NCBI GenBank assembly: GCA_045586595.1
Contig: JAZNAQ010000022.1
Location: 1,605-65,604, forward strand
Source: Eubacteriales bacterium
GTDB taxonomy: Bacteria > Bacillota > Clostridia > Oscillospirales > JAAYXM01
Direction: 5' to 3'
DNA: 64,000 bases
Shown: positions 1 through 64,000 of the stretch, piece by piece
How the letters are laid out: each line of letters begins with the position of its first letter
How positions within the stretch are numbered: position 1 is the first letter of the stretch
Made by a program: the position numbers and the translations under genes
Notes under the pieces: generated by a model
Database searches by the model: none
Seen by the model: only the letters and a program-made list of their open reading frames with translations
What the model was told of the DNA's origin: nothing

Positions 1-1134
1 CTTGCCTGTTTCTACATCGGTAAACGCCTCGTTCTGGACATCGCCACCAGCTACAACTTCAATAATCGGAAGGTTAAACTTCTTTGCAAAGTCCCAGTCA
101 CGTGTGTCGTGTGCCGGAACTGCCATAATTGCACCTGTTCCGTATGACATAAGAACATAGTCTGAAATAAATATAGGTATTTCTTTTCCGTTCACGGGGT
201 TTATTGCAGAAACACCGTCTATTTTTGCGCCTGTTTTCTCTTTAGCAAGCTCTGTACGCTCAAAGTCGGACTTTTTGGATGAAGTTTCAACATATGCCTT
301 TACTTCATCATAGTTTCTGATAAGGTCTTTCCACTTCTCTACATACGGGTGCTCCGGCGAGATAACCATATATGTAGCACCAAAGAGCGTATCCGGGCGA
401 GTTGTATACACGCGAAGAGTATCGTCTGCAGTTGTCTTGAACTCAACCTCTGCCCCTGTAGACTTACCTATCCAGTTCTTTTGCTGAATTTTTACGCGCT
501 CAATAAAATCAACGTCGTCAAGGTCTTCAATAAGGCGCTCTGCATACTCGGTAATCTTGAGCATCCACTGGCTCTTCTCTTTACGAACAACTTCGCTGCT
601 GCAACGCTCGCAAACACCGTTTACTACCTCTTCGTTTGCAAGAACACACTTACATGATGTACACCAGTTGACCGGCATCTGCATCTTATATGCAAGGCCC
701 TTTTCAAACAGCTTTAAGAATATCCACTGTGTCCACTTAAAATAGCTCGGGTCGGTTGTGTTTATCTCGCGGTCCCAGTCGATGGAGTATCCGAGAGACT
801 GAAGCTGAGATTTAAAAAACGCTATGTTCTTCTCAGTAACCTCGGCAGGATGAATTTTATTTTTAATAGCAAAGTTTTCAGTCGGAAGGCCGAATGCGTC
901 CCACCCCATCGGGAATAGGACATTGTAGCCGTCCATACGGCGCTTTCTTGATACAACGTCAAGCGCAGTATACGGACGTGCGTGGCCTACATGCAAGCCA
1001 TTGCCGGACGGATAAGGAAACTCGACAAGTGCATAAAACTTTTCCTTGTCGCCGCCGTTCTCGGCATGGAAAACCTTTTTCTCCTCCCAACGTTTTTGCC
1101 ATTTCTTTTCGATTAAACCAAAATCATACTTCAT
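1..1134 (-). CDS. leuS: Leucyl-tRNA synthetase, N-terminal part (gene runs off the window start)
   Basis: Absent from the ORF track because there is no stop in the window. Hand translation from ATG at 1134-1132: [58 protein letters not shown]. This carries the class I HIGH-region signature typical of LeuS. Confidence 0.85.
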
Positions 1135-1149
1135 TTTATATAACCCCTT

Positions 1150-1512
1150 TTATTCACTCAGCATGTCATCAACCGGTACGGGTATAGCATCCGCCCAGAC
1201 GCGGTCAAGCTGATAAAAACTTCTGCCATCTTGTGTGAAAATATGGATAATAATGCTTCCATAGTCCATAAGCACCCATGTTCCGCCATGGCCTTCGATG
1301 TGGTGCGGAGCAATCCCCGCCTCATCAAACTTCTGCTCAACAGCCTCTTTAAGTGTGTTGACATGAGTGTTTGAATTACCGGTGCAAATTATAAAATACT
1401 CTGCAAGGGTTGTTATTTCTTCAATCCTAAGTACGTTTATGTCTGCGGCAATTTTATCGTCGAGAGCACGCACTGCAAGCTTAACCTGTTCGTTTATATT
1501 CATCGCATTCAC
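1150..1512 (-). CDS. rsfS: Ribosome silencing factor RsfS (iojap family)
   Basis: 120 aa. The ...ICTGNSNTHV...WVLMDYGSIIIHIF motif pattern matches RsfS, and it sits in the conserved nadD-yqeK-rsfS neighbourhood. Confidence 0.85.
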   Translation of the reverse strand: MNAMNINEQVKLAVRALDDKIAADINVLRIEEITTLAEYFIICTGNSNTHVNTLKEAVEQKFDEAGIAPHHIEGHGGTWVLMDYGSIIIHIFTQDGRSFYQLDRVWADAIPVPVDDMLSE

Positions 1513-2534
1513 CTCTTTTGTTTTTGAAACAGATTGAGTTCCTCAATCTGGGTTGTATACGGATTATAATACTCGTTTATAAGAGCAAGGACTTCCTCCT
1601 CATTCGGGAAATAGTATGACAAGCTGTCGTAATAATCTGCATATCCCGGAAGCGTATGCATATTTACATCTGTCTCAAGATTCATTGTAAGCATCTGCTT
1701 GCCGAGCCAGATTTCATTCCCGAGAGAAAGATCCGTCTCAATATTGTCGAGAATAATCTCGGCAAGTTCGGGTATTCTCGAAAAAGTCGTAGGGGTAAGC
1801 ATCTTTTTTATAAGTGCCTCAACAAAAGTATGCTGTACCTTTATTCTGCCAAGGTCGCCATCCACATAGGTTGCACGGTAGCGCATAAACCCCATCGAAT
1901 CATATCCGTCAAGTGTTTGCAAACCTTTTTTAATATTAATTGTAAGGTCCTGAGCAGGGTCTTTATAATACATATCTATCGGAACATCAACCTCTACCCC
2001 GCCGATTGCGTCGATAAAATCAACAAAACCTTCGACCGAAACAAGAACATGTTTATCCGGACGTATGCCCGTTATACTCTCGACCTCGTCATAAAGGGCG
2101 TATATGTCCCCACCCGACGAAGCATATGCTGCATTTATCTTTTTTGTGGTGCGAGATACGTTTACTATTGTATCGCGCGGGATACTGAGTATGTTCATAT
2201 TTTTATTTGCCGTATCGAACATAGCAAGCATAATGGTGTCTGTGCTCCGGCTTGCCGCATCTTTACCTACAACAAGCACCGTAAACACGCCTTCTCGGTG
2301 GCGCAGGTCAATAGTCGGTACTTTTTCATCGCGAATAACGCTGCCCCTGTATTGAGAGCTTGCACTCGACACTGCCGGAGGCTTTACGCGGTTTATCGCC
2401 ACCGCCGCGGCAACCATAACAACTGCCGCTATCACAAGAATAATTGATATTATATATTTAGCCTTGTTGCTGATAGCATATCTTTTCTTCATCTTCAGTA
2501 TTTTTATCCTTTCAGCCGCGCTCCGATATTTCAA
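1509..2534 (-). CDS. LytR-CpsA-Psr (LCP) family cell-envelope phosphotransferase
   Basis: 341 aa with an N-terminal TM helix and LCP-like motifs (TDTIMLA, LSIPRDT, KINAAY). The start may be the internal MKKRY (about 2495), which would remove the overlap with yqeK. Confidence 0.75.
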   Translation of the reverse strand: MKYRSAAERIKILKMKKRYAISNKAKYIISIILVIAAVVMVAAAVAINRVKPPAVSSASSQYRGSVIRDEKVPTIDLRHREGVFTVLVVGKDAASRSTDTIMLAMFDTANKNMNILSIPRDTIVNVSRTTKKINAAYASSGGDIYALYDEVESITGIRPDKHVLVSVEGFVDFIDAIGGVEVDVPIDMYYKDPAQDLTINIKKGLQTLDGYDSMGFMRYRATYVDGDLGRIKVQHTFVEALIKKMLTPTTFSRIPELAEIILDNIETDLSLGNEIWLGKQMLTMNLETDVNMHTLPGYADYYDSLSYYFPNEEEVLALINEYYNPYTTQIEELNLFQKQKR

Positions 2535-3072
2535 AGTTACGCGCCTCTATCATGTTGGCGTCAATCTCGCTTCCTCGCGATATAAGAACGCTAAGCGTTG
2601 TATCAAATCCGCGAATAAGCGCAGCAGACAAATCGCTAAATGCAAGAGATCGAATTTCTGAAACGCCGTCAAAGGTACGTCCCTCTTCGGTTAAGTCTGC
2701 AAGCCAGATAACCTTTTCTAAAAGTGTCATACCTCGATGCGCTGTAGTATGCCAGCGTATGGCCCCGCACACAGCCTCAGGCTCATCAAAGCGAGCCCAG
2801 GCTATAATTGCGCCCGAGAAAGCATGAATTATTTTTTCAGAACGCTGAGTTCCGGTCAATATAATACCATGCTCATCCACTAATTGCAACTGCTGCTCAT
2901 ATGGCATTTCCTTTGCTATGTCGTGCAGGTATGCCGCACGGCGGGCAAGGTCTACATCCGCACCCCAGCGTACAGCAAGCTTTTCGGCCATTTTGACACA
3001 GCCCTCGGTATGGAGAAACCGTTTTTCGCTCATAGATGATTTTACATGAGTTATTATGTCTTTTTCTGTCAA
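2512..3072 (-). CDS. yqeK: HD-domain protein YqeK (bis(5'-nucleosyl)-tetraphosphatase type)
   Basis: 186 aa with an HD motif (YLHDIAK). It overlaps the nadD stop by 4 nt, as in the conserved nadD-yqeK pair. Confidence 0.8.
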   Translation of the reverse strand: MTEKDIITHVKSSMSEKRFLHTEGCVKMAEKLAVRWGADVDLARRAAYLHDIAKEMPYEQQLQLVDEHGIILTGTQRSEKIIHAFSGAIIAWARFDEPEAVCGAIRWHTTAHRGMTLLEKVIWLADLTEEGRTFDGVSEIRSLAFSDLSAALIRGFDTTLSVLISRGSEIDANMIEARNFEISERG

Positions 3073-3686
3073 AATCTATCGCTCCCCGAAATTCCGTAAA
3101 GCTTATTTTTGGCTATATAAGCACGCACCTCTTCAGGTAAAAACTCTAAAAAACCGTTGCTGTTTATATCGGGGCGAAGCTCCGACGATGATATTGTAAC
3201 CGCCTCGGTTTCTATTATCCTCGACACTGCACCGTACTTTTCTTTTAATAGTCTGCCGTGTTTTCTAAGAGTTTCTAAATCGTTTTTATCTCTTGGAACC
3301 GCAGCAATATTTACAAGTTCAAAAATAGTCTGCGGCTCACGCCAGCTTTCTATGCTGAGGAACATATCTGTACCCATAACAAGCCACAGATCGTCTTTGG
3401 GCAACTTACTTTTAATCTCTCTTAGTGTATCTACCGTAAAGCTCTTGCCCTCACGTAAGATTTCAATATCGCTTACCTCAGCATCAACAAGCCTTGCGGC
3501 AATCCGCGTCATCTCAAGCCGGTCCTGAGATGACGGTGAGCCTGCCGCCATTTGCTTATGCGGCGGAACTCCCGTAGGTATAAATATAAGTCTGTCAAGC
3601 TCAAGCTCAACTTTTGCAGCGCGTGCTGCATTTATATGCCCCATATGCGGCGGATTGAATGTGCCGCCCATAAGCCCTGTACGCAT
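3069..3686 (-). CDS. nadD: Nicotinate-nucleotide adenylyltransferase
   Basis: 205 aa with the GGTFNPPHMGH nucleotidyltransferase signature. Confidence 0.9.
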   Translation of the reverse strand: MRTGLMGGTFNPPHMGHINAARAAKVELELDRLIFIPTGVPPHKQMAAGSPSSQDRLEMTRIAARLVDAEVSDIEILREGKSFTVDTLREIKSKLPKDDLWLVMGTDMFLSIESWREPQTIFELVNIAAVPRDKNDLETLRKHGRLLKEKYGAVSRIIETEAVTISSSELRPDINSNGFLEFLPEEVRAYIAKNKLYGISGSDRF

Positions 3687-4280
3687 TTACAAAACTTCCT
3701 CAAGCTTTTTTGCCATTATTTCAAGTGATTTTGCGCGGTGGGATATTTCGTTCTTTCTCTCCTGTGACATCTCCGCCATGGTCATACCCTCACTCGGCAC
3801 AAAGAACACAGGGTCATACCCAAAGCCTCCCTCGCCATGCGGAGAACGCAAAATCTCGCCCTCAATCTCTCCACGCGCCGAAAACTCGCGCCCATCAGGG
3901 AATACACATGTTATAACCGAAACAAATCTAGCACTTCTCTCGCCGTGGGAAACATTACTCAAATTATTAAGGAGATACTCATATCTCTCTGTATCATCTT
4001 TACATTTATCTCCGCCGTAACGGGCAGAGTAAACACCCGGTTCGCCATCAAGTGCATCAACCTCAAGGCCTGAATCGTCGGCGATAGCAGGGAGGTTTGA
4101 CACCTGCATTGCCGCAACGGCCTTTATTCGGGAGTTCTCCTCAAAGGTTGTTCCCGTCTCTTCTGCATCTGACTCGATGCCCGCCTCTGCAAGAGAGAGC
4201 GCCTCTATGCCGAACTTATCAAGTATTGCGCCTATCTCACGGAGCTTTTTTTTATTATTTGTGGCTATGATAAATTTCAT
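3687..4280 (-). CDS. rdgB: Non-canonical purine NTP pyrophosphatase (RdgB/HAM1 family)
   Basis: 197 aa. MKFIIATNNKKKLREI..., FGYDPVF and ISHRAKS are typical RdgB/HAM1 motifs. Confidence 0.85.
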   Translation of the reverse strand: MKFIIATNNKKKLREIGAILDKFGIEALSLAEAGIESDAEETGTTFEENSRIKAVAAMQVSNLPAIADDSGLEVDALDGEPGVYSARYGGDKCKDDTERYEYLLNNLSNVSHGERSARFVSVITCVFPDGREFSARGEIEGEILRSPHGEGGFGYDPVFFVPSEGMTMAEMSQERKNEISHRAKSLEIMAKKLEEVL

Positions 4281-4290
4281 TTAAATCACC

Positions 4291-5196
4291 CTATTCAAAC
4301 AGCGCATCAACAAACGACACAGCGTCAAATTCGGTAAGGTCGTCTATCTGTTCACCTACGCCGATATATTTTATGGGTAAGTTCATCTCATCTGCTATTG
4401 AGATTACGATACCGCCCTTTGCGGTACCGTCAAGTTTTGTAAGTATTATACCGGAAAGATTTGTTACCTCATTGAATTTCTTTGCCTGAATAAGTGCGTT
4501 CTGCCCTGTTGTTGCGTCAAGCACAAGGTATGAATCAATAACCGCGTCGGGAAGCTCACGTTCAAGCACTCTGCGGATTTTTGCAAGCTCGTTCATAAGG
4601 TTCTGGTTGTTGTGGAGTCTTCCTGCAGTATCACAAATAAGAACATCAGCCTTCCTTGCTCTTGCGGCATTTGAAGCATCAAACACAACCGCGGCCGGGT
4701 CAGCCCCCTCACCGTGGCGCACAATCTCCGCACCCGAGCGTTTTGCCCATATATCAAGCTGCTCGCCCGCAGCGGCTCTGAATGTGTCGCCTGCGGCAAG
4801 AATTACACGCTTGCCCTCTGATGTAAACTTTGAAGCAAGCTTTCCGATTGAAGTTGTTTTGCCAACACCATTAACGCCAACTATGAGAATGGCACGCTGA
4901 TTTGGCTCATTTACACTTTTATCGTTGCGGTTTAAAATATCAAGGATGATGTGCTTTAGCTCTGCAATTATTTCCTCGTCGGTCTTGAGCTTCTTTTCCT
5001 TAACATTCTCGCGCAAACGCTCGGTTATGTTCATCGCGGTAGAAACACCGAGGTCTGCCATTATGAGAGTTTCTTCAAGCTCGTCGAGCATTTCATCACG
5101 ATTTGAAGAAAATGAACGGATAACATTGCTTATTTGCCCGCCCACTGCATCGCGCGTTTTTGCAAGACCTTTTTTGAATTTATCAAATAATCCCAT
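4291..5196 (-). CDS. ftsY: Signal recognition particle receptor FtsY
   Basis: 301 aa with the SRP GTPase motifs GVNGVGKTTSIGKLA, DTAGR and TKLDGTAKGG. Confidence 0.92.
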   Translation of the reverse strand: MGLFDKFKKGLAKTRDAVGGQISNVIRSFSSNRDEMLDELEETLIMADLGVSTAMNITERLRENVKEKKLKTDEEIIAELKHIILDILNRNDKSVNEPNQRAILIVGVNGVGKTTSIGKLASKFTSEGKRVILAAGDTFRAAAGEQLDIWAKRSGAEIVRHGEGADPAAVVFDASNAARARKADVLICDTAGRLHNNQNLMNELAKIRRVLERELPDAVIDSYLVLDATTGQNALIQAKKFNEVTNLSGIILTKLDGTAKGGIVISIADEMNLPIKYIGVGEQIDDLTEFDAVSFVDALFE

Positions 5197-5222
5197 TTTT
5201 AAACCTCAATTAAACTATATTA

Positions 5223-8200
5223 TTATGTCAGCTTAACTCCCACAGAGCGCTCTACTTCTGAAATGCTTATTGCAAGCATCTTAGATACACCCTTCTCCTG
5301 CATTGTTACACCGTAAAGAGCATCTGCCTCTTCCATTGTTCCTCGACGGTGAGTTATTACGATGAACTGTGTTGTCTCTGCCAGACGGCGTAAATACTCC
5401 GCATACCTTGCGACGTTTACATCGTCAAGCGCAGCCTCGATTTCGTCCAGTACACAGAACGGAGTCGGGCGAATCTTCATTATTGCAAAGTACAGCGCAA
5501 TAGCAACAAGCGCGCGCTCGCCACCAGAAAGAAGCGTTATTGTCTTAAGCGTCTTCCCCGGGGGCTGGACGCGTATTTCTATTCCGCAATTTAAGATGTC
5601 GCCCTCGTCCTCTAAGACGAGTTCTGCCTTACCGCCACCAAATATCTCGGCAAATGTCTCGCCGAAGTTGCGGTTGATTACCTTGAACTGCTCTGCAAAT
5701 ATAGTCTGCATTTCTTCGGTAATCTCAAAAATCATCTTTTCAAGCTCTGCCTTTGCCTTTTCAAGGTCACCACACTGCTTTGTCATAAACTCATAACGCT
5801 CGGATACGCGCTCATATTCTTCTATCGCATTTACGTTGACATCTCCGAGTTTTCTGACTGCGCTCTTAAGCGCTGATATACGCTTTGTGGCCTCAGACAT
5901 AGACTCTATCGGAACAATGTATTTTTCTGCAGTACCCATCGTAAGTTCATACGACTCCCACAGTTTTTCTGTTATCTGCTCCTCCTCGCGAGCGGCAGAC
6001 TCCTTCTTCATTTCAAGGCGTGAGCGCTCACGCTCAAGCTTTAATATATCATCGTTCTTTTCTTTACTTTCTTTATCCTTGCAGCTGCGCTCCGCTTCAA
6101 GATTAATGCGCGCCTCTGCAATATCACAAAGCCTCTGCTCTATGAGTTTTTTCTTCTCGCGGCGTGCTTCTGCCGCCGCCTTCTTCGCCAAAATTTCAGT
6201 TGCGAGTTCGTCATTCTGCTTTTCAATATCGCGGATGGTCTGCTCCTTTGAGGCGCGGTCTCCCGCCATTGCAGATGAAAGCATTTCTATTTCTTCAAGC
6301 GCACGTCGTGCCTCAGAAGACTCAGCAAGGTTTGCCGCAAGGCTTGCCTGAGCGGTCGCCATCTCCTCAGCGAGTTCGGTCTTTTGCGCGGCAAGGGACG
6401 AATTACCTTCAATAAGAGCCTCTTCCTCCTCGCGAAGCGCACTAAGCTCTTTTTCTTTATCTGCGATACACTCGATCGTTGTTTCTTTAACGCGCAGCGA
6501 CTGGCTTTTCTTCGCCGCAAGAGCTGTAAGCTCATCGTTCAATGAGTCTATAAGCTCGTTTAAGTGGCGGTGTAGCGTCTTGTAATGCTCAATTTCCGTC
6601 TCGGCTTTAAGCAGAACGTCCTCGGCATTGCGCTTATCGTTTCTGCAGACCTCCATCTCATACATAAGCGCATTATAGTCGCGCTCAGCTTCTGCCTTTT
6701 CGGTGTTGGTCTTCTCAATCTTTTCACGAAGTGCGACAATGTCGCCCTCGAGCTTCTTTATCTCATTTGTACGGGTAAGTATTCCGGAGGTCTTGTTCGT
6801 ACTACCGCCGGTATACGTACCGCCCGAGTTTATTATCTGCCCGTCAAGCGTGACTATACGGAAGCTGTAGCCGTATTTTTTCGCAACGGCAGACGCGCTG
6901 TTGATGTTATCGCAAACGACTATTTTGCCAAGCAAATAGCGGATTGCAGGCGCAAACTTCTCGTCATAGCCTACAAGGTTTGATGCAAGCCCGACAAATC
7001 CTGCCTGGTTTGAAAGACCCTGTTTATCAAGTTCGCTTCCCTTAACTGTATCAAGCGGCATGAACGTAGCCCTGCCGCCGTCGGTACGTTTTAAGAATGC
7101 GATTGCTTCTTTTGAGTCGCGCTCATCTGAAACTATTATATTCTGAAGTGCCCCGCCGAGAATCGTCTCAATGGCAACTGTGTACTTATCCTCAACTCGT
7201 ATAAGCTGAGAAACCGTACCGTAAATGCCGCCGAGATTGCCTTTATCCTTCGCTTTCATTATATTTTTAACTGCATACGAATACCCCTGCAAGTCGCGCT
7301 CCATCTCACGGAGCATACGAAGCTTATTCTCCATCGACTCAAGGGAAAGCTCAAGCTTTGAGCTCTGCTCGCGGAGCTTTTCAAAGCGCTCACCACGGGA
7401 TTTATACTTCATCTCAAAGCCGTTTAGCATATTATCCGCGCTTGAACACTTTTCCTCGGCTTCTTCGAGGTTTTCTTTAACAAGTGCAAACTTCTGCTTT
7501 GACTCAGAAAGCTCGGCTTCACGAGTGGCAAGCTCTGCCTCTATATCTGTTTTACGGGTATCAAAACCTGCAATCTCCGCATCAGAGGCGGACATTGCTA
7601 TTTTAAGTTTTGCAATATCGTCTTCGCAAATCCTGAAGCGCAGGCGTAAATCGTCAAGCTTTGCCGCCGCGTCATCACTCTTGCCTGAGGCAAGAAGTGC
7701 GGCTTCGCGCAGGCTCTCTATCTTCTCCTCTATGGTGCGGGCATCCGACTCAAGCTCACTCACACGCTTTTCTCGCGCTTTTATCTGTTCGGCAATGCTC
7801 TGTGCACGGTTTGTTTCGTCATTAATTTCTGCGCGGATACGTTCAATATTATGAAGATTGTTGGTGGAGGTAGACTCGAGCGCAGCTATTTCGCTTGCTA
7901 CCTCGTTTATCTCACGCTCTGCCTCACGCTCTTCGTCACGCGCTGCCTGCGCCTGCACATCCTTTTCGCGCATTTTCTCTGCGAGTTCTTCAACCTCTGC
8001 ATAGAGCGAATCGAGCGCAGCTTTAGAGGCAGCAAACTGACTGCATACCACCTCATAATCATTTATGTATTTCTGAGCATTCTCTTTTGCGCGGGCGAGG
8101 TTTTCTGTCCATACACTGACCTCAAGGCCCCGAAGCTCATCATATATTTTTATGTATTCACGGGCCTTTTCCGCCTGATGCTTAAGCGGGCCGACCTGCG

Positions 8201-8798
8201 ACTCAATCTCGGAGAGAATATCGCGAAGGCGGATAAGATTCTCCTCGGTTGAATTGAGCTTGCGCTCAGACTCCTCTTTGCGGTGACGGAACTTTGAAAT
8301 ACCCGATGCCTCTTCAAAAATCTCACGGCGGTCACCGCTCTTTGCAGAGAGAATTTCGTCAATTCTGCCCTGACCGATGATTGAATATCCGTCACGCCCA
8401 AGGCCGGTATCCATAAACATCTCGTTTATGTCGCGAAGCCTTACGGAACTGCGGTTTATATAGTATTCGCTCTCGCCCGAACGGTAAAGACGGCGGGTAA
8501 CCGTAACCTCGTTATACTCACACGGCAAGACGCCGTCGGAATTATCAATCGTGAGCGAAACCTCAGCAAAACCGACAGCACCGCGTTTTTGCGTACCCGC
8601 AAATATAACGTCCTGCATATTACTGCCGCGGAGCGTTTTTGTGGACTGTTCGCCCAAAACCCAGCGCACAGCGTCTGAAATATTAGATTTACCGCTTCCG
8701 TTAGGGCCGACAATGGCAGTTATGCCGTCGTCAAACGAAATAACAGTTTTGTCGGGGAACGATTTAAACCCCTGAAGTTCAAGACTTTTTAAGCGCAA
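5223..8798 (-). CDS. smc: Chromosome partition protein Smc
   Basis: About 1190 aa with Walker A GPNGSGKSN, a long coiled coil, hinge, the LSGGE signature and Walker B. I place the start at TTG 8798-8796 (MRLKSLELQGFKSF), preceded by AAAGGAGGTG. The track ORF's 15 upstream codons run through that RBS. Confidence 0.92.
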   Translation of the reverse strand: MRLKSLELQGFKSFPDKTVISFDDGITAIVGPNGSGKSNISDAVRWVLGEQSTKTLRGSNMQDVIFAGTQKRGAVGFAEVSLTIDNSDGVLPCEYNEVTVTRRLYRSGESEYYINRSSVRLRDINEMFMDTGLGRDGYSIIGQGRIDEILSAKSGDRREIFEEASGISKFRHRKEESERKLNSTEENLIRLRDILSEIESQVGPLKHQAEKAREYIKIYDELRGLEVSVWTENLARAKENAQKYINDYEVVCSQFAASKAALDSLYAEVEELAEKMREKDVQAQAARDEEREAEREINEVASEIAALESTSTNNLHNIERIRAEINDETNRAQSIAEQIKAREKRVSELESDARTIEEKIESLREAALLASGKSDDAAAKLDDLRLRFRICEDDIAKLKIAMSASDAEIAGFDTRKTDIEAELATREAELSESKQKFALVKENLEEAEEKCSSADNMLNGFEMKYKSRGERFEKLREQSSKLELSLESMENKLRMLREMERDLQGYSYAVKNIMKAKDKGNLGGIYGTVSQLIRVEDKYTVAIETILGGALQNIIVSDERDSKEAIAFLKRTDGGRATFMPLDTVKGSELDKQGLSNQAGFVGLASNLVGYDEKFAPAIRYLLGKIVVCDNINSASAVAKKYGYSFRIVTLDGQIINSGGTYTGGSTNKTSGILTRTNEIKKLEGDIVALREKIEKTNTEKAEAERDYNALMYEMEVCRNDKRNAEDVLLKAETEIEHYKTLHRHLNELIDSLNDELTALAAKKSQSLRVKETTIECIADKEKELSALREEEEALIEGNSSLAAQKTELAEEMATAQASLAANLAESSEARRALEEIEMLSSAMAGDRASKEQTIRDIEKQNDELATEILAKKAAAEARREKKKLIEQRLCDIAEARINLEAERSCKDKESKEKNDDILKLERERSRLEMKKESAAREEEQITEKLWESYELTMGTAEKYIVPIESMSEATKRISALKSAVRKLGDVNVNAIEEYERVSERYEFMTKQCGDLEKAKAELEKMIFEITEEMQTIFAEQFKVINRNFGETFAEIFGGGKAELVLEDEGDILNCGIEIRVQPPGKTLKTITLLSGGERALVAIALYFAIMKIRPTPFCVLDEIEAALDDVNVARYAEYLRRLAETTQFIVITHRRGTMEEADALYGVTMQEKGVSKMLAISISEVERSVGVKLT

Positions 8799-8940
8799 AC
8801 AATCCACCTCCTTTTGTTTTTTTGATGTACATATGTATACCAATATATTTTATCAATTTTTATGGCATTTTGCAAGAAATATTTTCTTTATTTATACATA
8901 TTAAATGACCGGAAGAAAAATCGTTCTCCCGGCCATGGTT

Positions 8941-9648
8941 CTACTCTGTTTCAATTGTGAGCCACATAGCGGGTCTTATCCCGACATCTGTGCGGTTCAT
9001 TTCGCGGCCACGGTGGAAGCGTTTGCCGAGGTCGTCTGCGCAGGCTCCGAACATCTCGTCAACAGTGCTCTCACGAAGCCACCACATAACAGCACCATCA
9101 CGGCGAAGTTCTATCCCCTTTGCCTTTGCATATTCCGTCGGAAAAGCTATGGTTTCCTCACGGTATACGGTGTCGGTATCTCTCGGAAAAAATTCGTAAA
9201 TCTCCTCCATGCTGATTAAAAAGACTTTTTCTCTTGTAGGGGGCATTTCAGGAATACCGTAATCGCGCACGGGTGCGTTTTTGTTTACGGTTTCTGCGAT
9301 TCTTGCTTCTTCCTTTTCAGAAAACGCCGAGCTTATAAACTCTGCATTAAGCCACTTGCGGATTGTACTGTTCTCCCATGTAAGGCCGGATTTTATCTCC
9401 TCATTAAAAGGCACACAATCGATAACCTTCTCAGAAAGAACCAAAACTCTGTTCTCCTCCTTAGCAAGAACCTTCCACTCAATCGCTTCCTTGCCGTTTG
9501 CCTCGTCGTTGTCTTGCTCGTATGTACCGAATGTGATAATGTCGCCAACCTCAGCGTCCTTTAATATCTTCCCTGTCTTGTCTCCGCACGCACAAAGCGA
9601 GAGCGCGAGCAGCGCCGCAAGCATTATAGTAACCAGTTTTTTCATCAT
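8941..9648 (-). CDS. Secreted lipoprotein of unknown function (DUF6273-like)
   Basis: 235 aa. Signal peptide plus lipobox (LALSLC-AC). The FGTYEQDN...IEWKVL pattern is recalled from DUF6273-type proteins, from memory only. Confidence 0.55.
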   Translation of the reverse strand: MMKKLVTIMLAALLALSLCACGDKTGKILKDAEVGDIITFGTYEQDNDEANGKEAIEWKVLAKEENRVLVLSEKVIDCVPFNEEIKSGLTWENSTIRKWLNAEFISSAFSEKEEARIAETVNKNAPVRDYGIPEMPPTREKVFLISMEEIYEFFPRDTDTVYREETIAFPTEYAKAKGIELRRDGAVMWWLRESTVDEMFGACADDLGKRFHRGREMNRTDVGIRPAMWLTIETE

Positions 9649-9723
9649 AAACCTCCTTAATTTGTTCGTTTTTTCATATTACCATTTTCTCAAATGTAAA
9701 TCAACTTTTTTATCCTTGGGGGG

Positions 9724-9752
9724 TTTACTTCAACGGCTTTTTTTGGTATAAT
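9724..9752 (+). promoter_or_regulatory. Putative sigma-A promoter of tRNA-Ala
   Basis: TTTACT (9724-9729), 17 nt spacer, then extended -10 TGgTATAAT (-10 hexamer at 9747-9752), about 20 nt upstream of the tRNA 5' end. Confidence 0.5.
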
Positions 9753-9773
9753 GTATTGTGTATTCAAATATAC

Positions 9774-9849
9774 GGGGGCGTAGCTCAGCTGGGAGAGCGC
9801 TGCGTTCGCAACGCAGAGGTCAAGGGTTCGATCCCCTCCGTCTCCACCA
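9774..9849 (+). tRNA. tRNA-Ala (anticodon CGC), CCA encoded
   Basis: Cloverleaf folded by hand: acceptor GGGGGCG/CGTCTCC with the G3:U70 alanine identity pair, D arm GCTC-AGCTGGGA-GAGC, anticodon arm CTGCG-TTCGCAA-CGCAG, T loop TTCGATC, then ACCA. Confidence 0.9.
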
Positions 9850-9911
9850 AACAGATAACGTACCATCCGCAAGGTTGGTGCGTTTTTTGTTTGGTGCCCG
9901 TGACGGTGAGG
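9830..9911 (+). repeat. Direct repeat copy A (tRNA-Ala from G57 to CCA, plus terminator, plus 23 nt)
   Basis: 82 nt repeated at 9981-10062 with a single mismatch (C9898 vs T10049). The period is 151 bp. Confidence 0.95.
9859..9888 (+). terminator. Intrinsic terminator after tRNA-Ala
   Basis: Hairpin CGTACCATCC-GCAA-GGTTGGTGCG followed by TTTTTT. An identical copy lies at 10010-10039. Confidence 0.7.
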
Positions 9912-9980
9912 GAGCGAACAGGACGGCGGCTCGCAAGCCGTAAAAAGGCTGCCGGTGGCAGGCTTTTTAGTCCGCGGGCA
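9912..9980 (+). ncRNA. Conserved structured core element (copy 1), function unknown
   Basis: 69 nt unique spacer between the repeats, homologous to 32571-32635. P1 is GGAC(9921-9924)/GTCC(9970-9973). Inside are hairpin H1 GCGGCT-CGCA-AGCCGT and GC-rich hairpin H2 AAAAAGGCTGCC-GGT-GGCAGGCTTTTT. It then runs into the duplicated tRNA 3' end (9981-10000). Confidence 0.4.
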
Positions 9981-10062
9981 GATCCCCTCCGTCTCCACCA
10001 AACAGATAACGTACCATCCGCAAGGTTGGTGCGTTTTTTGTTTGGTGTCCGTGACGGTGAGG
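9981..10062 (+). repeat. Direct repeat copy B (orphan tRNA-Ala 3' fragment G57-CCA, plus terminator copy)
   Basis: See copy A. There is no tRNA 5' half upstream of it. Confidence 0.95.
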
Positions 10063-10145
10063 AATCTAATATAACTTCTATTGCAAAAAGAGACAATATA
10101 ATGTATACTTAATTAAAAGAAAACACGCAAAACGGAGGAAATCAA

Positions 10146-11369
10146 ATGAAAAAAGTTTTGGGTTTATACACAAAGTCGCCCCTTATTCTTCGCATTGCAA
10201 TCGGCCTTGTAATAGGCATTTGTCTTGGGCTTTGGGTGCCGCAGGCATCATTTGTCACCATTCTCGGTGATGTCTTCGTAGGCGCACTGAAAGCAATCGC
10301 TCCCATCCTCGTATTCGTTCTCGTAATTGCGTCCCTTGCAAGTGCGGGCACCGGCATTGGCAAGCGTTTTGGCACGGTTATCTTTTTCTATATGCTCACA
10401 ACATTTCTTGCAGCAGTTCTTGCCGTTGTTGCAAGCTATGCTTTCCCTGTTTCAATCCCGCTTACCGAGGCTGTCTCTCAGAGTGCCCCGACAGGGCTTG
10501 GTGAGGTGTTCAGAACGCTTCTCGGCAACATGGTTATGAATCCTGTTTCTGCGATAACCTCCGGTAACTACATCGGTATTCTCACATGGTCTGTAATTCT
10601 CGGCCTTGCGCTCCGACGCGGTGCGAGCGACAAGACAAAAGAGGTTCTCTCAGACATTTCCGGTGCAGTTTCAACAGCCGTTGCCTGGGTTATACAGTTT
10701 GCGCCGTTTGGCATTATGGGGCTTGTCTTTTCCTCCGTCAACGAATACGGTCTTGAAATATTTACCGATTACGGAAAGCTTTTGCTTTTGCTTGTCGGTT
10801 GTATGCTGACAATGGCTCTTGTTATAAGCCCGACAGTCGTCGGCATTGCGCTTCGCAAAAACCCTTATCCTCTCGTTTTCCGCTGTCTTAAAGAGTCAGG
10901 GGTAACAGCGTTCTTTACAAGAAGCTCTGCTGCAAACATCCCGGTCAACATGAGCCTATGCGAAAAGCTCGGTTTAGACCGTGAATATTACTCCGTGTCA
11001 ATCCCGCTCGGCGCAACGATAAATATGGACGGAGCGGCAATAACAATAACTATAATGTCGCTTGCGGCGGCGTTCTCTCAAGGTATTGAGGTTAATATTG
11101 TCGTAGCAATACTTCTAAGCTTTATCGCAACTCTCGGCGCGTGCGGAGCATCAGGTGTTGCGGGTGGCTCACTTCTCCTCATCCCTATGGCGTGCTCGCT
11201 TCTCGGTGTCAGCGCGGATGTCGCTATGCAGGTTGTAGGCGTCGGCTTTATAATCGGCGTAGTTCAGGACTCTTTGGAAACTGCTCTCAATTCTTCGGGA
11301 GATGTTCTCTTCTGCGCTGCAGCAGAATACCTTGAATGGAAAAAGCAAGGCAAAGAAATCAATTTTTAA
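10146..11369 (+). CDS. sstT: Serine/threonine:Na+ symporter SstT (DAACS family)
   Basis: 407 aa, polytopic. Long collinear matches to recalled E. coli SstT (FVGALKAIAPILVFVLV, FFTRSSAANIPVNM, YSVSIPLGATINM, CGASGVAGGSLLLIP). Confidence 0.88.
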   Translation: MKKVLGLYTKSPLILRIAIGLVIGICLGLWVPQASFVTILGDVFVGALKAIAPILVFVLVIASLASAGTGIGKRFGTVIFFYMLTTFLAAVLAVVASYAFPVSIPLTEAVSQSAPTGLGEVFRTLLGNMVMNPVSAITSGNYIGILTWSVILGLALRRGASDKTKEVLSDISGAVSTAVAWVIQFAPFGIMGLVFSSVNEYGLEIFTDYGKLLLLLVGCMLTMALVISPTVVGIALRKNPYPLVFRCLKESGVTAFFTRSSAANIPVNMSLCEKLGLDREYYSVSIPLGATINMDGAAITITIMSLAAAFSQGIEVNIVVAILLSFIATLGACGASGVAGGSLLLIPMACSLLGVSADVAMQVVGVGFIIGVVQDSLETALNSSGDVLFCAAAEYLEWKKQGKEINF

Positions 11370-11377
11370 ACACAAGC

Positions 11378-11416
11378 AAAAAATGCTCTGACATATAAAT
11401 GTCAGAGCATTTTTTA
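11378..11416. terminator. Bidirectional terminator between sstT and pyk
   Basis: Perfect hairpin AATGCTCTGACAT-ATAA-ATGTCAGAGCATT flanked by an A-run and a T-run. Confidence 0.8.
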
Positions 11417-11421
11417 TACCC

Positions 11422-12834
11422 TTAAATAACCTCAACCTTAATTGTGTTGGTGTTTCCGGATTTGCCGTTTATAATTCCTCCGGTGAGGACTATTGCATCG
11501 CCCTCTTGAAGCGGCAGATTTTCCTTCGCGGCGCGTCTTGCATGGTAGAACAAAACGTCGGACGAATTAAACTGTTCGCTGAGTACCGGGAGAACACCCC
11601 ACGAAAGCGCAAGCCTATACCAGACCGACTTATTAGTCGCCATACCGATAATATCTGTAGGCGCACGGAAACGCGATACCATTCGTACGGTCATGCCCGA
11701 CATTGAGCTTACAACAATCGCCTTAGCACCGATATCAATAGCCATGCCGCAGGTTGCATGAGAAATTGCGTCGACCTGATTTTTTATTTTAAAATCTCTG
11801 TTCTTGAAGCGTTTTCCGTAGTTGATGTTTTTCTCTGTCTCCTCGACAATCTCAGCCATTGCCTTGACCGTTGCAACCGGATATTTGCCCGCAGCAGTCT
11901 CACCCGAAAGCATTACTGCACTAGTGCCATCATATACGGCATTTGCAACGTCAGAAATCTCAGCACGGGTCGGGCGCGGGTTGTAAATCATCGACTCGAG
12001 CATCTCGGTCGCCGTAATTACACGTTTGCCGAGCAATCGGCATTTTGTAATCAGGTGCTTCTGAATCGCAGGAAGCTCTGCAAACGGAACTTCAACACCG
12101 AGGTCGCCTCGAGCAACCATTATTCCCTCACAAACCTCGCATATTTCTTCGATATTATCAACGCCTGAGCGATTTTCAATCTTTGAGATAACCTCTATTC
12201 CCTCGCCGCCATTTTCTTTAAGGAAATTTTTAAGGTCGAGTATGTCCTGCTTTGATGAAACAAACGAAGCTGCAATAAAGTCTACATCGTTTTTGATGCC
12301 GAAAAGCAAATCTTCCTTATCCTGCTCGCTGAGATATACTGTACTTAGAACCTTGTTCGGGAAGCTCATGCTCTTACGGTTTGAAAGCTCACCGCCTGCA
12401 ATAACATCACAGATAACATCATTACCTTTTATCTCGCAAACCTCAAATATTACAAGCCCGTTGTTTACAAGCACACGGTCGCCGACAGAAAGGTCGTCTG
12501 CAAGGCCCTTGTAGTTTACTGATACCTTTGTTTCGTCTCCTTCAACCTCTTCAGTGGTAAAAATAAACTTCGTACCTGTATCAACATCAACCTTGCCATC
12601 CTTAAAGGTTTTTATTCTGTATTCCGGCCCCTTTGTATCGAGCATAATTGCAATCGGCATATTAAGCTTTTCGCGGACTCTCTTTATCATATCTATCTTT
12701 TCCTGGTGCTCAGAGTGAGTACCATGTGAAAAGTTAAGTCTTGCAACATTAAGCCCTGCGCGGCACATAGCCTCAAAGGTAGCGTCACTTGAGCTGGAAG
12801 GGCCTATTGTTCCGACAATTTTTGTCTTTCTCAT
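11422..12834 (-). CDS. pyk: Pyruvate kinase
   Basis: 470 aa. MRKTKIVGTIGPSS..., NFSHG and MVARGDLGVE are canonical PK motifs. Confidence 0.93.
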   Translation of the reverse strand: MRKTKIVGTIGPSSSSDATFEAMCRAGLNVARLNFSHGTHSEHQEKIDMIKRVREKLNMPIAIMLDTKGPEYRIKTFKDGKVDVDTGTKFIFTTEEVEGDETKVSVNYKGLADDLSVGDRVLVNNGLVIFEVCEIKGNDVICDVIAGGELSNRKSMSFPNKVLSTVYLSEQDKEDLLFGIKNDVDFIAASFVSSKQDILDLKNFLKENGGEGIEVISKIENRSGVDNIEEICEVCEGIMVARGDLGVEVPFAELPAIQKHLITKCRLLGKRVITATEMLESMIYNPRPTRAEISDVANAVYDGTSAVMLSGETAAGKYPVATVKAMAEIVEETEKNINYGKRFKNRDFKIKNQVDAISHATCGMAIDIGAKAIVVSSMSGMTVRMVSRFRAPTDIIGMATNKSVWYRLALSWGVLPVLSEQFNSSDVLFYHARRAAKENLPLQEGDAIVLTGGIINGKSGNTNTIKVEVI

Positions 12835-12934
12835 ATGTAATGCATCTCCTTGACAATCTGAAAAAATTTTCCTAATTTACAGTATATCACAAACATACGA
12901 AAAGTTAAATAGTTAAAAACACTATTTTTTATGC

Positions 12935-12964
12935 AAAAAAGAACTTCCTCACGGAAGTTCTTTT
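12935..12964. terminator. Terminator downstream of the DUF975 gene
   Basis: GAACTTCC-TCAC-GGAAGTTC hairpin flanked by A6 and T4. Confidence 0.65.
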
Positions 12965-12984
12965 AAAAACAAGTTTTAAGCACT

Positions 12985-13575
12985 TTATGCTTTCGGCTTT
13001 ATGCTGTTATAGAAGTTAGCGTATGTAGCCTGCATATACGGCATAATCCAAATATATGCAACACCAAGCGTTATCAAGCCAACAATCCCCCATCCGATAA
13101 AGGAAAGCTCGAGAATAAACAAATCCATCTTATGACCTTCCATCATCTCTTTAGAACGGTTGATAGCCTCTCTGGCAGACATCCCTTTATTCTCGGCAAG
13201 TATGTAATATGCCTGTGAATAGGAAAGTGCTTTTATTATACCCGGAACTATTAGCAGAAGCATCCAAAGAGATAAAAGCACATACATCAACAAAAATGTT
13301 TTTATGGCGCTCCACAAATCGTCATAACCGACAAACGCATCAACAATCTGCGGTTTTTTATCCTCGTTTACTACGGCAAGATAAATCCGTGCAAGGCTCA
13401 GTGAAAACGGTATTACTGCAACTGTGGCTATAAGTGCACCCACATACGGAACTCTCCCAAGTATAAGCGAAGCTGCCCAAGTTATAACATAAATAATGAG
13501 CATAACTGCGAGCAGGTTCCAAATCTTACCCTTAATCTGTTCCTTTGCCAATGACTTGAGCTGTATTCTGTCCAT
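12985..13575 (-). CDS. DUF975-family integral membrane protein
   Basis: 196 aa with 4-5 TM segments. The MDRIQLKSLAKEQIKGKIW N-terminus is typical of DUF975 (from memory). Confidence 0.6.
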   Translation of the reverse strand: MDRIQLKSLAKEQIKGKIWNLLAVMLIIYVITWAASLILGRVPYVGALIATVAVIPFSLSLARIYLAVVNEDKKPQIVDAFVGYDDLWSAIKTFLLMYVLLSLWMLLLIVPGIIKALSYSQAYYILAENKGMSAREAINRSKEMMEGHKMDLFILELSFIGWGIVGLITLGVAYIWIMPYMQATYANFYNSIKPKA

Positions 13576-13648
13576 AAAGCAACCTCCTTAATATTTGGTG
13601 TAATTTTATTATATCAAAATGTTAAGAAATTGTAAATAATGCTTTTCT

Positions 13649-14353
13649 CTATTTGCCCTTTATTATTTTGTTGTACGCAGTCTTTGCGGCAGAGATGTCC
13701 ATATTGCACGCCAACCTCCAGAACTTAGCGGTTCTCGCAGTTATATCAAGCGCATCAAGCACATTTATAACGCCACTGCCCTGCGGGAGGTGAAGGCTCG
13801 GCAAAAGGTTCTGCACAACCTCGCCTTTTTCAACCTCACAGACGGAGTTTTCTTTTGCGCGCTCCAAAAAGCAGATGTCTGTAAGGCGCACTCGCGCGTT
13901 TTTATTTATCTCTTCCTTTCCGCACCACGGTGTACCGTAGGCGTATGCAATACTGTCAAGTATGCGGATAAGGGGCTTATCGCCGTTTATTATCTCGCAC
14001 CGATCCCCGAGAAGCTTAAGCCAGAGTGCCGCGTGGGTTGTTTTTCCCGTACCGCTCTCAGCGCACAGCAAAATACCGTGGTCCTCTGCCGACATCAGCA
14101 CGCCGTGCATCAGAAAGCCATGAAACTCAGAGAGTTTTTCTGCAATCTTGCGATATATGGCAAGCGTTTCAAGATATTCAGGCGGAAATCCCCCCTGCCC
14201 GTCTCTGCCCTGCTCGCGCATAATCTCCTCGTCTGTTGCGCTGACAGAAAAGTTTGCGACTTCATCTGTTATATAGTCGCGACACATATGCCTTATATAT
14301 TCATATTTATTCTCTATACATATTGATATGTCGGCAATTTTTATATTAAACAT
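13649..14353 (-). CDS. HPr-kinase C-terminal-like P-loop protein, function unknown
   Basis: 234 aa. AESGTGKTTHAALWLKLLGDRCEIINGDKPLI resembles the HprK/P P-loop segment (G-D/E-S-G-x-G-K-S/T...DD). It starts 5 nt after the larC stop. Confidence 0.45.
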   Translation of the reverse strand: MFNIKIADISICIENKYEYIRHMCRDYITDEVANFSVSATDEEIMREQGRDGQGGFPPEYLETLAIYRKIAEKLSEFHGFLMHGVLMSAEDHGILLCAESGTGKTTHAALWLKLLGDRCEIINGDKPLIRILDSIAYAYGTPWCGKEEINKNARVRLTDICFLERAKENSVCEVEKGEVVQNLLPSLHLPQGSGVINVLDALDITARTAKFWRLACNMDISAAKTAYNKIIKGK

Positions 14354-14358
14354 GTCTG

Positions 14359-15519
14359 CTATTCCTCCTCGGAAAGCTTTTTTCGCACGTCCGAAATGCT
14401 CATATCGTTTTCATAGGCAATCCTTGAAAGGTCTGAAAACTCATATTTCTCGCGAGTCACACCAAACCCGCGAGATACCTTTTTTCTCACTGTACCAAGG
14501 CTTGTTTTTACTTCTTCAATGTTGCGTGCTAGCGTGCGGCGCGTACATTTTATTTCGCGCACACCCAGCGTTGTTGTATGTTGGAACATAAGCCGTGACA
14601 TTTTTTCTGAGTCACAAGCCCTGCACAGTACACATAGCATGACCCCCGTGCGGGATTTTTTCATTCCTATGTTCTCTGTCCATACATCAAGCGCGCTCTC
14701 ATCTCGCAGAACTTCAGCCGCATATGAAAGCTCTTCACCTGTCATGTCGTCTATATTTGCACGAAGCTCAACCGTGTCGTTGTTCTCGTTTGTTTCTCCA
14801 AGAAGGGCGCGTACACAATTTACGGCATCAAACTCGCGTTTGCCCATGCCATAGCCTATATGAGTCACCGAGAGCGGCGGGAGATTTCCAAACTCCGATA
14901 CAAAGTATTTAAGCAGAGCGACTCCCGTAGGAGTACACAGCTCTCCACGGATTTCCCCGCCGTAAATAGGCACACCTTTAAGGATCTCTGCCGTTGCAGG
15001 TGCGGGTACAGGCAGTATTCCATGCGCGCACTTCACCTGGCCGGACCCAACATGCACGGGCGATGCAACAACCTTATCGGGTGATAGTTTTTTCATAGCA
15101 AGGCTCACCGCCGCAATATCGGCAACGGCATCAAGCATGCCCACCTCATGGAAATGCACCTCGCGGACGTCCACTCCGTGAACACAGCTCTCTGCCGCGG
15201 CGATTATATCATATATTTCTAGGATGTTTTTCTTTATATCCTCTGTTGTATTAAGTGAGGCAACTATACTCTCAATATCATGCATACAATGGCCGTGGTG
15301 GCTGTGCTTATCTTCCATCGCACCATTGACTTTTACAGAGAGTGATTTGCCAATAATCCCTCCGCGCGAAAGCGGCAAAAGCTCTGCCGAAACACCTGGT
15401 ATATTCATTTGGTTCAGCTCTTTTATGAAGCTGTCTTTATCATCAAGCAAGTCAGCAAGAGATGCAGCAAGCATATCACCCGCCGCGCCCATAGCGCAAT
15501 CGAGATATAATATACTCAT
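14359..15519 (-). CDS. larC: Nickel-pincer cofactor biosynthesis protein LarC (nickel insertion)
   Basis: 386 aa. The N-terminus MSILYLDCAMGAAGDMLAASL is typical of LarC/DUF111, and there is a His-rich KHSHHGH segment. Confidence 0.85.
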   Translation of the reverse strand: MSILYLDCAMGAAGDMLAASLADLLDDKDSFIKELNQMNIPGVSAELLPLSRGGIIGKSLSVKVNGAMEDKHSHHGHCMHDIESIVASLNTTEDIKKNILEIYDIIAAAESCVHGVDVREVHFHEVGMLDAVADIAAVSLAMKKLSPDKVVASPVHVGSGQVKCAHGILPVPAPATAEILKGVPIYGGEIRGELCTPTGVALLKYFVSEFGNLPPLSVTHIGYGMGKREFDAVNCVRALLGETNENNDTVELRANIDDMTGEELSYAAEVLRDESALDVWTENIGMKKSRTGVMLCVLCRACDSEKMSRLMFQHTTTLGVREIKCTRRTLARNIEEVKTSLGTVRKKVSRGFGVTREKYEFSDLSRIAYENDMSISDVRKKLSEEE

Positions 15520-16262
15520 TTTCGCACCTCCATATGGTTTATCATACTTGCAAGATACCCCGCACCAAAGCCGTTATCTATATTGACAACCGAAACACCG
15601 CTCGCACAGGAATTCAGCATTGAAAGAAGCGCCGTCATCCCCTCAAATGCCGCGCCGTAACCGACGCTTGTGGGAACAGCGACTACAGGGCAATCGCAAA
15701 GCCCTCCAACCACGCTGGCAAGTGCGCCCTCCATCCCTGCAACAGCAACAATTACGCTCGCGCTCATTATAACATCAAGGTGGTAGAGCAATCTATGAAG
15801 CCCTGCAACCCCGACATCGTATACACGCTCAACCTCGTTGCCGAGAAATTCTGCCGTGAGCGCCGCCTCCTCAGCAACGGGAATATCGCTCGTGCCACCG
15901 CTCAGTATAACTATTTTACCTATTCCGTCAGGCATTTTTTTCTCTCCGCATATACCAAGCCGTGCCGTTTTATAATATGTTATATCCGAAATCTCGTTTG
16001 CCTTCTCAGGAGAAAGGCGCGTTATCAGAACGTTCTTCTCGCCTGACTCATTTAAAGCCTGTACAATTCTATTTATCTGCTCGGCAGTCTTCCCTTCTCC
16101 GTAGATAATCTCACACGCGCCGTTGCGAAGGTGGCGGTGGGTATCTACTTTTGCGAAATCTATATCGGTAAACGGCTCTGATTTGAGCTTAAGCTCTGCA
16201 TCCTTTACGCTCATCTCGCCGTTTTTGACTGCCGACAATATATCAGTCAGAAAGCTTTTCAT
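15516..16262 (-). CDS. larB: Nickel-pincer cofactor biosynthesis protein LarB (NaAD carboxylase/hydrolase)
   Basis: 248 aa with a PurE-like C-terminal half (GGTSDIPVAEEAALTAEFLG...VAGMEGAL). Confidence 0.85.
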   Translation of the reverse strand: MKSFLTDILSAVKNGEMSVKDAELKLKSEPFTDIDFAKVDTHRHLRNGACEIIYGEGKTAEQINRIVQALNESGEKNVLITRLSPEKANEISDITYYKTARLGICGEKKMPDGIGKIVILSGGTSDIPVAEEAALTAEFLGNEVERVYDVGVAGLHRLLYHLDVIMSASVIVAVAGMEGALASVVGGLCDCPVVAVPTSVGYGAAFEGMTALLSMLNSCASGVSVVNIDNGFGAGYLASMINHMEVRK

Positions 16263-17004
16263 CCCGTGCCTCCATATCCAACAACACGAAGCTGTAATAT
16301 TTTTTAAGTTCAGACAGTATTTGTGTTCTGTGCTTTATAAGCCTTTCTACATCGTACGAGCATATTTCAATTCTTGCAGTCTCACCCGAAATTCTTACAC
16401 GAAAATCCGAAAAGCCTAAGCCTCCCAAAAATGCTTCTGCACATTCAACCGCGTTTAGCTTTTCGCAGGTTATCGCCTCTCCTTTGCACACACGCGTTGC
16501 AAGGCATGCGTATGCAGGCTTGTCCCATGTGAACAACCCCTCTTTGCGTGAAAGGTCTCGCACCTCGTCCTTGGTTATTCCGCAAAGCTTTAAGGGCGAC
16601 AGAACCGAAAGCTCGCATAGCGCACGGTATCCAGGGCGGTCAGCCACATCATCCGATGCATTTGTACCGTCACATATTATGTCATAACCATCACTCATTG
16701 CAGTGGCTAAGATTATCTGCATAATACCTCTTTTGCAATAATAGCAGCGCTCTTCGCCGTTTTCTCGTACATTTTCATCGTCGAGTGCAGAAAAATCAAT
16801 GACACACAGATCAACACCCGCATCATTTGCCGCGCGCCTTGCATCTAAAAGCTCAGACTCGGGTTGGAACTCTGTTTTTGCAAAATAAGCGCGAACATCT
16901 GCACCGTACTTTTTGGCCATATGCAGAAGAAGCACCGAATCTGCCCCACCGGAAAGCGCAACCGCTACCTTCTTATGTATTTTAAAAAACTGCTCAAGCG
17001 TCAT
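16243..17004 (-). CDS. larE: ATP-dependent sulfur transferase LarE (PP-loop)
   Basis: 253 aa with PP-loop ALSGGADS. First gene of the overlapping larE-larB-larC set. Confidence 0.8.
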   Translation of the reverse strand: MTLEQFFKIHKKVAVALSGGADSVLLLHMAKKYGADVRAYFAKTEFQPESELLDARRAANDAGVDLCVIDFSALDDENVRENGEERCYYCKRGIMQIILATAMSDGYDIICDGTNASDDVADRPGYRALCELSVLSPLKLCGITKDEVRDLSRKEGLFTWDKPAYACLATRVCKGEAITCEKLNAVECAEAFLGGLGFSDFRVRISGETARIEICSYDVERLIKHRTQILSELKKYYSFVLLDMEARDEKLSD

Positions 17005-17171
17005 TGCTGCACCTACCGAATTCTAATATACTTATTCAATTATATATTATAATATTTTACAATATTTTTTGTCAAGATTAGCGCTTTGAGATATTGACTT
17101 TTCAGAGAAGATATGTTTTAATATTTCATCATATTTTTTTGCTATCCACTTTTGAAAGGGTGATATATAAA

Positions 17172-18152
17172 ATGAAAATAAGAGTAGCCATCGCAGGATA
17201 CGGCAACCTCGGCCGCGGCGTTGAGAGTGCGGTTTCTACCGCGCCCGACATGGAGCTTTGCGCTCTGTTTACAAGGCGTGACCCCGCCTCGGTTAACCCC
17301 GCATCGGGTGTTTCTGTATACTCAATGGACAAAGCCTTAGAGATGAAAGGCGACATCGACGTTCTCATACTCTGCGGAGGAAGCGCAAACGACCTGCCTG
17401 AGCAAACTCCCGAGCTAGCAAAGCACTTTAACGTAATAGACAGCTTTGACACTCACGCAAAAATCCCCGAGCATTTTGAAAAGGTAAACCGTGAAAGTAT
17501 CAATGCCGGTAAAGTAAGCATTATCTCCGTAGGCTGGGACCCGGGTATGTTCTCCTTAAACCGTCTTTACGGCCAGGCCATTCTGCCCGAGGGCAACGAC
17601 TACACCTTCTGGGGCAAAGGCGTAAGCCAGGGACACTCTGATGCTATCAGAAGAATTGACGGTGTTATCGATGCAAGACAGTACACCGTACCTGTCAACG
17701 CAGCACTTGAGAGTGTAAGAGCCGGCGAAAACCCGTCTCTTTCAACACGCGAGAAGCACACACGCGAATGCTTCGTTGTAGCAGAGGAAGGTGCAGACCT
17801 CAAAAGAATTGAGAGCGAAATTGTAAATATGCCCAACTACTTTGCAGATTACGACACAACGGTTCATTTTATAAGCCAAGAGGAGCTTAACCGTGACCAT
17901 GCAGGAATCCCCCACGGTGGCAGAGTTTTCCGCACAGGTACAACAAACGGCGGCAAAAACAAACACGTTATCGAATACAGCCTAAAGCTCGACAGCAACC
18001 CCGAGTTTACCGCAAGCGTTCTCACAGCATACGCAAGAGCAGCATACCGCCTTAATTCAGAAGGGGTATCAGGCGCAAAAACCGTATTTGACATTCCCCC
18101 TGCATATCTCCATCAGGCAACCGGCGAAGAGCTTCGCCGAAACCTTCTCTAA
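17172..18152 (+). CDS. ddh: meso-Diaminopimelate D-dehydrogenase
   Basis: MKIRVAIAGYGNLGRGVE... (Rossmann). About 326 aa from the ATG at 17172, which has an AAAGGGTG RBS. The track ORF's 26-codon extension is hydrophobic junk. Confidence 0.8.
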   Translation: MKIRVAIAGYGNLGRGVESAVSTAPDMELCALFTRRDPASVNPASGVSVYSMDKALEMKGDIDVLILCGGSANDLPEQTPELAKHFNVIDSFDTHAKIPEHFEKVNRESINAGKVSIISVGWDPGMFSLNRLYGQAILPEGNDYTFWGKGVSQGHSDAIRRIDGVIDARQYTVPVNAALESVRAGENPSLSTREKHTRECFVVAEEGADLKRIESEIVNMPNYFADYDTTVHFISQEELNRDHAGIPHGGRVFRTGTTNGGKNKHVIEYSLKLDSNPEFTASVLTAYARAAYRLNSEGVSGAKTVFDIPPAYLHQATGEELRRNLL

Positions 18153-18164
18153 ACCACGACATCT

Positions 18165-18200
18165 CCGGCTCTCCGACAGCTTCGGCGAGCCGGTTTTTTT
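18165..18200 (+). terminator. Intrinsic terminator after ddh
   Basis: CCGGCTC...GAGCCGG hairpin plus T7. Confidence 0.8.
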
Positions 18201-18206
18201 ATGCCA

Positions 18207-18282
18207 AAACACATTAAACGATATTGACAAAAAATACGATATATGCTAATATTATTCTTACTCACATACAAGATATTGTTTT
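18207..18282 (+). promoter_or_regulatory. nrdDG promoter with two copies of a 16-17 nt operator-like motif (possible NrdR boxes)
   Basis: TTGACA (18224-18229), 17 nt spacer, TAATAT (18247-18252). The motif appears as CACATTAAACGATATTG (18210-18226, overlapping the -35) and CACATACAAGATATTG (18263-18278, just downstream of the -10). Confidence 0.35.
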
Positions 18283-18315
18283 ACATATATAATACTAGAA
18301 AAAGGGAGAAAAGAC

Positions 18316-20493
18316 ATGAAGATTATAAAACGCGACGGTTCTGAAGTTGTTTTTGACATCACCAAAATCATAGTCGCTGTCTCTAAAGCAAACGAAACAG
18401 TTGAGGAAAAGGACCGCATGACTCCGATGCAGATTCAGCGCATTGCAGAGAGTGTTGTTCTTGCCTGCGAAAAGCTCGGCCGCTCGCCTGTTGTTGAAGA
18501 GATTCAGGATATGGTAGAAAAACAGATTATGGCACACGGTGCGTTTGAGGTCGCAAAATCATATATAACCTACCGATACACACGCACGCTTGTCCGTCAG
18601 TCAAACACAACAGATGACAAAATACTCAGCCTTATCGAGTGTAACAACGAAGAGGCAAAGCAGGAAAACTCAAACAAAAACCCTGTTATTAACTCAACCC
18701 AGCGCGACTATATGGCGGGCGAGGTTTCGCGCGATATTACAAACAGAATACTCCTCCCGCAGGATATTGTTGACGCGCATAACGACGGTATTATACACTT
18801 TCACGATTCCGACTATTTTGCGCAGCATATGCACAACTGCGACCTTGTAAACCTCGAAGATATGCTCCAGAACGGAACCGTTATCACAGGCACGCTTATT
18901 GAGCGTCCGCACAGCTTCTCGACCGCGTGCAACATCGCAACTCAGATTATAGCTCAGGTTGCTTCAAACCAGTATGGCGGGCAGTCAATTTCGCTTGCTC
19001 ACCTCGCTCCGTTTGTAAACGTAAGCCGTGAGAAAATACGCCGCGATTTAAAGGACGAGACCGAGTCTATCGGCATCAATCTCCCTCAGTCTGATTTTAA
19101 TAAGATTGTTGAAAAACGCCTGCGCGAAGAAATCCGCCGCGGTGTCCAGACTATTCAGTATCAGGTTGTAACACTTCTTACCACAAATGGCCAGGCTCCG
19201 TTTGTAACTGTGTTCATGTATCTCGGTGAGGCAAAAAACGAACAGGAAAAACGCGACCTTGCGCTTATCATCGAGGAGACCCTCGAGCAACGCTATAGAG
19301 GCGTAAAGAACGAAGACGGCGTATGGGTTACCCCTGCCTTCCCGAAGCTTGTATACGTTCTTGAAGAAGACAACATACACGAAGATTCGCAGTATTTCTA
19401 CCTCACAAAGCTCTCCGCAAAGTGTACGGCACGCAGAATGGTTCCTGACTATATCTCAGAAAAAATCATGCTCCGCGACAAGGTTGACAAAAACGGCAAC
19501 GGTCACTGCTACACCTGCATGGGTTGCCGCTCATTCCTCACACCGTATGTTGACCCCGAAACAAACGAACCGAAGTATTACGGACGCTTCAACCAGGGCG
19601 TTGTCACCATTAACCTCGTTGATATTGCCCTTTCATCGGGCGGAAACCTTGACAAGTTCTGGAAGATATTTGACGAAAGGCTCGACCTCTGCTACCGTGC
19701 GCTCATGTGCCGACATAACCGCTTAAAAGGTACGTTATCCGATGCAGCACCGATTTTGTGGCAGTACGGCGCTCTTGCAAGACTTAAAAAGGGCGAATGC
19801 ATAGACAAGCTCCTATATGGCGGCTATTCAACCATTTCGCTCGGCTATGCAGGCCTTTATGAGTGCGTAAAGTATATGACAGGCAAAAGCCACACAGACC
19901 CATCGGCAACACCATTTGCACTTGATGTTATGAAGTATCTTAACAAGGCGACGAAGGCATGGAAAGAAAAAGAGAACATCGACTTCTCACTCTACGGCAC
20001 GCCGATTGAGTCTACAACATACAAATTTGCAAAGTGTCTCCAGCGCAGATTTGGTATAATTGAAGGCGTAACCGACAAGGGCTATATCACAAACAGCTAC
20101 CACGTCCATGTTTCTGAAGAGATTGATGCGTTTGAGAAGCTCCGCTTCGAGTCGCAGTTCCAGACGCTTTCACCCGGTGGCGCAATAAGCTATGTAGAGG
20201 TTCCCAATATGCAGCACAACCTCGACGCCGTGCTTGAGGTCATGAAGTTTATCTATGACAACATCATGTACGCTGAGCTCAACACAAAGAGCGACTATTG
20301 CCAGGTTTGCGGTTGGGACGGCGAAATTGAAATCCGTGAGGATGACGGAAAGCTTGTATGGACATGCCCCAAGTGCGGCAACACCGACCAGGACAAGATG
20401 AACGTCGCACGCCGCACCTGCGGATATATAGGCACACAGTTCTGGAACCAAGGGCGCACACAAGAGATAAAAGAGCGCGTCCTGCACCTTTAA
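18316..20493 (+). CDS. nrdD: Anaerobic ribonucleoside-triphosphate reductase
   Basis: 725 aa with an N-terminal ATP cone, a C-terminal Zn ribbon (CQVCGW...CPKCG) and the glycyl-radical tail RRTCGYIG. Confidence 0.93.
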   Translation: MKIIKRDGSEVVFDITKIIVAVSKANETVEEKDRMTPMQIQRIAESVVLACEKLGRSPVVEEIQDMVEKQIMAHGAFEVAKSYITYRYTRTLVRQSNTTDDKILSLIECNNEEAKQENSNKNPVINSTQRDYMAGEVSRDITNRILLPQDIVDAHNDGIIHFHDSDYFAQHMHNCDLVNLEDMLQNGTVITGTLIERPHSFSTACNIATQIIAQVASNQYGGQSISLAHLAPFVNVSREKIRRDLKDETESIGINLPQSDFNKIVEKRLREEIRRGVQTIQYQVVTLLTTNGQAPFVTVFMYLGEAKNEQEKRDLALIIEETLEQRYRGVKNEDGVWVTPAFPKLVYVLEEDNIHEDSQYFYLTKLSAKCTARRMVPDYISEKIMLRDKVDKNGNGHCYTCMGCRSFLTPYVDPETNEPKYYGRFNQGVVTINLVDIALSSGGNLDKFWKIFDERLDLCYRALMCRHNRLKGTLSDAAPILWQYGALARLKKGECIDKLLYGGYSTISLGYAGLYECVKYMTGKSHTDPSATPFALDVMKYLNKATKAWKEKENIDFSLYGTPIESTTYKFAKCLQRRFGIIEGVTDKGYITNSYHVHVSEEIDAFEKLRFESQFQTLSPGGAISYVEVPNMQHNLDAVLEVMKFIYDNIMYAELNTKSDYCQVCGWDGEIEIREDDGKLVWTCPKCGNTDQDKMNVARRTCGYIGTQFWNQGRTQEIKERVLHL

Positions 20494-20499
20494 TCAGCC

Positions 20500-21018
20500 A
20501 TGCATTACGGTGAAATAAAAAACAACGACATCGCAAACGGAACAGGTGTGCGCGTAACTCTGTTTGTATCAGGTTGCCGCAACGGGTGCAAGAACTGTTT
20601 CCAGCCCCAGACCTGGGCATTTGACTACGGTAAGGAATTTACCGAGGAGACAGAGAAATACATTCTCTCACTTCTCTCCCCGTCGCACATCAGTGGGCTT
20701 ACGCTCCTCGGTGGCGAGCCGTTTGAGCCTGAGAACCAGCGCGAACTGCTCCCTTTTTTAAAGCGAGTGAAGGAAACATTTCCGCAAAAGACCATATGGG
20801 CGTATTCGGGTTTTACCCTTGAAGAGCTTCTTGGCAACAGCCGCGGAAGCTGCGAAGCAACTCGTGAGCTTCTGGGTCTTATAGACGTGCTTGTTGACGG
20901 AAGATATGTTGATGAGTTAAAGGACATTTCGCTCCGATTCCGCGGTTCGTCAAACCAGCGTATCATCGACCTACCTAAATCATTAAATAGCGGAAACATC
21001 ATTTTATGGGATAAATAG
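20500..21018 (+). CDS. nrdG: Anaerobic RNR activating protein (radical SAM)
   Basis: 172 aa with the CxxxCxxC cluster motif (SGCRNGCKNCF). It begins 7 nt after nrdD. Confidence 0.9.
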   Translation: MHYGEIKNNDIANGTGVRVTLFVSGCRNGCKNCFQPQTWAFDYGKEFTEETEKYILSLLSPSHISGLTLLGGEPFEPENQRELLPFLKRVKETFPQKTIWAYSGFTLEELLGNSRGSCEATRELLGLIDVLVDGRYVDELKDISLRFRGSSNQRIIDLPKSLNSGNIILWDK

Positions 21019-21025
21019 CTCTTTG

Positions 21026-21055
21026 GCGCACACGATAAATTCGTGTGCGCTTTTT
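21026..21055 (+). terminator. Intrinsic terminator after nrdG
   Basis: GCGCACACGA-TAAAT-TCGTGTGCGC plus T5. Confidence 0.85.
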
Positions 21056-21123
21056 ATTGATATTTAAGGTCTTCGGTGCTATAATATGCTCATACGAAAG
21101 ACTTTTAAAAGGGAGTTTTCAAT

Positions 21124-21861
21124 ATGCGTGATTATAAAAAAGAGCTCGAAGAAAGAGTTGCTTATATAAAAAAACTTGTTGCAGAAAGCCATGCCGACGG
21201 CATCGTTTTCGGAAACTCCGGCGGTAAGGACTGCGCGCTTGTCGGCATACTATGTAAAATGGCATGTGATAACACTGTCTGCATACAGCTGCCGTGTTTT
21301 TCAAAGCAGAACTTCGGCTCGGATATGGACGATGCGCTCGCAGTTGCAAAAAAGTTTAATATTGCTAACCGCACGTTTGACCTCACCGATGTACGCGCGG
21401 CTATGCTCTCTATGTTTGGCGATGAGGTTTCGCTTAACAACAACGCGCTCGTAAACCTCCCCCCGAGACTGCGAATGACAACGCTCTACACCGTTGCCGC
21501 AGCAGAAAACCGACTTGTTGCGGGAACAGGCAACAGAAGCGAGCGCTATATGGGCTACTTTACAAAGCATGGCGACGGTGCGTGTGACTTCAACCCAATT
21601 TCAGACCTTACCGTAACAGAGGTGTATGAGTTTTTAACATTCCTTGATGCACCCGAATCCGTCATTAAGAAAGCTCCTTCGGCGGGGCTTTATGAAGGGC
21701 AGACAGACGAGGCGGATATGGGAATCAGCTATGCTAAAATCGACGAATATCTGCTCAACGGCACAGCTACCGACTCTGACCTTGAGATAATAAACCGCTA
21801 CCATTCAAGAAGTGAGCACAAACGCCGCCCGACAAATATGTTTTTTGAAGTGAACGACTGA
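21124..21861 (+). CDS. nadE: NH3-dependent NAD+ synthetase
   Basis: 245 aa with a PP-loop variant (GNSGGKDCALV) and the NadE-like RSERYMGYFTKHGDG. Confidence 0.85.
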   Translation: MRDYKKELEERVAYIKKLVAESHADGIVFGNSGGKDCALVGILCKMACDNTVCIQLPCFSKQNFGSDMDDALAVAKKFNIANRTFDLTDVRAAMLSMFGDEVSLNNNALVNLPPRLRMTTLYTVAAAENRLVAGTGNRSERYMGYFTKHGDGACDFNPISDLTVTEVYEFLTFLDAPESVIKKAPSAGLYEGQTDEADMGISYAKIDEYLLNGTATDSDLEIINRYHSRSEHKRRPTNMFFEVND

Positions 21862-21863
21862 TT

Positions 21864-22598
21864 ATGAAGAAAGCACTTTTTACATCATCGGTTATATGCT
21901 TTATTATATCGTCTATTTTCATCTTCTGCCTTATAGGGTATAAGTTTACGGGCTTTCTCATTTTTGTACTCGGCGCGTTCTTTCTCTATCTCGCGTTGAG
22001 TGTGGGGGTTACAAACAAGCGACTTATATTTCTCAGACGGGTTATTGTAGCTTTTGCAACAGTGGGTATTTTATTTACGGCTTGTATGACCTGCATCGTA
22101 ACAAATGATATGGACGGCGATAAAGAGATTGCCTGCGACTATGTTATTGTGCTCGGCGCAGGGCTTGACGGCACTACCCCGTCACTCACGCTTGTTGACC
22201 GCTTGGAGCGTACGCTTGACTACCTGAACCAATTCCCCGAAGCTATCGCAATAGTCAGCGGAGGTATGGGAGACGGCGAGGACATTACCGAAGCAGAAGC
22301 TATGGAACGTTATCTTACCAAACACGGGATTAACTCTTCACGCATAATAAAAGAAGAAAACGCAACAAACACAAACGAAAATCTTCAGTTTTCAAAAAAG
22401 ATAATTGATGAACGTGGCGGAGGAAGTGTCGCAATAGTATCAAGCGACTACCATATTTTCCGTGCAAGGCGTCTTGCAAACAGTCACGGTATTTCGGCAA
22501 CCATGCTCGCGGCAAAATCGTCACTTCCCATACTTCGCTTAAACTACGCTGTCCGCGAGGGTTTTGCACTCATCAAATCTTACGCTCTGTATATATAG
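21864..22598 (+). CDS. YdcF/DUF218-family membrane-anchored protein
   Basis: 244 aa with N-terminal TM helices followed by a DUF218-like core (VIVLGAGL...SGG...VSSDYHIFRA). Confidence 0.7.
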   Translation: MKKALFTSSVICFIISSIFIFCLIGYKFTGFLIFVLGAFFLYLALSVGVTNKRLIFLRRVIVAFATVGILFTACMTCIVTNDMDGDKEIACDYVIVLGAGLDGTTPSLTLVDRLERTLDYLNQFPEAIAIVSGGMGDGEDITEAEAMERYLTKHGINSSRIIKEENATNTNENLQFSKKIIDERGGGSVAIVSSDYHIFRARRLANSHGISATMLAAKSSLPILRLNYAVREGFALIKSYALYI

Positions 22599-22609
22599 GA
22601 GTTGTTTTT

Positions 22610-23542
22610 ATGAATATTAATAAGTCAATAGAGAGCCTTATCGGAAACACACCGATGCTTGAGCTTACAAATCTTATAAAAGAAAGAAATATCCCTTCAA
22701 AAATAATTGCCAAGCTCGAGTACTTTAACCCGACCGGAAGCGTTAAAGACCGCGCCGCATACGGCATGATAATTGATGCAGAAAAAAGCGGAAAGCTCAA
22801 GCCCGGTGCTGTTATCATAGAGCCCACAAGCGGGAACACTGGCATAGGCCTTGCCGCAATAGGTGCAGCTCGCGGGTATCATGTGGTTCTCACTATGCCG
22901 GACACAATGAGCATTGAGCGGCAAACTCTTCTTGCGGCATACGGTGCCGAGCTTGTTCTTACACCCGGTGCCGAAGGCATGAGCGGAGCTATAAAAAAGG
23001 CGCATGAGCTGCATGAGGAAATTGAAGGAAGCTTTATCCCCAACCAGTTTGAAAACCCTGCAAACCCTGCAATTCACGAGCTCACCACTGCAGAGGAGAT
23101 TTGGAATGACACAGACGGAAAGGTTGATATTGTTGTTGCAGGTGTCGGCTCGGGCGGCACTATAAGCGGTATCGGGCGCGCACTTAAGAAAAAAAATCCG
23201 AACATAAAAATTGTAGCGGTTGAGCCGTGTGACTCGCCCGTTCTCTCAGGAGGGCAGGCCGGTAAGCACAAACTCCAGGGCATAGGCGCAGGCTTTATCC
23301 CAGAGGCTCTCGACACCGATATTTACGACGAGATAATAACAATATCCACAGAGGATGCTTACCGCACAGCGCGCGATGTGTGCCGTCTTGACGGAGCTTT
23401 TGTCGGCATAACCTCAGGCGCGGCGATATATGCCGCCGAAATTGCGGCTTCATTGCCCGAAAACAACGGTAAAATGATTGTTGCAATCGCGCCGGATTCG
23501 GGCACTCGGTATTTATCTACGCCGCATTTGTTCTGCGAATAA
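22610..23542 (+). CDS. cysK: Cysteine synthase A (O-acetylserine sulfhydrylase)
   Basis: 310 aa with PLP-fold motifs (NPTGSVKDR, PTSGNTGIGLA, GVGSGGTISG). Confidence 0.92.
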   Translation: MNINKSIESLIGNTPMLELTNLIKERNIPSKIIAKLEYFNPTGSVKDRAAYGMIIDAEKSGKLKPGAVIIEPTSGNTGIGLAAIGAARGYHVVLTMPDTMSIERQTLLAAYGAELVLTPGAEGMSGAIKKAHELHEEIEGSFIPNQFENPANPAIHELTTAEEIWNDTDGKVDIVVAGVGSGGTISGIGRALKKKNPNIKIVAVEPCDSPVLSGGQAGKHKLQGIGAGFIPEALDTDIYDEIITISTEDAYRTARDVCRLDGAFVGITSGAAIYAAEIAASLPENNGKMIVAIAPDSGTRYLSTPHLFCE

Positions 23543-23552
23543 TTCAAACAGC

Positions 23553-23587
23553 AAAAAAGACAGTACAAAACTTGTACTGTCTTTTTT
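23553..23587. terminator. Bidirectional terminator after cysK
   Basis: GACAGTACAA...TTGTACTGTC hairpin flanked by A6 and T6. Confidence 0.8.
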
Positions 23588-23660
23588 ATACTGTTTTACG
23601 ATTTTTAAAAATACTTCCCCAAAACCCTCTCCCATATCAATTTGCGCAGCTGCTAATAAT

Positions 23661-24557
23661 TTAATAATCCTCGCTTATGTAATCAGGCGGAAGAAGAAGT
23701 AACTCGGGATTCTTAACATAGTACTTAAACAACTTTATCGCGGAAGCAAAGTAATACCCGTCACATATACGCTCATCAAGAACAAAACGCATATTGATAA
23801 CATGCTTATGCTCTGTAGAGCCGTCGCGGTTTACAACATTTATCGCTTCTTTTTTGCCTATCGCCATAAACACCGAGGTTGTGCCAAACTCATACAAATG
23901 ATGATATACCGGGTTTAAACCTATAGACCCTACGTTTGTTACATATGCAGAAGAATGAAACGGGCTTACCCTATTTATTATCTTCGGCATAAGGCCGAAC
24001 GAGTCGAGCGAGCGAAGAACCCATACAACAAATTTTTTGAAAAAGCCGGGAAGGAAATTCACAAGCTTGACTATGAAGTCGGTATCGTTGCCCTTGGCTT
24101 GTGCGGCTTCTTCTTCAGCACGTACCTCTGCAAGCGCGGCGTTAAACTTTTCGGTTACATCACGCAAGGTATCAGTAGGCTCGAAATTGGGCATGAGGTT
24201 TCCCTCTTCACCGTCCTCGTGCATGGATTTTTTCACTGTAAGTGAAACCCTGATATAGCTTCTTGAGAAAATCTTTCTACCGCTGACAAATCGGTTTATG
24301 CGCGGGCGCTGGGCAATCGTACGTACCAACGCCGCGATGAAGAAGTGATACATCGAAAGGCCCGGTATGCTCTCGCGGTTTTCTACGATGAACTTGCGAA
24401 GCCCCGATATATCTATCTGTTCTTCAAAGAAAATCTGGCTGTCTAGCCTTGTCCGCATAATGTACGGAATAATCCCGAAAACAGGGTCAATATTTCTAAC
24501 CCTGTAACCATCATATCTGTCGCCAAGTCTGCGCTTGCGCTTGTTATTACCTGTCAT
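23661..24557 (-). CDS. Stand-alone 2-oxoacid dehydrogenase E2-type (CAT-like) acyltransferase domain protein
   Basis: 298 aa with a C-terminal LDERICDGYYFA, which matches the DHRxxDG catalytic motif class. No lipoyl domain. Confidence 0.5.
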   Translation of the reverse strand: MTGNNKRKRRLGDRYDGYRVRNIDPVFGIIPYIMRTRLDSQIFFEEQIDISGLRKFIVENRESIPGLSMYHFFIAALVRTIAQRPRINRFVSGRKIFSRSYIRVSLTVKKSMHEDGEEGNLMPNFEPTDTLRDVTEKFNAALAEVRAEEEAAQAKGNDTDFIVKLVNFLPGFFKKFVVWVLRSLDSFGLMPKIINRVSPFHSSAYVTNVGSIGLNPVYHHLYEFGTTSVFMAIGKKEAINVVNRDGSTEHKHVINMRFVLDERICDGYYFASAIKLFKYYVKNPELLLLPPDYISEDY

Positions 24558-24607
24558 ATTAAACTTTATCCCCTTATTCCCCCAATTTACTATCTATTAT
24601 AACACAA

Positions 24608-25588
24608 TTACTTAACTTTTTCAACCGCAGGCTTCTTTCTTGGAACCGCACTTTTTGCCCTGCGCTTTCTGTGAGCTTTACGCGCCGCTTCTTTTTTTAC
24701 GCGCTTTTCATAAAAGGCTTCTGCACCGCCGCCCGCGGTATATATAACCTTAGATATATTGTATTCTCCGTTTGTTTTGCTTACGGTCATTCTCGCAATA
24801 TAATCGCCATGCTCCGGGCATGAAGCAAGTGTTATATATCTGTCGTTTCTCTCTGCAACCCACTTGCGGATATCTTCGCATATTTTTTTGCATTCAGGGC
24901 ACCTTACGCTTGATGCATCATGTGAGCGGAATATCTCGTGGCGTGTTTTATACCCCGCATACACTTCACAAAACAATGGCTTTGACTCATCAAGTATTGC
25001 GCGCAGACGGTCTGCATGAATAAGCTCAGCTATACCGAGTGCGAGGTCTAACTTTTGTACAACCAGCGCTGTATAGTACGCATCGTTGAGAGCATCATGG
25101 AGCGGCTCTTCGGGTATAATACCAAAGTTTTCCATAGCAGTCGCAAGAGATTTCTGATTATCTCCTGATTTTGTCTGCATATTATATATCGTCTGAACAT
25201 TAAACCATGTATTTATCCATTCCGAATTATCTCCGTACATCTCAATGTTTCGGCGAAGCATTCGTATGTCATCCGGCCCCCATGTAAGAAAAGCAAAATC
25301 ATCGCCACACCATGAGCGAAGCTTTGACATGGCAGCTCGAAACTCCTCGCCTTTTTCGAGGTCCTCCTGATTAATTCCCGTTATCTGGCGCACTTTTCGA
25401 TGAATTAATTTGTAATACTTCGGCTTGACATTCAGCTTGAGCTCATCTGCAATCTGCAAACCCTCTCCGAGCTTTACTGCGCCAATCTGTATTATCTCAC
25501 CATATAGCTTATTGCCGTCACTGTCTGCAACGACATCACGGTTACTTCGCGCCTGATTCCATTCAAGGTCGATTATAATATATGTCAC
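24608..25588 (-). CDS. DEDDh 3'-5' exonuclease domain protein with Cys-rich C-terminal region and basic tail
   Basis: 326 aa. IIIDLEWNQ (Exo I), HDALNDAYY (Exo III, H-x4-D), CPECKK...CPEHG, and a KR-rich C-terminus. Confidence 0.65.
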   Translation of the reverse strand: MTYIIIDLEWNQARSNRDVVADSDGNKLYGEIIQIGAVKLGEGLQIADELKLNVKPKYYKLIHRKVRQITGINQEDLEKGEEFRAAMSKLRSWCGDDFAFLTWGPDDIRMLRRNIEMYGDNSEWINTWFNVQTIYNMQTKSGDNQKSLATAMENFGIIPEEPLHDALNDAYYTALVVQKLDLALGIAELIHADRLRAILDESKPLFCEVYAGYKTRHEIFRSHDASSVRCPECKKICEDIRKWVAERNDRYITLASCPEHGDYIARMTVSKTNGEYNISKVIYTAGGGAEAFYEKRVKKEAARKAHRKRRAKSAVPRKKPAVEKVK

Positions 25589-25726
25589 TTCTCTTACACG
25601 TCCTTTATTATGCTCCCGCTATATTATATATGTATATTGTATTTTCTGCAAGTGGATATTTCGAGCTTTATTGACATTGAATGTAATACAGAATATAATT
25701 TTTATAAAGGCGGTGATTTTCTTAAA

Positions 25727-26422
25727 ATGAAAAACCAAATTAACTGGAAAAGGGCAATAGGTATATTTGTTTTTGCCTCGCTCTTTTTATCAATAGGATA
25801 TTCAATAGCAAAAATTCTGAGTACACCGGAAAGTGTTGCTACTCCGGATGCAAGCACGCATCTCCGCAGTGATTATGTGCTCATGCTCATTCAATGCTGC
25901 CTCGGTCTTCTCGTTATAGGGCTGCCTGCAGCACTTGAGCAAAAGTGGTCATTTGAGATACCAAACTACATGAGTATTCTTTATTTTATCTTTCTGTACT
26001 GTGCCATATACCTTGGCGAGGTTAGGAATTTTTACTATGCAGTTCCGCACTGGGACACTATTCTTCACGCGTTTTCAGGCGCGATGCTAGGCGCATTCGG
26101 CTTCACGCTTGTGAGAATACTTAACGACTCTGAAAAAGTCAATGTCGCATTAAGCCCGCTCTTTATATGCCTGTTTGCTTTCTGCTTTGCGCTTGCAGTA
26201 GGCGCACTGTGGGAGATATATGAATTTACGGGTGATGCACTATTCGGGCTGAATATGCAAAAATTCCGTCTGGCTGACGGAACTGAGCTTGTTGGCCACA
26301 ACGCACTCGGCGATACTATGAAAGACATTATCATTGACGCCATTGGGGCTTTTATCGTCACCCTTGTCGGTTATCTCACACTACTTGGAAAGAAAAGGTA
26401 CAAAGATCATAACAAGAAATAA
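25727..26422 (+). CDS. Integral membrane protein, unknown function
   Basis: About 231 aa from ATG 25727 (RBS AAAGGCGGTGA) with 5-6 TM helices. The upstream part of the track ORF lacks coding character. Confidence 0.5.
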   Translation: MKNQINWKRAIGIFVFASLFLSIGYSIAKILSTPESVATPDASTHLRSDYVLMLIQCCLGLLVIGLPAALEQKWSFEIPNYMSILYFIFLYCAIYLGEVRNFYYAVPHWDTILHAFSGAMLGAFGFTLVRILNDSEKVNVALSPLFICLFAFCFALAVGALWEIYEFTGDALFGLNMQKFRLADGTELVGHNALGDTMKDIIIDAIGAFIVTLVGYLTLLGKKRYKDHNKK

Positions 26423-26459
26423 AAATAAACTCTCAAACTTTAGTTTGGGAGTTTATTTT
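26423..26459. terminator. Bidirectional terminator
   Basis: AAATAAACTCTCAAAC-TTTA-GTTTGGGAGTTTATTT hairpin between convergent genes. Confidence 0.7.
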
Positions 26460-27180
26460 ATTTAATATACTGTTTAAACTCTGAACGGCTTCCCGCAAAT
26501 ACATTCAGGTCTATATATTCTTCTTCGCCGTCATATCCCGGGAGCTTCCCCGTGTGAGTGTATTGCCAGAATGTCCACTCGCGGCCATCAGGCAATGTAG
26601 GTTTCTTTATTATATCACAAATCCAAATATCGCAGTTTTCATATCCCCCCGAAATATACAGAGAATATGCTCTGCGATTTGTATATATAATTGGCATTTC
26701 TCCGTAAGCCGTATACATCTCTGTCACAAGAGCATCCAGTATCTGCCGTACTGATGCTGCACTCGGTGGCTTTGAGCTGTAATCGCCATAAAGCTCAACA
26801 TCAATCACAGGCGGCAAATCTATCATTTCGCGGGGTACCGCAGAAATAAAGTTTTGTGCCTGAGCCTTACCGTCGCTTTCAAAGCTCATGAAGTGGTATG
26901 CGCCCGACGCTATTGCAGTATTCTGTATATTTTCTATATTATCTTCAAAGAAACGGTCGCGATAGCCACTTCCCTCTGTTGCTTTAATAAACGCAAAGTC
27001 TATATCGTTTTTTTCCATTTCATGCCAATCAATATATCCCTGATACGAGGACACATCAACACCGCGCACCGGATACTCCTCCTGTGCACGCCGACTCATA
27101 TAAATTGTTATACAAAACAATGCGAAAGCAACAAATATTGTAACAACCAGTATTCTGAAAAGTGTCTTTCTCTTTTTCAT
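26458..27180 (-). CDS. Membrane-anchored GH25 muramidase (lysozyme)
   Basis: 240 aa with an N-terminal TM anchor. [14 protein letters not shown] and [10 protein letters not shown] are GH25 signatures. Confidence 0.85.
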
Positions 27181-27593
27181 TCGCCGATTATTTTTATAAG
27201 CGCATGCTTTCGGCGCTTTCCGTCAAACTCAAAATAAAAAATTTGCTCCCATGTACCGAAATCAAGCCTTCCGTCAGTTATAGCAACAACAACCTCACGC
27301 CCCATTATAGTGCGCTTTAGGTGTGCATCCCCATTGTCCTCATATCCGTTGTGCATATATCTGCTATATGGCTTTTCCGGTGCAAGCCCCTCAAGCCACA
27401 CCTCAAAATCGTGGTGAAGCCCGCTCTCATCGTCGTTTATAAACACACTTGCCGTTATGTTCATTGCGTTTACAAGAACAAGCCCCTCTTTTACGCCTGA
27501 TTCTCGTACCGCCGCCTCAACCTGCGGGGTTATATTTACAAGCCCGCGCCGTGTAGGTACATTAAAAAACAATTCTTTCCTGTATGATTTCAT
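27177..27593 (-). CDS. yjbQ: YjbQ/UPF0047 family protein (secondary thiamine-phosphate synthase type)
   Basis: 138 aa. ...[18 protein letters not shown]...GDAHLK... is typical of YjbQ. Confidence 0.8.
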
Positions 27594-29080
27594 CGCTGTT
27601 GCACCTCTTTTATAAATCTGTCAAATGCCGCATTTCCCTTGTTGTCTCTAGCGAATACACCTGCACATTTCAAACATTCTTCAAACGCTTTTCCTATTTC
27701 CCGTTTAAATAAGTCTTCAAAACTTTCGTCCGGTTTTTTATTTTTAATTACCCTTGCTGCCCATATTGCGTGCTTTTTTATCTGCTCACACTCAAAAAAA
27801 CTGCTGCCGTTTTCTGCATACTCACACAACAAGTGAAGCTCTTCCTTGAGCCTTGACGGGAGAACCGCAAGGCCCATCGCCTCAATCAGCCCGATATTCT
27901 CACGCTTTATATGATGAAGTTCCTCATGCGGATGATAGCGCCCTAAAGGATGTTCTTCTGTTGTTATATTATTGCGGAGCACAAGGTCAAGCTCATACAC
28001 TTCCCCACGCCTGCGGGCAATGGGTGTTATTGTATTATGAGGCGTATTATCCGTATATGCAAATATATACGCGTTCTCGTCAGTATATTCAAGCCAAGTG
28101 GCGAGTATTCTCTCTGCGAGAGAGCATACTCGTGCTTTATCTTTGCCGCAGATGCGTATAACAGACATCGGCCATTTTACTCTGCCGACTGTAATATCCT
28201 CATATCCCTTTATAGTATACTCTTTTTCAATCGGCGCGCGCTCCATAGCGAACGTGTATCTGCCGCCCTGAAAATGCTCATGTGAGAGAATTGAGCCTCC
28301 GACAATAGGTAGGTCTGCATTTGAGCCTATGAAATAGTGAGGGAATAAATCAATAAACGACACAAGCTTTGAAAATATTTCCTTATCAATCTTCATCGGC
28401 ACATGAGTTCGGTTAAACACTATGCAATGCTCATTATAATACACATAAGGGGAATATTGCAAGCCCCAATACTCCCCACAAATTTCTATCGGTATAATAC
28501 GGTGGTTTTGACGTGCAGGAAAATCGGTGCGACCTGCATATCCCTCACTCTCAGCACACAAAGCACACCTCGGATACACTGCTTGTCCGATTTCTTTAGC
28601 CTTAGCTATTGTGTGCGGGTCCTTTTCGGGTTTTGCAAGATTTATTGTTATATCAAGCTCTCCGTATTCTGTTTTTACCTTCCAGTTCATATCTCGCGCG
28701 ATACGGTAGCGTCGTATATAATCTGTATCCTGTGAAAAATTATAATACCACTGCGTGGCACGCTCTGGCGACTCGAGATACAGTTCACAAAACCTTGATA
28801 TAACCTCTCCCGGGCGCTGGGTAAGTTCACCCATAATTCGTGTATCAAAGAGGTCAAACTCCGTTGTGCTTCGCTCAATAATTTCCTTATCAGCCGCATA
28901 CTCACAAAGCGATGTGAGAATTTCTTCAAGACTCTTTTTTGAACTTTCTTCATTTTTAAAGCCGCTTATTTTCAAAACGTCAATAAGCCTATTTCTTATA
29001 TATGTTTTATCAAGAGGAGAGATTAGCCCCCGCTCCTCTGCATAAGAAACAAGCGCGTTTATATCCGCAAAAACACTCAT
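27590..29080 (-). CDS. galT: UDP-glucose--hexose-1-phosphate uridylyltransferase (type 2 GalT)
   Basis: 496 aa with the SHEHFQGG active-site motif. Overlaps the galE stop by 4 nt. Confidence 0.88.
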
Positions 29081-30066
29081 TTCAAATATCCTTTCGGATG
29101 AGATTTATGCCAACGCCATGCAGAGCTTACAATCTCATCAAGGTCGGCATGCTTTGGCTTCCATGCGAGGATTGTTCTTGCCTTAGAGGATGATGCTACA
29201 AGCCGCGCAGGGTCTCCTGAGCGGCGAGGTGCGAGCACCTCCGGTATAGGATGCCCTGTAACCCGTCGCGCACTTTTTATAACCTCACGGACAGTAAATC
29301 CTACACCATTGCCGAGATTAAATATATCACTCATGCCACCTTTTTGCAGGTATTCTACCGCGAGGATATGGGCTTCAGCAAGGTCTGTTACATGAATATA
29401 ATCACGAACGCACGAACCGTCTTTTGTATCGTAATCATACCCAAAAACAGAGATGGACTCGCGCATACCGCTTGGAACCTGCAAAATAAGTGGTATAAGG
29501 TGTGATTCAGGATTATGCGCCTCGCCGAAATCCCCGCTTTCGTCTGCTCCGCAGGCATTAAAATAGCGAAGAGATATAAACCTTATTCCGTGTGCAGCCT
29601 CCGCCCATCGAAACATTTTTTCCACTGCAAGCTTTGTTTCGCCGTAAGGGTTTGTCGGGCATGTTCTATCACTCTCAAGTATCGGCACGCGCTCGGGCTC
29701 GCCATATACTGCAGCAGTAGATGAGAAGACTATTTTATCAATTCCCGCCTCAATCATGACCTCAAGAAGAGTAACTGTACCCCCGACATTATTGTTGTAA
29801 TACTTAAGAGGGGCTACTACACTCTCTCCCACAAGCGAACAGGCGGCGAAATGAATGACTGCATCAAAGCCTGCACCGATTAGAACAGAACGCAAAAACT
29901 CTCTATCGCGAATATCTCCACAAAAGAATTCTGCCAAATCATGCACCGCTTCACGATAACCGGTTTGCAAATTGTCTATTACGGTTACCTTATGACCTTT
30001 TTCTATCAATTCTTTAACCGTATGCGAGCCTATATATCCGGCACCGCCAAGAACTGCCACTTTCAT
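29077..30066 (-). CDS. galE: UDP-glucose 4-epimerase
   Basis: 329 aa with GGAGYIGSH Rossmann motif and the SSTAAVYG / YGETK catalytic triad context. Confidence 0.92.
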   Translation of the reverse strand: MKVAVLGGAGYIGSHTVKELIEKGHKVTVIDNLQTGYREAVHDLAEFFCGDIRDREFLRSVLIGAGFDAVIHFAACSLVGESVVAPLKYYNNNVGGTVTLLEVMIEAGIDKIVFSSTAAVYGEPERVPILESDRTCPTNPYGETKLAVEKMFRWAEAAHGIRFISLRYFNACGADESGDFGEAHNPESHLIPLILQVPSGMRESISVFGYDYDTKDGSCVRDYIHVTDLAEAHILAVEYLQKGGMSDIFNLGNGVGFTVREVIKSARRVTGHPIPEVLAPRRSGDPARLVASSSKARTILAWKPKHADLDEIVSSAWRWHKSHPKGYLK

Positions 30067-30078
30067 AACCTACACTCC

Positions 30079-31248
30079 TTAAATTATTCTTATGCCGCCA
30101 TCAAAGCGGAATGAAAGCATTTTGCACATATCATCACCTAACATCTTTTGTATTCCAAGCTTAAACATTTCTGTCATTTCACAAGGAACAAACGCTTCGA
30201 GCGTGCCACCGAATCCCCCGCCCTGTATCCTGACCGCACCCCTGCCGCCGAGAATCTCCTCACATACAGCAAGCGCATATGCCATCTCCTGATTTTTAAC
30301 CGCACCCGATACATATATGTTCTGAAGATACTTAAACGACGAATCACCTGACTCTCTAATAAGCTTTAAGAACCCATCAAAGTTGCCGCATTTCAGGCAT
30401 TTTGCCTCCTCTTTTGCACGTCGGCTGTCACGAAAAAAGTGAACTGCCCGCAATGTGGCGCGGTCTCCCACAAGTTTTCTCACCTGTGAAACCCTGTCGT
30501 AAAACTCGCTCTCAGAAACCTCGCCGAGCACTTTTTCCCCAAATACTTCTGCAACTTTTTTCATCTCAGCAGGAATACTTGCATACTCATCTGTAAGACC
30601 TGCATGGTCAGCCCCTGCATCAATTATTGCAAGGTCATATCCGTATTTTTTTATATCACACTCTATCTTTTCGATTTTTGCCGGAGTATGTGAAAAATCA
30701 ATAAAAACAACTCCGCCCACAGCACATGCAAGCTGGTCCATGAGCCCGCCGGGCTTTCCGAAGTATTCGCGCTCTGCATACTGTCCGATTTCGGCAATTT
30801 CTTCCGGGGTTAAATTTGCGTCAAACATATCAGAAAGCGCAGTTGCCATAAGCACCTCAAATGCCGCAGAAGAGGATAACCCTGAGCCGCGAAGTATATC
30901 TGATACTATATACATATCCGCACCGGATAAATTTTTACCTCTCTTTAAAAATCCGGCTGCAATGCCTCTTACTAATGCCTTGGTCGTGTTTCTTTCTGTT
31001 TCTCTCGGTGATAAATCCGAAAGGTCTATATCTATCTGACGGTATCCTTCGCTTTTTACGCTAATAACACGCTTTCCGTTCTTTGCAACAGCTGCTTTCA
31101 TATCAAGGTTAATACTCGCCGCAAGCACACAACCACACTGATGGTCAGTATGGTTTCCGCCAAGCTCAACTCTTCCGGGCGCACCGTAAACACGAATATC
31201 CTCTTTTTCACCAAACACTCTTTTAAAAGAATTTATAAGTTCTTTCAT
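30079..31248 (-). CDS. galK: Galactokinase
   Basis: 389 aa with the GAPGRVELGGNHTDH galactokinase signature and GHMP motif GSGLSSSAA. Confidence 0.92.
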   Translation of the reverse strand: MKELINSFKRVFGEKEDIRVYGAPGRVELGGNHTDHQCGCVLAASINLDMKAAVAKNGKRVISVKSEGYRQIDIDLSDLSPRETERNTTKALVRGIAAGFLKRGKNLSGADMYIVSDILRGSGLSSSAAFEVLMATALSDMFDANLTPEEIAEIGQYAEREYFGKPGGLMDQLACAVGGVVFIDFSHTPAKIEKIECDIKKYGYDLAIIDAGADHAGLTDEYASIPAEMKKVAEVFGEKVLGEVSESEFYDRVSQVRKLVGDRATLRAVHFFRDSRRAKEEAKCLKCGNFDGFLKLIRESGDSSFKYLQNIYVSGAVKNQEMAYALAVCEEILGGRGAVRIQGGGFGGTLEAFVPCEMTEMFKLGIQKMLGDDMCKMLSFRFDGGIRII

Positions 31249-31323
31249 TTTTTCACCGCCAAATAAGTATTATCTCTATATTATCATTCCCTTTTAAACC
31301 AAAAATACGACCAAATATAAAAT

Positions 31324-31358
31324 AAATATCCACCCCACTCATGGGGTGGATATTTATT
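31324..31358 (-). terminator. Terminator after the cupin gene
   Basis: ATATCCACCCC-ACTCAT-GGGGTGGATAT hairpin flanked by T/A runs. Confidence 0.75.
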
Positions 31359-31703
31359 TTACGGTAATATTATTGCAAATATAACAAGTGGCTCGTTTGT
31401 TCTGTTTTCTATTGAATGGGTTTCTCCAGCAGTTGTCCACATTGCATCGCCTTCACCAAGTTCAAAAACCTTTCCGCAATCGGTAACCGTTGCCGTGCCT
31501 TTCATAACAATGTACATCTCACCCTCTTCGCCATGCGGGTGCTCACCTATAGACTCACCGGGGAGAAGCGTTACCTCAGCAAACATATTCGCCTTATCCT
31601 TCAGCTCTCCTTTTTCAAATATGTGCGAAAACTGTAATGCGCCCTTCCCGCCGCGGAGATTTTCGCGGGTTTCACTTCGTCTTTCACTTTTTAATTTAAT
31701 CAT
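31359..31703 (-). CDS. Cupin-domain protein
   Basis: 114 aa with the cupin motif GESIGEHPHGEEGEMYIV...GETHSIEN. Confidence 0.75.
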   Translation of the reverse strand: MIKLKSERRSETRENLRGGKGALQFSHIFEKGELKDKANMFAEVTLLPGESIGEHPHGEEGEMYIVMKGTATVTDCGKVFELGEGDAMWTTAGETHSIENRTNEPLVIFAIILP

Positions 31704-31816
31704 ATGTGTTTCTCAATCCTCTCGCAAAATATATACCCTATTTTACACTATTTATAACATCAAGTCCAGCAAATAATCGCTATAACACTTGAAAAAACAG
31801 ATGTATCTGGTATATA

Positions 31817-32374
31817 ATGTTAGATGAGGTGAAATATATGCCCGGATTTGGTTTTGTCAGAAGTGAGCTTGAGATAAAAACACTCACTCTTCATGTTCTT
31901 GACTATATTAAACTGTCCGTCACGTTTGACGAGCTTATGCGCTGTGTATTCGTTGACGATGCGATAAACTACTTTAAATTTGCCGACTACTTAAACGGGA
32001 TGGTAGAAACCGGCCATGTTGAAATCTGCTCCGACACCGGAGAGGACAGGTATTCTATAACCCCCAAGGGCGTGCGTGACCTTGAGCACATCCGCACCTC
32101 TGTGCCCGGCTCAGTGCTTCGCAAAGCAGAGAAGGCGTGTGACTCTGTCAGAAAAGAGGTTATCCGTAAGAGCCTTGTAAACGTAAAGGTGGTTGAAGAA
32201 AACGGCAAATTCCGCGCGGACTGCTCGCTTTCTGATGATTCGGGCGAAATATTCTCATTTTCAATGACCGCAATGTCGCGGAGTGATGCAAAAAAGCTTA
32301 CCGCTAATTTTTACAAACACGCCGAGCGCATATATAATGAGTTTCTTCGCGCCATGCTCGATACTTCAGATTAA
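31817..32374 (+). CDS. DUF4364-like hypothetical protein
   Basis: 185 aa (or the start is at MPGFGF, 31838). The family assignment is from memory only. Confidence 0.45.
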   Translation: MLDEVKYMPGFGFVRSELEIKTLTLHVLDYIKLSVTFDELMRCVFVDDAINYFKFADYLNGMVETGHVEICSDTGEDRYSITPKGVRDLEHIRTSVPGSVLRKAEKACDSVRKEVIRKSLVNVKVVEENGKFRADCSLSDDSGEIFSFSMTAMSRSDAKKLTANFYKHAERIYNEFLRAMLDTSD

Positions 32375-32390
32375 TTCCTCAAAAAAACTA

Positions 32391-32419
32391 TTGACAAAGC
32401 CTTATATTTTTTGTATAAT
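32391..32419 (+). promoter_or_regulatory. Consensus sigma-A promoter of the CAU tRNA
   Basis: TTGACA (32391-32396), 17 nt spacer, TATAAT (32414-32419), 17 nt upstream of the tRNA 5' end. Confidence 0.75.
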
Positions 32420-32436
32420 ATATAAGCTTAATATTT

Positions 32437-32513
32437 GGGCCTTTAGCTCAGTTGGCTAGAGCTCCCGGCTCATAACCGGATGGTCCTGGGTTCGAGTCCC
32501 CGAAGGCCCACCA
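32437..32513 (+). tRNA. tRNA with anticodon CAU (elongator Met or lysidine-type Ile2; not distinguishable by eye), CCA encoded
   Basis: Acceptor GGGCCTT/AAGGCCC, D arm GCTC-AGTTGGCTA-GAGC, anticodon loop CTCATAA, T loop TTCGAGT, then ACCA. Confidence 0.88.
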
Positions 32514-32522
32514 AAGAAGATA
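32494..32522 (+). repeat. Direct repeat copy A (CAU-tRNA G57 to CCA, plus 9 nt)
   Basis: GAGTCCCCGAAGGCCCACCAAAGAAGATA is repeated exactly at 32636-32664. Confidence 0.95.
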
Positions 32523-32553
32523 ACACCGATTTTTATCGGTGTTATCTTTTTTT
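32517..32553 (+). terminator. Intrinsic terminator after the CAU tRNA
   Basis: AAGATAACACCGAT-TTTT-ATCGGTGTTATCTT plus T5. Confidence 0.85.
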
Positions 32554-32563
32554 GTGGCATCCT

Positions 32564-32635
32564 GAGGTGGACGAGAACAGCACGGCGACTTGTCGTAAAA
32601 AGGGTGCCGGTGGCACGCTTTTTAGTGCGCGGGTA
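32564..32635 (+). ncRNA. Conserved structured core element (copy 2), function unknown
   Basis: Homologous to 9904-9980. Shared blocks are TGA-N-GGTG, AACAG, P1 GCAC(32580-32583)/GTGC(32625-32628), H1 GCGA-CTTG-TCGT, H2 AAAAAGGGTGCC-GGT-GGCACGCTTTTT, and CGCGGG-YA. It is followed by the tRNA 3' duplicate. Confidence 0.4.
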
Positions 32636-32664
32636 GAGTCCCCGAAGGCCCACCAAAGAAGATA
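32636..32664 (+). repeat. Direct repeat copy B (orphan tRNA 3' fragment)
   Basis: Exact 29-nt copy with no tRNA 5' half preceding it. Confidence 0.95.
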
Positions 32665-32702
32665 CCGCACAGGAGATCAAAATTTCCGTGCGGTATCTTC
32701 TT
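32656..32702. terminator. Hairpin terminator after the orphan tRNA 3' fragment (also abuts the stop of the convergent EAL gene)
   Basis: AAGAAGATACCGCAC...GTGCGGTATCTTCTT, a 15-bp stem. Confidence 0.6.
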
Positions 32703-34096
32703 TAGTTTTTGTCATGCTTATATCTTTTCATAAACAGCTCACTCTCTTCAACCGGAAGCGGTTTCGAATAATACCATCCCTGAACATAATCGCAGTCTGA
32801 TTCTGATACAAGTTTGTTTTGTGCTTCGGTCTCAACACCCTCGCAAATCACCTTAATATTCAGATTGTGCGCAAGAGCGATAATGCCGGAGAAGAGGTCT
32901 CTTCCTTTTTTCGTATCCGTCTTAAGAAGAATATCGCGGTCGATTTTGACAACATCAATCGGATAATCGCAAAGATTAACAAGTGAAGTATATCCGCTTC
33001 CGAGGTCATCGAGATAGACATTAAAGCCGAGCGCCTTGCACTTTGCAACATTCTCCGTTGCCAGTTCCCTGTCTTTTTCCATCGCATCTTCGGTAATCTC
33101 AATAACAAGCTTTGACTTGTCAAATTTATAGCTGTTTGCAATCTCTGTAAATCTGTCAATAAAATTCTCTTCTGAGAGCGTAATTCGCGTGAAGTTACAG
33201 GAAATCATAATATCTTTACATTCTGTATCATTCCACTTTTCAAGCTGACGGCAGACAAGCTCAAACATATAAAAATCAAGTTTACTGATGAGGCCCACCG
33301 TTTCCATGTTTTCTATATACATACTCGGTGGAAGTAACCCCTTGTCCACACTATTCCATCTTGAAAGAGCTTCGGCGGATACTATTTTTTTCGTTTTGTT
33401 GTCAACAACAAACTGCAGATACATCTTAAACTCGTTGTTTTCAAAGCCCTTGAGTATATTCTCTGTAATTTGTTTTTCTTGCTGAATCGAACTCATAGAA
33501 TTGGAATCGCAATATACAATCTGTTTTTCGGTACCAAAAATCCTGTTGCAGTTTTTTCTCAGATTAAAAAGCAAAAGCTCACAGTTTAAATCAGATTCTG
33601 AAAGCGGATATACTGCTGCGTAGAACATAAGCTTTCGCCTTCTGTCTTCTGTCTTTCCAAAAGCATTGAGCGCACCCATAAGCTCATTCAGCCTTTTTTT
33701 GGCGTTCTCATCATCCGTCGCACGGAAAGCAAAAGCAAACCCGTTTTCGGTAATTCTTGCGGAGATTTCTTTTTCTTCTGTATGCTCCGTCAAAACAGAT
33801 GCGGCATACTTCAGCACATCCGTAAATGAATTTCCGTCGTGATACGGTCTTAAATAAGTGCTGTCCAAAATAATATACGCAACATGATACGTACTTCTCA
33901 GGATATCACCTATAGTGTACTTGAAATGATACTTAAAAAACTGCAGGTTCCCTATCCCTGTTTCAGTATCCGTCATTTTGCCTGCTTCTTTTTCTTTTTT
34001 TACTTGCCTTATTTTCACGAGCAAAACCGCTATCAAAACGAGCAAAACAGGAACAAGAACAAACCTTATCAAAATTTTATCCATCGGACTGATCAC
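32702..34096 (-). CDS. Membrane-anchored c-di-GMP phosphodiesterase (degenerate GGDEF-like region + EAL)
   Basis: 464 aa with an N-terminal TM helix and EAL motifs (SAEALSRW, DDLGSGYTSL, VKIDRD, EGVE). Confidence 0.8.
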   Translation of the reverse strand: MISPMDKILIRFVLVPVLLVLIAVLLVKIRQVKKEKEAGKMTDTETGIGNLQFFKYHFKYTIGDILRSTYHVAYIILDSTYLRPYHDGNSFTDVLKYAASVLTEHTEEKEISARITENGFAFAFRATDDENAKKRLNELMGALNAFGKTEDRRRKLMFYAAVYPLSESDLNCELLLFNLRKNCNRIFGTEKQIVYCDSNSMSSIQQEKQITENILKGFENNEFKMYLQFVVDNKTKKIVSAEALSRWNSVDKGLLPPSMYIENMETVGLISKLDFYMFELVCRQLEKWNDTECKDIMISCNFTRITLSEENFIDRFTEIANSYKFDKSKLVIEITEDAMEKDRELATENVAKCKALGFNVYLDDLGSGYTSLVNLCDYPIDVVKIDRDILLKTDTKKGRDLFSGIIALAHNLNIKVICEGVETEAQNKLVSESDCDYVQGWYYSKPLPVEESELFMKRYKHDKN

Positions 34097-34160
34097 CTCT
34101 TTTACAGAACATCATATTCCTTTTTATTTATATAAGGTGTACCACAGACAACTGAAAATA

Positions 34161-34208
34161 AAAAACTGCAACAATAAGAAGCCCTATTACGGGCCCTTAT
34201 TATTGCAG
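34161..34208 (-). terminator. Intrinsic terminator after the GGDEF gene
   Basis: On the minus strand, a roughly 18-bp stem CTGCAATAATAAGGGCCC...GGGCTTCTTATTGTTGCAG followed by U5. Confidence 0.75.
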
Positions 34209-34327
34209 CTGGACTGGCATAGTATAAAACCTTAGCCTCTTGGCTTTGCGTCGCCGACTTTCGCCGGTTTTGCCAAATGTTCAATTTTCACCAGTTTATC
34301 ACACTAAAGCATTTTTGTCAAACACTT

Positions 34328-36628
34328 TTAATCTTTTGCAAAAACCCAGAGTGTTTCGTTAACACGCTCTTCTTCGTCGTTTAACTTATATACGCTGAGA
34401 ATAACAATTTCTCCGTTTACCCTCTTATAAGTAATTTTTGGAGTCTTACCTGCCATAAGCTGTTTTCTGATAGCGTCATAATTCAAGAAACTTGCCATAG
34501 ATCTGTGAAAATCGGGATGCACCATGTCACCCACATACGCTTCCAGTAGCTTTGAAAACTGTTCTTCATTTTCTTTATATCCCAGGTATGATGGCATAAG
34601 GATTCTGTATGCTCTATTCGTATCAAGAGAAACACGGTAGATTCCGTTATAATGCTCTTTCAACACAGAAATCATAGTATCAATTTCGCGAATTCCTGTT
34701 TTAGTCTGAACATAGCTGATATCTTCTGTTTCAACCGTACTCTTGTTTTCTTTGTTCTGGTAATACTGAGCCTTTGCTTCATACATTCTTATCTCAGCTT
34801 CTCTTACCATCTCTTCAGTGTCAGTGTTCTGGGTTCTGTAAGATGTACCGATTGCAACATTATAATTCATCGGCTTGAGTCGCTCTACAAGGAGAGATAC
34901 CCCATTTTTAATCAAACTCGCATCGGTTTCTTTTGCGAAAACAAGGAACTCGTCGCCGCCCATACGGTATATGTTGTGCCCATAAAATACTTCTTTTAAT
35001 GTATTTGCGATAAATATCAACATCTCATCGCCTTTGGCATGGCCGTATTTATTGTTTATGAGATGGAGCTCATTTACGTCAATGTAAACACAAGAAAAAT
35101 CTCTCGGTTTTTCGTTGTCAAACTCGTATAAATCCCTCTTATAAACAACGCGGTTGAGCACGCCCGTGAGCGAGTCTGTTGTTGCTGCATGCTCTGTTCT
35201 GTTGAGATGCTTCTTGTTGTAGAGTGCAATAGAGAAGCAAACGGCAATATTCTCTGCAAGAAGTCTTGCAGCTCTGCTCCTTGCCGGATTTATTGTACCG
35301 ATAATGGTGATCTGATTATCCTTGCTTGTTACGGCAGCAAAAGAAGCTTCTCTTATGCCATGAACTTTTAAAAATTCAAAAAATCTCGGGTTAGTTTTTG
35401 AAAGATGCTCATTCGGAACAATGCGCATGACACTGACGGTTGATTCACTTGTCTTTCGAAGCTGCGCTGAATAATGCAAGAGCTCTTCAATAAAATATTT
35501 TCTGTTCTCGCCGACTAAAAGATTATTTTCGTCTGTCGGCAAAACATAATGATAATTTTCTCCGTCAGTATCAAAAAAATATGCCGACTTTGCCCTTGGA
35601 AATTCACAGATCTTACGGAGTGCTTCTGTTATATTATTCTGCTGCTGATTTATCTCGAGAAGAGTTTTTCTCACATGCGAAGCACAGATAGTTACAGCAT
35701 TCCTCCGTCTTTCGTCAGCCATAACAATCAGCACATACAACACCATTACAACAGCCATCGCAAGGAAGGTGTAAACCAAAACACTTAATATGTTATGCGT
35801 ATCGGCAAAAACCTGTGACTCATATCGAGCAAGCATAATTCCCCAGTTAGAATCCTCTAACGTGGAGTAATGAACATACAAATCCTCTCCCGTAAGTATT
35901 GACTTGAACGAGGAGAATCCTTTATCAGATGTTTTTAACTCTTCATATGTATATCCGTCATTATACTTTCTGTTTTCAAATTGCGATAATTCGCCGGGAG
36001 TTTTGTTGATTGTATCAATAACAAACTTTCCGCTTTCTTTGTCGTACACAAAAAGCTGTGCATCAAGCTCTCTTGCCATTGTTACATACTTCTCACCTAT
36101 TGTTTCAAGCTTTATAACGCCGTACAACATGCCTACTGTCTTTTCGCCAACTTTAATCGGAACAGCGCTTCTTATAATCTCATAATCTTTTCGTGTAAGG
36201 TCAGAAACTCTACCGCTTATATATGCACCTTTACGGGCTTCTTCCTCAAAAGAAATTTTGCCGTTTAAATCCAGCGAGCCCGCTTTTGTAACAAACGTAT
36301 TATCCGGATTCAGAATGCCAATATTCGAGAACAAGCCTATTGGTTCAAATGACGCAAACATCCTGTCATAGTTTTCGCCGTCAGCATACAGCTTTGCAGC
36401 AAAATGCGCCATCGTAACAAGATTTTCTCTGTCAGATTTTATCTGCAGTGTCAAGTCGTCTTTAATCTGCTTTGTCTGAAGATGGAGCATTTCGTATGCC
36501 TCATCTTCAGCCTTTGTATGCAACCAGCTGACCATAGATAAAAATATCGCGCACAACAAAACAACGGTTATAACCGTATAAACAATGTTATTTTGTCTCT
36601 GCTTTCTTTTCCCGTATGTTGCTGCCAT
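34328..36628 (-). CDS. Sensor diguanylate cyclase (TM, extracytoplasmic Cache-like domain, TM, GAF/PAS-like, GGDEF, extra C-terminal domain)
   Basis: 766 aa with an intact RMGGDEF active site. About 190 aa of unassigned domain follow the GGDEF. Confidence 0.8.
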   Translation of the reverse strand: MAATYGKRKQRQNNIVYTVITVVLLCAIFLSMVSWLHTKAEDEAYEMLHLQTKQIKDDLTLQIKSDRENLVTMAHFAAKLYADGENYDRMFASFEPIGLFSNIGILNPDNTFVTKAGSLDLNGKISFEEEARKGAYISGRVSDLTRKDYEIIRSAVPIKVGEKTVGMLYGVIKLETIGEKYVTMARELDAQLFVYDKESGKFVIDTINKTPGELSQFENRKYNDGYTYEELKTSDKGFSSFKSILTGEDLYVHYSTLEDSNWGIMLARYESQVFADTHNILSVLVYTFLAMAVVMVLYVLIVMADERRRNAVTICASHVRKTLLEINQQQNNITEALRKICEFPRAKSAYFFDTDGENYHYVLPTDENNLLVGENRKYFIEELLHYSAQLRKTSESTVSVMRIVPNEHLSKTNPRFFEFLKVHGIREASFAAVTSKDNQITIIGTINPARSRAARLLAENIAVCFSIALYNKKHLNRTEHAATTDSLTGVLNRVVYKRDLYEFDNEKPRDFSCVYIDVNELHLINNKYGHAKGDEMLIFIANTLKEVFYGHNIYRMGGDEFLVFAKETDASLIKNGVSLLVERLKPMNYNVAIGTSYRTQNTDTEEMVREAEIRMYEAKAQYYQNKENKSTVETEDISYVQTKTGIREIDTMISVLKEHYNGIYRVSLDTNRAYRILMPSYLGYKENEEQFSKLLEAYVGDMVHPDFHRSMASFLNYDAIRKQLMAGKTPKITYKRVNGEIVILSVYKLNDEEERVNETLWVFAKD

Positions 36629-36795
36629 TTTGAATATCTTCTTTCATAATTATATATGTATAGCTCTGTTTTTTATATTATACCACTAATTCTTACCTAA
36701 AACAACATAAATGTGTTTTAAAGTGCAAGTATTCTCCACAAAACGCATACACCGCACGGGTGTTTTCGCTTCCCATACGGCGTATTTTGAATAAT

Positions 36796-37467
36796 TTATC
36801 CGTGATATTCACCGTTGTACTGGATGAGAGTAACGTCCTCTACGCCCTCAACTGCGCGTATTTTCTCAAGGATGAAGGTGTCGTTGTTCTTGCAGTAAAC
36901 CTCAACTGCCATTTCAACGACATCCTTTCTGACAGTTTTTGATTTTATGAAATACTTCATCTTACCAAACGCGCGAAGGATGTTGTCCCCTGCCTCGTCT
37001 GTAACGTAATGTATAACCGCTATGTAGATTCTGCCTTTAAGCTGATGCTTGTTGAATATTATGATAATCAATACCATAACTGCGGCAGCCACAAGCACCA
37101 AAAGGTACATATTTGCACCTGAAGCAATGCCTGATGTTATTGCCCAGAACAGGTAAAGAAGGTCAAGCGGGTCTTTTACCGCAGTTCGGAAACGGACAAT
37201 TGAAAGCGCACCAACCATACCGAGCGATATTACGATGTTTGTACTTATGGCAAGAGTTATTACCGCGGTCATAATCGTCATACCAATAAGCGTTACGGCA
37301 AAGCTTCTTGAATAAATAACACCTGTATAGAACTTCTGATAGGTCAGGTATATAACCGAGCCGATTATAATTGCGGTAACGAGTCCGAGCGCAATGTTTG
37401 TCAGACTCAGCCCGTCAAATGCGCCTGATTCAAGTATTGATTTTTTAATAACGTCTTGAATGCTCAT
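36796..37467 (-). CDS. DUF4956-family membrane protein
   Basis: 223 aa with 4 TM helices and a cytoplasmic C-terminal domain. The SIVRFRTAVKDPLDL motif is typical of the family that accompanies VTC/CotH genes. Confidence 0.7.
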   Translation of the reverse strand: MSIQDVIKKSILESGAFDGLSLTNIALGLVTAIIIGSVIYLTYQKFYTGVIYSRSFAVTLIGMTIMTAVITLAISTNIVISLGMVGALSIVRFRTAVKDPLDLLYLFWAITSGIASGANMYLLVLVAAAVMVLIIIIFNKHQLKGRIYIAVIHYVTDEAGDNILRAFGKMKYFIKSKTVRKDVVEMAVEVYCKNNDTFILEKIRAVEGVEDVTLIQYNGEYHG

Positions 37468-37481
37468 ATTTCTATCTCCCC

Positions 37482-38204
37482 TTAATTATCATACCAGTAT
37501 TTTGTAAAAGCGTTCATATATTCGGTTTTCTCGTAGCAAAGAACATATTTTGATACCGCTGTGAACTCCGAACCTCTATCAGGCAGTATCTCGCGAACAC
37601 CCTGCGGAAGAAACTCCGTAAATTTCACTTCCATAACACATTTCCCCGGTTCAAGCACCGGAAGGGTCGGAAGGGTTGAATCAAATATATCAAAGCTCCC
37701 GACAGCCGCCCGAACATCCATATCAAAAGTTATTCTGACCGTACCCTCATCAGCAATCCACGGCTCACGATCATAGTCAACGGTCACCCTCGGGCGCATA
37801 ACATTAGATACACACTCAAAATAAAACTCTCTTAAGAGGGGCTTATCACTCTGAAGCAGAAAATCATAATGTCCATCTAAAATTTTATAAACTTCATCTC
37901 GTGAAAGGCTCGCCGCTTCTTTGAAAATGTAGCTTCCGTATTTTTTCTTTCGTTCTAATTTTATGCTTGAATCAGAGCAGTTGTATATGCGGATGCGGTA
38001 TTTTTTTCGTTGAAGAAAACCACCCTCTTTTTCTTCATAAGCCGTATTGTAGTAATCGTCAAAATAAAGACTTCGTATCATATATCCGCCGTTTTTCGCG
38101 TGTTTATCAAGTTCGAGATACGGTGAAAGCCTTTTGCAGATTACCTCTTTTTGTGCAGTATCAATAAGATACTTCCACTCGTTTCTGTATCTCTCAGCCT
38201 TCAT
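37482..38204 (-). CDS. VTC-domain (polyphosphate polymerase-like, CYTH-type) protein
   Basis: About 240 aa from ATG 38204 (RBS GGAGGA 6 nt upstream, inside the cotH 3' end). YRNEWKY...RSLYFD...RKKYRIRIY are typical of bacterial VTC-domain proteins. Confidence 0.72.
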   Translation of the reverse strand: MKAERYRNEWKYLIDTAQKEVICKRLSPYLELDKHAKNGGYMIRSLYFDDYYNTAYEEKEGGFLQRKKYRIRIYNCSDSSIKLERKKKYGSYIFKEAASLSRDEVYKILDGHYDFLLQSDKPLLREFYFECVSNVMRPRVTVDYDREPWIADEGTVRITFDMDVRAAVGSFDIFDSTLPTLPVLEPGKCVMEVKFTEFLPQGVREILPDRGSEFTAVSKYVLCYEKTEYMNAFTKYWYDN

Positions 38205-39960
38205 ATATATCCTCCACGACGTTGCCGCGAGCATCTATATAGAAGCACTTCGTACCGTACTTTTTAGCACCGTCAACATAATAATAGTCAAAAGCTGTCT
38301 GAGTGTATCCGCTTTTGTTTGTTGCGGTTACCTTTATGAAGTACTGCCCCTGTGGAAGCATATTTATTTCGGTGATAGGAAGTGATACATCCTGCTTGTT
38401 AAGGATGAGATTGCTGAAATTAAAGTCCCTTGCGACCTGTATATCGTATGTGATTTGCTCGGCATCAAAGTCAAACGCGCTCTGGCTTGAAATGATAAGT
38501 TTGTCACCATTCTTTCTCGGCACATCTATATAAAACGGCATAGGTTTTTCAAATGATGCCTTGTACAGTTTGTGGTTCAGTTCAATTTCCGAGGACAAAC
38601 CGTTCACAACCCTGTCATACTGCCCGGAGGTGAGCGGTATGTGGAGAATGTCAGGATAAGAATAAACATACGGTTTTACTATGGCCGCATATCTCTTTGC
38701 AATACTATCTACTTTCTCTTTTGACAGGTAGTTTGTTTTAAGGTCGCTTATTGCATCGTCAAGAGCCTTCCTAAATTTTTCGCTCTTGAGCGCTCTCTGA
38801 AACAGCACGTTACCCCAGTAGTTACTGACGCCCGTTTCCCACTCTGCATAAGAGACCCTGTTCTGCTCAGAATACTCTGTTTTATTCAGCATGCCGTCGT
38901 TATCCCATGATATAAAATACCATTTATCAAGGTTTAACGGGCTGTATATGTATACATTTCGGCTCTGCGTGTCGGCATTACCCGTAAGGATATGGAATGC
39001 CATCCAATAGCTTAGGTTCTCGATGTCGAAATGCTTGTCGAGGATCTCTTCAATAGGCTTTGAAAAATCGTTTACATCCTCAAGCATTTTAATGAGCTTT
39101 TCGTGGTTATCGTTACCTTTTGTTTCTATGAGCTCTTCAAATGCCGCCTCGTTAAATGTCGGGTCCTCCTTCATTTTTATTACATCTTCGTATCTGTAAA
39201 ACTCAAACACATTTATTTTATAAAGGTGTCCGTTTGCATCAAGGCCGTGCGCCTTCAGCGCTTTTTTGTTAAGCTGTTCAACAAAAGTATAGATGCCGTA
39301 ATCGGTAAATTCGTTGTTTCCGCCGACAGTAGTATCCTTTACATACAGATGAACAAATTTCGTACGGAGTGCCATCATCTGCGGAACTCCGGCAATAAGG
39401 TCATATGCCATCTTGTTGCGGAACCTGAGCCCCTCGTTGATGTGCTTATTCAAAGGAATAGAGGTATTCCCCATCCACATTCCTTTGTTGTCCTTAAGGC
39501 TTATCTTATAGTTTTTTACAGACTGACGGCTTGACGTCTGACCGCGGATCTGTATCGTGCAGTTTGGTGAAACCTGACCATAACCGAGTTTTCCGGGAAG
39601 CGGACCTGACTCATCGCCAATCTGCAAAAGTCCCTCAACCTTGTATCTTTCAACGCCCATATCCTCATAGTCGAATACGGAATATGTATTTATCTCGCTC
39701 CAGGTATGGTTTGTTTTTTCGCCTTCGTTGCCTCCTGAAACGGTAAGATACATTGTTACAACGTCTTCGGGTTTATCAACTGTATATAAATCCTTTTTAT
39801 CGCGGAGCTTATATTTTTCATTGTATTCCAAATCAGGCACATAAACACTCTCAGGTGCTTGGGACTCCGTTTCTTCCTCCTGCGGCAAAAAGACAGCGCA
39901 GCCCGACAAAAGGATACTCAATATAGTCAGCAAAGAGATAATTTTTAATGTGTTTTTCAT
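38194..39960 (-). CDS. CotH-family atypical kinase, predicted lipoprotein
   Basis: 588 aa with a lipobox (LLSGC-AV). CotH-like core plus a C-terminal beta-rich (Ig/FN3-like) domain. Its ATG overlaps the pelG TGA (ATGA). Confidence 0.72.
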   Translation of the reverse strand: MKNTLKIISLLTILSILLSGCAVFLPQEEETESQAPESVYVPDLEYNEKYKLRDKKDLYTVDKPEDVVTMYLTVSGGNEGEKTNHTWSEINTYSVFDYEDMGVERYKVEGLLQIGDESGPLPGKLGYGQVSPNCTIQIRGQTSSRQSVKNYKISLKDNKGMWMGNTSIPLNKHINEGLRFRNKMAYDLIAGVPQMMALRTKFVHLYVKDTTVGGNNEFTDYGIYTFVEQLNKKALKAHGLDANGHLYKINVFEFYRYEDVIKMKEDPTFNEAAFEELIETKGNDNHEKLIKMLEDVNDFSKPIEEILDKHFDIENLSYWMAFHILTGNADTQSRNVYIYSPLNLDKWYFISWDNDGMLNKTEYSEQNRVSYAEWETGVSNYWGNVLFQRALKSEKFRKALDDAISDLKTNYLSKEKVDSIAKRYAAIVKPYVYSYPDILHIPLTSGQYDRVVNGLSSEIELNHKLYKASFEKPMPFYIDVPRKNGDKLIISSQSAFDFDAEQITYDIQVARDFNFSNLILNKQDVSLPITEINMLPQGQYFIKVTATNKSGYTQTAFDYYYVDGAKKYGTKCFYIDARGNVVEDIYEG

Positions 39961-41417
39961 TTCTTATCCGCCTCCAGCTTATCTTCAAGAAATACCTTCA
40001 TTTTTCGGAACACTCCCGACTTGTCCTCATTCACAAGCGGTTGAACCGCAAGTATATAGTAAGGCAAGCGTTTTGTGAAATAATCAAGCCTTACAATCGC
40101 CGTTATCACGAAAATCATCGATGCTATTAAAAACCCGAACCCGTAATAAACCTGTGGCAAAAACAGAGATATCACGGAAAGAACAACAGAGCCTGCCGCA
40201 AAAAGCCCCGTTGCAAAAAAAGCACCTTTATAGTCGGTAAAATACAAAAGCATAAGCATCGTCATATTTCCGATGGCGTAAAGCCCGTATCCTACGCACA
40301 GAGTTCTGAAATACCCTCTCATCATTTCGTTGAACCCGAGAGGCAAAATATCAAGCAAGAATCCGCCAGCCGCTATGAACAGCGCTGTACACAAAAGCTG
40401 TTTTATTGCAGTATAGAGCATTTCTGTTTTCAGTGTATCAAGCATTTCTTTTTCTGCCTGAAGAATATCTTTTACAGTGCCCTTATCGTTGTATAGGCTA
40501 TAATGATTTCTATACTTCCCATAAAAATTAACCTCAACCGATACAACAAAGTTTACGGTTGTGATAAGCGTAGTCATAAAAGCAAGAAGTGCAGGAACAT
40601 CGTGTTCCGGAGCACCGTAGAAAAGCCCTTGCACCTTTATGCCTATATCAGAAAACCACATTATCACAAGGTGCGAAAACATTCCGATATTCACAAAAAA
40701 ACCCGACAGTGCAAGATACAAATATTCATCTACCCATTCAAGGAAAACAAATGCGCCGACATCTGATTTTGGAAAATATTTGTGAAGAAGTACTAAATTC
40801 CATATGACCATAACGCCATATCCTACTGTTATGGAAAGAAGAAGCATTTCTATTACATATGTTTTAAAAGCAAACGTCAAAACAAAACCGAGAACAAATA
40901 TCACAAGTATCGCAACAAAATACGAAAGAAAGATTCCTCTATAATCCTTTATGGCTGTGAGATAGCTCATGGCATTCCATACTACTATCATCTCGTTGAA
41001 GAATATAAACATAAGCGCACAGCATAAAAGGTTTGCGCCCGAGAATGCAAGAAACGCCGTCCACAGTACGCTTCCAATTGTCATCATGAGCGCACTGCTT
41101 CCCCAGAACGACGGAAGCACTGCACTCTTTTTTTCTTCATAGAGCATATCTGCGGTAAATCTGGTTATTGTCATTGAGAAGAAGGACGTAACAATAATTG
41201 ACGCGAGTAGCGTATAGGTTATCATGCATATAAGAAGTTCTCTCGACTGGGTTTCTATCCCTGCCCTTTTGCACAAAAACATTATGCCGAGCAACAGAAT
41301 AACACCAAGAAGCATTGGTCCTGAACAAATAACTGTAGCATAACCGTATGCCTTAGCCGAATTGAGTATTCCCTTTTTTTGAAAGAGCTTCTTAAGTTCA
41401 AACCCTATGCCTGCCAA
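39957..41417 (-). CDS. pelG: Pel exopolysaccharide export/polymerisation membrane protein PelG
   Basis: 486 aa, about 12 TM helices. The MAGIGFELKKL N-terminus is characteristic of PelG. Confidence 0.8.
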   Translation of the reverse strand: MAGIGFELKKLFQKKGILNSAKAYGYATVICSGPMLLGVILLLGIMFLCKRAGIETQSRELLICMITYTLLASIIVTSFFSMTITRFTADMLYEEKKSAVLPSFWGSSALMMTIGSVLWTAFLAFSGANLLCCALMFIFFNEMIVVWNAMSYLTAIKDYRGIFLSYFVAILVIFVLGFVLTFAFKTYVIEMLLLSITVGYGVMVIWNLVLLHKYFPKSDVGAFVFLEWVDEYLYLALSGFFVNIGMFSHLVIMWFSDIGIKVQGLFYGAPEHDVPALLAFMTTLITTVNFVVSVEVNFYGKYRNHYSLYNDKGTVKDILQAEKEMLDTLKTEMLYTAIKQLLCTALFIAAGGFLLDILPLGFNEMMRGYFRTLCVGYGLYAIGNMTMLMLLYFTDYKGAFFATGLFAAGSVVLSVISLFLPQVYYGFGFLIASMIFVITAIVRLDYFTKRLPYYILAVQPLVNEDKSGVFRKMKVFLEDKLEADKK

Positions 41418-42835
41418 CCTTCTTCTACCTCCTTGTAAAGATTTCTGTATTTGCCAAGCATTATCGCATATCGGTAATACTCATATGCTCTCTTTTTGGC
41501 AATTTCTCCCATTTTGAGTCTCAACTGTCTCGACTCACACATAACTTCCATTCGGTCAGCGAGCTTTTCTCTCTGCATAGGCGGAACGCAATATCCCGCT
41601 ACACCGAAAGTGTCTTCAGGGCTTCCTTCCAGTAGTTCCCTGCAACAACCGACATCGGTGGTTACGCACGGCCTTCCTGCGGCAAACGACTCGAGCACAG
41701 ACAGCGGCTGACCTTCAGAAATACTCGTAAGTATTGTAAAGTCAAGCTTTTCAAAATATTTGACAACATCAACTCTTCCCGGCATTATGACCTTGTCATC
41801 TATACCCAGCTGTGTAATCAGATCTCTGCATTCTGCCGCATATTCCTCGTCGTCCACGCCACCCATTATGTGCAATCTGACGTTATCCATTCGGGTAGAC
41901 AGCTCAAAAAAGGAATAGATCATCGTTTTGATATCCTTGATCGGCGCAAATCTGACAACTGCCCCGATATCAACATATCCGTCATCTTCTTTTAGCGGTA
42001 TGTCGCAGAATCGCTCATAGCTTATGCCGTTTTCTATAACATAGCATTTAGTCTCATCACAGCCCATTTCCACCTGCGTTGCCTTGGCACGCGTAAAAAG
42101 TGATGTAACACGAAACGCACGGCCATATATAAGGTCAGAAAGCATATAAAAGAATTTAACCCACTGACCTTTAAATGCCTTCTCAACCCATTTTGCTCTT
42201 ATTATTTCCTCTTCTCTTTCTCGGGTATATATGCCGTGTTCGGTCAAGAGAACAGGTTTTTTCTTGGCATATCCGCCAAGGCTTGCGAGCAACCCGCCGT
42301 ACCCGGTTGAAATAGCGTGATAGCAGTCCGCCTCAGGCACCTCTGCGCCCATAAGATACAAAACGGGCAAAAGTCTTGAGCGCACCGAATGGAACGCATC
42401 TGAAAAAGCGGTGTATGGAAACTCCGCTTTACATATTTCTATGAGAGTTTTCAAAAAGTGTTCACTCTTCAAATAGCTCATCGGGTTTATTTTCTTTGTA
42501 TGGTACATATTAAAGAGCAAATCCCAGTCGGGTTTGTCAGAAAAAACGAGTCGTCTGAGAGCCTCGTTTTCCTTTTCTGAAAAGGTATGGTTAAATACCT
42601 TGTTAGGTTTAACCTTCAGGGCATCATCAAGAAATACCTGACGCACTTCCACAACATTTTCGGGAAGCTTATATGCAAACTTGTCCTTATCCTCGGATTT
42701 TGCGCCGATAACCCAAAGAACAAATTCGTGTTCGGGCATCTCCGTTATATATTGGTGTGCCCAGGTGGACACGCCGCCGTTTATAAAAGGGTAACACCCT
42801 TCAAGAACCATACAAATTCTCATCGTTTTCACCAA
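41405..42835 (-). CDS. pelF: Pel glycosyltransferase PelF (GT4)
   Basis: 476 aa. EGCYPFINGGVSTW at the N-terminus and the GT4 E-x7-E region (SISEGQPLSVLESFAAGRP). Confidence 0.8.
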   Translation of the reverse strand: MVKTMRICMVLEGCYPFINGGVSTWAHQYITEMPEHEFVLWVIGAKSEDKDKFAYKLPENVVEVRQVFLDDALKVKPNKVFNHTFSEKENEALRRLVFSDKPDWDLLFNMYHTKKINPMSYLKSEHFLKTLIEICKAEFPYTAFSDAFHSVRSRLLPVLYLMGAEVPEADCYHAISTGYGGLLASLGGYAKKKPVLLTEHGIYTREREEEIIRAKWVEKAFKGQWVKFFYMLSDLIYGRAFRVTSLFTRAKATQVEMGCDETKCYVIENGISYERFCDIPLKEDDGYVDIGAVVRFAPIKDIKTMIYSFFELSTRMDNVRLHIMGGVDDEEYAAECRDLITQLGIDDKVIMPGRVDVVKYFEKLDFTILTSISEGQPLSVLESFAAGRPCVTTDVGCCRELLEGSPEDTFGVAGYCVPPMQREKLADRMEVMCESRQLRLKMGEIAKKRAYEYYRYAIMLGKYRNLYKEVEEGWQA

Positions 42836-42838
42836 ACA

Positions 42839-44689
42839 CTACTTCAGATTAATTGTTACCGTTTCTTCTTCCGCACAGAGCAGATATAAGTTTCCCGTAA
42901 GATGAGAAAAACTTCCGCCTTCTACGCTTTCATATTCACCTTCATTGAAGCGGACAAAGAAGTATCCCTCATCATAAAAATTGCCGATTTTAAGCACGAG
43001 TTTGTCTTCTGTGTGCTCCTTTTCTACAGTAATTGCCGCATATCTCTGCACCGCCGCAGAAGTTTCAGAGCCTGTGAAGTTTCTGATTGTCGGCGCCGAT
43101 GTGTAGAGATAGTTTAGATATTTATCAAAGCTTACAGAAAGACTTCTCCAACCCTTTTCCGCCCCTCGCTCTGGGTCAAGCGCATCGTCAGGGTGTGTAA
43201 AGTGGCTGTTTACAAAGTGCATATTAAGCTCAGACACAAGTGCAAGCTCCATAAACGGGGTAAGCTCGCAGCTTGATATAATTCGCGGCTGATACACTCT
43301 GCCGTCGGGCAGAACGTCAAACTCCTGTGTACATCCGAATTTAAAATCGCCGTCCGGGAAATATATCCCCGATATCGTCTTTATGTGTGGATATGTACTG
43401 AACAAAAACTCTTCGCCAACCTTGGACATAATGTTTGATGGCGGAACATATAGCGACACATCAACACCGGGAAAAAGCCTTTCGCAAAGGTCTACAAGCG
43501 AGTCAAACGCACTTTTCATTGCCCACTTACTTTCCCACGTTTTATAGTCGTACAGATCTCCATAATCACATTCGCTCATACAGAGAGGCTGATGGTTATA
43601 TCCGTGGTATCCAACCTCGCCGCCCTGTCGGAGAAGCATATTTCCAAAGTTCAAAAACGTGCCCTCGTCAGGCTCTGACGGGGTTGTTCCGTCAACATTG
43701 TCATCATATCCCGTAATCGCAAGTCCCGTGTATTTTATACCGTACTTATCTGCGAAGTCCATCATTGCAGGCCACCAGATGTTGACGTAAAAATCTCTTG
43801 TTGTCGCCCCGAAATCACGCATTATATACTCATTACTGCCCTGCGGAATCTGCGACGGAAAGTCGTCGAGATAGAAGGTTGATGCATTTATAACCGGATA
43901 AACGGATATATCATCGAGCAAGCTGAAGGATGCAGCATAGAATCCGCGCGTAACCTTTTCACAAAGGCCTAAGTTATTTACAACAAACTTACCTTCTCCG
44001 TGTTTTGTTTCCCATATAAGCGGGGTGCGGCTTTCATTGTCAATCCATGCATGAACTTTCGCTCTCTGTTCATCAAGTCGAACCTCCCAAACTGAATCGT
44101 ATCCGTCCTCAACAACAAAGCCTCTGCCGCCACCAACCATAAATCCATCTTCAATATATATGCTTTCAAGATGTGCATTTTCCCACGATGCTTCCATGAT
44201 ACCGAGTGAGCTTTCAAGCACAGATACATATATATCTCTCTGAAGTGTAAGCGCAAACAAAACTTTTCCGCCAGCATACACCCAATCACTCAGGCTAATA
44301 ATATTTTCTCCTATCGGAGACAAACTGCCCAAGAGAATGACTACCTTATCATACTTTGACAAGTCCGGAAATGCACATTTTGACAAATCAGCGATGTCAT
44401 ATCCCACTTTCATATCCGACAGGATTAGAGGAAATTCATCAAGGGCTTCTTTGCTTTCAGGCTGACTCGTGTCGCACAGAACAAGTGTGTTTTTGGCAAG
44501 CGTCTCATTTGCCTGCCTCTTGGTAACAATATTCGAAGTTTCTAAAAGCTGAAGGTCGGGCTTGTTATAATTATATTGAATTCCGCTTCGCTCAACAAAA
44601 AGAACTACTGCCATAAGCGCAAACATCAAGATAACTACAAGCATGCCGTTATATCTGAATTTTAAAAATCTTTCTTTCAATCTTTCCAA
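42839..44689 (-). CDS. PelA-like polysaccharide deacetylase-type protein (DUF2194-like), membrane anchored
   Basis: 616 aa with an N-terminal TM helix and CE4-like motifs (YLDDFP, GYHGYNH). It sits between pelE-like and pelF, as in Gram-positive pel operons. Confidence 0.5.
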   Translation of the reverse strand: MERLKERFLKFRYNGMLVVILMFALMAVVLFVERSGIQYNYNKPDLQLLETSNIVTKRQANETLAKNTLVLCDTSQPESKEALDEFPLILSDMKVGYDIADLSKCAFPDLSKYDKVVILLGSLSPIGENIISLSDWVYAGGKVLFALTLQRDIYVSVLESSLGIMEASWENAHLESIYIEDGFMVGGGRGFVVEDGYDSVWEVRLDEQRAKVHAWIDNESRTPLIWETKHGEGKFVVNNLGLCEKVTRGFYAASFSLLDDISVYPVINASTFYLDDFPSQIPQGSNEYIMRDFGATTRDFYVNIWWPAMMDFADKYGIKYTGLAITGYDDNVDGTTPSEPDEGTFLNFGNMLLRQGGEVGYHGYNHQPLCMSECDYGDLYDYKTWESKWAMKSAFDSLVDLCERLFPGVDVSLYVPPSNIMSKVGEEFLFSTYPHIKTISGIYFPDGDFKFGCTQEFDVLPDGRVYQPRIISSCELTPFMELALVSELNMHFVNSHFTHPDDALDPERGAEKGWRSLSVSFDKYLNYLYTSAPTIRNFTGSETSAAVQRYAAITVEKEHTEDKLVLKIGNFYDEGYFFVRFNEGEYESVEGGSFSHLTGNLYLLCAEEETVTINLK

Positions 44690-45564
44690 AATGCTATAGC
44701 CTCCTTCACTCGTCTGGAAACAAACATTTTCTTGGACTGTATGTCAGAAATAAGCGCTTTTATTTTATCGGCCTGCTTAAGCTGAGAATAGTATTTAAGC
44801 TTAAGCAAAATGATTTCTTCATAATCTCCGTATCGCTCATCTGCCTCTGCAAGTATCTTGCCTGCAATACTGTAATTCCCAAGTGCAAACTCATTTTCGA
44901 AGTAATGCATGTAGTCTTCAAATGTTTTTACGTATCCAAGCTTTTTTGAAATGAGCTGCGAATATAGGTTTCTGTTCATAACCTCAACCTGACCGGAGAG
45001 AAGCTTCTGCTCAAGCACCTCCCATAAAAAGTCGCAGTAGCTGGAAAGAACATTGATATCATCGGGGTTTTCTTCATATTGCTTGCTGAATCTTTGAAGG
45101 GCTTCATCGTTTTCATTTGAGATTTCAACCATTGCCGTAACAGCATAATGAACAACCTCAGGGTCCTCGTTGTTTCCCGCTTTTTGCAGAAATTCAACAT
45201 ATTCCGCCGGATTATCGTTAAGAACATCCATTATTATCTCGCGGCGGACTTTGGGGGAGTTTATAATAAGAGCTTCTTCGATTGCCACAAGCGAGTCATC
45301 GTTTTTCTTTTCTTCAACTGCTATACCCTTGTAAAGTGCAGAATCAAGTTTCATCTTCTGCACCCCTACCGCTATCGTGTCGTCTTTTTCAAACACTACC
45401 TGGAAATGAAGAAACATAACCGCCATAAATCCCCAGAAAGGAAGGCATAGCACCACAAAAAACATATATTTATGGACTTTTAGAAACTTAAACCGAGTAC
45501 CAAGGAACGTAAAAATGCATAAAAGGATATGTATGAAAATCAAAACAGCAGCCAAATAATTCAT
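44677..45564 (-). CDS. PelE-like membrane-anchored helical-repeat protein
   Basis: 295 aa with 2 N-terminal TM helices and a TPR-like helical region. Assignment rests mainly on position between pelD and the pelA-like gene. Confidence 0.45.
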   Translation of the reverse strand: MNYLAAVLIFIHILLCIFTFLGTRFKFLKVHKYMFFVVLCLPFWGFMAVMFLHFQVVFEKDDTIAVGVQKMKLDSALYKGIAVEEKKNDDSLVAIEEALIINSPKVRREIIMDVLNDNPAEYVEFLQKAGNNEDPEVVHYAVTAMVEISNENDEALQRFSKQYEENPDDINVLSSYCDFLWEVLEQKLLSGQVEVMNRNLYSQLISKKLGYVKTFEDYMHYFENEFALGNYSIAGKILAEADERYGDYEEIILLKLKYYSQLKQADKIKALISDIQSKKMFVSRRVKEAIAFWKD

Positions 45565-45578
45565 ACATACCCCTCCTT

Positions 45579-48359
45579 TTATCTTATATTTATTTCTATA
45601 TCAAGACCTTCAAACCTTGGCAGAATATACTGCAAATCGCTCTTGGTCGCTTGCGACAAAAGAATCCCGAGCTTCCCGTCTTCAACCTCGCCCTGAATAT
45701 CATTTGCGCGGATTTTGCCGGCCAGCATCGCATCGACTTCCTGATATGAGTGCCCTTTTGCATCAACTTCTATAAACTCGTATGTAAACACTTTTCGCTC
45801 TGCCATACTCTTGAAGTTTGTGTGAATCTTATCAAACTCTTCTCTGTTCAGAATATGAGTATCTCGTATGTACTGACTTTCATATAAATGCTGGTTATAG
45901 TCATACGCTCTGAGAAGTGATATCTCAACGAGATCGCGCAGTATCTTAAACAGGTTTACATAGTAAAGCGAATTCTGCTCCGGCTTCACATGCCATATAA
46001 AGATCAAAAGCTCAAGCTTTTCTCGTCGCCACACGCCTGCCGCATACATTGGCAAATTCGGCAGAAATTCTGTATTTCTCCAGATTTCGTCCTTTTTAAT
46101 CTTGTCAAGAATCGGCTTGTATGTATCAAGAGATATCGATCTTGAAACCTCGCTCAATATATCTCTTGACGCTACCTCAAGCCTCCCGAACGCGCTCTTT
46201 TCGTTTATTGAATACACGCTCAGGCACTTGTTTTCAAGTGTATCCTCGAATGTATCCATAATCTTGAGGTAAAGCCTGTGCGGTTCAACTGTATCCAATT
46301 GTCTCGTAACATCAAATATTTTGCCAAAGCTGTCTTTTGAACCTATAATCTGCTTCTTAAGATCACGCTTTTCACCGAATGTATCCTGATAAAGTTCACG
46401 CGTAAACTCAAGCTTTTCTTCGAGAAGACCAATCTGTTCATTCCCGAATTTTATTTTATCATCCTTGGCAAGACGGATATATCCCGAAACCGCTCCAACG
46501 AGAAAGTAATAAACAAACGCAAACCAGTTTGACGGCTCGTAGAATATGGTAAGCCAGCTTGTTCCGGAAAGAACCTTTGCAACAAACCAAGCAACCGACG
46601 AAAGACCTGCCGCCATAAGTCCCGAATAAAGGCCGTGAACAGTTGCAACTATCACAATAAACGCCATTCTGAAATCAACGATCGCAAAAATTACCGACGA
46701 ACCTGTTGCCAAATTCAAAAGCTCTGTTACAATGAACATAAGCGCAATCTCTACGGCCTTTATGACAGGAGTATGCTCGCTCATCCATTTTTTTACTTTG
46801 CTCCTAAAGTCTGTGGCTTTGATGTTTTTTGCAACAAGATAGTTTTCATATTCCTCTTCAAGGTCATCTATAATTGATATTCTTGAAAACCAACCGTATT
46901 CGTTCCGAAGGGCAGTGTTTTTCATTTCCAGTAGCGCGCCTTCATCTTCGCCTGTAAACTTAACATAAAGGCCAGGCCAAAAGCCAGAGATTCGTTTCAT
47001 TACATCTCCAAATGTAATGTTGAACTCATCCCCTACATTAAGAGTTCCTACTCCCTCCTGCCAGTTCTCGATGAAACGAGCAACCAAAACCGAAACATCG
47101 TGCATCGAAATAAAGATTGCTCTTGAGCCTTCAATCTCCTTTAATGTAACAATTCCCGTTTCCATTTCTGAGAAAATGCCATTCAAAAAGTCGCCCTCAA
47201 GTATTCCGCTGTATAGATGAGGAATTCTCACTATCTTTATGTCAACACCAAAATGCTTCGTGTAAAATTCACACAAATTTTCCTTTGACAGTGTAATTAC
47301 ACTTATATCCTTTTTATTTGAGTACGCACCGTCAAGGGATGAGAAATATATAACTTTTGCGCCTTTCTGATATTTCGCAGTGTAGCTTAAAACTTCTCTC
47401 AGTTTTTCTGTGTCAGGCTCTGCTTTCGAGCGATATGTAAGCTCTCTTGCAAAAAAAAGCACAATGTCAAAATCGTATGTTTCAAATATTCTTTCATAAG
47501 GAATTTGTTTTCCGTTATACACCTTAACTCTGCCCTTGGATTTGAGATGTGTTTCACCGGCAATAATGATGTTGTTGTTCTCAAAAGTGTCTTCAATAAA
47601 TTTTTCCGTAATGTATCCGGTGTTTCCTATGAGCAGGATTCGTTTTGTTACAAGTGTGTTCGGTTCTGTAACGATTCTGTTTTTATTGGCAAGCTGCTCT
47701 CTTATTTCCAAAAGGTCGTTGTTGTTGACAACGTTAAGCAAGCACTCAACAAGAAAATCATCAAACACGCCACTCATGCCGTTCGCAATCATTTCTATTG
47801 CAACATCCTGTGAGAAAGCGTCTTTATAGCTTCTTGTGCTTGTGAGTGCATCAAAAGAGTCCGCTATCGAAACAACGCGCGCAGAGATGGGAATTTCTTC
47901 ACCTCTTAAGCCGTTGGGATATCCTGTTCCGTCTATTCTCTCGTGGTGGTATTTTGCAATATCCTTTGCATGTTTTATGATTTGCTCATCAATGCCCGAT
48001 GATATTTCATCAATCATCTCATGCCCTAAAACAGTGTGCTTTTTGACTATATCATACTCTATCGGAGAAAGCTTTCCCGGAAAATTAAGGATACTTTCAG
48101 GTATTCTACTCTTTCCTATATCATGAAGCGAGGATGCTATGGATATAAATCTTATGTCTTCTTCTGACAATGAGTACTTATCCGTTACGTTATTAAGCTC
48201 ACGAAGCATAAGCTCAGTGAGCATTCTGACGTGATAAATATGAAATCCCGCTTCACCGTTTAACATCTCAGGTATATTATCACTTGAAATATCAACTACT
48301 TCGAGATGTTTTTCGTCAGTTTCAGTATTCAGCACAAGAAGAGATTTTACTGATGCCAT
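45579..48359 (-). CDS. pelD: PelD-like c-di-GMP receptor fused to N-terminal HD-GYP and SDR/epimerase-like domains
   Basis: 926 aa. HD-GYP (HDIGK...HHERIDGTGYPNGL), then Rossmann LLIGNTGYIT, then 4 TM helices, then a GAF-like domain. The C-terminal degenerate GGDEF has an intact I-site (RAND, five residues, then EDGKL in place of GGDEF). Confidence 0.6.
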   Translation of the reverse strand: MASVKSLLVLNTETDEKHLEVVDISSDNIPEMLNGEAGFHIYHVRMLTELMLRELNNVTDKYSLSEEDIRFISIASSLHDIGKSRIPESILNFPGKLSPIEYDIVKKHTVLGHEMIDEISSGIDEQIIKHAKDIAKYHHERIDGTGYPNGLRGEEIPISARVVSIADSFDALTSTRSYKDAFSQDVAIEMIANGMSGVFDDFLVECLLNVVNNNDLLEIREQLANKNRIVTEPNTLVTKRILLIGNTGYITEKFIEDTFENNNIIIAGETHLKSKGRVKVYNGKQIPYERIFETYDFDIVLFFARELTYRSKAEPDTEKLREVLSYTAKYQKGAKVIYFSSLDGAYSNKKDISVITLSKENLCEFYTKHFGVDIKIVRIPHLYSGILEGDFLNGIFSEMETGIVTLKEIEGSRAIFISMHDVSVLVARFIENWQEGVGTLNVGDEFNITFGDVMKRISGFWPGLYVKFTGEDEGALLEMKNTALRNEYGWFSRISIIDDLEEEYENYLVAKNIKATDFRSKVKKWMSEHTPVIKAVEIALMFIVTELLNLATGSSVIFAIVDFRMAFIVIVATVHGLYSGLMAAGLSSVAWFVAKVLSGTSWLTIFYEPSNWFAFVYYFLVGAVSGYIRLAKDDKIKFGNEQIGLLEEKLEFTRELYQDTFGEKRDLKKQIIGSKDSFGKIFDVTRQLDTVEPHRLYLKIMDTFEDTLENKCLSVYSINEKSAFGRLEVASRDILSEVSRSISLDTYKPILDKIKKDEIWRNTEFLPNLPMYAAGVWRREKLELLIFIWHVKPEQNSLYYVNLFKILRDLVEISLLRAYDYNQHLYESQYIRDTHILNREEFDKIHTNFKSMAERKVFTYEFIEVDAKGHSYQEVDAMLAGKIRANDIQGEVEDGKLGILLSQATKSDLQYILPRFEGLDIEINIR

Positions 48360-48711
48360 AAAATTTCATCCTCCTTTCACAAAAGTAAAATAATTATATT
48401 TTCGCATTTTAAATTTCATTCTTATTTTATTATATAGCATTATACGCCTTTTTTCAACATTTAAAGTGTATTTGAAAGCAGGCACCTCTGTGAATAATAT
48501 TGCACAAAATATATAAGCGTGAAACAAGGCACTTCTTTTTAGCGGGAAAGCCTTAATTTGTTGGTATATACACTTAAACTTAATTTTAAAACAGCGATTT
48601 TTAGATGTTCGGCGCCTGTTTCATCGGTTTTATCGGCACTTTTCTTTATTTACAAATTTTCTGTTTCATGTTATTATAAAGATATAATTCGACAATAAGG
48701 AGGCCGAGTTT

Positions 48712-49203
48712 ATGGCTTTTTGTACTAAATGCGGAGTCGAGCTCAAAGACGGTTCAAGCTTTTGTCATGCTTGCGGAACTAAAGTCGGAGGCGACGCGCC
48801 TAAATATGACTTTTCCTCATATGTAAATCAATTTACAGGCACAACGGACACAACGGATAAATACGACCCGATAGATATTGCTCAGAACAAAGCAGTCAGC
48901 GTAATCGCATATATATCATGGCTCGTGCTTATCCCTCTTCTCAAAGCAAAAAACTCGCCATTTGCGCGTTTCCACACAAATCAGGGCTTGGTATTATGGC
49001 TTCTGAGCATTGGCTGGAGCGTTGCGCAAGCGGTTATTTCTTTTGTCTTACTCTCAATTTCACATTATCTCAAACCCGTTGTATCACTTCTCAGCCTTAT
49101 GGACATTGTATTTATCGTGCTTATGGTTATAGGAATAGTCAATGCCGCCCAAGGCAAGGCAAAAGAACTCCCTATTATCGGGAAAATAAAGCTTATAAAG
49201 TAG
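48712..49203 (+). CDS. Zinc-ribbon + DUF4870-like membrane protein
   Basis: 163 aa with an N-terminal CTKCG...CHACG ribbon, then a 3-TM region with HTNQGL. Confidence 0.55.
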   Translation: MAFCTKCGVELKDGSSFCHACGTKVGGDAPKYDFSSYVNQFTGTTDTTDKYDPIDIAQNKAVSVIAYISWLVLIPLLKAKNSPFARFHTNQGLVLWLLSIGWSVAQAVISFVLLSISHYLKPVVSLLSLMDIVFIVLMVIGIVNAAQGKAKELPIIGKIKLIK

Positions 49204-49210
49204 ACTATAC

Positions 49211-49246
49211 AAAAGGCTCTGTACTGTGTCGGGTACAGAGCCTTTT
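49211..49246. terminator. Bidirectional terminator (end of the ilvE-oxidoreductase operon)
   Basis: AAAAGGCTCTGTAC-TGTGTCGG-GTACAGAGCCTTTT. Confidence 0.85.
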
Positions 49247-49255
49247 GATTTTGTT

Positions 49256-49789
49256 TTAGTCTTTGTAGTTAATTCCGCAGTTGATTGCCTTTAAGTTTAC
49301 TTCTAAAAGGTTTGCGCGCTTTGCAGAAACAACCTTCTTGAGTGAATCCTCAATATTGTCAGTTCTCATGCCGCTTTCCTTCATGAGCTTACCTGTGATA
49401 ATCATGTTTGCGAGCGTCGGTGCCTCCATAGCCTGTGCAAGCTGTGTTGCTGGGATATAGAACACCTTGACGTCGTCTCTCTTAACCTTGCGCTCGATAA
49501 GAGTTGAGTCAACGATAATCATACCGCCGGGTACAACTGCATCCTCATACTTATCAAGTGACGGAAGGTTCATTGCAACAAGAATATCGGGGTTTGAAAC
49601 AATGGGTGAGCCTACAGGGTCATCAGAGAGGATAACGCTGCAGTTTGCTGTGCCGCCGCGCATCTCCGGACCATAGGACGGAAGCCAGCTGAGCTGTTTT
49701 CCCTCAAGAAGGCCTTTATATGCAAGGAACTTACCCGCGAACAGGATGCCCTGGCCTCCAAAGCCCGCTAAAAGCAACTGTGTTGTCAT
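49256..49789 (-). CDS. 2-oxoacid:ferredoxin oxidoreductase, gamma subunit
   Basis: About 177 aa from [20 protein letters not shown]. That start is 2 nt after the beta stop, so the track ORF's 27-codon extension overlaps the beta subunit. Confidence 0.85.
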
Positions 49790-49791
49790 AA

Positions 49792-50544
49792 TTATGCTTC
49801 CTCCTTCTGTGCGCTCTTGTCTCTGTAAACACCGAGCGGATAGTATGGAATCATCTTCTCGTCTACCCACTTGAGAGCGTCATTCGGAGTCATACCCCAG
49901 TTTGTCGGGCAGGTAGAGACAACCTCGATAAGAGAGAATCCCTTTCCCTCAACCTGATTGCGAAACGCCTTGAGAATTGCCTTACCCGCAGCCTTTACAT
50001 TTTTAACGCTGTTTACTGCAACACGCTCAATATACTCAGGTCCGTCGAGAGTTGAGAGCATTTCGCTGACTCTTATCGGGTAGCCTGCTGTTGTTACATC
50101 ACGCCCGTACGGAGATGTCTGAGTTACCTGGCCGGGGAGTGATGTCGGGGCCATCTGGCCTCCGGTCATACCGTAGATTGCGTTATTTACAAATATAACG
50201 GTAATGTTTTCATTACGAGCTGCTGCGTGGACTGTCTCTGCCATACCGATTGAGGCAAGGTCTCCGTCGCCCTGATATGTAAAGATAACATTCTCAGGGA
50301 AAGCTCGCTTAAGGCCCGTTGCGACAGCCGGAGCACGGCCGTGAGCCGCCTCTACCATATCGCATGAAAAGTAATCATATGCCATAACAGAGCATCCGAC
50401 CGGTGCGACACCGATTGTCTTGCCCTCTACGCCGAGTGCGTCAATCGCCTCAGCAACAAGGCGGTGAATAATGCCGTGGGTGCAGCCCGGGCAGTAGTGA
50501 AGCGGTGCGTCTGTTAAGCTTTTCGGTTTTTCAAATACTACCAT
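49792..50544 (-). CDS. 2-oxoacid:ferredoxin oxidoreductase, beta (TPP-binding) subunit
   Basis: 250 aa with YCPGCTHG and the GDGD TPP motif. Confidence 0.88.
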   Translation of the reverse strand: MVVFEKPKSLTDAPLHYCPGCTHGIIHRLVAEAIDALGVEGKTIGVAPVGCSVMAYDYFSCDMVEAAHGRAPAVATGLKRAFPENVIFTYQGDGDLASIGMAETVHAAARNENITVIFVNNAIYGMTGGQMAPTSLPGQVTQTSPYGRDVTTAGYPIRVSEMLSTLDGPEYIERVAVNSVKNVKAAGKAILKAFRNQVEGKGFSLIEVVSTCPTNWGMTPNDALKWVDEKMIPYYPLGVYRDKSAQKEEA

Positions 50545-51605
50545 TAGTTGCTACCTCCCTTGACTTCTTTAATTTTTTCAAGAACCTGCTCAGGTGACGG
50601 AATCATGCCGCCGACGCGGTTACAGAGATGAACAGGCTTTTTGCAGTCTGTTGCAAGGCGGATGTCTTCAATCATCTGGCCCATTGAAAGCTCAACGCTG
50701 ATAAATGCCTGTACCTTATCTGCAGCCTCAGCAAGCGGTGCCTTCGGGAACGGCCATACGGTAATCGGGCGAATCATACCGACCTTTATACCCTCTTTTC
50801 GTGCTGCAACAACTGCGTTCTTTGCAACACGGGCAGCGATACCGAATGCGACAACACAGTACTCTGCATCATCCATCATAAAGCTTTCGTATCTTGCCTC
50901 TGTCTCTTCTATAAGCTTATATCTCTCATAGCGCTCGATATTCTTCTGCTCGAGCTCTTCAGGCTTTAAGTAGAGCGAGTTTATGATGTTATGCTCGCGC
51001 TTCATATCAGTTCCGGTTACTGCCCACGGCTTATCTGTTGTATTAACGCTTTCTTCAGGAAGCTCAACCGGCTCCATCATCTGCCCCATTGTGCCGTCTG
51101 CAAGAAGCATAGCAGGCATACGATATTTTTCGGCAAGCTCAAACGCAAGAGCTGTCATATCAGCCATTTCCTGAACGGATTCAGGTGTAAGGACTATCAT
51201 GCGATAGTCGCCGTGACCTCCGCCCTTTGTTGACTGGAAGTAGTCTGACTGAGACGGCTGGATGCCGCCGAGACCGGGGCCGCCGCGCTGTACGTTAACG
51301 ATAAGTGCCGGAAGGTCTGCACCTGCAATATAGGAGATACCCTCCTGCTTAAGCGAGATACCGGGGCTTGAGGAGGAGGTCATAACACGCTTGCCTGTAC
51401 CCGCAACTCCGTATACCATATTAATAGCCGAGATTTCACTCTCTGCCTGGAGGAATGTCCCCCCGATTTTCGGCATTCTCTTTGCCATGTATGCCGCAAC
51501 CTCTGTCTGCGGTGTTATCGGATAACCGAAGTAATGGCGACAGCCCGCACGGATAGCGGCTTCTGCGATTGCTTCGTTACCTTTCATCAAAACTTTTTCT
51601 GCCAT
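50544..51605 (-). CDS. 2-oxoacid:ferredoxin oxidoreductase, alpha subunit
   Basis: About 353 aa from MAEKVLMKGNEAIAEAA, with RBS GAGGTG 8 nt upstream. Typical VOR/KOR alpha N-terminus. Confidence 0.88.
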   Translation of the reverse strand: MAEKVLMKGNEAIAEAAIRAGCRHYFGYPITPQTEVAAYMAKRMPKIGGTFLQAESEISAINMVYGVAGTGKRVMTSSSSPGISLKQEGISYIAGADLPALIVNVQRGGPGLGGIQPSQSDYFQSTKGGGHGDYRMIVLTPESVQEMADMTALAFELAEKYRMPAMLLADGTMGQMMEPVELPEESVNTTDKPWAVTGTDMKREHNIINSLYLKPEELEQKNIERYERYKLIEETEARYESFMMDDAEYCVVAFGIAARVAKNAVVAARKEGIKVGMIRPITVWPFPKAPLAEAADKVQAFISVELSMGQMIEDIRLATDCKKPVHLCNRVGGMIPSPEQVLEKIKEVKGGSN

Positions 51606-51617
51606 TTTCCGCACACC

Positions 51618-51824
51618 TCACTTTTCTACCTTGATTACGCAGTCCGGGCACATAGTTGCACAGAATGCGCAAGCGATACATTTCTCCTGGTCGGTTATCT
51701 CCGCCGGAGAATGACCCTTTTTGTTGATTTTGTCTTTTGCAAGACGGATTATCCCCTTCGGACAAGCTGTAACACAAAGGCCACAACCCTTACAAATGTC
51801 CGAGTCGAATGTTACCTTAGCCAT
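51618..51824 (-). CDS. 2-oxoacid:ferredoxin oxidoreductase, delta subunit (2x[4Fe-4S] ferredoxin)
   Basis: 68 aa with two CxxCxxCxxxCP motifs. Confidence 0.88.
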   Translation of the reverse strand: MAKVTFDSDICKGCGLCVTACPKGIIRLAKDKINKKGHSPAEITDQEKCIACAFCATMCPDCVIKVEK

Positions 51825-51845
51825 AATAACACTCCTTTTTCTGTA

Positions 51846-52514
51846 TTAAAATAATTTTTCTTGTAATTTGAGTTTAAAGAAAGACGTATTTTGCGCCTGC
51901 TCGCAAAGATTCTTTTCTGATGTTGTCATAACAACGGGAACGCCGGATATTTCCGCAAGTTCTTCAGCAAATGCCAAGGTGTTCACAACATCGTCGATTG
52001 TCGTCTCGACCCCGATATTGGAGTTATTGACAATCCCCGTAAACGGAATCCCCGATGCTGTTTCTATCTCGCGAAAAACCTCAAGCGCTTCTTTTGCCGT
52101 ACGCGTAAGCGGGCGATAGAAGTTTACAACGAACAGGTTTGCAAAGTCGTTCTCTTCTAAAATATACGGACGGTATCTGCCAAGAGCATACGCACCGCGG
52201 TCATCGCCGCCTATGTCCATAACAACCCGGCGGTCTCTCCTCTGCACAAGGCCATAGACCTCCTGCGGAAGCGAGGGCAAATCTACGCTTGTGTTTGCAA
52301 ACGGTAGCGCAATAACCTCAACACCTGCATCGGTAAGCTCTTTTAAGCTATCCTTTGTGCGGAAATACGGATTTACAATATCAATATCAGCGATACTTAC
52401 GGGAAAACCTTTCTCGCTTAAGTGGAGCGCATAGTTTACCGCGATGTTGGTTTTGCCGCTGCCGTAGTGGCCGCAGAAAAGAGTAACTCTTTTATTTAAA
52501 GCGTGATTGTCCAA
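51846..52514 (-). CDS. MinD/CooC-like P-loop NTPase, function unknown
   Basis: 222 aa with a deviant Walker A (GHYGSGKTN). Embedded between ilvE and the delta subunit, overlapping ilvE by 19 nt. Confidence 0.5.
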   Translation of the reverse strand: MDNHALNKRVTLFCGHYGSGKTNIAVNYALHLSEKGFPVSIADIDIVNPYFRTKDSLKELTDAGVEVIALPFANTSVDLPSLPQEVYGLVQRRDRRVVMDIGGDDRGAYALGRYRPYILEENDFANLFVVNFYRPLTRTAKEALEVFREIETASGIPFTGIVNNSNIGVETTIDDVVNTLAFAEELAEISGVPVVMTTSEKNLCEQAQNTSFFKLKLQEKLF

Positions 52515-53563
52515 TTAAACTTATCCTCACACTTGCCCCACTGAATACCTGTGATGGTGTCATAGAGCTTCTGGCTGACCTCGCCTATTGTGTTGTTATT
52601 GATAAGCATAACATCGTCTTTATAACGAAGCTTACCAACCGGCGAGATTACGGCTGCCGTGCCTGTTCCGAAGCACTCTTCAAGCTTGCCGCTCTTCTGT
52701 GCATTTAAAAGCTCCTCAACGCTTATTTTGCGTTCCTCAACCTCATATCCCCAGGACTTACATACCTCAATTACCGAGTTTCTTGTGATACCCGGCAGAA
52801 TGCTGCCGGAGTGCTCCGGGGTTACGATTTTGCCGTCAATCTTAAAGAAGATGTTCATAGCACCGACTTCTTCGATGTACTTTCTCTCTACACCGTCAAG
52901 CCAGAGAACCTGTGAATAGCCCTCGTCGTGAGCCTTGACCTGAGCCGCAAGAGAAGCTGCGTAGTTACCGCCTGTCTTTGCAAAGCCCATACCGCCCTTG
53001 ACAGCGCGGACATAGTCGTCTTCAATCCAGATACCTACAGGAGCAAGGCCGCTTGCGTAATATGCGCCTGACGGAGAAAGGATGATGATAAAGAGATATG
53101 TCTTTGACGGTGCAACACCGAGGAACTCGTCTGTTGCGATGATAAACGGTCTTATGTAGAGCGATGTGCCGGGGGCTGTGGGTATCCAATCCTCATCAAC
53201 CTTGACAACTGCTTTACATGCCTCTACAAAAAGCTCCTCAGGAAGCTGAGGGATGCAAAGACGCTCGTTTGTGGCGTTTGTTCTCTTTGCGTTCATATCA
53301 GGTCTGAAAAGGCGAGCCTTTCCGTCACGTCCTCTGTATGCCTTAAGGCCTTCAAACATTTCCTGACCGTAGTGGAAAACCATTGCGGACGGGTCGAGAG
53401 AGAGCTTCTCATACGGGACTATTCTCCCGTCGTGCCAGCCTTTTCCCTCGGTATAGTTCATAACAAACATATGGTCTGTAAACACCTTGCCAAAGCCGAG
53501 CTTTGACTCATCTTCTGGTCGCTGTTTAGGATTTGTTGTTTTTGTTATCGGAAAATTATACAT
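52496..53563 (-). CDS. ilvE: Branched-chain amino acid aminotransferase
   Basis: 355 aa, fold-type IV PLP enzyme (long IlvE form) with motifs FEGLKAY, GGNYAASL and GITR. Confidence 0.9.
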   Translation of the reverse strand: MYNFPITKTTNPKQRPEDESKLGFGKVFTDHMFVMNYTEGKGWHDGRIVPYEKLSLDPSAMVFHYGQEMFEGLKAYRGRDGKARLFRPDMNAKRTNATNERLCIPQLPEELFVEACKAVVKVDEDWIPTAPGTSLYIRPFIIATDEFLGVAPSKTYLFIIILSPSGAYYASGLAPVGIWIEDDYVRAVKGGMGFAKTGGNYAASLAAQVKAHDEGYSQVLWLDGVERKYIEEVGAMNIFFKIDGKIVTPEHSGSILPGITRNSVIEVCKSWGYEVEERKISVEELLNAQKSGKLEECFGTGTAAVISPVGKLRYKDDVMLINNNTIGEVSQKLYDTITGIQWGKCEDKFNWTITL

Positions 53564-53588
53564 TTCAAATCTCTCCTTTTTATTTATA

Positions 53589-55877
53589 TCACAGCTTATT
53601 TCTCTGAATCTTTCCGCTTACTGTCTTGGGCAGCTCGTCACGGAATACGACGAGGCGCGGATATTTATACGGAGCTGTATGCTCTTTAACATAGTTCTGA
53701 ATCTCTTTCTTGAGTTCTTCTGTAGGCTCTGTGCCCTTTGTAAGAACGATACTTGCCTTTACTATCTGGCCGCGAACCTCATCAGGTGCTGCAGAAACGC
53801 CACACTCAAGGACGTACGGAAGCTCCATGATAACGCTTTCAATCTCAAACGGCCCGATGCGGTAGCCGGATGACTTGATAACGTCATCAACACGGCCGAC
53901 ATACCAATAGAAGCCGTCCTCATCACGCCATGCGGTATCTCCTGTGTGATAGTATCCGTCGTGGAGAACCTCAAGAGTTTTTTCCTCGTCGCGGTAGTAC
54001 TCAACAAAGAGGCCGCAGGGCTTGCCGTTCTTTACGTTAATTACGATTTCGCCGGTCTCACCGACAGCTACGGGCTCGCCTTTGTCATTTACAAGCTCAA
54101 CATTGTATATCGGAGCAGGCTTACCCATAGAACCAATTTTGTGCGGAGCACCTATCATGTTACCGATAATCATTGTGCTCTCTGTCTGGCCAAAGCCCTC
54201 AATTATCTGAAGGCCTGTTGCCTTTTCAAATTGCTTATAGACCTCGGGGTTTAAAGCCTCGCCCGCTGTTGACATATGCTTGACAGACGAGAAGTCATAC
54301 TGCGAAATATCTTCTTTAACAAGCATACGAAGCATTGTAGGCGGTGCGCAGAAGGTCGTGATGTTATGACGCGCAAACATCGGAAGAATTTCTTTCGCAT
54401 CAAAGCGGTCAAAGTCATAAACGAATATTGCCGCCTCGCAAAGCCACTGGCCGTAGAGCTTACCCCACATAGACTTTGCCCAGCCTGTATCTGAAATTGT
54501 GAAGTGTAGCCCATCAGGGTCAACATTGTGCCAATACTTTGCTGTATGGAAGTGACCGAGCGGATATTTATGGTTGTGTGCCGCAATCTTCGGGTATCCG
54601 GTAGTGCCGGATGTAAAGAACATCAGAAGCAAATCATCGCCGCACGGTGAATCATCGTTTCTTTCAAAGTGTGAGCTGTATAGCGGGTACTCGTCAGCAA
54701 AGCTTCTCCAACCCTCACGCTCGCCACCGACTATAATCTTATGTATAAGCTCAGGGCAGGTCTTTGCCGCCTCATCTACCTGTGCGGTACACTCTCCGTC
54801 TGCCGTGCAGAGGATTGTGTTTACGCCCGCCGCCTGAAAACGATACTCAAAGTCATGAACCTGAAGCTGGTTTGTGGCGGGGATAGCGATTGCGCCGAGC
54901 TTATTAAGACCAATCATAGCATACCAGAATTCGTAATGACGCTTCAGTACGAGCATAACTCTGTCGCCTTTTTTGATACCGAGTGACTTAAAGTAGTTTG
55001 CGCATCTTGCTGATTCACGCTTTACATCCTCAAAAGTAATGCGGCGTTCTACTTTATTCTTGTCGATATGAAGCATCGCAAGCTTATCAGGCTCGCGTTC
55101 TGCCAAAGCATCTACAAGGTCGAAAGCAAAGTTAAAGTTTTCGGTGTTTTTAAACTCAATCTTTGTAGGTGTTCCCTTTTCGTTCTCTTCAACAGAAATA
55201 TACTTACGGTAAATTCTGTCCTTAGTGTCACGCTTGACCTCGCGGGGATCGTCGATAGCTTTTATCGGAGTAAGCTCAGGAATGGGCTCACCTGACGGAT
55301 TCAAAACGATTGCATAGAAAACACAATCACGACCGTTTACGGCAATCATACCGTGTGGGGTATTACTGTCAAAGTAAATGCTGTCACCCGCGCGGAGAAC
55401 CTCGCGGTGCTCGCCTATCTGAACCATAAGCTCGCCCTCAACGACTATGTCACACTCCTGACCATCGTGAGTGGTAAGCTCAATATCGCGGTTTTGCGCG
55501 CTCTCATCATAAGCACATCTGACGTAGAGCGGCTCTGCGATTCTGTTCTGAAAAGCATATGCAAGGTTATAATATGTCATGCCATGAGCATTTGCTATTT
55601 CCTGCCCCAAACCGTTTCTTGTAACCGTAAACGATTTAAGAGTAGGGCTGTAGCCCTCAATAATATCTGTTACGTTAACACGCAATGCAAGCGCGCAACG
55701 GTAAAGGAATGCAAAGTTAAGGTCTTGCTTGCCTTCTTCACACAAAATATACTCTTCAACCGAAACATCGGTCTTTTCGGCCATCTCTGCCGGGGTCAAC
55801 CCCTCAATCTCACGAAGTTCGCGTATACGAGATGCCATCTCTTGAATTTTGTAGTCAAGTCCTGATATAGGTTGCAT
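53589..55877 (-). CDS. XRE-HTH + cupin + medium/short-chain acyl-CoA synthetase (AMP-forming) fusion, paralog 1 (behind the Val T-box)
   Basis: 762 aa from ATG 55877 (MQPISG..., RBS GAAAGGATGG). HTH (LTPAEMAEKTDVSVEEY), cupin (GDSIYFDSNTPHGMIA), then AMP-binding motifs FTSGTTGYPK, YHTGDTAWRDEDGFYWYVGRVDDVIKSSGYRIGPFEIE and SGKIQR. Confidence 0.85.
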   Translation of the reverse strand: MQPISGLDYKIQEMASRIRELREIEGLTPAEMAEKTDVSVEEYILCEEGKQDLNFAFLYRCALALRVNVTDIIEGYSPTLKSFTVTRNGLGQEIANAHGMTYYNLAYAFQNRIAEPLYVRCAYDESAQNRDIELTTHDGQECDIVVEGELMVQIGEHREVLRAGDSIYFDSNTPHGMIAVNGRDCVFYAIVLNPSGEPIPELTPIKAIDDPREVKRDTKDRIYRKYISVEENEKGTPTKIEFKNTENFNFAFDLVDALAEREPDKLAMLHIDKNKVERRITFEDVKRESARCANYFKSLGIKKGDRVMLVLKRHYEFWYAMIGLNKLGAIAIPATNQLQVHDFEYRFQAAGVNTILCTADGECTAQVDEAAKTCPELIHKIIVGGEREGWRSFADEYPLYSSHFERNDDSPCGDDLLLMFFTSGTTGYPKIAAHNHKYPLGHFHTAKYWHNVDPDGLHFTISDTGWAKSMWGKLYGQWLCEAAIFVYDFDRFDAKEILPMFARHNITTFCAPPTMLRMLVKEDISQYDFSSVKHMSTAGEALNPEVYKQFEKATGLQIIEGFGQTESTMIIGNMIGAPHKIGSMGKPAPIYNVELVNDKGEPVAVGETGEIVINVKNGKPCGLFVEYYRDEEKTLEVLHDGYYHTGDTAWRDEDGFYWYVGRVDDVIKSSGYRIGPFEIESVIMELPYVLECGVSAAPDEVRGQIVKASIVLTKGTEPTEELKKEIQNYVKEHTAPYKYPRLVVFRDELPKTVSGKIQRNKL

Positions 55878-55905
55878 AATAAGCCATCCTTTCACGGAAC
55901 GAATT

Positions 55906-56191
55906 AAAAAGCACTCGTCCCAAAGCTGATAATCTTTGAGACGAGTGTCAGAATTTCTAATACACCCGCGGTACCACTCAAATTGCGCTTTACGCGCCAC
56001 TCAGACTCAAACAAGCCGTATGCATTTACGCAGCAGTCACGGAAAGGTTCTACTCGCCTTATATAAGACTTTCTTCCTCTCAGCTCAGAAGCTACAGACA
56101 CAAGTAACAATGCCGATAGTTCACACCCACCACTATCTCTCTGAAGGACTGTACACTCACGCTCTCTTCGTCAACGCCTTTATATTCATTT
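55906..56191 (-). promoter_or_regulatory. T-box riboswitch, specifier GUA (Val)
   Basis: Promoter TTGACA (56226-56221), 17 nt spacer, TATAAT (56203-56198). Stem I has the GA motif UUGACGAAG, AGAGAG bulge and a GGUG distal loop. Specifier loop GUCU-GUA-G-CUUC (codon at plus 56093-56095). CCGUGA F-box. T-box UUUGAGUGGUACCGCGGG (55965-55984). Terminator CACUCGUC...GACGAGUG plus U5 (55906-55947). Confidence 0.85.
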
Positions 56192-56278
56192 GTGGTTATT
56201 ATATATCAGTCAAGGGAATTTGTCAATACCTATTTGTGGCATATTATGAGTTTTTATGCGAGTTTTTGCGATTATCTA

Positions 56279-58546
56279 TCAAAGTTTATTCCTCTGAATT
56301 TTACCGCTTATTGTCTTGGGGAGTTCATCACGGAATACAACAAGGCGCGGGTATTTATACGGCGCTGTATGCTCCTTGACGTAGTTCTGGATTTCTTTCT
56401 TAAGCTCTTCCGTCGGCTCCGTCCCCTTTGTAAGAACAATGCTTGCCTTTACAATCTGACCGCGGAGCTCATCGGGAGCTGCAGAAACGCCGCACTCGAG
56501 AACATACGGAAGCTCCATAATGACACTCTCAATCTCACACGGCCCGATGCGGTAACCGGATGATTTGATAACATCGTCAATTCGGCTGACATACCAGAAA
56601 TAGCCGTCCTCATCACGCCATGCGGTATCTTCTGTGTGGTACATTCCGCCACGCATACACTCTTCCATTTTTTCTTCATCATCAAGATACTGTCTGAAGA
56701 GGCCAACAGGAGTTCCGTTATCAAGGCGTACAACAATTTCACCGACCTCACCATTTGCAACCGGGTTGCCGTCGAGGTCAACAATATCAATATCATACTG
56801 CGGAGATGCCTTGCCCATTGCGCCTACGCGCGGAGTCGTACCATAGAGGTTTGCGATAACAAGGGTTGTTTCTGTTTGGCCGAAGCCCTCCATTATCTTA
56901 AGGCCTGTTGCCTTTTCAAATTGCTTATACACTTCGGGGTTGAGTGCCTCTCCTGCTGTTGTCATATGGTGGATGGAGGAAAGGTCGTATTTTGAAAGGT
57001 CTTCTTTTATGAACATACGAAGCATTGTTGGCGGCGCGCAGAAGGTTGTGATGTTGTATTTTGCAAACATCGGGAGAATTTCGTTTGCAGAAAAGCGGTC
57101 AAAGTCGTAAACGAATACTGCCCCCTCGCAGAGCCATTGGCCATAGAGCTTACCCCAGAGGGATTTGCCCCAGCCTGTGTCAGAGATTGTAAAGTGGAGC
57201 CCATCACGCTCGCAGCAGTGCCAGTATTTTGCAGTCACAAAGTGACCAAGGCCGTATGTGTGCTTATGCTCGACCATTTTCGGGTTACCTGTTGTTCCCG
57301 ACGAGAAGAACATAAGAGCCGCCTCATCGCCGCAGGGGGTATCATCGCTTCTGTCAAAGTGGCTTGAGAACATTGCATATTCGCTGTCAAAATCATGCCA
57401 GCCATCGCGATGACCGCCGACAAGTACAAGAGTTTTTACACTCGGGCATTTCTTTGCTGCAGCCTCTGCGATTGTAGCCGTATCATCATCAGCGGTGCAG
57501 ACAACAGCCTTTACGTTTGCCGCCTCATAGCGGTATACAAAGTCGTGGTCCTTAAGCTGATGTGTTGCAGGGATTGCAACAGCACCGAGCTTATGAAGCG
57601 CAACCATCGCAAACCAGAACTGATAATGGCGCTTGAGAACAAGCATTACGCGGTCACCCTGACCGATGCCGAGTGACTTGAAATAGTTTGCACATCGTGC
57701 CGATTCTTTTCTTATATCATCAAATGTAAAGCGGCGCTCAACCATGTTCTTGTCAACATGGAGCATCGCAAGCTTATCGGGAGTTTTCTTTGCAATTTCG
57801 TCGACAACATCGAAGCCGAAGTTGAATGTATCAGTATTCATAAACTCGATTTTTTCGAGTACGCCCGGCTCGCTCTCTGTACATTTTACAAACTTCTCAC
57901 ACGCGAGCTTTGTTGCCGGACGAAGAGATACAACGCTCTCGCGCACTTCTTCTTCCTTTGCATCCTCTCCAGGGAGAACTACTGCACAGAATACGCAGTC
58001 TTCACCGTTTACAGCTATCATACCGTGCGGTGTGGAGCTGTTATAGTAGATGCTGTCACCCTCGCTTAAAACTTCGGTGTGAGTGCCGACCTGAACCTTG
58101 AGCGAGCCCTTGAGAACGAGGTCAAACTCCTGCCCGCTATGCTTTGTAAGGTGTATCGGCTTATTCTGCTGCTCCTCAGAGTATTCATATCTTACCCAAT
58201 AGGGCTCAGCTATTTTGTTTTTAAACTTCGGGGCAAGGTTTGAAATGCTGATACCCTCCTCTTTAGCCGTCTCCTGCCCCTTGCCCTTACGAGTTACGGT
58301 GTAAGAGGAAAGATGCGCCGTGCGGCCCTCCAAAAGTTCTGTAAGCTCAATACCAAAGGCAAGCGCGCATTTGTGAAGAAACGAGAACGGCATATCCGCC
58401 GCACCGTTTTCGAACTTTTTGTATTCATCAAGTGTTACTTCGGTTTTCTCTGCCATCTGGTTTGCAGTCATACCCATAACCTCACGCATCTCACGGATGC
58501 GGGCTGCAACCTCGCCGAGTTGTGTCATAGTTTTTTCTGTGCTCAT
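56279..58546 (-). CDS. XRE-HTH + cupin + acyl-CoA synthetase (AMP-forming) fusion, paralog 2 (behind the Ile T-box)
   Basis: 755 aa from ATG 58546 (MSTEKT..., RBS AAAGGAG). Same architecture as paralog 1, with the C-terminal ~85 aa nearly identical. Confidence 0.85.
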   Translation of the reverse strand: MSTEKTMTQLGEVAARIREMREVMGMTANQMAEKTEVTLDEYKKFENGAADMPFSFLHKCALAFGIELTELLEGRTAHLSSYTVTRKGKGQETAKEEGISISNLAPKFKNKIAEPYWVRYEYSEEQQNKPIHLTKHSGQEFDLVLKGSLKVQVGTHTEVLSEGDSIYYNSSTPHGMIAVNGEDCVFCAVVLPGEDAKEEEVRESVVSLRPATKLACEKFVKCTESEPGVLEKIEFMNTDTFNFGFDVVDEIAKKTPDKLAMLHVDKNMVERRFTFDDIRKESARCANYFKSLGIGQGDRVMLVLKRHYQFWFAMVALHKLGAVAIPATHQLKDHDFVYRYEAANVKAVVCTADDDTATIAEAAAKKCPSVKTLVLVGGHRDGWHDFDSEYAMFSSHFDRSDDTPCGDEAALMFFSSGTTGNPKMVEHKHTYGLGHFVTAKYWHCCERDGLHFTISDTGWGKSLWGKLYGQWLCEGAVFVYDFDRFSANEILPMFAKYNITTFCAPPTMLRMFIKEDLSKYDLSSIHHMTTAGEALNPEVYKQFEKATGLKIMEGFGQTETTLVIANLYGTTPRVGAMGKASPQYDIDIVDLDGNPVANGEVGEIVVRLDNGTPVGLFRQYLDDEEKMEECMRGGMYHTEDTAWRDEDGYFWYVSRIDDVIKSSGYRIGPCEIESVIMELPYVLECGVSAAPDELRGQIVKASIVLTKGTEPTEELKKEIQNYVKEHTAPYKYPRLVVFRDELPKTISGKIQRNKL

Positions 58547-58597
58547 TGCATTTTCTCCTTTCAAATTAAAAACCTTAAAATTTTTAATTGAATAACA

Positions 58598-58879
58598 AAG
58601 ACTCGTCTCAAAGCTTTTATACTTTGAGACGAGCCGAATAAACTATATCCGATACCCGCGGTACCACTCAAATTGCGCTTTACGCGCCACTCAGGCTCAA
58701 ACAAGCCTTATGCATTAACGCAGCAATCACGGAAAGCGTCTACTCGTCAAATCAAACTTTCGGGCTTCCAGCTCAGAAGTGATAGGCAAAAAACATTTCG
58801 CTACCGGGATTACACCGTCCCCGACTCTCTGTAAGCTACCTTGCTTTTCCGTCTTCGTCATAGCCTTTGCTATTCAATT
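58598..58879 (-). promoter_or_regulatory. T-box riboswitch, specifier AUC (Ile)
   Basis: Promoter TTGACA (58914-58909), 17 nt spacer, TAAACT (58891-58886). Stem I has AUGACGAAG, AGAGAG and a GGUGUAA distal loop. Specifier loop GCCU-AUC-A-CUUC (plus 58781-58783). T-box UUUGAGUGGUACCGCGGG (58655-58674). Terminator GGCUCGUCUCAAAG...CUUUGAGACGAGUC plus U run (58598-58635). Confidence 0.85.
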
Positions 58880-58924
58880 GAATACAGTTTACACCTGTTT
58901 TTTCTCTTTGTCAAGACCTTTTTG

Positions 58925-61384
58925 TTATTTTTTAAGACCAAGAATTTTCTCTGATTCCTCACGCATTTTATATTTAAGAATCTTACCCGCGGCGTTCATT
59001 GGGAACTCATTGACAAACAAGAAATATCTCGGCACCTTATGGCGCGCGATAGACGCGTTTCCGAACTCGCGCATCTCTGCCTCGTCGGAGGTTTCGCCCT
59101 TATGGAGAATAATCCACGCGCAACATTCCTCACCGTAACGCTCATCGGGAACTCCTACAATCTGAACATCTCGTATCTTCGGATTTGTCAGGTAGAACTC
59201 CTCAATTTCACGCGGATAGAGGTTTTCGCCACCGCGGATAATCATGTCCTTAAGTCGGCCTGTTACCTTATAATATCCGTCAGGCGTACGGCAACAAATA
59301 TCACCGGAGTGAAGCCAGCCGTCAGCATCAATAGTCTGTGCTGTTGCGTTGGGCATTTTGTAGTAGCCCTTCATTATGTTAAAGCCTCGCGCAACAAACT
59401 CGCCGCTCTCACCGTCAGGAAGCTCCTCACCCGTTTCAGGATCAATGACCTTACACTCAACACCCGGGAAAGCACTTCCGACAGTCTCGACCCTGTGGTC
59501 GAGGTCTTCATTAACCTCTCCCATGGTACAGCCGGGAGAAGCCTCAGTCTGGCCGTAAACGGAGATAATCTCGCGCATATTCATCTCAACAGAGGCACGG
59601 CGCATAAGGTCAGCAGGGCAGTTTGCTCCCGCCATGATGCCCGTACGCATATATGAAAAATCTGTCTTTTCAAAGTCAGGGTGGTTAAACATTGCGATAA
59701 ACATAGTAGGAACACCGTTAAAGCATGTGATATGCTCATCGTTAACGCACGCAAGTGACGATTTCGGTGAGAAGTACGGCATCGGGCAAAGCGTGCCGCC
59801 GTGAGTCATCATTGACGTCATCGAAAGCACCATTCCGAAGCAGTGGAACATCGGCACCTGAATCATCATTCGATCGGCAGTGGAAAGGTCCATCCTGTCA
59901 CCGATTGTCTTGCCGTTGTTTACAATATTTCTGTGTGTGAGCATAACGCCCTTCGGGAAACCGGTTGTACCTGAGGTGTATTGCATATTACATACATCGT
60001 CAGGCTTTACCATTGATGCACGACGGCGTACCTCCTCCTTCGGAACAAGTGCCGCGCGGTCAAGCATCTGCCCCCATGTAAGACAGCCGTGCATAGAGAA
60101 GCCAGCAGTAACAACATTGCGTAAAAACGGCAACTTTTTTGAGTAAAGCGCATCGCCCGGCTTCATATTTTCAAGCTCGGGGCAAAGCTCCTGGATGATT
60201 TCGCGGTAGTTTATATCCTTGCAGTCCTCAATCATAACAAGTGTATGGGTGTCAGACTGCTTTAGCAGATACTCAATCTCGTGGATTTTATATGCTGTAT
60301 TAACTGTTACAAGAACTGCCCCTATTTTAGTTGTTGCCCAGAAGGTTATGAACCACTGAGGAACATTTGTAGCCCATACTGCAACATGGTCGCCCGCTTT
60401 TACGCCGAGCGAAATAAGCGCCGCAGCGCACTCGTCGACATCACGCCGAAACTGTGAATATGTCCTTGTATAGTCGAGCGTAGTATACTTAAACGCATAC
60501 TGGTCAGGATAAGTCTCCGCCATGGTATCAAGCACCTGCGAGAAGGTCTTATCTATAACATCATACTTTTTCCATACAAATGTGCCTGTTCCCGCACGGT
60601 TATAATACAACTTATCATACTCTTTCTTCTCGCGTGAAAGGTTTGCAATATAGTTTGCAAAATGAGTAAGAACGATGTCTGCATCATTTATCTCGTCATT
60701 CCATGCAACCGATACAAAGCCGTCGAAGTTAAGAGACGAAAGTGCGTTTATAAACTCGGTTACAGGAAGAGAGCCTTCACCGATGAGGACGTTTTGTCCG
60801 TCCTTCTTATCGCCGAGGCGTACATACTTAATATATGCGCCAAGGTTTGTAATTGTTTTCTCCGCGCTCTCGCCTGCGCCGAAGTATGTTTCGCGGACAT
60901 TCCATGACGCGCCAACTACTGCAGAAGAAAAGAAATTGATAATATCAATGACATTCTCGGTTGCAGAGAGGTGTCCTGCAGTTTCAAGAAGAATCTGAAT
61001 ATCTGTTTCTTCAGCGCGTTTGATTGCCGGAGCGAGCTTTTTTGAAAGTTCTTCGTTTGACATTTTCTCCTCTATCCTGAGGATAATGCGCTCAACACCG
61101 GCGCTTGAAGCCATATTGACATATTTGAGTATTTCATCTGCGCTTGCATAATCACTTCCTGCATCATGAGGATATACAAGAGCGGATACCTCAAGCCCGC
61201 GATTTACGAGTTTTCTCTTTGCATCGGCCACTCTGTCACTGCGGAGAATGCTGTCGTAGTGCTTCTTTCTTTCACCAAGAGCGTCATAAATCTCAAACCC
61301 CGAATAACCGTAGTCATATGCATAACGACACATATCGAGAAACGACGGGCGGTTTACATTTTTTGTCGAAAAGGTAAGCTTCAT
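58925..61384 (-). CDS. Xylose-isomerase-like TIM-barrel domain fused to a FadD-type AMP-forming acyl-CoA ligase
   Basis: 819 aa from ATG 61384 (MKLTFSTK; RBS GAGGAGGA lies inside the upstream gene's end). The N-terminal ~260 aa are AP-endonuclease-2/sugar-isomerase-like. The C-terminal part carries YTSGTTGFPKGV, YGQTE, GWLHSGD and RGGENLYPREIE. Confidence 0.75.
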   Translation of the reverse strand: MKLTFSTKNVNRPSFLDMCRYAYDYGYSGFEIYDALGERKKHYDSILRSDRVADAKRKLVNRGLEVSALVYPHDAGSDYASADEILKYVNMASSAGVERIILRIEEKMSNEELSKKLAPAIKRAEETDIQILLETAGHLSATENVIDIINFFSSAVVGASWNVRETYFGAGESAEKTITNLGAYIKYVRLGDKKDGQNVLIGEGSLPVTEFINALSSLNFDGFVSVAWNDEINDADIVLTHFANYIANLSREKKEYDKLYYNRAGTGTFVWKKYDVIDKTFSQVLDTMAETYPDQYAFKYTTLDYTRTYSQFRRDVDECAAALISLGVKAGDHVAVWATNVPQWFITFWATTKIGAVLVTVNTAYKIHEIEYLLKQSDTHTLVMIEDCKDINYREIIQELCPELENMKPGDALYSKKLPFLRNVVTAGFSMHGCLTWGQMLDRAALVPKEEVRRRASMVKPDDVCNMQYTSGTTGFPKGVMLTHRNIVNNGKTIGDRMDLSTADRMMIQVPMFHCFGMVLSMTSMMTHGGTLCPMPYFSPKSSLACVNDEHITCFNGVPTMFIAMFNHPDFEKTDFSYMRTGIMAGANCPADLMRRASVEMNMREIISVYGQTEASPGCTMGEVNEDLDHRVETVGSAFPGVECKVIDPETGEELPDGESGEFVARGFNIMKGYYKMPNATAQTIDADGWLHSGDICCRTPDGYYKVTGRLKDMIIRGGENLYPREIEEFYLTNPKIRDVQIVGVPDERYGEECCAWIILHKGETSDEAEMREFGNASIARHKVPRYFLFVNEFPMNAAGKILKYKMREESEKILGLKK

Positions 61385-61385
61385 C

Positions 61386-62774
61386 TTAATCCTCCTCAAA
61401 CACTATCTTATTCAGCGCGTTGATATACGCTCTGATGCTTGCTGCCACAATATCAGTAGAGATTCCGTTGCCGGAATAGAGTTTTCCATCCACGCGAAGC
61501 TTTACAACAGCCGAGCCAAGAGCCTCCTTGCCCTCAGTAACGGCATGGATCTGGAAATCGTCAAGCTCATAGTGATAGCCTATGCACTGTTCTATTGCAC
61601 GAAATGCTGAGTCTACAGCGCCGTCACCCATACTTACGCCGCAGAGAATTTCGTCACCGCACTTGAGCGTAACCTGTGACATGGCACTTGTGAGATTGCC
61701 GCAGTTTGTGGTGTAGCTCTCAAGGTGATATGTTGACGGTGCCTGCATGGCAGAGCTTGCTATAAGTGCCTCAAGCTCCTTCGCGCCGACTGTGCTCTTC
61801 TTCTCGCATACCTGCACAAGAGCACGGTATACATTTCCGTTATCCTCATCGGAAAGGTCATATCCGAGAACCTTTGCAGCCTGTGCAACATCTGAAAGCG
61901 TACTGTCGCAATCAAGAACGATTTTTTTCTTCTCACTTGCAGCATCTGCGCTCTCGTAAGCATCATGATTTATCTTTCGGAGCATCTCATCTACACTTGA
62001 ATGTATCTGGGTAGCTACAATAGAAGTGGATATGCCGAGAGCTTCGCCTCTTGCGCTTATTGCGTCAGAGAGCTCGCCTACAGACAAAACATTCTTTCCT
62101 GCCATCGCACACTTAAGCCCGTCAGCCCCTGCCTTTACCGCAGCAATAGCAGTTGCAACAGCCATATTGATACTGTCGGATACCTGAACATATACCGATG
62201 TGTTTACCTGAGCCTTTATTGCAGCGGTAAGCTCTGCAATCTCCTCAGGAAGTGAAACTCCGGCGTCGTCGCAGATAGTTACGATTCCTGCGCCGCTTGC
62301 CTCAGCCGCTTTAACTGCATTAATAATGAAGTCACGGTCTGCACGAGTTGCATCAAGTGCAACAAATTCGACATCGGGGCAGAATTTCTTTGCCTCGGCT
62401 ACAAGCTCTTCAATCTTTGTAAGCATCTTATCTGCCTTGAGATGATATATATACTCCATCTGCACCGTAGAAGTAGGGAGGGCTACCTGAAGGCGCGGCT
62501 TTGCTGCATCTTTTATACACTCCCATGCGACAGACACCTCGTCTGCCGTAAAGCCGACAGGGAGAGCGACTGCGCTGCTTTTAACGTTTGATGCAATCGT
62601 TTTATAAATAATTGTATCCTCGCGAACATTCTTTATTGGCGCAAGCTCAACAGCATCCGCACCGAGAGAATCTGCACACGCCGCTATAGCTGTTTTCTCT
62701 CTGAAGAGCAGTGAAACCTCACGGTCTTGTGAAAGCTCCTTTAACGTGATGTCAGTAACTAAAATTTTCTTCAT
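61386..62774 (-). CDS. 2-isopropylmalate synthase (LeuA) homolog lacking the catalytic and metal-binding residues but retaining the C-terminal LeuA regulatory domain
   Basis: 462 aa, collinear with recalled B. subtilis LeuA. DTTLRDGEQ is replaced by DITLKELSQ, HCHDD by QVSDS, and GIGERAGN by GKNVLSVG. The C-terminus (TEGKEALGSAVVKL...GISTDIVAASIRAYINALNKI) matches the LeuA_dimer domain. Confidence 0.7.
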   Translation of the reverse strand: MKKILVTDITLKELSQDREVSLLFREKTAIAACADSLGADAVELAPIKNVREDTIIYKTIASNVKSSAVALPVGFTADEVSVAWECIKDAAKPRLQVALPTSTVQMEYIYHLKADKMLTKIEELVAEAKKFCPDVEFVALDATRADRDFIINAVKAAEASGAGIVTICDDAGVSLPEEIAELTAAIKAQVNTSVYVQVSDSINMAVATAIAAVKAGADGLKCAMAGKNVLSVGELSDAISARGEALGISTSIVATQIHSSVDEMLRKINHDAYESADAASEKKKIVLDCDSTLSDVAQAAKVLGYDLSDEDNGNVYRALVQVCEKKSTVGAKELEALIASSAMQAPSTYHLESYTTNCGNLTSAMSQVTLKCGDEILCGVSMGDGAVDSAFRAIEQCIGYHYELDDFQIHAVTEGKEALGSAVVKLRVDGKLYSGNGISTDIVAASIRAYINALNKIVFEED

Positions 62775-62820
62775 AGGTAAAACCCCTTTCTCTGCAATTT
62801 AAATTTTCAGATGTTCGACA

Positions 62821-63127
62821 AAAACGCTTTCATCTCTTTGTTATCCTTTAATAACTCAAAGAGACGAAAGCGTTAAAACTCAAGTATTTAAACCTTTCGC
62901 GGTACCACTCTTTTTCATCCTACGGCGAGGATGCACCTCAGGTGCTGACACACCTTGACTCTGTTACGGGAGCTCCCGTCCGCCCCTACTCTCTTTCAAT
63001 TTCACGGCAGCCGCTCCGTGGTGAGTTCAACGAGGCTAACCCAATGCCTTGCACCAACCGGCATCTCTCTGCGCGGGTATAAGCTTTTCGCATACTATTC
63101 CACATCATCGCGTTTGTTTTCAATTTG
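62821..63127 (-). promoter_or_regulatory. T-box riboswitch, specifier CUC (Leu)
   Basis: Promoter TTGACA (63162-63157), 17 nt spacer, TATAAT (63139-63134). Stem I has GCGAUGAUGUGG, the AGUA S-turn, AGAGAG and a GGUGCAA distal loop. Textbook specifier loop GAA-CUC-A-CCAC (plus 63023-63025). T-box AGAGUGGUACCGCGAAAGG (62896-62912). Terminator AACGCUUUC...GAAAGCGUU plus U4 (62821-62874). Confidence 0.9.
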
Positions 63128-63186
63128 GTAAACATTATATCACTGCATTTTTTGTTTGTCAACAGTTTTCAAAAAATTTTATTAAC

Positions 63187-63633
63187 CTAATTCGCGGCTT
63201 GTGTGTTAGATATTATTTCAATCAGTTTTTCATAAAAGCTATTATCCTGCTCTTTTGTGCGCTTGGGCGGGCCTTTGAGCCTGCCGCCTGCGTTTCTTAT
63301 TTTCTTTGCAGTATGGCGAGCAAGAAGCAGAGCGTCAATATTCTCATTTGTGTACTCAAGCCCATCCTGGTTTATACACACTGCCCCTCGAGAGAGCGCC
63401 ATAGAAGCAAGACCGTAGTCCTGCGTTATCACAACGTCACCTTTCGAAACAAAGTTTACAAGGGCAAAGTCCGCACTGTCTGCTCCCTTAGGAACAACAT
63501 GGGTCTCTGCACCGTTTTTATCAAATATATGTGCGGTATCACAAAATATGTGGCAGTCTTTTTTTAAGCTTTGCGCCGCTTTTATCGCAATATCAACAAC
63601 CGGGCATCCGTCGGCATCTATAAGCACTCGCAC
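63187..63633 (-). CDS. YaiI/YqxD (UPF0178, DUF188) family protein
   Basis: 148 aa with the family-typical MRVLIDADGCPVV N-terminus. Confidence 0.78.
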   Translation of the reverse strand: MRVLIDADGCPVVDIAIKAAQSLKKDCHIFCDTAHIFDKNGAETHVVPKGADSADFALVNFVSKGDVVITQDYGLASMALSRGAVCINQDGLEYTNENIDALLLARHTAKKIRNAGGRLKGPPKRTKEQDNSFYEKLIEIISNTQAAN

Positions 63634-63755
63634 ACCATCACCACCTTTATTTTATTGTATCATAAAAATAAATATAAAACAAAATTTTTATACTGAATAA
63701 AAAACCATTTAGTATAGATACTAAATCCGACTACTAAATTTTTGGAGGAATTTAT

Positions 63756-64000
63756 ATGAGACCCAAAGACCTTATAGATACACAGGATTTTTCAAAGCCC
63801 GAAATACTCCATATTATAAATATCGGGCTTGCACTCAAAAAGTGTATCAAAAACGGCTATTACCCGCCAATTCTCAGAAACAAAACGCTGGGCATGATTT
63901 TCCAGCAGAGTTCAACACGTACAAGAGTTTCGTTTGAAACCGCTATGGAGCAGCTTGGCGGTCATGCTCAGTATCTCGCACCGGGCCAGATTCAGCTTGG
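63756..64000 (+). CDS. Carbamoyltransferase (ornithine/putrescine carbamoyltransferase-like), N-terminal part, runs off the window
   Basis: Hand translation from ATG 63756 (RBS GGAGGA): [29 protein letters not shown]...[19 protein letters not shown]. It contains the S-T-R-T-R carbamoyl-phosphate binding motif. Confidence 0.7.

Follow-up and report, generated by a model that had tools for sequence, protein, structure and literature searches.

Research on c-di-GMP signalling has yet to settle a central question, how bacteria draw specific outputs from one diffusible messenger, and the answer offered by local signalling has so far been inferred mostly from non-covalent complexes between enzymes and effectors. 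The locus described here, within a stretch of 64,000 nucleotides from a Eubacteriales bacterium (the window), raises the question of whether a receptor that switches on synthesis of the Pel polysaccharide could also destroy the signal that it reads. A single open reading frame had been predicted to join PelD, the c-di-GMP receptor of the Pel synthase, to an HD-GYP phosphodiesterase domain. This frame runs uninterrupted over 926 codons at exactly 45579-48359, and its ATG, at 48359, follows an AGGAGG Shine-Dalgarno sequence at a distance of ~8 nt. The frame lies on the minus strand, which the original prediction had left unstated. The database label of the fused protein is only 'HD domain-containing protein', so that anyone reading the annotations of these genomes would at present see neither the Pel system nor its regulator.

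The gene and its neighbourhood have the following features.

48429-48457, minus strand: promoter-like TTGAAA-17-TATAAT upstream of the pel operon (consensus match only)
45579-48359, minus strand: complete open reading frame of HD-GYP-PelD, 926 aa (HD-GYP, SDR-like, four transmembrane (TM) helices, GAF, degenerate GGDEF)
44677-45564, minus strand: pelE-like gene, TM and TPR, 295 aa (domain scan, synteny)
42839-44689, minus strand: pelA deacetylase-type gene, DUF2194, 616 aa (E=3e-145, synteny)
41405-42835, minus strand: pelF glycosyltransferase gene (NCBIfam PelF equivalog NF038011, 315 bits against a cut-off of 100)
39957-41417, minus strand: pelG (PF16933, E=4e-132)
38194-39960, minus strand: cotH (domain scan, synteny)
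37482-38234, minus strand: VTC/polyphosphate-polymerase-like gene (domain scan, synteny)
36796-37467, minus strand: DUF4956 gene (domain scan, synteny)
34328-36628, minus strand: gene of a 766-aa GGDEF protein with an intact GGDEF motif, adjoining the operon
34201-34284, minus strand: c-di-GMP-I riboswitch (Rfam)
32702-34096, minus strand: degenerate-GGDEF and EAL phosphodiesterase gene, after the riboswitch

The operon thus reads pelD-pelE-pelA(deacetylase)-pelF-pelG-cotH-VTC-DUF4956 with HD-GYP-PelD first, and its PelD identity, claimed in the original prediction, is borne out by the pel and accessory genes directly downstream. The protein is thus the first gene product of a Gram-positive-type pel operon; it is also, by its four TM helices, a membrane protein. 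The cotH, VTC and DUF4956 genes (36796-39960) are packed tightly after pelG, and an accessory set of cotH, polyphosphate polymerase and DUF4956 has already been described for Gram-positive pel (PMC7112168). All related loci of sufficient length preserve the order pelD-E-A-F-G-cotH-VTC. At Rfam gathering thresholds, neither a riboswitch nor another known RNA is found in the operon's 5' region. The 766-aa GGDEF protein is, from its intact motif, likely a diguanylate cyclase, and this cyclase, the riboswitch and the EAL gene beside the operon indicate that the organism uses c-di-GMP.

The protein can be divided into seven segments, all encoded on the minus strand.

47715-48263, minus strand: HD-GYP domain, residues ~33-215 (Pfam, PDB sequence and fold matches, invariance)
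47646-47714, minus strand: linker from HD-GYP to SDR-like domain, residues 216-238, poorly conserved (38% mean pairwise identity)
46830-47645, minus strand: degenerate SDR/epimerase-like Rossmann domain, residues ~239-510 (profile and fold matches)
46464-46778, minus strand: membrane region, four TM helices at ~530-552, 556-575, 577-597 and 609-632 (hydropathy and AlphaFold model)
46290-46463, minus strand: long juxtamembrane helix, residues 633-690, with the family-specific motif KKQIIGSKDSFGKIF (model and alignment)
45864-46289, minus strand: GAF-like domain, residues ~691-832 (Foldseek, AlphaFold model)
45582-45863, minus strand: degenerate GGDEF domain, residues ~833-926 (Foldseek, motif spacing, invariance)

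This arrangement agrees with the domain order originally proposed, and the motifs quoted there (HDIGK, HHERIDGTGYP, GNTGYIT, RAND and EDGKL) are all present. The SDR-TM-GAF-GGDEF part, taken there for the Gram-positive form of PelD, corresponds to the extended PelD with SDR-like, TM, GAF and degenerate GGDEF parts described in clostridia, streptococci and actinobacteria (Whitfield et al. 2020, PMC7112168).

The C-terminal module carries the features expected of a c-di-GMP receptor. The I-site motif RAND (R884-D887; 45699-45710, minus strand) stands five residues before EDGKL (residues 893-897; 45669-45683), which occupies the position of the GGDEF active site, and a second arginine, R915 (45615-45617), follows R884 by 31 residues; none of the three residues R884, D887 and R915 varies among 76 sequences. 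The equivalent residues of Bacillus cereus PelD (R363, D366 and R395, with an Arg-Arg spacing of 32 residues) are all needed for binding and biofilm formation (PMC7112168), and those of Pseudomonas aeruginosa PelD are R367, D370 and R402. In the AlphaFold model of residues 636-926 the mean pLDDT is 75, rising to 82-91 in the GGDEF part. When residues ~690-926 are used in Foldseek searches, they match GAF-GGDEF proteins as well as P. aeruginosa PelD over its full length (4dn0, 4etz, 4dmz and 4eu0; E ~1e-6 to 1e-4). Motif spacing and a moderately confident fold thus point to R884/D887 and R915 as a putative PelD-type c-di-GMP I-site. The same relationship escapes sequence methods: the Pfam scan of residues 513-926 at E<=10 returns no family except a chance-level Rce1-like match (E=9.8), a profile of the C-terminal 291 residues finds no match among PDB sequences, and its hhalign comparison with the window's own GGDEF domain is not significant (probability 0.2%), so that the assignment to GGDEF and PelD rests on predicted fold and motif spacing. 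Residues 226-926 are strongly homologous to Gram-positive PelDs of ~700 aa, none of which is the characterized PelD.

Upstream of this module, the four TM helices are flanked on both sides by K/R-rich segments, which places both ends of the protein in the cytoplasm. The Rossmann domain that precedes them matches the UDP-GlcNAc 4-epimerase 3m2p in profile searches (E=1.4e-5) and, by Foldseek, many extended-SDR sugar-nucleotide epimerases, including UDP-GlcNAc and UDP-GlcA 4-epimerases (6wj9, 6zla); a Pfam scan of this part alone at E<=10 gives nothing useful. Where the glycine motif GxxGxxG is expected, residues 245-251 read GNTGYIT, which aligns with GGAGYIG of the window's own GalE, and the middle glycine varies between G, A, E and Q in the family. 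The hmmsearch alignment between the profile of the region and this GalE is limited to the glycine-motif strand, and the loss of YxxxK is a judgement by eye only. Between this domain and the HD-GYP domain, linker residues 222-234 have a pLDDT <50.

The N-terminal domain is an addition to this form. A domain HMM scan matches it to Pfam HD_5 far above chance (E=1.2e-26), which upholds the predicted presence of an HD-GYP domain, although its extent is about residues 33-215 and not the N-terminal ~190 aa. Its closest solved relative is PmGH, the GAF-HD-GYP protein of Persephonella marina (PDB 4mcw; phmmer E=3.4e-35), which is active as a c-di-GMP phosphodiesterase and contains a tri-iron centre; the two are similar in structure (Foldseek r.m.s.d. 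value of 2.6-3.0 Å, 39-41% identity over ~190 residues). The motif residues are not degenerate, and all eight metal ligands are retained: E36, H40, H79, D80, H108, H138, H139 and D167 correspond to E185, H189, H221, D222, H250, H276, H277 and D305 of PmGH. The HD motif (H79-D80, within HDIGK at residues 79-83) is followed by a complete HHExxDGxGYPxxxxxxxI motif (H138-H139-E140-R-I-D143-G-T-G146-Y147-P148 and I156; HHERIDGTGYP at residues 138-148, GYP at 146-148). Outside the metal site, K83 is the equivalent of the catalytic lysine K225, Y147 of Y285, I156 of I294, D170 of D308, and the guanine-contacting R176 and K179 of R314 and K317. Across 76 species-level sequences the eight ligands, K83 and D170 are invariant except for one D167Y and four D170E, Y147, R176, K179 and the GYP motif are invariant, and I156 is at least nearly so. 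Two positions depart from PmGH: D183, a putative catalytic residue whose alanine mutant is inactive (PmGH paper), is replaced by an invariant Asn (N34), and R192 by His (H43). Few parts of the protein are as well conserved as the HD-GYP domain, whose mean pairwise identity of 66% exceeds that of the SDR-like (51%) and GGDEF (53%) domains, which points to purifying selection on it. On sequence grounds the domain is apparently intact, having lost neither the guanine-binding residues nor any part of the trinuclear-type metal site.

An intact-looking HD-GYP domain can nonetheless show little or no activity towards c-di-GMP in vitro, and some HD-GYP enzymes prefer pGpG (PA4781) or 3'3'-cGAMP (V-cGAPs). 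Two alternatives to c-di-GMP hydrolysis have to be weighed. In one, the HD-GYP domain would be a second c-di-GMP site, non-hydrolysing or very slow, giving a two-site receptor suited, for example, to coincidence detection or a wider response range. Such a receptor-type HD-GYP exists in DvhD of Desulfovibrio vulgaris (dCache-PAS-HD-GYP), which binds c-di-GMP and does not hydrolyse it and whose structure (PDB 9rbz) is among the fold matches; the Asn in place of PmGH D183 is consistent with the same reading. DvhD and the window protein likewise place an HD-GYP domain inside a membrane-bound c-di-GMP receptor with biofilm output. However, DvhD's HD-GYP domain itself forms the receptor and its metal ligands are lost (HD to SQ, HH to MN), whereas the window protein combines intact ligands with a separate I-site domain. 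Because HD and HH are invariant in the window family, the protein is not classed as a degenerate, receptor-only HD-GYP of the DvhD type, and the conservation of eight ligands and K83 across 76 sequences is hard to explain without metal-dependent chemistry. The degenerate second site raised in the original prediction is accordingly disfavoured, and we regard a two-site receptor as unlikely.

The other alternative, to which we attach a similarly low probability, is that the domain acts on another nucleotide (pGpG or 3'3'-cGAMP), or that it serves mainly to contact, through its GYP loop, its own degenerate GGDEF domain or that of the neighbouring cyclase in an RpfG-like manner. The solved structures nearest to the domain include PA4781 and V-cGAP3, the latter specific for cGAMP, the GYP-dependent binding of RpfG to GGDEF proteins is on record (summarized in the PmGH paper), and a GGDEF cyclase gene adjoins the operon. 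Yet the closest relative of all is a c-di-GMP hydrolase whose guanine-contacting residues R314 and K317 have their equivalents here, specificity for c-di-GMP is shared by the receptor module fused to it and the riboswitch nearby, and there is no sign of cGAMP signalling within the window.

The reading that we prefer, with confidence somewhat better than even, is that the window protein is the PelD of a Gram-positive Pel synthase with an acquired N-terminal, catalytically competent HD-GYP c-di-GMP phosphodiesterase, as suggested by residue conservation and predicted folds. The cytoplasmic C-terminal module, which keeps R884xxD887 and R915, could bind c-di-GMP through its GAF and degenerate GGDEF domains and would license Pel polymerization by PelE, PelF and PelG, as PelD does in P. 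aeruginosa and B. cereus. With four TM helices between the two halves of the protein, the HD-GYP domain lies on the same cytoplasmic side as the receptor module, where it would hydrolyse c-di-GMP right beside the receptor site. To remain on, the Pel synthase would then depend on c-di-GMP production that is sustained or locally high, and it would turn off quickly once synthesis stops; the hard-wired local sink would act as a threshold, an insulator or a reset, in keeping with the reset or timer suggested in the original prediction. The degenerate SDR-like domain may, more speculatively, couple phosphodiesterase activity to the state of the receptor or to a nucleotide-sugar ligand. Some caution is warranted, as an unregulated phosphodiesterase attached to the very receptor it serves might do no more than put an end to signalling. 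A more specific version, which we put forward only tentatively, would make PelD a ligand-consuming receptor whose HD-GYP domain is gated by I-site occupancy or by an SDR-bound nucleotide-sugar; Pel output would then follow the c-di-GMP flux from a partner cyclase rather than the cellular concentration, and would time itself out or shut off when the precursor is low. If this flux-sensing reading is true, local c-di-GMP signalling is covalently hard-wired at a polysaccharide synthase.

Comparison with known systems shows where the window protein departs from them. With the extended Gram-positive PelDs and B. cereus PelD it shares the pelD-E-A(DA)-F-G start, the cotH/VTC/DUF4956 accessories, the degenerate epimerase-like domain, the four TM helices, the GAF and degenerate GGDEF domains and the RxxD with its second arginine; it differs by the addition of a ~225-residue N-terminal HD-GYP. 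P. aeruginosa PelD (4dn0, 4dmz, 4etz), in which c-di-GMP is bound at the RxxD I-site and a second arginine, has the same succession of TM region and cytoplasmic GAF and degenerate GGDEF domains and matches in fold over the whole crystallized fragment, but at ~12-15% identity, with no match at the sequence level, and it has neither SDR-like nor HD-GYP domain. The position of the HD-GYP domain is itself unusual, since other domains follow it here while HD-GYP domains are typically C-terminal output domains (architecture census). The published survey of Gram-positive Pel covered Butyrivibrio, Clostridium botulinum and similar taxa and no Oscillospiraceae; neither that paper with its supplements (PMC7112168) nor the HD-GYP architecture census mentions, respectively, an HD-GYP on PelD or PelD at all, and a literature search found no publication linking PelD with an HD-GYP fusion. 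The fusion is a conserved, apparently undescribed arrangement.

Local c-di-GMP modules are known in other forms, such as the E. coli cellulose synthase with DgcC and PdeK, LapD-GcbC, and GGDEF-EAL proteins with regulatory degenerate domains. The window protein resembles the modules in having a c-di-GMP-degrading activity (here predicted) beside a specific effector, and composite turnover proteins in having HD-GYP, GAF and GGDEF domains in one chain. In those systems, however, phosphodiesterase and effector are separate, or the GGDEF domain is an enzyme, whereas here the synthase's receptor subunit and the phosphodiesterase are covalently joined in one protein. HD-GYP-PelD is most likely a Pel-activating c-di-GMP receptor with its own local phosphodiesterase, its catalysis being predicted and its purpose proposed, and the fusion may allow the protein that switches matrix production on to eliminate the signal it responds to. 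With its apparently active phosphodiesterase, this natural fusion would offer a clean, genetically tractable test case of local signalling, in which mutating single residues of the HD motif or of RxxD would separate two predicted activities of one protein.

That the long frame is an artefact, a mis-assembly or sequencing error joining an HD-GYP gene to pelD, has next to no probability, since >120 full-length homologue clusters from independent assemblies share the ~926-aa architecture at 54-100% identity, fused architecture and synteny recur in 75/76 complete genes from GTDB species genomes, isolates included (Angelakisella massiliensis and Pseudoflavonifractor phocaeensis), and no HD-GYP gene lies upstream in a Blautia relative without the fusion. 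Carriers of the fused PelD are numerous among gut Oscillospiraceae and Acutalibacteraceae, sampled from ruminants, birds and humans, and include at least two cultured species; the nearest GTDB species locus belongs to a 'Eubacteriales bacterium' MAG (L001), 90% identical in the C-terminal part. As a query, residues 226-926 retrieve, at E<1e-30, 342 representative clusters, almost all of them ~700 aa long, and among the 150 best of these the only ones with an HD-GYP domain are the fused cluster and a single partial sequence. When the PelD part is used to build a tree, the HD-GYP-bearing proteins form one clade among the unfused Gram-positive PelDs of ~700 residues, which argues for a single origin and retention of the fusion. 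The Blautia locus (L080) gives no sign of a split-gene ancestor in which a separate HD-GYP gene directly precedes an unfused pelD; the genes upstream there are trmB-like and V-ATPase-like. Two proteins of the family look broken, one lacking the HD-GYP domain (P0121) and the other the TM region (P0125), and nine short frames of 878-882 aa that lack E36 and H40 are start-codon artefacts of an ATG-only rule.

The ORF at 45579-48359 on the minus strand is a single reading frame of 926 codons, with a strong AGGAGG Shine–Dalgarno sequence ~8 nt 5′ of its ATG and a promoter-like TTGAAA-17-TATAAT ~70 nt upstream. Its product, HD-GYP-PelD, is organized as follows, and each motif quoted in the original prediction is found at the expected residues:

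Residues ~33-215: HD-GYP domain (Pfam HD_5, E=1.2e-26; HD, E=3e-15), with HDIGK at 79-83 and HHERIDGTGYP at 138-148
Residues ~239-510: SDR-like domain (family profile matching UDP-GlcNAc 4-epimerase 3m2p, E=1.4e-5), with GNTGYIT at 245-251
Residues ~530-552, 556-575, 577-597 and 609-632: four TM helices
C-terminal half: RAND at 884-887, then five residues, then EDGKL at 893-897

The four helices are K/R-rich on both flanks, an arrangement that places the HD-GYP/SDR half and the C-terminal half both in the cytoplasm in the predicted topology. A divergent gene (48712-49203, plus strand) encodes a 163-aa zinc-ribbon plus TIC20-like membrane protein and has a 352-nt intergenic region in common with the pel operon promoter.

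The genes directly 3′ of HD-GYP-PelD overlap or are separated by gaps of a few bases:

Downstream, same strand: TM+TPR protein, PelE-like
Downstream, same strand: DUF2194 protein of the PelA deacetylase type (E=3e-145)
Downstream, same strand: PelF (NCBIfam equivalog NF038011, 315 bits versus a cut-off of 100)
Downstream, same strand: PelG (PF16933, E=4e-132)
Downstream, same strand: CotH, a VTC-domain protein and DUF4956

The locus is a pelDEA(DA)FG operon with the cotH/polyphosphate-polymerase/DUF4956 accessory set known from clostridia and streptococci (Whitfield et al. 2020, PMC7112168), and the 45579-48359 ORF therefore holds the pelD position.

No sequence-only method linked the C-terminal half to GGDEF or PelD. 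Modelled alone, residues 636–926 (mean pLDDT 75; 82–91 for the last ~100 residues) match GAF-GGDEF proteins in Foldseek, and the Pseudomonas aeruginosa PelD structures 4dn0, 4etz, 4dmz, 4eu0 and 4etx align along their entire length (E 1e-6 to 1e-4), with low TM-scores because the relative orientation of the two domains differs. The receptor-side residues R884, D887 and R915 are invariant across homologues, and RxxD stands at the canonical distance of five residues from the GGDEF position. R915, the second arginine of the I-site (the c-di-GMP-binding site of PelD), is 31 residues C-terminal to R884; the equivalent distance is 32 for R363/R395 of B. cereus PelD and 35 for R367/R402 of P. aeruginosa PelD, where these residues are needed for c-di-GMP binding and, in B. 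cereus, also for biofilm formation (PMC7112168). In a fold search, the SDR-like part of the full-length AlphaFold model (mean pLDDT 76) resembles many extended-SDR sugar-nucleotide epimerases and dehydratases. Its glycine motif is degenerate (GNTGYIT versus GGAGYIG in the window's GalE), the middle glycine position being G, A, E or Q among homologues, which fits the probable inactivity of the epimerase-like domains of clostridial PelD (PMC7112168).

Among solved structures, the HD-GYP domain is closest by sequence to that of PmGH (Persephonella marina GAF-HD-GYP, PDB 4mcw; phmmer E=3e-35), an active tri-iron c-di-GMP phosphodiesterase, followed by PA4781, V-cGAP3 and DvhD, the Desulfovibrio vulgaris dCache-PAS-HD-GYP receptor (PDB 9rbz). 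In the full-length model it superposes on 4mcw with an r.m.s.d. of 2.6–3.0 Å at 39–41% identity. The phmmer alignment, combined with residue roles from the PmGH paper, gives the following correspondence.

Functional residues of PmGH and their equivalents in HD-GYP-PelD
E185, H189, H221, D222 to E36, H40, H79, D80: metal ligands (four of eight)
H250, H276, H277, D305 to H108, H138, H139, D167: metal ligands (other four)
K225 to K83: metal-centre stabilization
D308 to D170: structural
G284-Y285-P286 to G146-Y147-P148: GYP motif
I294 to I156: GYP loop closure
R314, K317 to R176, K179: guanine contacts
D183 to N34: putative catalytic residue, differs
R192 to H43: D308 partner, differs

The earlier description of the domain as apparently intact is borne out, N34 and H43 being the only differences at the positions compared. 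The mapped residues are invariant in the window protein and 75 species-level homologues, except for one D167Y and four D170E; an apparent loss of E36 and H40 in nine sequences was rejected, being explained by GTG or TTG starts. The domain agrees with active HD-GYP phosphodiesterases by all sequence and fold criteria save the D183 equivalent, and it probably hydrolyses c-di-GMP. A non-catalytic second c-di-GMP-binding site is an unlikely alternative, for which DvhD, whose HD-GYP binds c-di-GMP without cleaving it, provides a precedent and the N34 substitution some room; however, the metal ligands are invariant, and HD-GYP-PelD keeps HD and HH where DvhD has SQ and MN. It is likewise improbable that the domain acts on pGpG or cGAMP instead, or that its GYP motif serves for contact with GGDEF domains, for which RpfG is a precedent; the conserved guanine-contacting residues and the c-di-GMP setting of the locus argue against a different messenger.

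A search of ~5.8 billion proteins returned 650 matches, the best 120 of which are all full-length (918–969 aa), 54–100% identical and contain HD_5. Peptide patterns specific to the C-terminal part of PelD located 80 loci in GTDB species genomes, with 76 complete pelD genes, all but one carrying the HD-GYP domain; the one that lacks it, from Blautia, encodes 705 aa, is 43% identical and has no HD-GYP gene nearby. This recurrence excludes an assembly artefact joining two genes, a possibility that the original prediction had raised. The pelD-E-A-F-G-cotH-VTC order is maintained wherever related contigs reach. Most hosts are MAGs from ruminant and bird guts, assigned to Clostridia, Eubacteriales, Oscillospiraceae, Acutalibacteraceae, Ruminococcaceae or Candidatus Flemingiibacterium, and Angelakisella massiliensis and Pseudoflavonifractor phocaeensis are cultured hosts of the fused PelD. 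PelD proteins of these two species, Allofournierella and Ruthenibacterium (loci L072, L074, L070 and L073, respectively) are 1008–1029 aa long and have a Pro/Ala/Lys-rich low-complexity C-terminal tail (~last 80–100 codons), absent from the window protein.

The PelD part alone (residues 226–926) has 1034 relatives among 1.84 billion cluster representatives, 342 of them at E<1e-30, and falls in the extended Gram-positive PelD family, as anticipated from its SDR-TM-GAF-GGDEF form. Nearly all of the best 150 relatives are ~700 aa long and begin at the SDR-like domain; the ~226-residue N-terminal extension is present only in the representative of the fused cluster and in one partial sequence. In a neighbour-joining tree of this part, all HD-GYP-bearing sequences form one clade; the fusion therefore arose once within the family and was then kept. 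The single sequence in the clade without the domain (P0121, 714 aa) starts within the linker; secondary loss, a truncated gene call or a broken assembly may account for this. Another protein (P0125, 736 aa) retains HD-GYP and the SDR-like domain and lacks the TM region, which may be a real secondary loss or a broken gene call or assembly. Mean pairwise identity within the clade is 66% for HD-GYP, 51% for the SDR-like domain, 53% for GGDEF and 38% for the linker; HD-GYP conservation equals that of the TM and GAF parts and exceeds that of the SDR-like and GGDEF domains.

The protein is very probably a PelD carrying an intact-looking HD-GYP domain: at the level of sequence and fold, an intact I-site and a complete catalytic metal site lie on the same membrane side. 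By analogy with P. aeruginosa and B. cereus, the C-terminal module would bind c-di-GMP and activate Pel polymerization. The N-terminal HD-GYP would hydrolyse c-di-GMP beside the receptor site. Such a local sink would raise the activation threshold and shield the synthase from c-di-GMP of the global pool; Pel production would stop promptly once the supplying cyclase stops. Phosphodiesterase activity might be gated by occupancy of the I-site, by the degenerate SDR-like domain or by partner proteins. This threshold or reset role is advanced tentatively; architecture, hydrolysis and role combined are considered, with moderate confidence, the best explanation overall. As a natural protein whose two activities can be separated by mutation, it would serve as a test case for local c-di-GMP signalling at an exopolysaccharide synthase.

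In general, proteins that combine domains for c-di-GMP turnover and sensing are common. The combination of PelD with HD-GYP is absent from the Gram-positive Pel paper (PMC7112168) and its supplements, whose clostridial sample is without Oscillospiraceae, and is described neither in a review of c-di-GMP receptor evolution nor among the matches of a full-text literature search. An HD-GYP architecture census, in which these domains are usually C-terminal, never mentions PelD. The only name given to the protein in public records is 'HD domain-containing protein/phosphohydrolase'.

Beyond the operon lie further c-di-GMP-related elements, which embed the pel locus in c-di-GMP signalling:

34328-36628, minus strand: 766-aa membrane protein whose GGDEF motif (RMGGDEF) is intact, 167 nt 3′ of the final operon gene
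34201-34284, minus strand: c-di-GMP-I riboswitch aptamer (RF01051, 62.5 bits)
32702-34096, minus strand: degenerate-GGDEF + EAL phosphodiesterase gene, directly 3′ of the riboswitch

The 766-aa protein has FYGH at the expected position of the RxxD I-site, which makes it probably a cyclase that escapes product inhibition; only 9 of the 80 related loci have a homologue of it close to the pel operon. The riboswitch flanks (34179-34321) contain a promoter-like TTGACA-17-TAAACT before the aptamer and a terminator-like hairpin (34196-34179) directly after it, and this layout suggests that an enzyme degrading c-di-GMP is itself under c-di-GMP control. Together with a galactokinase-like gene, a bona fide GalE-type UDP-glucose/GalNAc 4-epimerase (29077-31248, minus strand; Pfam Epimerase E=1e-57, GGAGYIG intact) is encoded ~5 kb beyond this block. 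It is a possible source of Pel precursor, as linkage of galE to pel loci is frequent (PMC7112168).

Elsewhere in the window are:

62857-63117, minus strand: T-box leader (107 bits), upstream of a 462-aa gene at 61386-62774
32437-32510 and 9774-9846, plus strand: tRNA genes
53589-56000 and 56279-58564, minus strand: tandem paralogous genes for HTH + cupin + AMP-dependent (acyl-CoA) synthetase-like proteins

In translation, the two paralogues are nearly identical over the final ~70 residues and have diverged elsewhere, a pattern suggestive of a recent gene conversion or a partial duplication.

Follow-up and report, generated by a model that had tools for sequence, protein, structure and literature searches.

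The window, that is, the whole 64,000-nucleotide stretch of DNA that was analysed, contains a gene cluster of ~14 kb (49256-63162), all co-oriented on the minus strand, in which three T-box units are combined with oxidoreductase genes. As judged from sequence, the cluster probably serves a demand-gated salvage of branched volatile fatty acids, plentiful compounds of the rumen and hindgut, into branched-chain amino acids. Its host is an uncultured ruminant-gut Clostridia bacterium, in which it most likely makes Leu from isovalerate, Ile from 2-methylbutyrate and Val from isobutyrate. If this is true, the cluster provides the genes and the regulatory logic for a rumen pathway that has been known only biochemically since the 1960s; our literature search found no paper describing the cluster or its regulation. 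Every element listed in a first-pass annotation of this DNA was found in place on the minus strand, and the features are as follows.

63134..63162, minus strand: Leu-unit promoter (TTGACA-17-TATAAT, 12/12 consensus positions)
62820..63117, minus strand: T-box leader, specifier CUC (Leu) (RF00230), including the terminator hairpin and T run
61386..62774, minus strand: LeuA-like pseudoenzyme (Pfam HMGL-like, a degenerate barrel, and an intact LeuA_dimer regulatory domain)
58925..61384, minus strand: TIM-barrel (xylose-isomerase-like) and acyl-CoA ligase fusion (Pfam AP_endonuc_2, AMP-binding and AMP-binding_C)
58886..58914, minus strand: Ile-unit promoter (TTGACA-17-TAAACT, 10/12 consensus positions)
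58600..58870, minus strand: T-box leader, specifier AUC (Ile) (RF00230; terminator 58635-58600)
56279..58546, minus strand: HTH-cupin-acyl-CoA ligase, Ile type (Pfam HTH_19, Cupin_2 and AMP-binding)
56198..56226, minus strand: Val-unit promoter (TTGACA-17-TATAAT, 12/12 consensus positions)
55912..56183, minus strand: T-box leader, specifier GUA (Val) (RF00230; terminator 55947-55912)
53589..55877, minus strand: HTH-cupin-acyl-CoA ligase, Val type (Pfam domains)
52496..53563, minus strand: ilvE, branched-chain amino acid aminotransferase (NCBIfam BCAT models)
51846..52514, minus strand: small SIMIBI-class P-loop NTPase (weak Pfam ParA/NUBPL match)
51618..51824, minus strand: oxidoreductase delta, ferredoxin-like with two Cys clusters (OFOR delta models, all below cutoff)
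50544..51614, minus strand: oxidoreductase alpha, VorB type (Pfam POR_N and PFOR_II)
49792..50544, minus strand: oxidoreductase beta, thiamine diphosphate binding (Pfam TPP_enzyme_C; OFOR beta models, below cutoff)
49256..49789, minus strand: oxidoreductase gamma (Pfam POR; OFOR gamma models, below cutoff)
49210..49247, strand ".": two-way terminator hairpin closing the operon (16-bp stem and T run)

The Leu unit thus runs from its T-box (CUC) to the LeuA-like gene and the TIM-barrel-fused ligase gene, the Ile unit from its T-box (AUC) to an HTH-cupin-fused ligase gene, and the Val unit from its T-box (GUA) to a second HTH-cupin ligase gene, ilvE, the P-loop NTPase gene and the genes of the four-subunit oxidoreductase. 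Because the same arrangement recurs in many genomes, it is far beyond chance.

A T-box riboswitch is on when an amino acid is lacking and its tRNA is uncharged. The Leu T-box (62857-63117) scored 107 bits against RF00230 (Rfam), over the gathering score of 93. The Ile (58622-58870) and Val (55934-56183) T-boxes scored 79.8 and 79.6 bits (both E = 3e-16), under the gathering score, and reached 93 and 95.5 bits, respectively, with a purpose-built stem I model. All three leaders possessed the GGUGGUACCGCG box and the antiterminator/terminator overlap, and each specifier codon was followed by a purine and then by a 4-bp helix. In 130 related leaders this helix was 99.8% paired with covariation at 4/4 pairs, and the specifier positions are anchored because this neighbouring helix covaries.

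In other genomes, 81 related loci were used to count how specifiers pair with ligase types. Leu codons preceded 71 of 72 LeuA-like/TIM-ligase units (67 CUC and 4 CUG), the odd one out being a single orthologous leader that reads CCC, whereas AUC preceded all 31 Ile-type ligases and GUA all 16 Val-type ligases. When ligase clades were cut at 30% distance, each was pure for one specifier. This conserved pairing is a direct observation, as are the elements listed above and their family assignments. The gene set was constant but the gene order was not; related genomes showed at least 8 orders, and the ligases were linked to VOR and IlvE across many of them. The earlier argument that T-box control fits the supply of an amino acid was supported, in that AMP-forming ligases, which act in the activating direction, are placed behind T-boxes, and specifier and ligase clade co-vary in related genomes with no exception.

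Independent regulatory variants were also counted in favor of salvage. In one related genome (L070), a Leu T-box lies directly ahead of the P-loop-VOR-IlvE genes; in 6 others, an Ile/Leu-rich leader ORF with a terminator replaces the Leu T-box ahead of the whole operon; and in 8, a PaaK-type ligase lies behind another T-box, whose specifier was read as Phe (UUC) in 7. The dead-LeuA marker is encoded by at least 523 species genomes, the best 80 of which are ruminant-gut Clostridia MAGs.

The closest solved structure to the Ile-type ligase was MacsMa (PDB 3ETC, E = 8e-183), with which it has a GWGK..LWG motif in common. The Val-type ligase carries the class-specific motif GWAK(S/A)MWG, and MAGs of Oscillospiraceae and Clostridia encode full-length relatives of it by the thousands. 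For both ligases the top NCBIfam model was MbcS, with 434 bits for the Ile type and 442.6 bits for the Val type (equivalog cutoff 850). MacsMa prefers 2-methylbutyrate (PMC10455477), and MbcS activates 2-methylbutyrate and isobutyrate, isovalerate being a poor substrate (PMC10026030). These relatives agree with the earlier remark that MACS-type ligases related to the two paralogs prefer small branched acids, and we propose the Ile type as a putative 2-methylbutyrate-CoA ligase and the Val type as a putative isobutyrate-CoA ligase.

Downstream of the Val-type ligase stop, the gap to ilvE was exactly 25 nt, as had been noted in the first-pass annotation. IlvE passed curated cutoffs (NF009897, 514.5 bits vs 307; TIGR01123, 432.6 vs 250), and the oxidoreductase alpha subunit matched NF005507, "3-methyl-2-oxobutanoate dehydrogenase subunit VorB", with 564.6 bits against a cutoff of 399. 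Because the VorB model is of the "subfamily" kind and the beta, gamma and delta subunits were below all named-family cutoffs, the family models do not fix the 2-oxoacid specificity. The P-loop protein had no match among the NCBIfam models; the nearest folds to its AlphaFold model (pLDDT 83) were the SRP GTPase domain and ATPase-type HypB, and in 22/23 loci its gene immediately preceded the one for the delta subunit. This protein is most likely a VOR maturation or accessory NTPase. A point against the salvage reading is that VOR and ilvE in the window sit behind the Val T-box only. A shortage of Leu or Ile alone would not induce them, and the cell would have to manage with basal expression or a further copy.

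From these elements we infer which substrates are used, that VOR runs reductively and how the units are induced. Uncharged tRNA-Leu, tRNA-Ile or tRNA-Val would bind its own T-box leader and prevent termination, upon which the matching AMP-forming ligase would be produced. Isovalerate would be activated by the TIM-fused ligase, and 2-methylbutyrate and isobutyrate by the HTH-cupin pair, which resembles MacsMa and MbcS. The four-subunit VOR-type ferredoxin oxidoreductase would then reductively carboxylate the acyl-CoAs to the three 2-oxo acids, which IlvE would transaminate to the amino acids. This three-step reading had been put forward before, and every in silico test that was run supported it; the dead LeuA, TIM, HTH-cupin and P-loop parts had been given no explanation. 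We consider it most likely that these parts are accessory and that the dead LeuA with its intact regulatory domain, the HTH-cupin modules and the TIM domain, itself degenerate, would serve as second-level sensors.

Comparison with solved LeuA structures agreed with the description of the LeuA-like protein as dead: DTTLRDGEQ is changed to DITLKELSQ, HxHxD to QVSDS and PEDA to ALDA, with the Asp/His/His metal site and the catalytic Glu replaced. All LeuA equivalog models of NCBIfam were far under cutoff (256 vs 532). The protein belongs to a conserved 462-aa family, annotated by NCBI as "hypothetical protein", with a nearly invariant C-terminal domain. The TIM-ligase gene followed the LeuA-like gene in 78/78 loci. 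The top NCBIfam model for the TIM-fused ligase was PRK12583 (664 bits vs a cutoff of 832), and no characterised close relative was found with the NCBIfam models or in further searches, so its proposed assignment as an isovalerate-CoA ligase is drawn solely from the Leu T-box and context. In 20/82 loci the ligase gene of the Leu unit is followed by an Amidohydro_2 gene, which the window's own Leu unit lacks; these neighbours hint at a role beyond ligation for the Leu unit of some genomes.

Rather than simply activating free isovalerate, the Leu unit could handle another leucine precursor, or its TIM and LeuA-like domains could have gained new catalysis within a module of several steps. Such a function would fit the TIM-fused ligase, for which no characterised close relative was found, the Amidohydro_2 neighbours, and the LeuA-like and TIM parts, which are kept under conservation with no decay. 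New residues are fixed at the former LeuA active site, S199 and D200 showing no variation in A5 and almost none in A1. However, the metal ligands for known chemistry are missing in both barrels, the regulatory domain is the most conserved portion of the LeuA-like protein, and the window's Leu unit has no Amidohydro_2 gene. A separate ligase for isovalerate is, moreover, to be expected, because isovalerate is a known rumen Leu precursor and MbcS-type enzymes are poor on it. We therefore regard another function of the Leu unit as unlikely.

It is also quite unlikely that the main task of the ligases is to provide branched acyl-CoA primers for the synthesis of branched-chain membrane fatty acids, as MbcS does in Staphylococcus aureus, with amino acid synthesis secondary or absent. 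On that explanation, a shortage of branched-chain amino acids would stop the formation of primers from amino acid breakdown, and outside acids would be activated in their place. Primer supply is the proven role of MbcS (PMC10026030), the top model for both HTH-cupin ligases, and in 30/82 loci only the Leu unit is seen, VOR genes being absent within 10 kb. However, control by three amino-acid-specific T-boxes would be strange for a supply of lipid primers. In the window, ilvE and VOR are transcribed together downstream of the Val T-box, where an oxidative run would waste a scarce amino acid, and the Leu T-box in L070 directly precedes VOR and IlvE. Primer supply and amino acid salvage are compatible, since both could draw on a single pool of acyl-CoAs.

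In amino-acid fermenters, VOR-type enzymes and IlvE are known chiefly for the oxidative direction. AMP-forming ligases are practically one-way activators, and fermenters normally release the acid with energy gain by other enzymes. A catabolic cluster is very improbable. In it, IlvE and VOR would break branched-chain amino acids down to acyl-CoAs by oxidation, and the ligases would either work in reverse or be encoded by unrelated genes nearby. Family matches cannot tell the direction, but the T-boxes turn on upon amino acid lack, the ligases are linked to VOR/IlvE in many gene orders, and the window has no genes for acid-releasing, energy-gaining enzymes.

The salvage that we favor has counterparts in several known systems. 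Methanogens assimilate branched and aryl acids with anabolic ferredoxin oxidoreductases for 2-oxoisovalerate and indolepyruvate, which likewise work in the synthetic direction on acyl-CoAs formed from external acids; these archaeal systems are not known to have T-box control, fused sensor domains or a dead LeuA partner. BirA, the biotin ligase/repressor, combines an adenylate-forming enzyme with a helix-turn-helix domain, and the HTH-cupin ligases, with their putative DNA-binding domain, resemble such enzyme-repressor fusions in architecture only. The LeuA-like protein has the two-part architecture of 2-isopropylmalate synthase LeuA (barrel and LeuA_dimer) with nearly invariant regulatory motifs, but it differs from LeuA in the lost metal site and catalytic Glu, its scores below the model cutoffs and its constant pairing with the TIM-ligase.

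The HTH-cupin ligases belong to the same family as MacsMa of Methanosarcina acetivorans and MbcS of S. aureus, both of which prefer 2-methylbutyrate, MbcS taking isobutyrate too (PMC10455477, PMC10026030). Unlike these enzymes, they bear an N-terminal HTH-cupin module of ~220 residues; they are under the MbcS equivalog cutoff (434-443 vs 850) and, unlike MbcS with its role in lipid synthesis, form two specifier-linked clades beside VOR and IlvE. The T-boxes are of the same class and logic as those on genes for branched-chain amino acid biosynthesis, transport and tRNA ligases in Firmicutes (PMC2494555, PMC3766115), with read-through upon binding of uncharged tRNA and a specifier that corresponds to the amino acid being supplied. 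Here, acyl-CoA ligases and a ferredoxin oxidoreductase are regulated, targets mentioned in neither survey, and three T-boxes of different specificity follow one another in a single co-oriented array of 14 kb.

Another close precedent is the reductive carboxylation described in rumen bacteria by Allison and co-workers (1960s-1971; cited in PMC7356843), which has the same three precursors, products and habitat and the same proposed route from acid to acyl-CoA, 2-oxo acid and amino acid; leucine was formed by carboxylation of isovalerate, and valine by that of isobutyrate (Allison et al. 1966 and 1971, as cited in PMC7356843). As cited there, that work consisted of labelling and physiology in classical isolates, without genes or regulation, whereas the present cluster, whose hosts are uncultured Oscillospirales-type Clostridia, offers a defined set of genes, three dedicated ligases among them, under the control of tRNA sensors. 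The pathway was already known, and its putative genetics and regulation are the new part.

All elements listed in the first-pass annotation, which had proposed a pathway from branched acids to Leu, Ile and Val under T-box control, were present on the minus strand at 63162-49210, as judged by Rfam, Pfam and NCBIfam searches and sequence reading. The control elements of this cluster were as follows.

62857-63117, minus strand: T-box leader of the Leu unit (Rfam RF00230, 107 bits, over the gathering cutoff of 93)
58622-58870, minus strand: T-box leader of the Ile unit (RF00230, 79.8 bits, E ~3e-16, under the gathering cutoff of 93)
55934-56183, minus strand: T-box leader of the Val unit (RF00230, 79.6 bits, E ~3e-16, under the gathering cutoff of 93)
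63162-63134, 58914-58886 and 56226-56198, minus strand: near-consensus sigma-70-type promoters, one per leader (sequence reading and consensus scan)
49210-49247: strong hairpin at the end of the array

Orthologous leaders in other genomes scored 80-129 bits against RF00230. The cmscan alignment and an alignment of eight leaders placed the specifier codons at CUC-A (Leu), AUC-A (Ile) and GUA-G (Val), each followed by a purine and located just 5' of a 4-bp helix. Among 130 distinct related stem I sequences, this helix was paired in 99.8% of cases, and each of its four pairs had changes on both sides. The stem I model as a whole was 90% paired, compared with at most 46% when the partners were slid, in an alignment that was fitted to the model and thereby somewhat favours the structure. 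All three leaders contained the GAGUGGUACCGCG box, the conserved T-box sequence with UGGN, and in all three the 5' strand of the terminator hairpin was also the 3' strand of the antiterminator and was followed by a T run. The tRNA genes of the window, tRNA-Ala(CGC) at 9774-9849 and tRNA-Met(CAT) at 32437-32513 (both plus strand), do not partner any of the three T-boxes.

Three further features of the leaders and their genes were observed. A AAATTGAATAT-like element was kept between the -10 box and stem I of Ile- and Val-type leaders (window 58872-58885 and 56185-56200); it formed the palindrome ATTCAATTGAAT in the Ile leader of the window, and weaker versions were present in Leu leaders. Either an operator or the 5' end of the leader RNA could account for it. 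We do not claim an operator for the HTH domains, because Leu leaders, which lack an HTH gene, contain a similar sequence and a clear palindrome did not emerge. A promoter-like site inside the Val-unit ligase gene (55372-55345, minus strand, 11/12 match) might have freed the VOR (2-oxoisovalerate:ferredoxin oxidoreductase) and ilvE genes from the Val T-box; this reading was rejected, and the site is probably a by-product of coding, because the codons for the conserved cupin motif DSIYFDS..PHGMI give rise to it. Finally, the likeness between the Ile and Val units (56279-58900 and 53589-56215) was uneven along their length: the ligase genes were 83-87% identical over the last ~350 nt and the 3' halves of the T-boxes ~93%, with mostly ~40-70% in the remainder. 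This unevenness suggests that the tandem paralogues may have undergone gene conversion.

The distribution of the cluster was surveyed with the LeuA-like protein of the Leu unit (the dead LeuA) as query, using one genome per species. Relatives were found in at least 523 species-level genomes. The best 80 were all uncultured Clostridia MAGs, named as Acutalibacteraceae, Oscillospiraceae, Ructibacterium, Congzhengia, Christensenellaceae and others, and many of them came from the gut of sheep, goat, deer and buffalo. When the window proteins were mapped onto these marker loci, the TIM-ligase gene lay 3' of the LeuA-like gene in all 78 loci with room for it, and in 22 of 23 loci the P-loop gene was the immediate 5' neighbour of the VOR delta subunit gene. 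Ligase, ilvE, P-loop and VOR genes occurred together in at least eight gene orders, divergent arrangements included, and neighbourhoods reached through ligase and P-loop homologues contained the same genes. Gene content was therefore kept while order was shuffled, which is strong evidence for a functional unit.

A stem I covariance model built from the eight leaders was run on all loci. Leaders 5' of the LeuA-like and TIM-ligase genes carried CUC in 67 cases, CUG in 4 and CCC in 1, the last being a low-scoring outlier (53.9 bits) at 2586-2705 of the related locus L016. Leaders of one HTH-cupin ligase clade carried AUC without exception (31/31), and those of the other carried GUA (16/16). Ligase proteins clustered at 30% distance fell into groups that were pure by specifier. 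The analysis thereby demonstrated the elements, the families to which they belong and a conserved match between specifier and ligase. Elsewhere in the related loci, a UAC (Tyr) T-box preceded the gene for a 533-aa membrane protein (L039 18343-18464, minus strand), and a UGG (Trp) T-box preceded the gene for a TrpB-like protein (L005 15225-15343).

The ligases of the Ile and Val units are each ~760 aa long and consist of a helix-turn-helix, a cupin with an invariant H.GQE.D ... PHGM signature and an AMP-forming ligase (Pfam and NCBIfam), with AMP-binding and AMP-binding_C-type Pfam matches in both. In a PDB search with the Ile-unit ligase, the closest solved structure was MacsMa of Methanosarcina acetivorans (PDB 3ETC; E = 8e-183, residues 224-753), whose preferred substrate is 2-methylbutyrate (PMC10455477). 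For both proteins the best NCBIfam model was MbcS, the Staphylococcus aureus ligase; their scores of 434 and 442.6 bits were under the equivalog cutoff of 850, so we class them as relatives rather than as MbcS itself. The purified MbcS enzyme acts on 2-methylbutyrate and isobutyrate, with isovalerate a poor substrate (PMC10026030). The presence of MbcS-like ligases behind the Ile and Val T-boxes, and of another ligase type behind the Leu T-box, fits this substrate range. Fourteen alignment positions split Ile-type from Val-type ligases completely. A conserved Trp has two of these positions on its flanks: the Ile type shares GWGK..LWG with MacsMa, and the Val type has GWAK..MWG. These residues would fit a tighter pocket for a smaller acid in the Val type, on an uncertain mapping of the pocket. 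The specifier-split clades and the class-specific residues lend indirect support to a putative preference for 2-methylbutyrate in the Ile type and isobutyrate in the Val type. In six related loci (L007, L008, L009, L010, L012 and L029) the HTH-cupin protein (183 aa) and the ligase (574 aa) were encoded by separate genes, indicating that the fusion is modular.

In the Leu unit, alignment with solved LeuA structures bore out the earlier description of a catalytically dead LeuA. DTTLRDGEQ has become DITLKELSQ, with RDGEQ replaced by KELSQ; the metal His pair of HxHxD is replaced by Q and S (HxH to QxS); and PEDA reads ALDA, with Leu for the Glu. The Asp/His/His metal site and the catalytic Arg and Glu are thus absent, and these replacements are fixed across the family. 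The protein retains HMGL-like and LeuA_dimer domains (Pfam), the latter with 106.6 bits against PF08502 (cutoff 24.9), and it fell far under the cutoffs of the LeuA, citramalate synthase and homocitrate synthase models (best score 256, against 532 for LeuA). Since a length of 462 aa is kept by thousands of relatives, and since the motifs GDG..D..F.AIE and GNG.STDI..A...AY.NALNK are nearly invariant in the C-terminal LeuA_dimer domain, the best-conserved region of the family, the gene is not decaying. Relatives are named 'hypothetical protein' at NCBI. In real LeuA the LeuA_dimer domain mediates leucine feedback, and the LeuA-like protein probably serves in sensing or as a partner that regulates, and not as an enzyme. 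Its AlphaFold model (mean pLDDT 55.8, shallow alignment) was too poor for a fold search.

The TIM-ligase (819 aa) joins a xylose-isomerase-like TIM barrel to an AMP-forming acyl-CoA ligase. The TIM domain scored 51.3 bits against PF01261, over the gathering cutoff of 31.1. Across 79 relatives it kept the first Glu metal ligand (LETAGH) and read WNVR, YVRLGD and VSVAW at the later positions, as mapped by one weak pairwise alignment to 2ZDS onto what we take to be the canonical Glu/Asp/His/Glu motifs; it thus seems to lack most of the canonical metal ligands. This domain family is small: a search of 1.84 billion proteins gave 530 representatives at E <= 1e-3, some of which stand alone at ~280 aa. 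The ligase domain was 88-93% identical to the window copy in nearly all of 81 related loci and 73% identical in L001, whereas the TIM domain was 60-77% and the LeuA-like protein 63-76% identical across the 81 loci (32% and 45%, respectively, in L001). The latter two therefore diverge much faster than the ligase domain to which the TIM domain is fused. Against solved structures and named families the TIM-ligase gave generic relatives in the ANL superfamily and no substrate hint, so its assignment to isovalerate is drawn from context.

The Leu unit may do more than ligation. A gene of the Amidohydro_2 family (PF04909, ~270 aa, no NCBIfam match) lay directly 3' of the TIM-ligase gene in 20 of 82 loci, as in the following examples, and was absent from the unit in the window, which counts against such an additional role there.

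L001, 20928-21740: Amidohydro_2 gene
L082, 17511-18326: Amidohydro_2 gene
18 other related loci: Amidohydro_2 gene

The ilvE gene starts exactly 25 nt after the stop of the Val-unit ligase gene, the spacing that had been reported. IlvE passed the curated equivalog cutoffs (NF009897, 514.5 versus 307; TIGR01123, 432.6 versus 250). The VOR subunit set was complete, with Pfam matches to POR_N/PFOR_II, TPP_enzyme_C (the thiamine-diphosphate-binding beta subunit) and POR; the delta subunit is a ferredoxin-like protein of 68 aa with two Cys clusters. The alpha subunit scored 564.6 bits against the VorB model NF005507 (cutoff 399), which is a subfamily model and not an equivalog. We infer the branched specificity of the VOR and its reductive direction from its linkage with ilvE, the ligases and the T-boxes. 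The P-loop protein (222 aa) had no curated family match. Its AlphaFold model (pLDDT 83) is that of a SIMIBI-class NTPase, with SRP GTPase domains and ATPase-type HypB as the nearest folds (TM ~0.5-0.6). HypB is a metal-centre maturation factor; no Cys pair for a cluster was found in the P-loop protein. The fixed position of its gene 5' of the delta subunit gene suggests that it may be an accessory or maturation factor of the VOR.

Uncharged cognate tRNA lets transcription read through a T-box. AMP-forming ligases push acids towards activation, enzymes of the VOR type can run in either direction with low-potential ferredoxin, and IlvE interconverts the three 2-oxo acids and the amino acids. In the pathway that we propose, isovalerate, 2-methylbutyrate and isobutyrate would each be activated on demand by their own ligase, the acyl-CoAs would be reductively carboxylated by the VOR, and IlvE would carry out the final step of amino acid synthesis. 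In the window, VOR and IlvE lie behind the Val T-box only, and transcripts begun at the Leu and Ile promoters would have to get past the T-box terminators further down. With Leu or Ile limiting singly, the cell would therefore depend on basal levels of VOR and IlvE or on further copies. As a side use, the acyl-CoAs could possibly serve as primers for branched-chain lipids, which is the role of MbcS, but such a use leaves unexplained the amino-acid-specific T-boxes and the co-transcription with ilvE and the VOR genes. A catabolic cluster conflicts with T-box logic and is also at odds with the AMP-forming ligases.

Independent regulatory variants occurred in related loci. In L070, a CUC T-box lay directly 5' of the P-loop, VOR and IlvE genes. 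The six loci with separate HTH-cupin and ligase genes shared the order LeuA-like, TIM-ligase, ilvE, P-loop, VOR, HTH-cupin, ligase, and had no T-box; the operon was instead preceded by a promoter, a leader ORF and a GC-rich hairpin with a T run (L007 9700-9960 and equivalents). The leader ORF was conserved in 6/6 of these loci at 34-36 aa with a ILLLIAIIILAI-type run (for example, MNMQSFFTANILLLIAIIILAITKPDKNSAVCRVFK), and looks like an Ile/Leu leader-peptide attenuator. It stays a candidate because folding gave no clear antiterminator in these leaders: ViennaRNA with the stalled ribosome masked always kept the terminator.

In eight loci, an additional T-box was located beside the Leu unit, 5' of genes for a PaaK-type phenylacetate-CoA ligase and a 143-aa ACT-like protein.

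L034, 6404-8479: T-box cassette with PaaK-type ligase
L028, L046, L021, L040, L026, L077 and L074: T-box cassettes with PaaK-type ligase

Seven of these eight T-boxes were tested against Rfam and scored 106-120 bits, over the gathering cutoff. By eye, the specifier was UUC (Phe) in seven and UGC in L074. The PaaK-type ligase scored 533.6 bits against TIGR02155 (cutoff 646). An aryl-acid ligase therefore appears to be gated by tRNA-Phe in the same lineage. Conversion of phenylacetate to phenylalanine is a classical rumen route, and the PaaK/ACT cassette is a probable aromatic counterpart of the branched-chain cassettes.

LeuA_dimer, cupin and ACT are kinds of domain whose usual ligands are small molecules, and each ligase type was paired with one of them. 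This pairing suggests that control has a second layer, which might act as feedback on the enzyme or, through the HTH fusions, at the promoter. We put forward only as a doubtful generalization that the cluster is one case of a wider set of tRNA-gated acid-activation cassettes in gut Clostridia, in which each CoA ligase has its own small-molecule sensor. The sensors would be the dead LeuA, with its leucine-type regulatory domain, and the degenerate TIM domain in the Leu unit, the HTH-cupin module in the Ile and Val units and the ACT protein in the Phe unit. They would give end-product feedback on the enzyme, and the HTH-cupin ligases would also exert BirA-like control of promoters, so that demand, in the form of uncharged tRNA, would not suffice for expression unless joined by supply or feedback signals. 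In this view a ligase would have taken on a pseudoenzyme, the dead LeuA, as its regulatory subunit.

The genes flanking the cluster are unrelated to it; downstream lie Pel-like polysaccharide, GGDEF/EAL and HD-domain genes, and the remaining content of the window is housekeeping. No ilv/leu biosynthetic genes were found within the 64 kb. A c-di-GMP-I riboswitch (34201-34284, minus strand, 62.5 bits) is located between a GGDEF gene (34328-36628) and a GGDEF/EAL gene (32702-34096), beside the Pel-like cluster (PelG, 39957-41417; DUF3492 glycosyltransferase, 41405-42835; DUF2194, 42839-44689). At 14359-16262 (minus strand), a gene for a LarC-like nickel-insertion protein adjoins a LarB-like (AIR-carboxylase-like) gene, a pair that suggests synthesis of the nickel-pincer cofactor.

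A need for, or benefit from, branched volatile fatty acids has been known in rumen and gut anaerobes for sixty years, and these acids are fed as supplements to dairy cattle. Our literature search, which covered the T-box regulon surveys in part, returned no paper linking T-boxes, these ligases and VOR, and no paper assigning genes to branched-acid assimilation into amino acids. The cluster supplies defined genes that can be tested, each acid having a ligase of its own, the dead LeuA marks it in at least 523 species-level genomes, and the regulatory logic predicts when the pathway runs. The pseudoenzyme-ligase pair and the enzyme-fused HTH-cupin domains are subjects for study in themselves. Predictions of auxotrophy and cross-feeding from gut genomes would have to include this route, which should interest riboswitch researchers as well as microbiologists who work on the rumen and gut.

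The proposed route corresponds to the classical carboxylation pathway of isovalerate, 2-methylbutyrate and isobutyrate in rumen bacteria, described in the 1960s-1970s in work listed among the references of PMC7356843. The physiology is already known, as are T-boxes, VOR, IlvE and the Macs/MbcS ligases. What is new is the set of three dedicated ligases, each with its matching T-box, together with the conserved pseudo-LeuA/TIM-ligase pair, the HTH-cupin fusions and the P-loop partner; also new would be the assignment of a conserved gene cluster to this pathway and the addition of CoA ligases and a ferredoxin oxidoreductase to the targets of T-boxes.

Follow-up and report, generated by a model that had tools for sequence, protein, structure and literature searches.

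HTH-cupin modules joined to T-box-controlled acyl-CoA ligases of Clostridia: possible partners of the enzyme rather than DNA-binding switches

Two fused ligases under T-box control

The window analysed here (the whole stretch of 64,000 nucleotides) carries two paralogous genes, lig1 and lig2, that encode fusions of a helix-turn-helix (HTH) domain and a cupin barrel to an AMP-forming acyl-CoA ligase (Table 1). The enzyme parts are recognized by the Pfam models AMP-binding (218.7 bits for lig1 and 217.3 bits for lig2) and AMP-binding_C (74.9 and 76.5 bits), and the barrels by Cupin_2 (48.7 and 42.9 bits; cut-off 27.2). The cupin motif is GDSIYFDSNTPHG in lig1 (residues 164–176, nt 55350–55388) and GDSIYYNSSTPHG in lig2 (residues 163–175, nt 58022–58060). 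With 35.9 bits for HTH_19, the HTH of lig2 lies above the Pfam cut-off of 30.2; that of lig1 falls below the cut-offs of all HTH models (HTH_19 26.1, HTH_3 20.9, and HTH_31 20.2 bits). AF2 gives five HTH helices in both proteins alike (residues 6–25, 29–35, 40–47, 55–65, and 69–74 in lig1), with a pLDDT of 83–92 over the lig2 domain. The whole models are mediocre (pLDDT 65 and 71, pTM 0.40 and 0.54) and uninformative on domain contacts. In the linker, which measures roughly 40 residues, pLDDT drops below 50 (residues 196–212 of lig1 and 194–217 of lig2), the two paralogs are 27–43% identical, and both groups of paralogs conserve only 2 of 40 positions. The open frame of lig1 extends to a GTG at 56000, overlapping the T-box, and a 762-aa database protein (P0269), 100% identical to lig1, matches the shorter start. 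For lig2, an alternative start is possible at an upstream TTG (58564).

Table 1. Features of the lig1–lig2 region (positions of the window)
Feature	Position	Strand	Description
lig1	53589..55877	-	762-aa fusion of HTH, cupin, linker, and MACS-type ligase; Val-type paralog
lig1 ligase part	53592..55157	-	AMP-forming acyl-CoA ligase, MACS/MbcS-like (Pfam, 3ETC match, Val specifier)
lig1 linker	55158..55298	-	Variable, acidic, cupin to ligase; ~residues 194–240
lig1 cupin	55299..55520	-	Cupin_2 barrel; ~residues 120–193; invariant H137, E141, H175
lig1 HTH	55653..55850	-	XRE-like, five helices; ~residues 10–75; helix 3 = V40–E47, VEEYILCE
T-box leader 1 and terminator	55912..56183	-	Specifier GUA (Val); terminator 55947–55912
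Promoter P1	56198..56226	-	TTGACA-17-TATAAT; 12/12 consensus
lig2	56279..58546	-	755-aa fusion of HTH, cupin, linker, and MACS-type ligase; Ile-type paralog
lig2 ligase part	56282..57850	-	AMP-forming acyl-CoA ligase (Pfam, MbcS model, Ile specifier)
lig2 linker	57851..57970	-	Variable, acidic; ~residues 193–232; low conservation
lig2 cupin	57971..58192	-	Cupin_2 barrel; ~residues 119–192; invariant H136, E140, H174
lig2 HTH	58325..58522	-	XRE-like; ~residues 9–74; helix 3 = LDEYKKFE
T-box leader 2 and terminator	58600..58870	-	Specifier AUC (Ile); terminator 58635–58600
Palindrome TATTCAATTGAATA	58871..58884	.	Perfect, 14 bp, between P2 -10 element and T-box; probably fortuitous
Promoter P2	58886..58914	-	TTGACA-17-TAAACT; 10/12 consensus

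Among solved structures, the ligase part best matches Macs of M. acetivorans (PDB 3ETC; 639.7 bits over query residues 20–535 of 537). The best NCBIfam model is MbcS (NF047394), with 442.8 bits for lig1 and 434.1 bits for lig2, below the equivalog cut-off of 850, and by this measure the two proteins are relatives of MbcS and not orthologs. The likeness to MacsMa and to MbcS of S. aureus runs through an end-to-end alignment of the ligase and includes several shared residues. The GFGQTE and KYW motifs are kept in both proteins, as is the A10 lysine (SGKIQR) near the ends ...PKTVSGKIQRNKL and ...PKTISGKIQRNKL, and a glycine replaces the tryptophan of the Acs acetate pocket, with an alternative pocket tryptophan present. 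MacsMa, which prefers 2-methylbutyrate, has the same glycine together with an alternative Trp259 (PMC10455477). The known substrates of MacsMa and MbcS are 2-methylbutyrate and isobutyrate. Judged from these relatives and from the T-box specifiers, lig1 is probably an isobutyrate-CoA ligase and lig2 probably a 2-methylbutyrate-CoA ligase. Unlike lig1 and lig2, MacsMa and MbcS have neither T-box nor HTH-cupin module, and they function without the latter (PMC10455477, PMC10026030). Moreover, MbcS supplies branched fatty-acid synthesis, whereas the context of lig1 and lig2 indicates amino-acid synthesis.

Both leaders match the full length of the Rfam T-box model RF00230 with scores below its gathering score of 93: leader 1 at 55934–56183(-) with 79.6 bits (E = 2.3e-16) and leader 2 at 58622–58870(-) with 79.8 bits (E = 2.1e-16). 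They carry the conserved GGUGGUACCGCG box, a specifier loop, and a terminator hairpin with a U-run. The specifier column is strictly partitioned among orthologs, with ATC in 73/73 lig2-type leaders, GTA or GTC in 48/48 lig1-type leaders, and CTC in the 18/18 leaders assigned to a LeuA-like/lig3 operon. Orthologs of lig1 also have a consensus promoter immediately before the T-box. The cluster is conserved across dozens of Clostridia MAGs and comprises the LeuA-like gene, lig3, lig2, lig1, a P-loop protein, a ferredoxin, and VOR alpha, beta, and gamma, with IlvE belonging to it in some genomes only.

This context suggests a pathway from branched acids to amino acids. The ligases would activate isobutyrate (Val-gated lig1) and 2-methylbutyrate (Ile-gated lig2), a 2-oxoacid:ferredoxin oxidoreductase with its genes downstream would convert the acyl-CoA products by reductive carboxylation, and an IlvE-like enzyme would transaminate the resulting 2-oxoacids to valine and isoleucine. 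Control of transcription would fall to the T-box leaders, which have separate promoters and carry specifiers for the cognate amino acids. As in the T-box-controlled branched-chain genes of Firmicutes such as the ilv-leu operon, the leaders have Ile, Val, or Leu specifiers, an antiterminator, and a terminator, and precede genes raising the supply of the cognate amino acid. Unlike the ilv-leu operon, however, three T-boxes with three specifiers each control one of three acyl-CoA ligase units in one cluster, and the route would be a salvage from branched acids instead of a de novo synthesis. For many anaerobes of the rumen and gut, branched short-chain fatty acids serve as growth factors, and the cluster supplies candidate genes for their activation, with one T-box per amino acid.

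Conservation and distribution of the HTH-cupin module

Overall identity of the two proteins is 64%, rising to near-identity over their last ~93 residues. The DNA of this C-terminal block is 83–86% identical, with 53–60% identity at third codon positions. Across family members, the C-terminal 90 residues have a mean identity of 78–91%, and their similarity is 0.82 between genomes versus 0.83 within. Recent gene conversion of the C-termini is excluded by the nucleotide and third-position divergence together with the about equal similarity between and within genomes. The near-identity is thus a constraint at the protein level, since the DNA has diverged at third positions and the block is similar throughout the family. 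A sequence-only reading of the window had described T-box-gated, MACS-like ligases with an HTH and a motif-bearing cupin fused in frame and with almost identical C-termini, and each element of this description is borne out.

The HTH-cupin module is under purifying selection. In pairs with unsaturated dS, dN/dS is ~0.1–0.2 for the HTH and ~0.05 for the cupin, values used qualitatively only, as dS is saturated in most pairs; among the folded parts, dN is highest in the HTH. Positions differentially conserved between the Val and Ile types number 17 among the 232 residues of the N-terminal module and 7 among the 523 of the ligase, that is, they are about five times denser in the module. Six lie inside the HTH, and two spots (H132/E133 and N169/D170) adjoin the His-Glu-His site of the cupin. 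In the ligase, the paralog-specific residues 430, 445, and 447 of lig2 are close to the pocket Trp442. The density of such positions in the module would fit a sensor role and, together with the purifying selection, upholds the earlier suggestion that the module adds something pathway-specific.

At least 595 stretches with this architecture are present in species-representative genomes, mostly from gut and rumen Clostridia. Orthologs of lig1 are found in 46 or more genomes and those of lig2 in about 75; the nearest relative is an Oscillospiraceae MAG from goat rectum, whose lig proteins are 89% and 91% identical. Besides these fusions, stand-alone HTH-cupin relatives of ~185 aa, 34–45% identical, occur in Bacteroides and other bacteria. 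In 67/67 split loci, which are those with enough downstream DNA, a ligase gene in the same orientation comes directly after the HTH-cupin gene, at a median gap of 20 nt; its product is ~50% identical to the enzyme part. The Bacteroides gene order is argD, proC, HTH-cupin, and ligase, the HTH-cupin gene starting 30–40 nt past proC with no promoter-sized gap. A T-box was found in none of 86 split loci, and the restriction of the split form to T-box-less loci would fit a regulator that was made redundant and then fused. The cupin H, E, and H residues and the GDS...PHG motif are invariant in fused and split forms over large distances. Among about 121 fused genes, loss of the module with retention of T-box and ligase is seen once, in the ortholog L018.

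Hundreds of gut species, common Bacteroides of humans among them, have the HTH-cupin partner. In the literature searched, no paper reports an HTH-cupin fused to or paired with an acyl-CoA synthetase. The architecture is generic for this enzyme clade and not peculiar to the window. The sequence-only reading had considered that it might prove both generic and functionally silent; the first holds, and the second does not.

DNA-binding potential and structural neighbours

Among the known systems closest to the module are the XRE-cupin transcription factors, such as PuuR and SutR of E. coli and ErfA, PsdR, and PauR of P. aeruginosa. They share the five-helix HTH followed by a Cupin_2 domain, the His...Glu...His pattern of the cupin, and gene positions adjoining related metabolic genes. 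Full-length similarity to PuuR is weak, with 27.8 and 24.4 bits for the PuuR equivalog NF007408 (cut-off 211). XRE-cupin proteins are local palindrome-binding repressors of neighbouring genes, and their cupins mediate dimerisation (PMC7901475). The sequence-only reading had proposed trigger enzymes. On this view the HTH-cupin would dimerise, bind an operator at its own or another promoter, and let go of it or hold it more tightly when a branched acid or acyl-CoA is present, which would add a substrate-sensing transcriptional layer above the T-box.

Such bifunctionality has precedents. BirA, PutA, and NadR, for which DNA binding is demonstrated, also combine an enzyme and a regulator-like domain on one polypeptide, and BirA is likewise an adenylate-forming enzyme. 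Within the ligase superfamily itself, FadD1 of P. aeruginosa acts as a ligand-dependent, DNA-binding regulator (PMC12754631), although through a leucine-zipper motif instead of an HTH. Further points in favour of trigger enzymes are the Pfam matches to HTH_19 and Cupin_2, the six paralog-specific positions in the HTH, and the split genes standing directly upstream of the ligase as local regulators do, only at loci devoid of T-boxes. In addition, some orthologous promoters, for example those of L040 and L068, contain long palindromes centred on the -35 element.

The predicted DNA-reading surface of lig1 and lig2 is nevertheless acidic, which sets them apart from the known trigger enzymes and from the XRE-cupin factors alike. 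Over 201 family members, the mean net charge of the HTH is about -6 (range -10 to -2), with little variation among lig2-type (-6.2, n = 75), lig1-type (-6.4, n = 46), and a third set of proteins (-6.0, n = 80). By comparison, PuuR has +2 and SutR +4, these being two experimentally verified comparators used alongside textbook examples. The helix-3 consensus, S-E-E-E-Y-L-A-Y/C-E, is acidic and hydrophobic, with conserved glutamates at the base-contacting positions, where XRE repressors have Gln, Ser, Lys, or Arg. Even so, a domain of negative net charge may include a basic patch locally: residues R16 and R21 of the HTH show little or no variation, and the fused family also conserves K59, which is R in the lig1 type.

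The search for operators points in the same direction. No palindrome is common to promoters P1, P2, and P3, which share only the -35 element TTGACAAA, so that the shared operator envisaged by the sequence-only reading was not found. The palindrome TATTCAATTGAATA at P2 is no more than chance allows (p about 0.07; 7% of Markov-1 random sequences match it), and in the closest orthologs, L001 and L022, the site lacks palindromic symmetry. Neither the 68 + 47 + 24 orthologous promoters nor the regions upstream of split HTH-cupin genes contain a recurrent operator, which in the former case means an information-rich inverted repeat. The orthologous promoters do show an excess of inverted repeats over mononucleotide shuffles, made up of A5/T5 tracts flanking the intrinsically palindromic -35 element TTGaCAA. 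A conserved operator across orthologs is excluded as its cause, the same excess being present at Leu-T-box promoters. Operators could vary between species or sit elsewhere in the genome. A few orthologous promoters, for example that of L055, contain CodY-box-like sequences, which a different regulator would explain.

As for the fold, the best Foldseek match of the HTH-cupin is 1Y9Q, followed by the enzymes HppE, HEPD, MPnS, and Psf4 (E = 1e-9 to 1e-6; TM-scores 0.26–0.43 with a query model of pLDDT 65). Solved structures indicate that the two-domain layout belongs as much to these enzymes as to regulators. Their XRE-like helical lobe is devoid of DNA binding, and their cupin has a 2-His-1-Glu site. 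On the other hand, they are only 12–21% identical in sequence to the lig modules and catalyse oxygen-dependent reactions on phosphonate substrates, a chemistry not expected for lig1 and lig2.

DNA binding by the HTH is disfavoured on these grounds, because the domain and its helix 3 are acidic (the latter acidic and hydrophobic), no operator was detected, and the closest structural neighbours that have been characterised are enzymes of the HppE type. That the lig1 HTH lies under every Pfam HTH cut-off, that Bacteroides leaves no promoter-sized gap after proC, and that a regulator at 1:1 stoichiometry with an abundant enzyme would be unusual also count against trigger enzymes. Of that earlier proposal, the architecture, the T-box, the paralogy, and the pathway-specific module stand and the DNA binding is doubtful; as a whole it appears unlikely.

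Possible roles of the module

A sensor or partner of the ligase is a more likely role for the HTH-cupin than a DNA-binding switch, judging from its charge, the lack of a recognisable DNA target, and its gene context. We consider that there is about an even chance that the following account is right in full: lig1 and lig2 would be branched-acid ligases under T-box control whose HTH-cupin is a non-DNA-binding sensor or partner. Unlike the XRE-cupin factors, the module goes together with a single clade of acyl-CoA ligases, either within one polypeptide or, in other phyla, always as a co-transcribed gene. It would be an ancient, dedicated partner of that clade and not a working DNA-binding domain; in Bacteroides and many other bacteria it has its own gene, co-transcribed with that of the ligase, and in Clostridia the flexible acidic linker joins it to the enzyme. 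A pathway-specific small molecule would most likely be bound in the cupin barrel, in or close to the invariant His-Glu-His site, and the module would then act on the ligase post-translationally, by changing its activity or its oligomeric state or by way of a protein contact of the acidic HTH-like lobe. Two counterpoints should be weighed: the module is homologous to the XRE-cupin repressors, which are local regulators (PMC7901475), and most commonly a gene paired with another in this way is a regulator placed just ahead of its target.

A narrower, tentative proposal makes the HTH-cupin a dedicated, pathway-specific metabolite sensor by which an AMP-forming acyl-CoA synthetase would be gated at the protein level; Clostridia would carry it within the ligase polypeptide and Bacteroides as a subunit of its own. 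If it holds, the salvage of branched acids to valine and isoleucine would be under double control, one signal being tRNA charging, read by the T-box, and the other a metabolite, sensed by a former repressor module with its HTH turned into a protein-contact surface. We know of no ligand-gated AMP-forming acyl-CoA synthetase.

Alternatively, the module could be purely structural, a degenerate former regulator that dimerises or stabilises the ligase with no ligand sensing. The cupins of XRE-cupin proteins do mediate dimerisation (PMC7901475), and the acidic HTH suggests a loss of the ancestral function, as may its high dN and the fact that the L018 ortholog dispenses with the module. However, a scaffold would hardly account for a cupin metal site and GDS...PHG motif that are invariant across fused and split forms, for paralog-specific conserved residues next to this site, for a pairing kept at every split locus across phyla, or for the rarity of loss among fused genes, and we regard this explanation as quite unlikely. 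Finally, a catalytic cupin of the HppE type, a metal-dependent enzyme acting on the acid, acyl-adenylate, or acyl-CoA (for instance an epimerase, isomerase, or proofreading hydrolase), would fit the Foldseek matches after 1Y9Q, the invariant His-x3-Glu...His triad, and the strict 1:1 pairing or fusion with an enzyme, as is common for successive catalytic steps, but is improbable: the TM-scores are low and come from a mediocre model, the triad is non-discriminating given that PuuR has it too, the route from branched acid through acyl-CoA to 2-oxoacid requires no additional step, MacsMa and MbcS carry out their reaction unaided, isobutyrate is achiral and yet lig1 has the module, and the hosts, to judge from the source MAGs, are presumably anaerobic gut and rumen Clostridia in which oxygen chemistry is unlikely.

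The known regulation of acyl-CoA synthetases is mainly lysine acetylation. If the HTH-cupin is a sensor or subunit of the ligase, it would represent a new mode of control for these enzymes and a clear case of an XRE-type HTH having lost DNA binding. If instead it binds DNA, lig1 and lig2 would be new trigger enzymes layered on a riboswitch. Automatic annotation, like the sequence-only reading, would count the HTH-cupin as a transcription factor; existing entries name these proteins "helix-turn-helix domain-containing protein", "cupin domain-containing protein", or "AMP-binding protein".

A T-box-controlled cluster for branched-chain amino-acid supply

The two neighbouring ligases lig1 and lig2 each match an XRE-type HTH, Cupin_2, AMP-binding, and AMP-binding_C in Pfam, which confirms the observation, made in a sequence-only reading, that an HTH and a cupin are fused in frame to MACS-like ligases in both paralogs. 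The HTH of lig2 passes the HTH_19 cut-off (35.9 bits versus 30.2); that of lig1 is matched with 26.1, 20.9, and 20.2 bits, each below the cut-off of the HTH model concerned. The cupin motif quoted in that reading is likewise seen in both proteins, as GDSIYFDSNTPHG and GDSIYYNSSTPHG. Because a protein identical to the 762-aa lig1 is on record, its MQPISG start is favoured over an upstream GTG that overlaps the leader.

Before each of the two genes lies a T-box leader with a terminator hairpin and a U-run, and a sigma-70-type promoter of its own is located 15–35 nt 5' of each leader. The proposed T-box gating of both ligases is therefore upheld, with leader scores that fall below the Rfam gathering score of 93. 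When the leaders of the window were made into an nhmmer profile, it found a T-box before nearly every fused gene. The specifier column reads ATC in 73/73 lig2-type leaders, GTA or GTC in all 48 lig1-type leaders, and CTC in the 18 leaders (18/18) assigned to the LeuA-like/lig3 operon. Since the specifiers are fixed by gene type, each amino acid's tRNA gates its own ligase.

Both genes belong to a conserved cluster for branched-chain amino-acid supply (window 49256–63162, minus strand), whose order is promoter and Leu T-box, LeuA-like gene, lig3, Ile T-box and lig2, Val T-box and lig1, IlvE-like gene, P-loop protein, ferredoxin, and the 2-oxoacid:ferredoxin oxidoreductase (VOR). This single cluster holds three T-boxes with three specifiers (CUC, AUC, GUA), an arrangement kept in dozens of Clostridia MAGs. 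Near-CodY-box sequences (AATTTTCWGAAAATT) occur at window 63165–63185 and in some orthologous promoters from other genomes, among them L055 (~7940–7960), L025, and L041; they sit just 5' of the -35 element, as in the L055 example cATTTTCAGAAAATT. CodY is a sensor of branched-chain amino acids, and it could be a further regulator of these operons, which would explain some of the palindromes. Just downstream of the cluster, the remainder of a 926-aa HD protein gave no Pfam family match at an E-value threshold of 1e-4.

Features of the window, with one orthologous gene from another genome
Feature	Position	Strand	Remarks
tRNA gene	9774-9846	+	whole-window Rfam scan
tRNA gene	32437-32510	+	whole-window Rfam scan
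c-di-GMP-I riboswitch	34201-34284	-	62.5 bits, whole-window Rfam scan
HD protein	45579-48359	-	926 aa, N-terminal HD/HD_5 domain; just downstream of cluster
VOR alpha, beta, gamma	49256-51614	-	2-oxoacid:ferredoxin oxidoreductase
Ferredoxin	51618-51824	-	
P-loop protein	51846-52514	-	ParA/NUBPL-like
IlvE-like aminotransferase	52496-53563	-	
lig1	53589-55877	-	762 aa ORF
T-box leader of lig1	55934-56183	-	79.6 bits, E ~2e-16, full-length Rfam match
Promoter P1 (lig1)	56226-56198	-	TTGACA-17-TATAAT
lig2	56279-58546	-	755 aa ORF, adjacent to lig1
T-box leader of lig2	58622-58870	-	79.8 bits, E ~2e-16, full-length Rfam match
Promoter P2 (lig2)	58914-58886	-	TTGACA-17-TAAACT
lig3	58925-61399	-	third ligase
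LeuA-like gene	61386-62774	-	HMGL-like + LeuA_dimer
Third T-box (Leu)	62857-63117	-	107 bits; heads LeuA-like gene and third ligase
Val-type (lig1) ortholog	L018:10597-12399		HTH-cupin absent; Eubacteriales MAG

Probable substrates, paralogy, and distribution of the fused ligases

The closest characterised relative of the enzyme part is MacsMa (3ETC, 640 bits), whose preferred substrate is 2-methylbutyrate (PMC10455477), and the best NCBIfam model is the methylbutyryl-CoA synthetase MbcS of S. aureus (443 and 434 bits, under the equivalog cut-off). Both paralogs keep the MACS hallmarks, GFGQTE holding the Gly and KYW supplying the alternative pocket Trp, so that their description as MACS-like stands. 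Judged by these relatives and by the T-box specifiers, lig1 would activate isobutyrate for valine and lig2 2-methylbutyrate for isoleucine; VOR would then carboxylate the acyl-CoA products reductively, and IlvE would transaminate the resulting 2-oxoacids. Seven ligase positions set the paralogs apart, and three of these (430, 445, and 447, lig2 numbering) lie at most 12 residues from the alternative pocket Trp.

Overall, lig1 and lig2 are 64% identical. They diverge most in the HTH, the linker, and two ligase segments, and their final ~93 residues are almost identical, in line with the ~85 residues noticed earlier. Over the last 100 codons, identity is 90–100% for protein, 83–86% for DNA, and 53–60% at third positions, and the longest identical nucleotide run across the whole gene pair is 30 nt. 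Among 46 genomes with both paralogs, the similarity of lig1 to lig2 over the C-terminal 90 residues is about equal whether they come from different genomes (0.82) or from one genome (0.83); the window lig1 scores 0.92 to foreign lig2, barely above its 0.90 to foreign lig1. Recent gene conversion was rejected as the source of this identity, given the DNA identity of only 83–86% and the near-equivalence of between-genome and within-genome similarity. The near-identical C-termini reflect strong constraint at the protein level, which acts on this subdomain throughout the clade.

When one genome per species was scanned by alignment of the N-terminal 239 residues, at least 599 matching stretches came up in these species-representative genomes, and 595 of them were confirmed. 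The best 80 of these matches come from gut and rumen Clostridia MAGs (Oscillospiraceae, Acutalibacteraceae, Christensenellaceae) and from two spirochaete MAGs. Most lig1/lig2 orthologs share the cluster (LeuA-like, lig3, lig2, lig1, P-loop, ferredoxin, VOR alpha/beta/gamma), with IlvE in some genomes. All orthologs uncut by a contig end are full-length fusions, the sole exception being L018, a natural deletion variant that starts with MLKNLRFETIK..., ~30 residues ahead of the ligase core, and retains its promoter and a T-box with a GTA specifier. From this broad distribution it follows that duplication and fusion are old and that the architecture belongs to this enzyme clade in general. Database entries call the fused proteins just "AMP-binding protein" or "cupin domain-containing protein". 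Among gut bacteria the module is widespread, and it is easily mis-annotated.

Proposed DNA binding by the HTH-cupin module

The main proposal of the sequence-only reading was that of a trigger enzyme, in which the fused HTH-cupin would bind DNA in response to a branched acid. It is supported by homology to XRE-cupin regulators, by a gene order such as local regulators typically show, and by the lack of T-boxes in split lineages. The shared palindromic operator that it led one to expect was not found: the three promoters of the window have only TTGACAAA in common and no common palindrome, no inverted repeat with arms of at least 5 nt is present in P1, and the one perfect 14-bp palindrome of P2 (58871–58884) is matched by 7% of Markov-1 random sequences and is not palindromic in the closest orthologs. 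Among non-redundant orthologous promoters (68 for lig2, 47 for lig1, and 24 others), no inverted pattern recurs except T5/A5 tract pairs; these account for the excess of inverted repeats over simple shuffles and are equally frequent at Leu-T-box-class promoters. No palindrome recurs 5' of the split genes.

The HTH itself is acidic. Its mean net charge over residues 12–75 is -6.2 in the lig2 type (n=75), -6.4 in the lig1 type (n=46), and -6.0 in stand-alone modules (n=80), with no value above -2, compared with +2 for PuuR and +4 for SutR, two verified XRE-cupin repressors of E. coli K-12. Helix 3 reads VEEYILCE in lig1 (AF2-delimited) and LDEYKKFE in lig2, with a family consensus of S-E-E-E-Y-L-A-Y/C-E versus THSAISTIE in PuuR and SKAMLGQIE in SutR. 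The 434 repressor, P22 C2, and SinR are neutral to basic and carry Gln, Ser, or Lys at the corresponding positions. The solved structure that matches best is 1Y9Q, a structural-genomics entry labelled "HTH_3 regulator"; behind it come about forty chains of the enzymes HppE, HEPD, MPnS, and Psf4, whose XRE-like lobe is not known to bind DNA. As the model is mediocre (pLDDT 65), these matches show no more than that such a layout is not in itself the mark of a repressor. Of the trigger-enzyme proposal, the architecture and the conserved module thus stand, whereas DNA binding is disfavoured by the acidic HTH and the lack of a shared or recurrent operator, and the proposal as a whole appears unlikely.

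The module as a probable ligase partner

An exhaustive profile-free search with lig2 residues 1–200 returned 3033 relatives. The nearest non-fused ones (~185 aa, 34–45% identity) have the same acidic helix 3 and are encoded immediately 5', on the same strand, of a ~550-aa ligase that is 44–53% identical to the enzyme part of lig1/lig2. Of 80 metagenome loci, 67 extend 900 nt or more beyond the module gene, and every one of these contains the pair, at a median intergenic gap of 20 nt (52 gaps of at most 60 nt). Judged by gene order, the module appears to be an obligate partner of the ligase.

Where dS is unsaturated, dN/dS is ~0.1–0.2 for the HTH and ~0.05 for the cupin, values that indicate purifying selection on the module and a real function. 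Of the folded parts, the HTH evolves fastest (dN 0.15–0.33 versus 0.06–0.18 for the ligase N-domain, lig2), and the linker is variable and predicted to be flexible (AF2, pLDDT <50 at residues 196–212). Fused and stand-alone relatives alike keep H136, E140, H174, and the GDS...PHG motif without exception. Paralog-specific positions, at least 85% conserved within each group and differing between groups, number 17 over the 232 residues of the module versus 7 over the 523 of the ligase. Two of the former (H132/E133 and N169/D170) adjoin the His-Glu-His site, and the pattern fits a module with differing specificity in the Val and Ile units.

Taken together, the strict pairing and repeated fusion, a linker that is flexible and variable, an acidic HTH, and cupin-site neighbours that differ by paralog favour, with moderate confidence, the view that an XRE-cupin regulator has been turned to acting on or together with the ligase, most likely by sensing a small molecule, with the T-box controlling transcription in fused lineages. 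A purely structural module is somewhat less likely than DNA binding, the paralog-specific residues next to the cupin site speaking against it. Least probable is a catalytic cupin, invariant as its site is: MacsMa and MbcS are branched-acid ligases that catalyse without an HTH-cupin (PMC10455477, PMC10026030), and with the L018 variant they show that catalysis does not depend on the module. In the literature searched, no description was found of an HTH-cupin joined to an acyl-CoA synthetase, whether by fusion or by pairing; XRE-cupin, MACS ligase, and T-box are known kinds, and what is new is their combination and the likely non-DNA role. Conceptually nearest are trigger enzymes, for example BirA, and also FadD1, an acyl-CoA ligase that reportedly binds promoters via a leucine zipper (PMC12754631).

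The N-terminal partner varies between lineages, since lig3 carries a xylose-isomerase-like TIM barrel (AP_endonuc_2, residues 25–236) in place of the HTH-cupin, whereas a second, more distant HTH-cupin precedes a lig3-like ligase in four metagenome loci (L133, L134, L155, and L158; vorABC upstream in two). Human-gut Bacteroides carry argD, proC, HTH-cupin (184 aa), and ligase (551 aa) in this order, the HTH-cupin gene beginning ~30 nt after proC. At L103:2954-7252 and about 40 similar human-gut loci, the pair directly follows argD/proC, away from VOR genes, and the ligase is annotated 'acetyl-CoA synthetase'; its substrate and role may differ from those in the Clostridia cluster. A T-box was detectable at none of 86 split loci. 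At two split loci (L157 and L166), ~50 nt 5' of the HTH-cupin gene and between a putative promoter and the start codon, lies a perfect hairpin (TCAGGAGAGA...TCTCTCCTGA, 11-bp arms) with a T-run behind it; this hairpin could act as a leader attenuator in a lineage that has no T-box.
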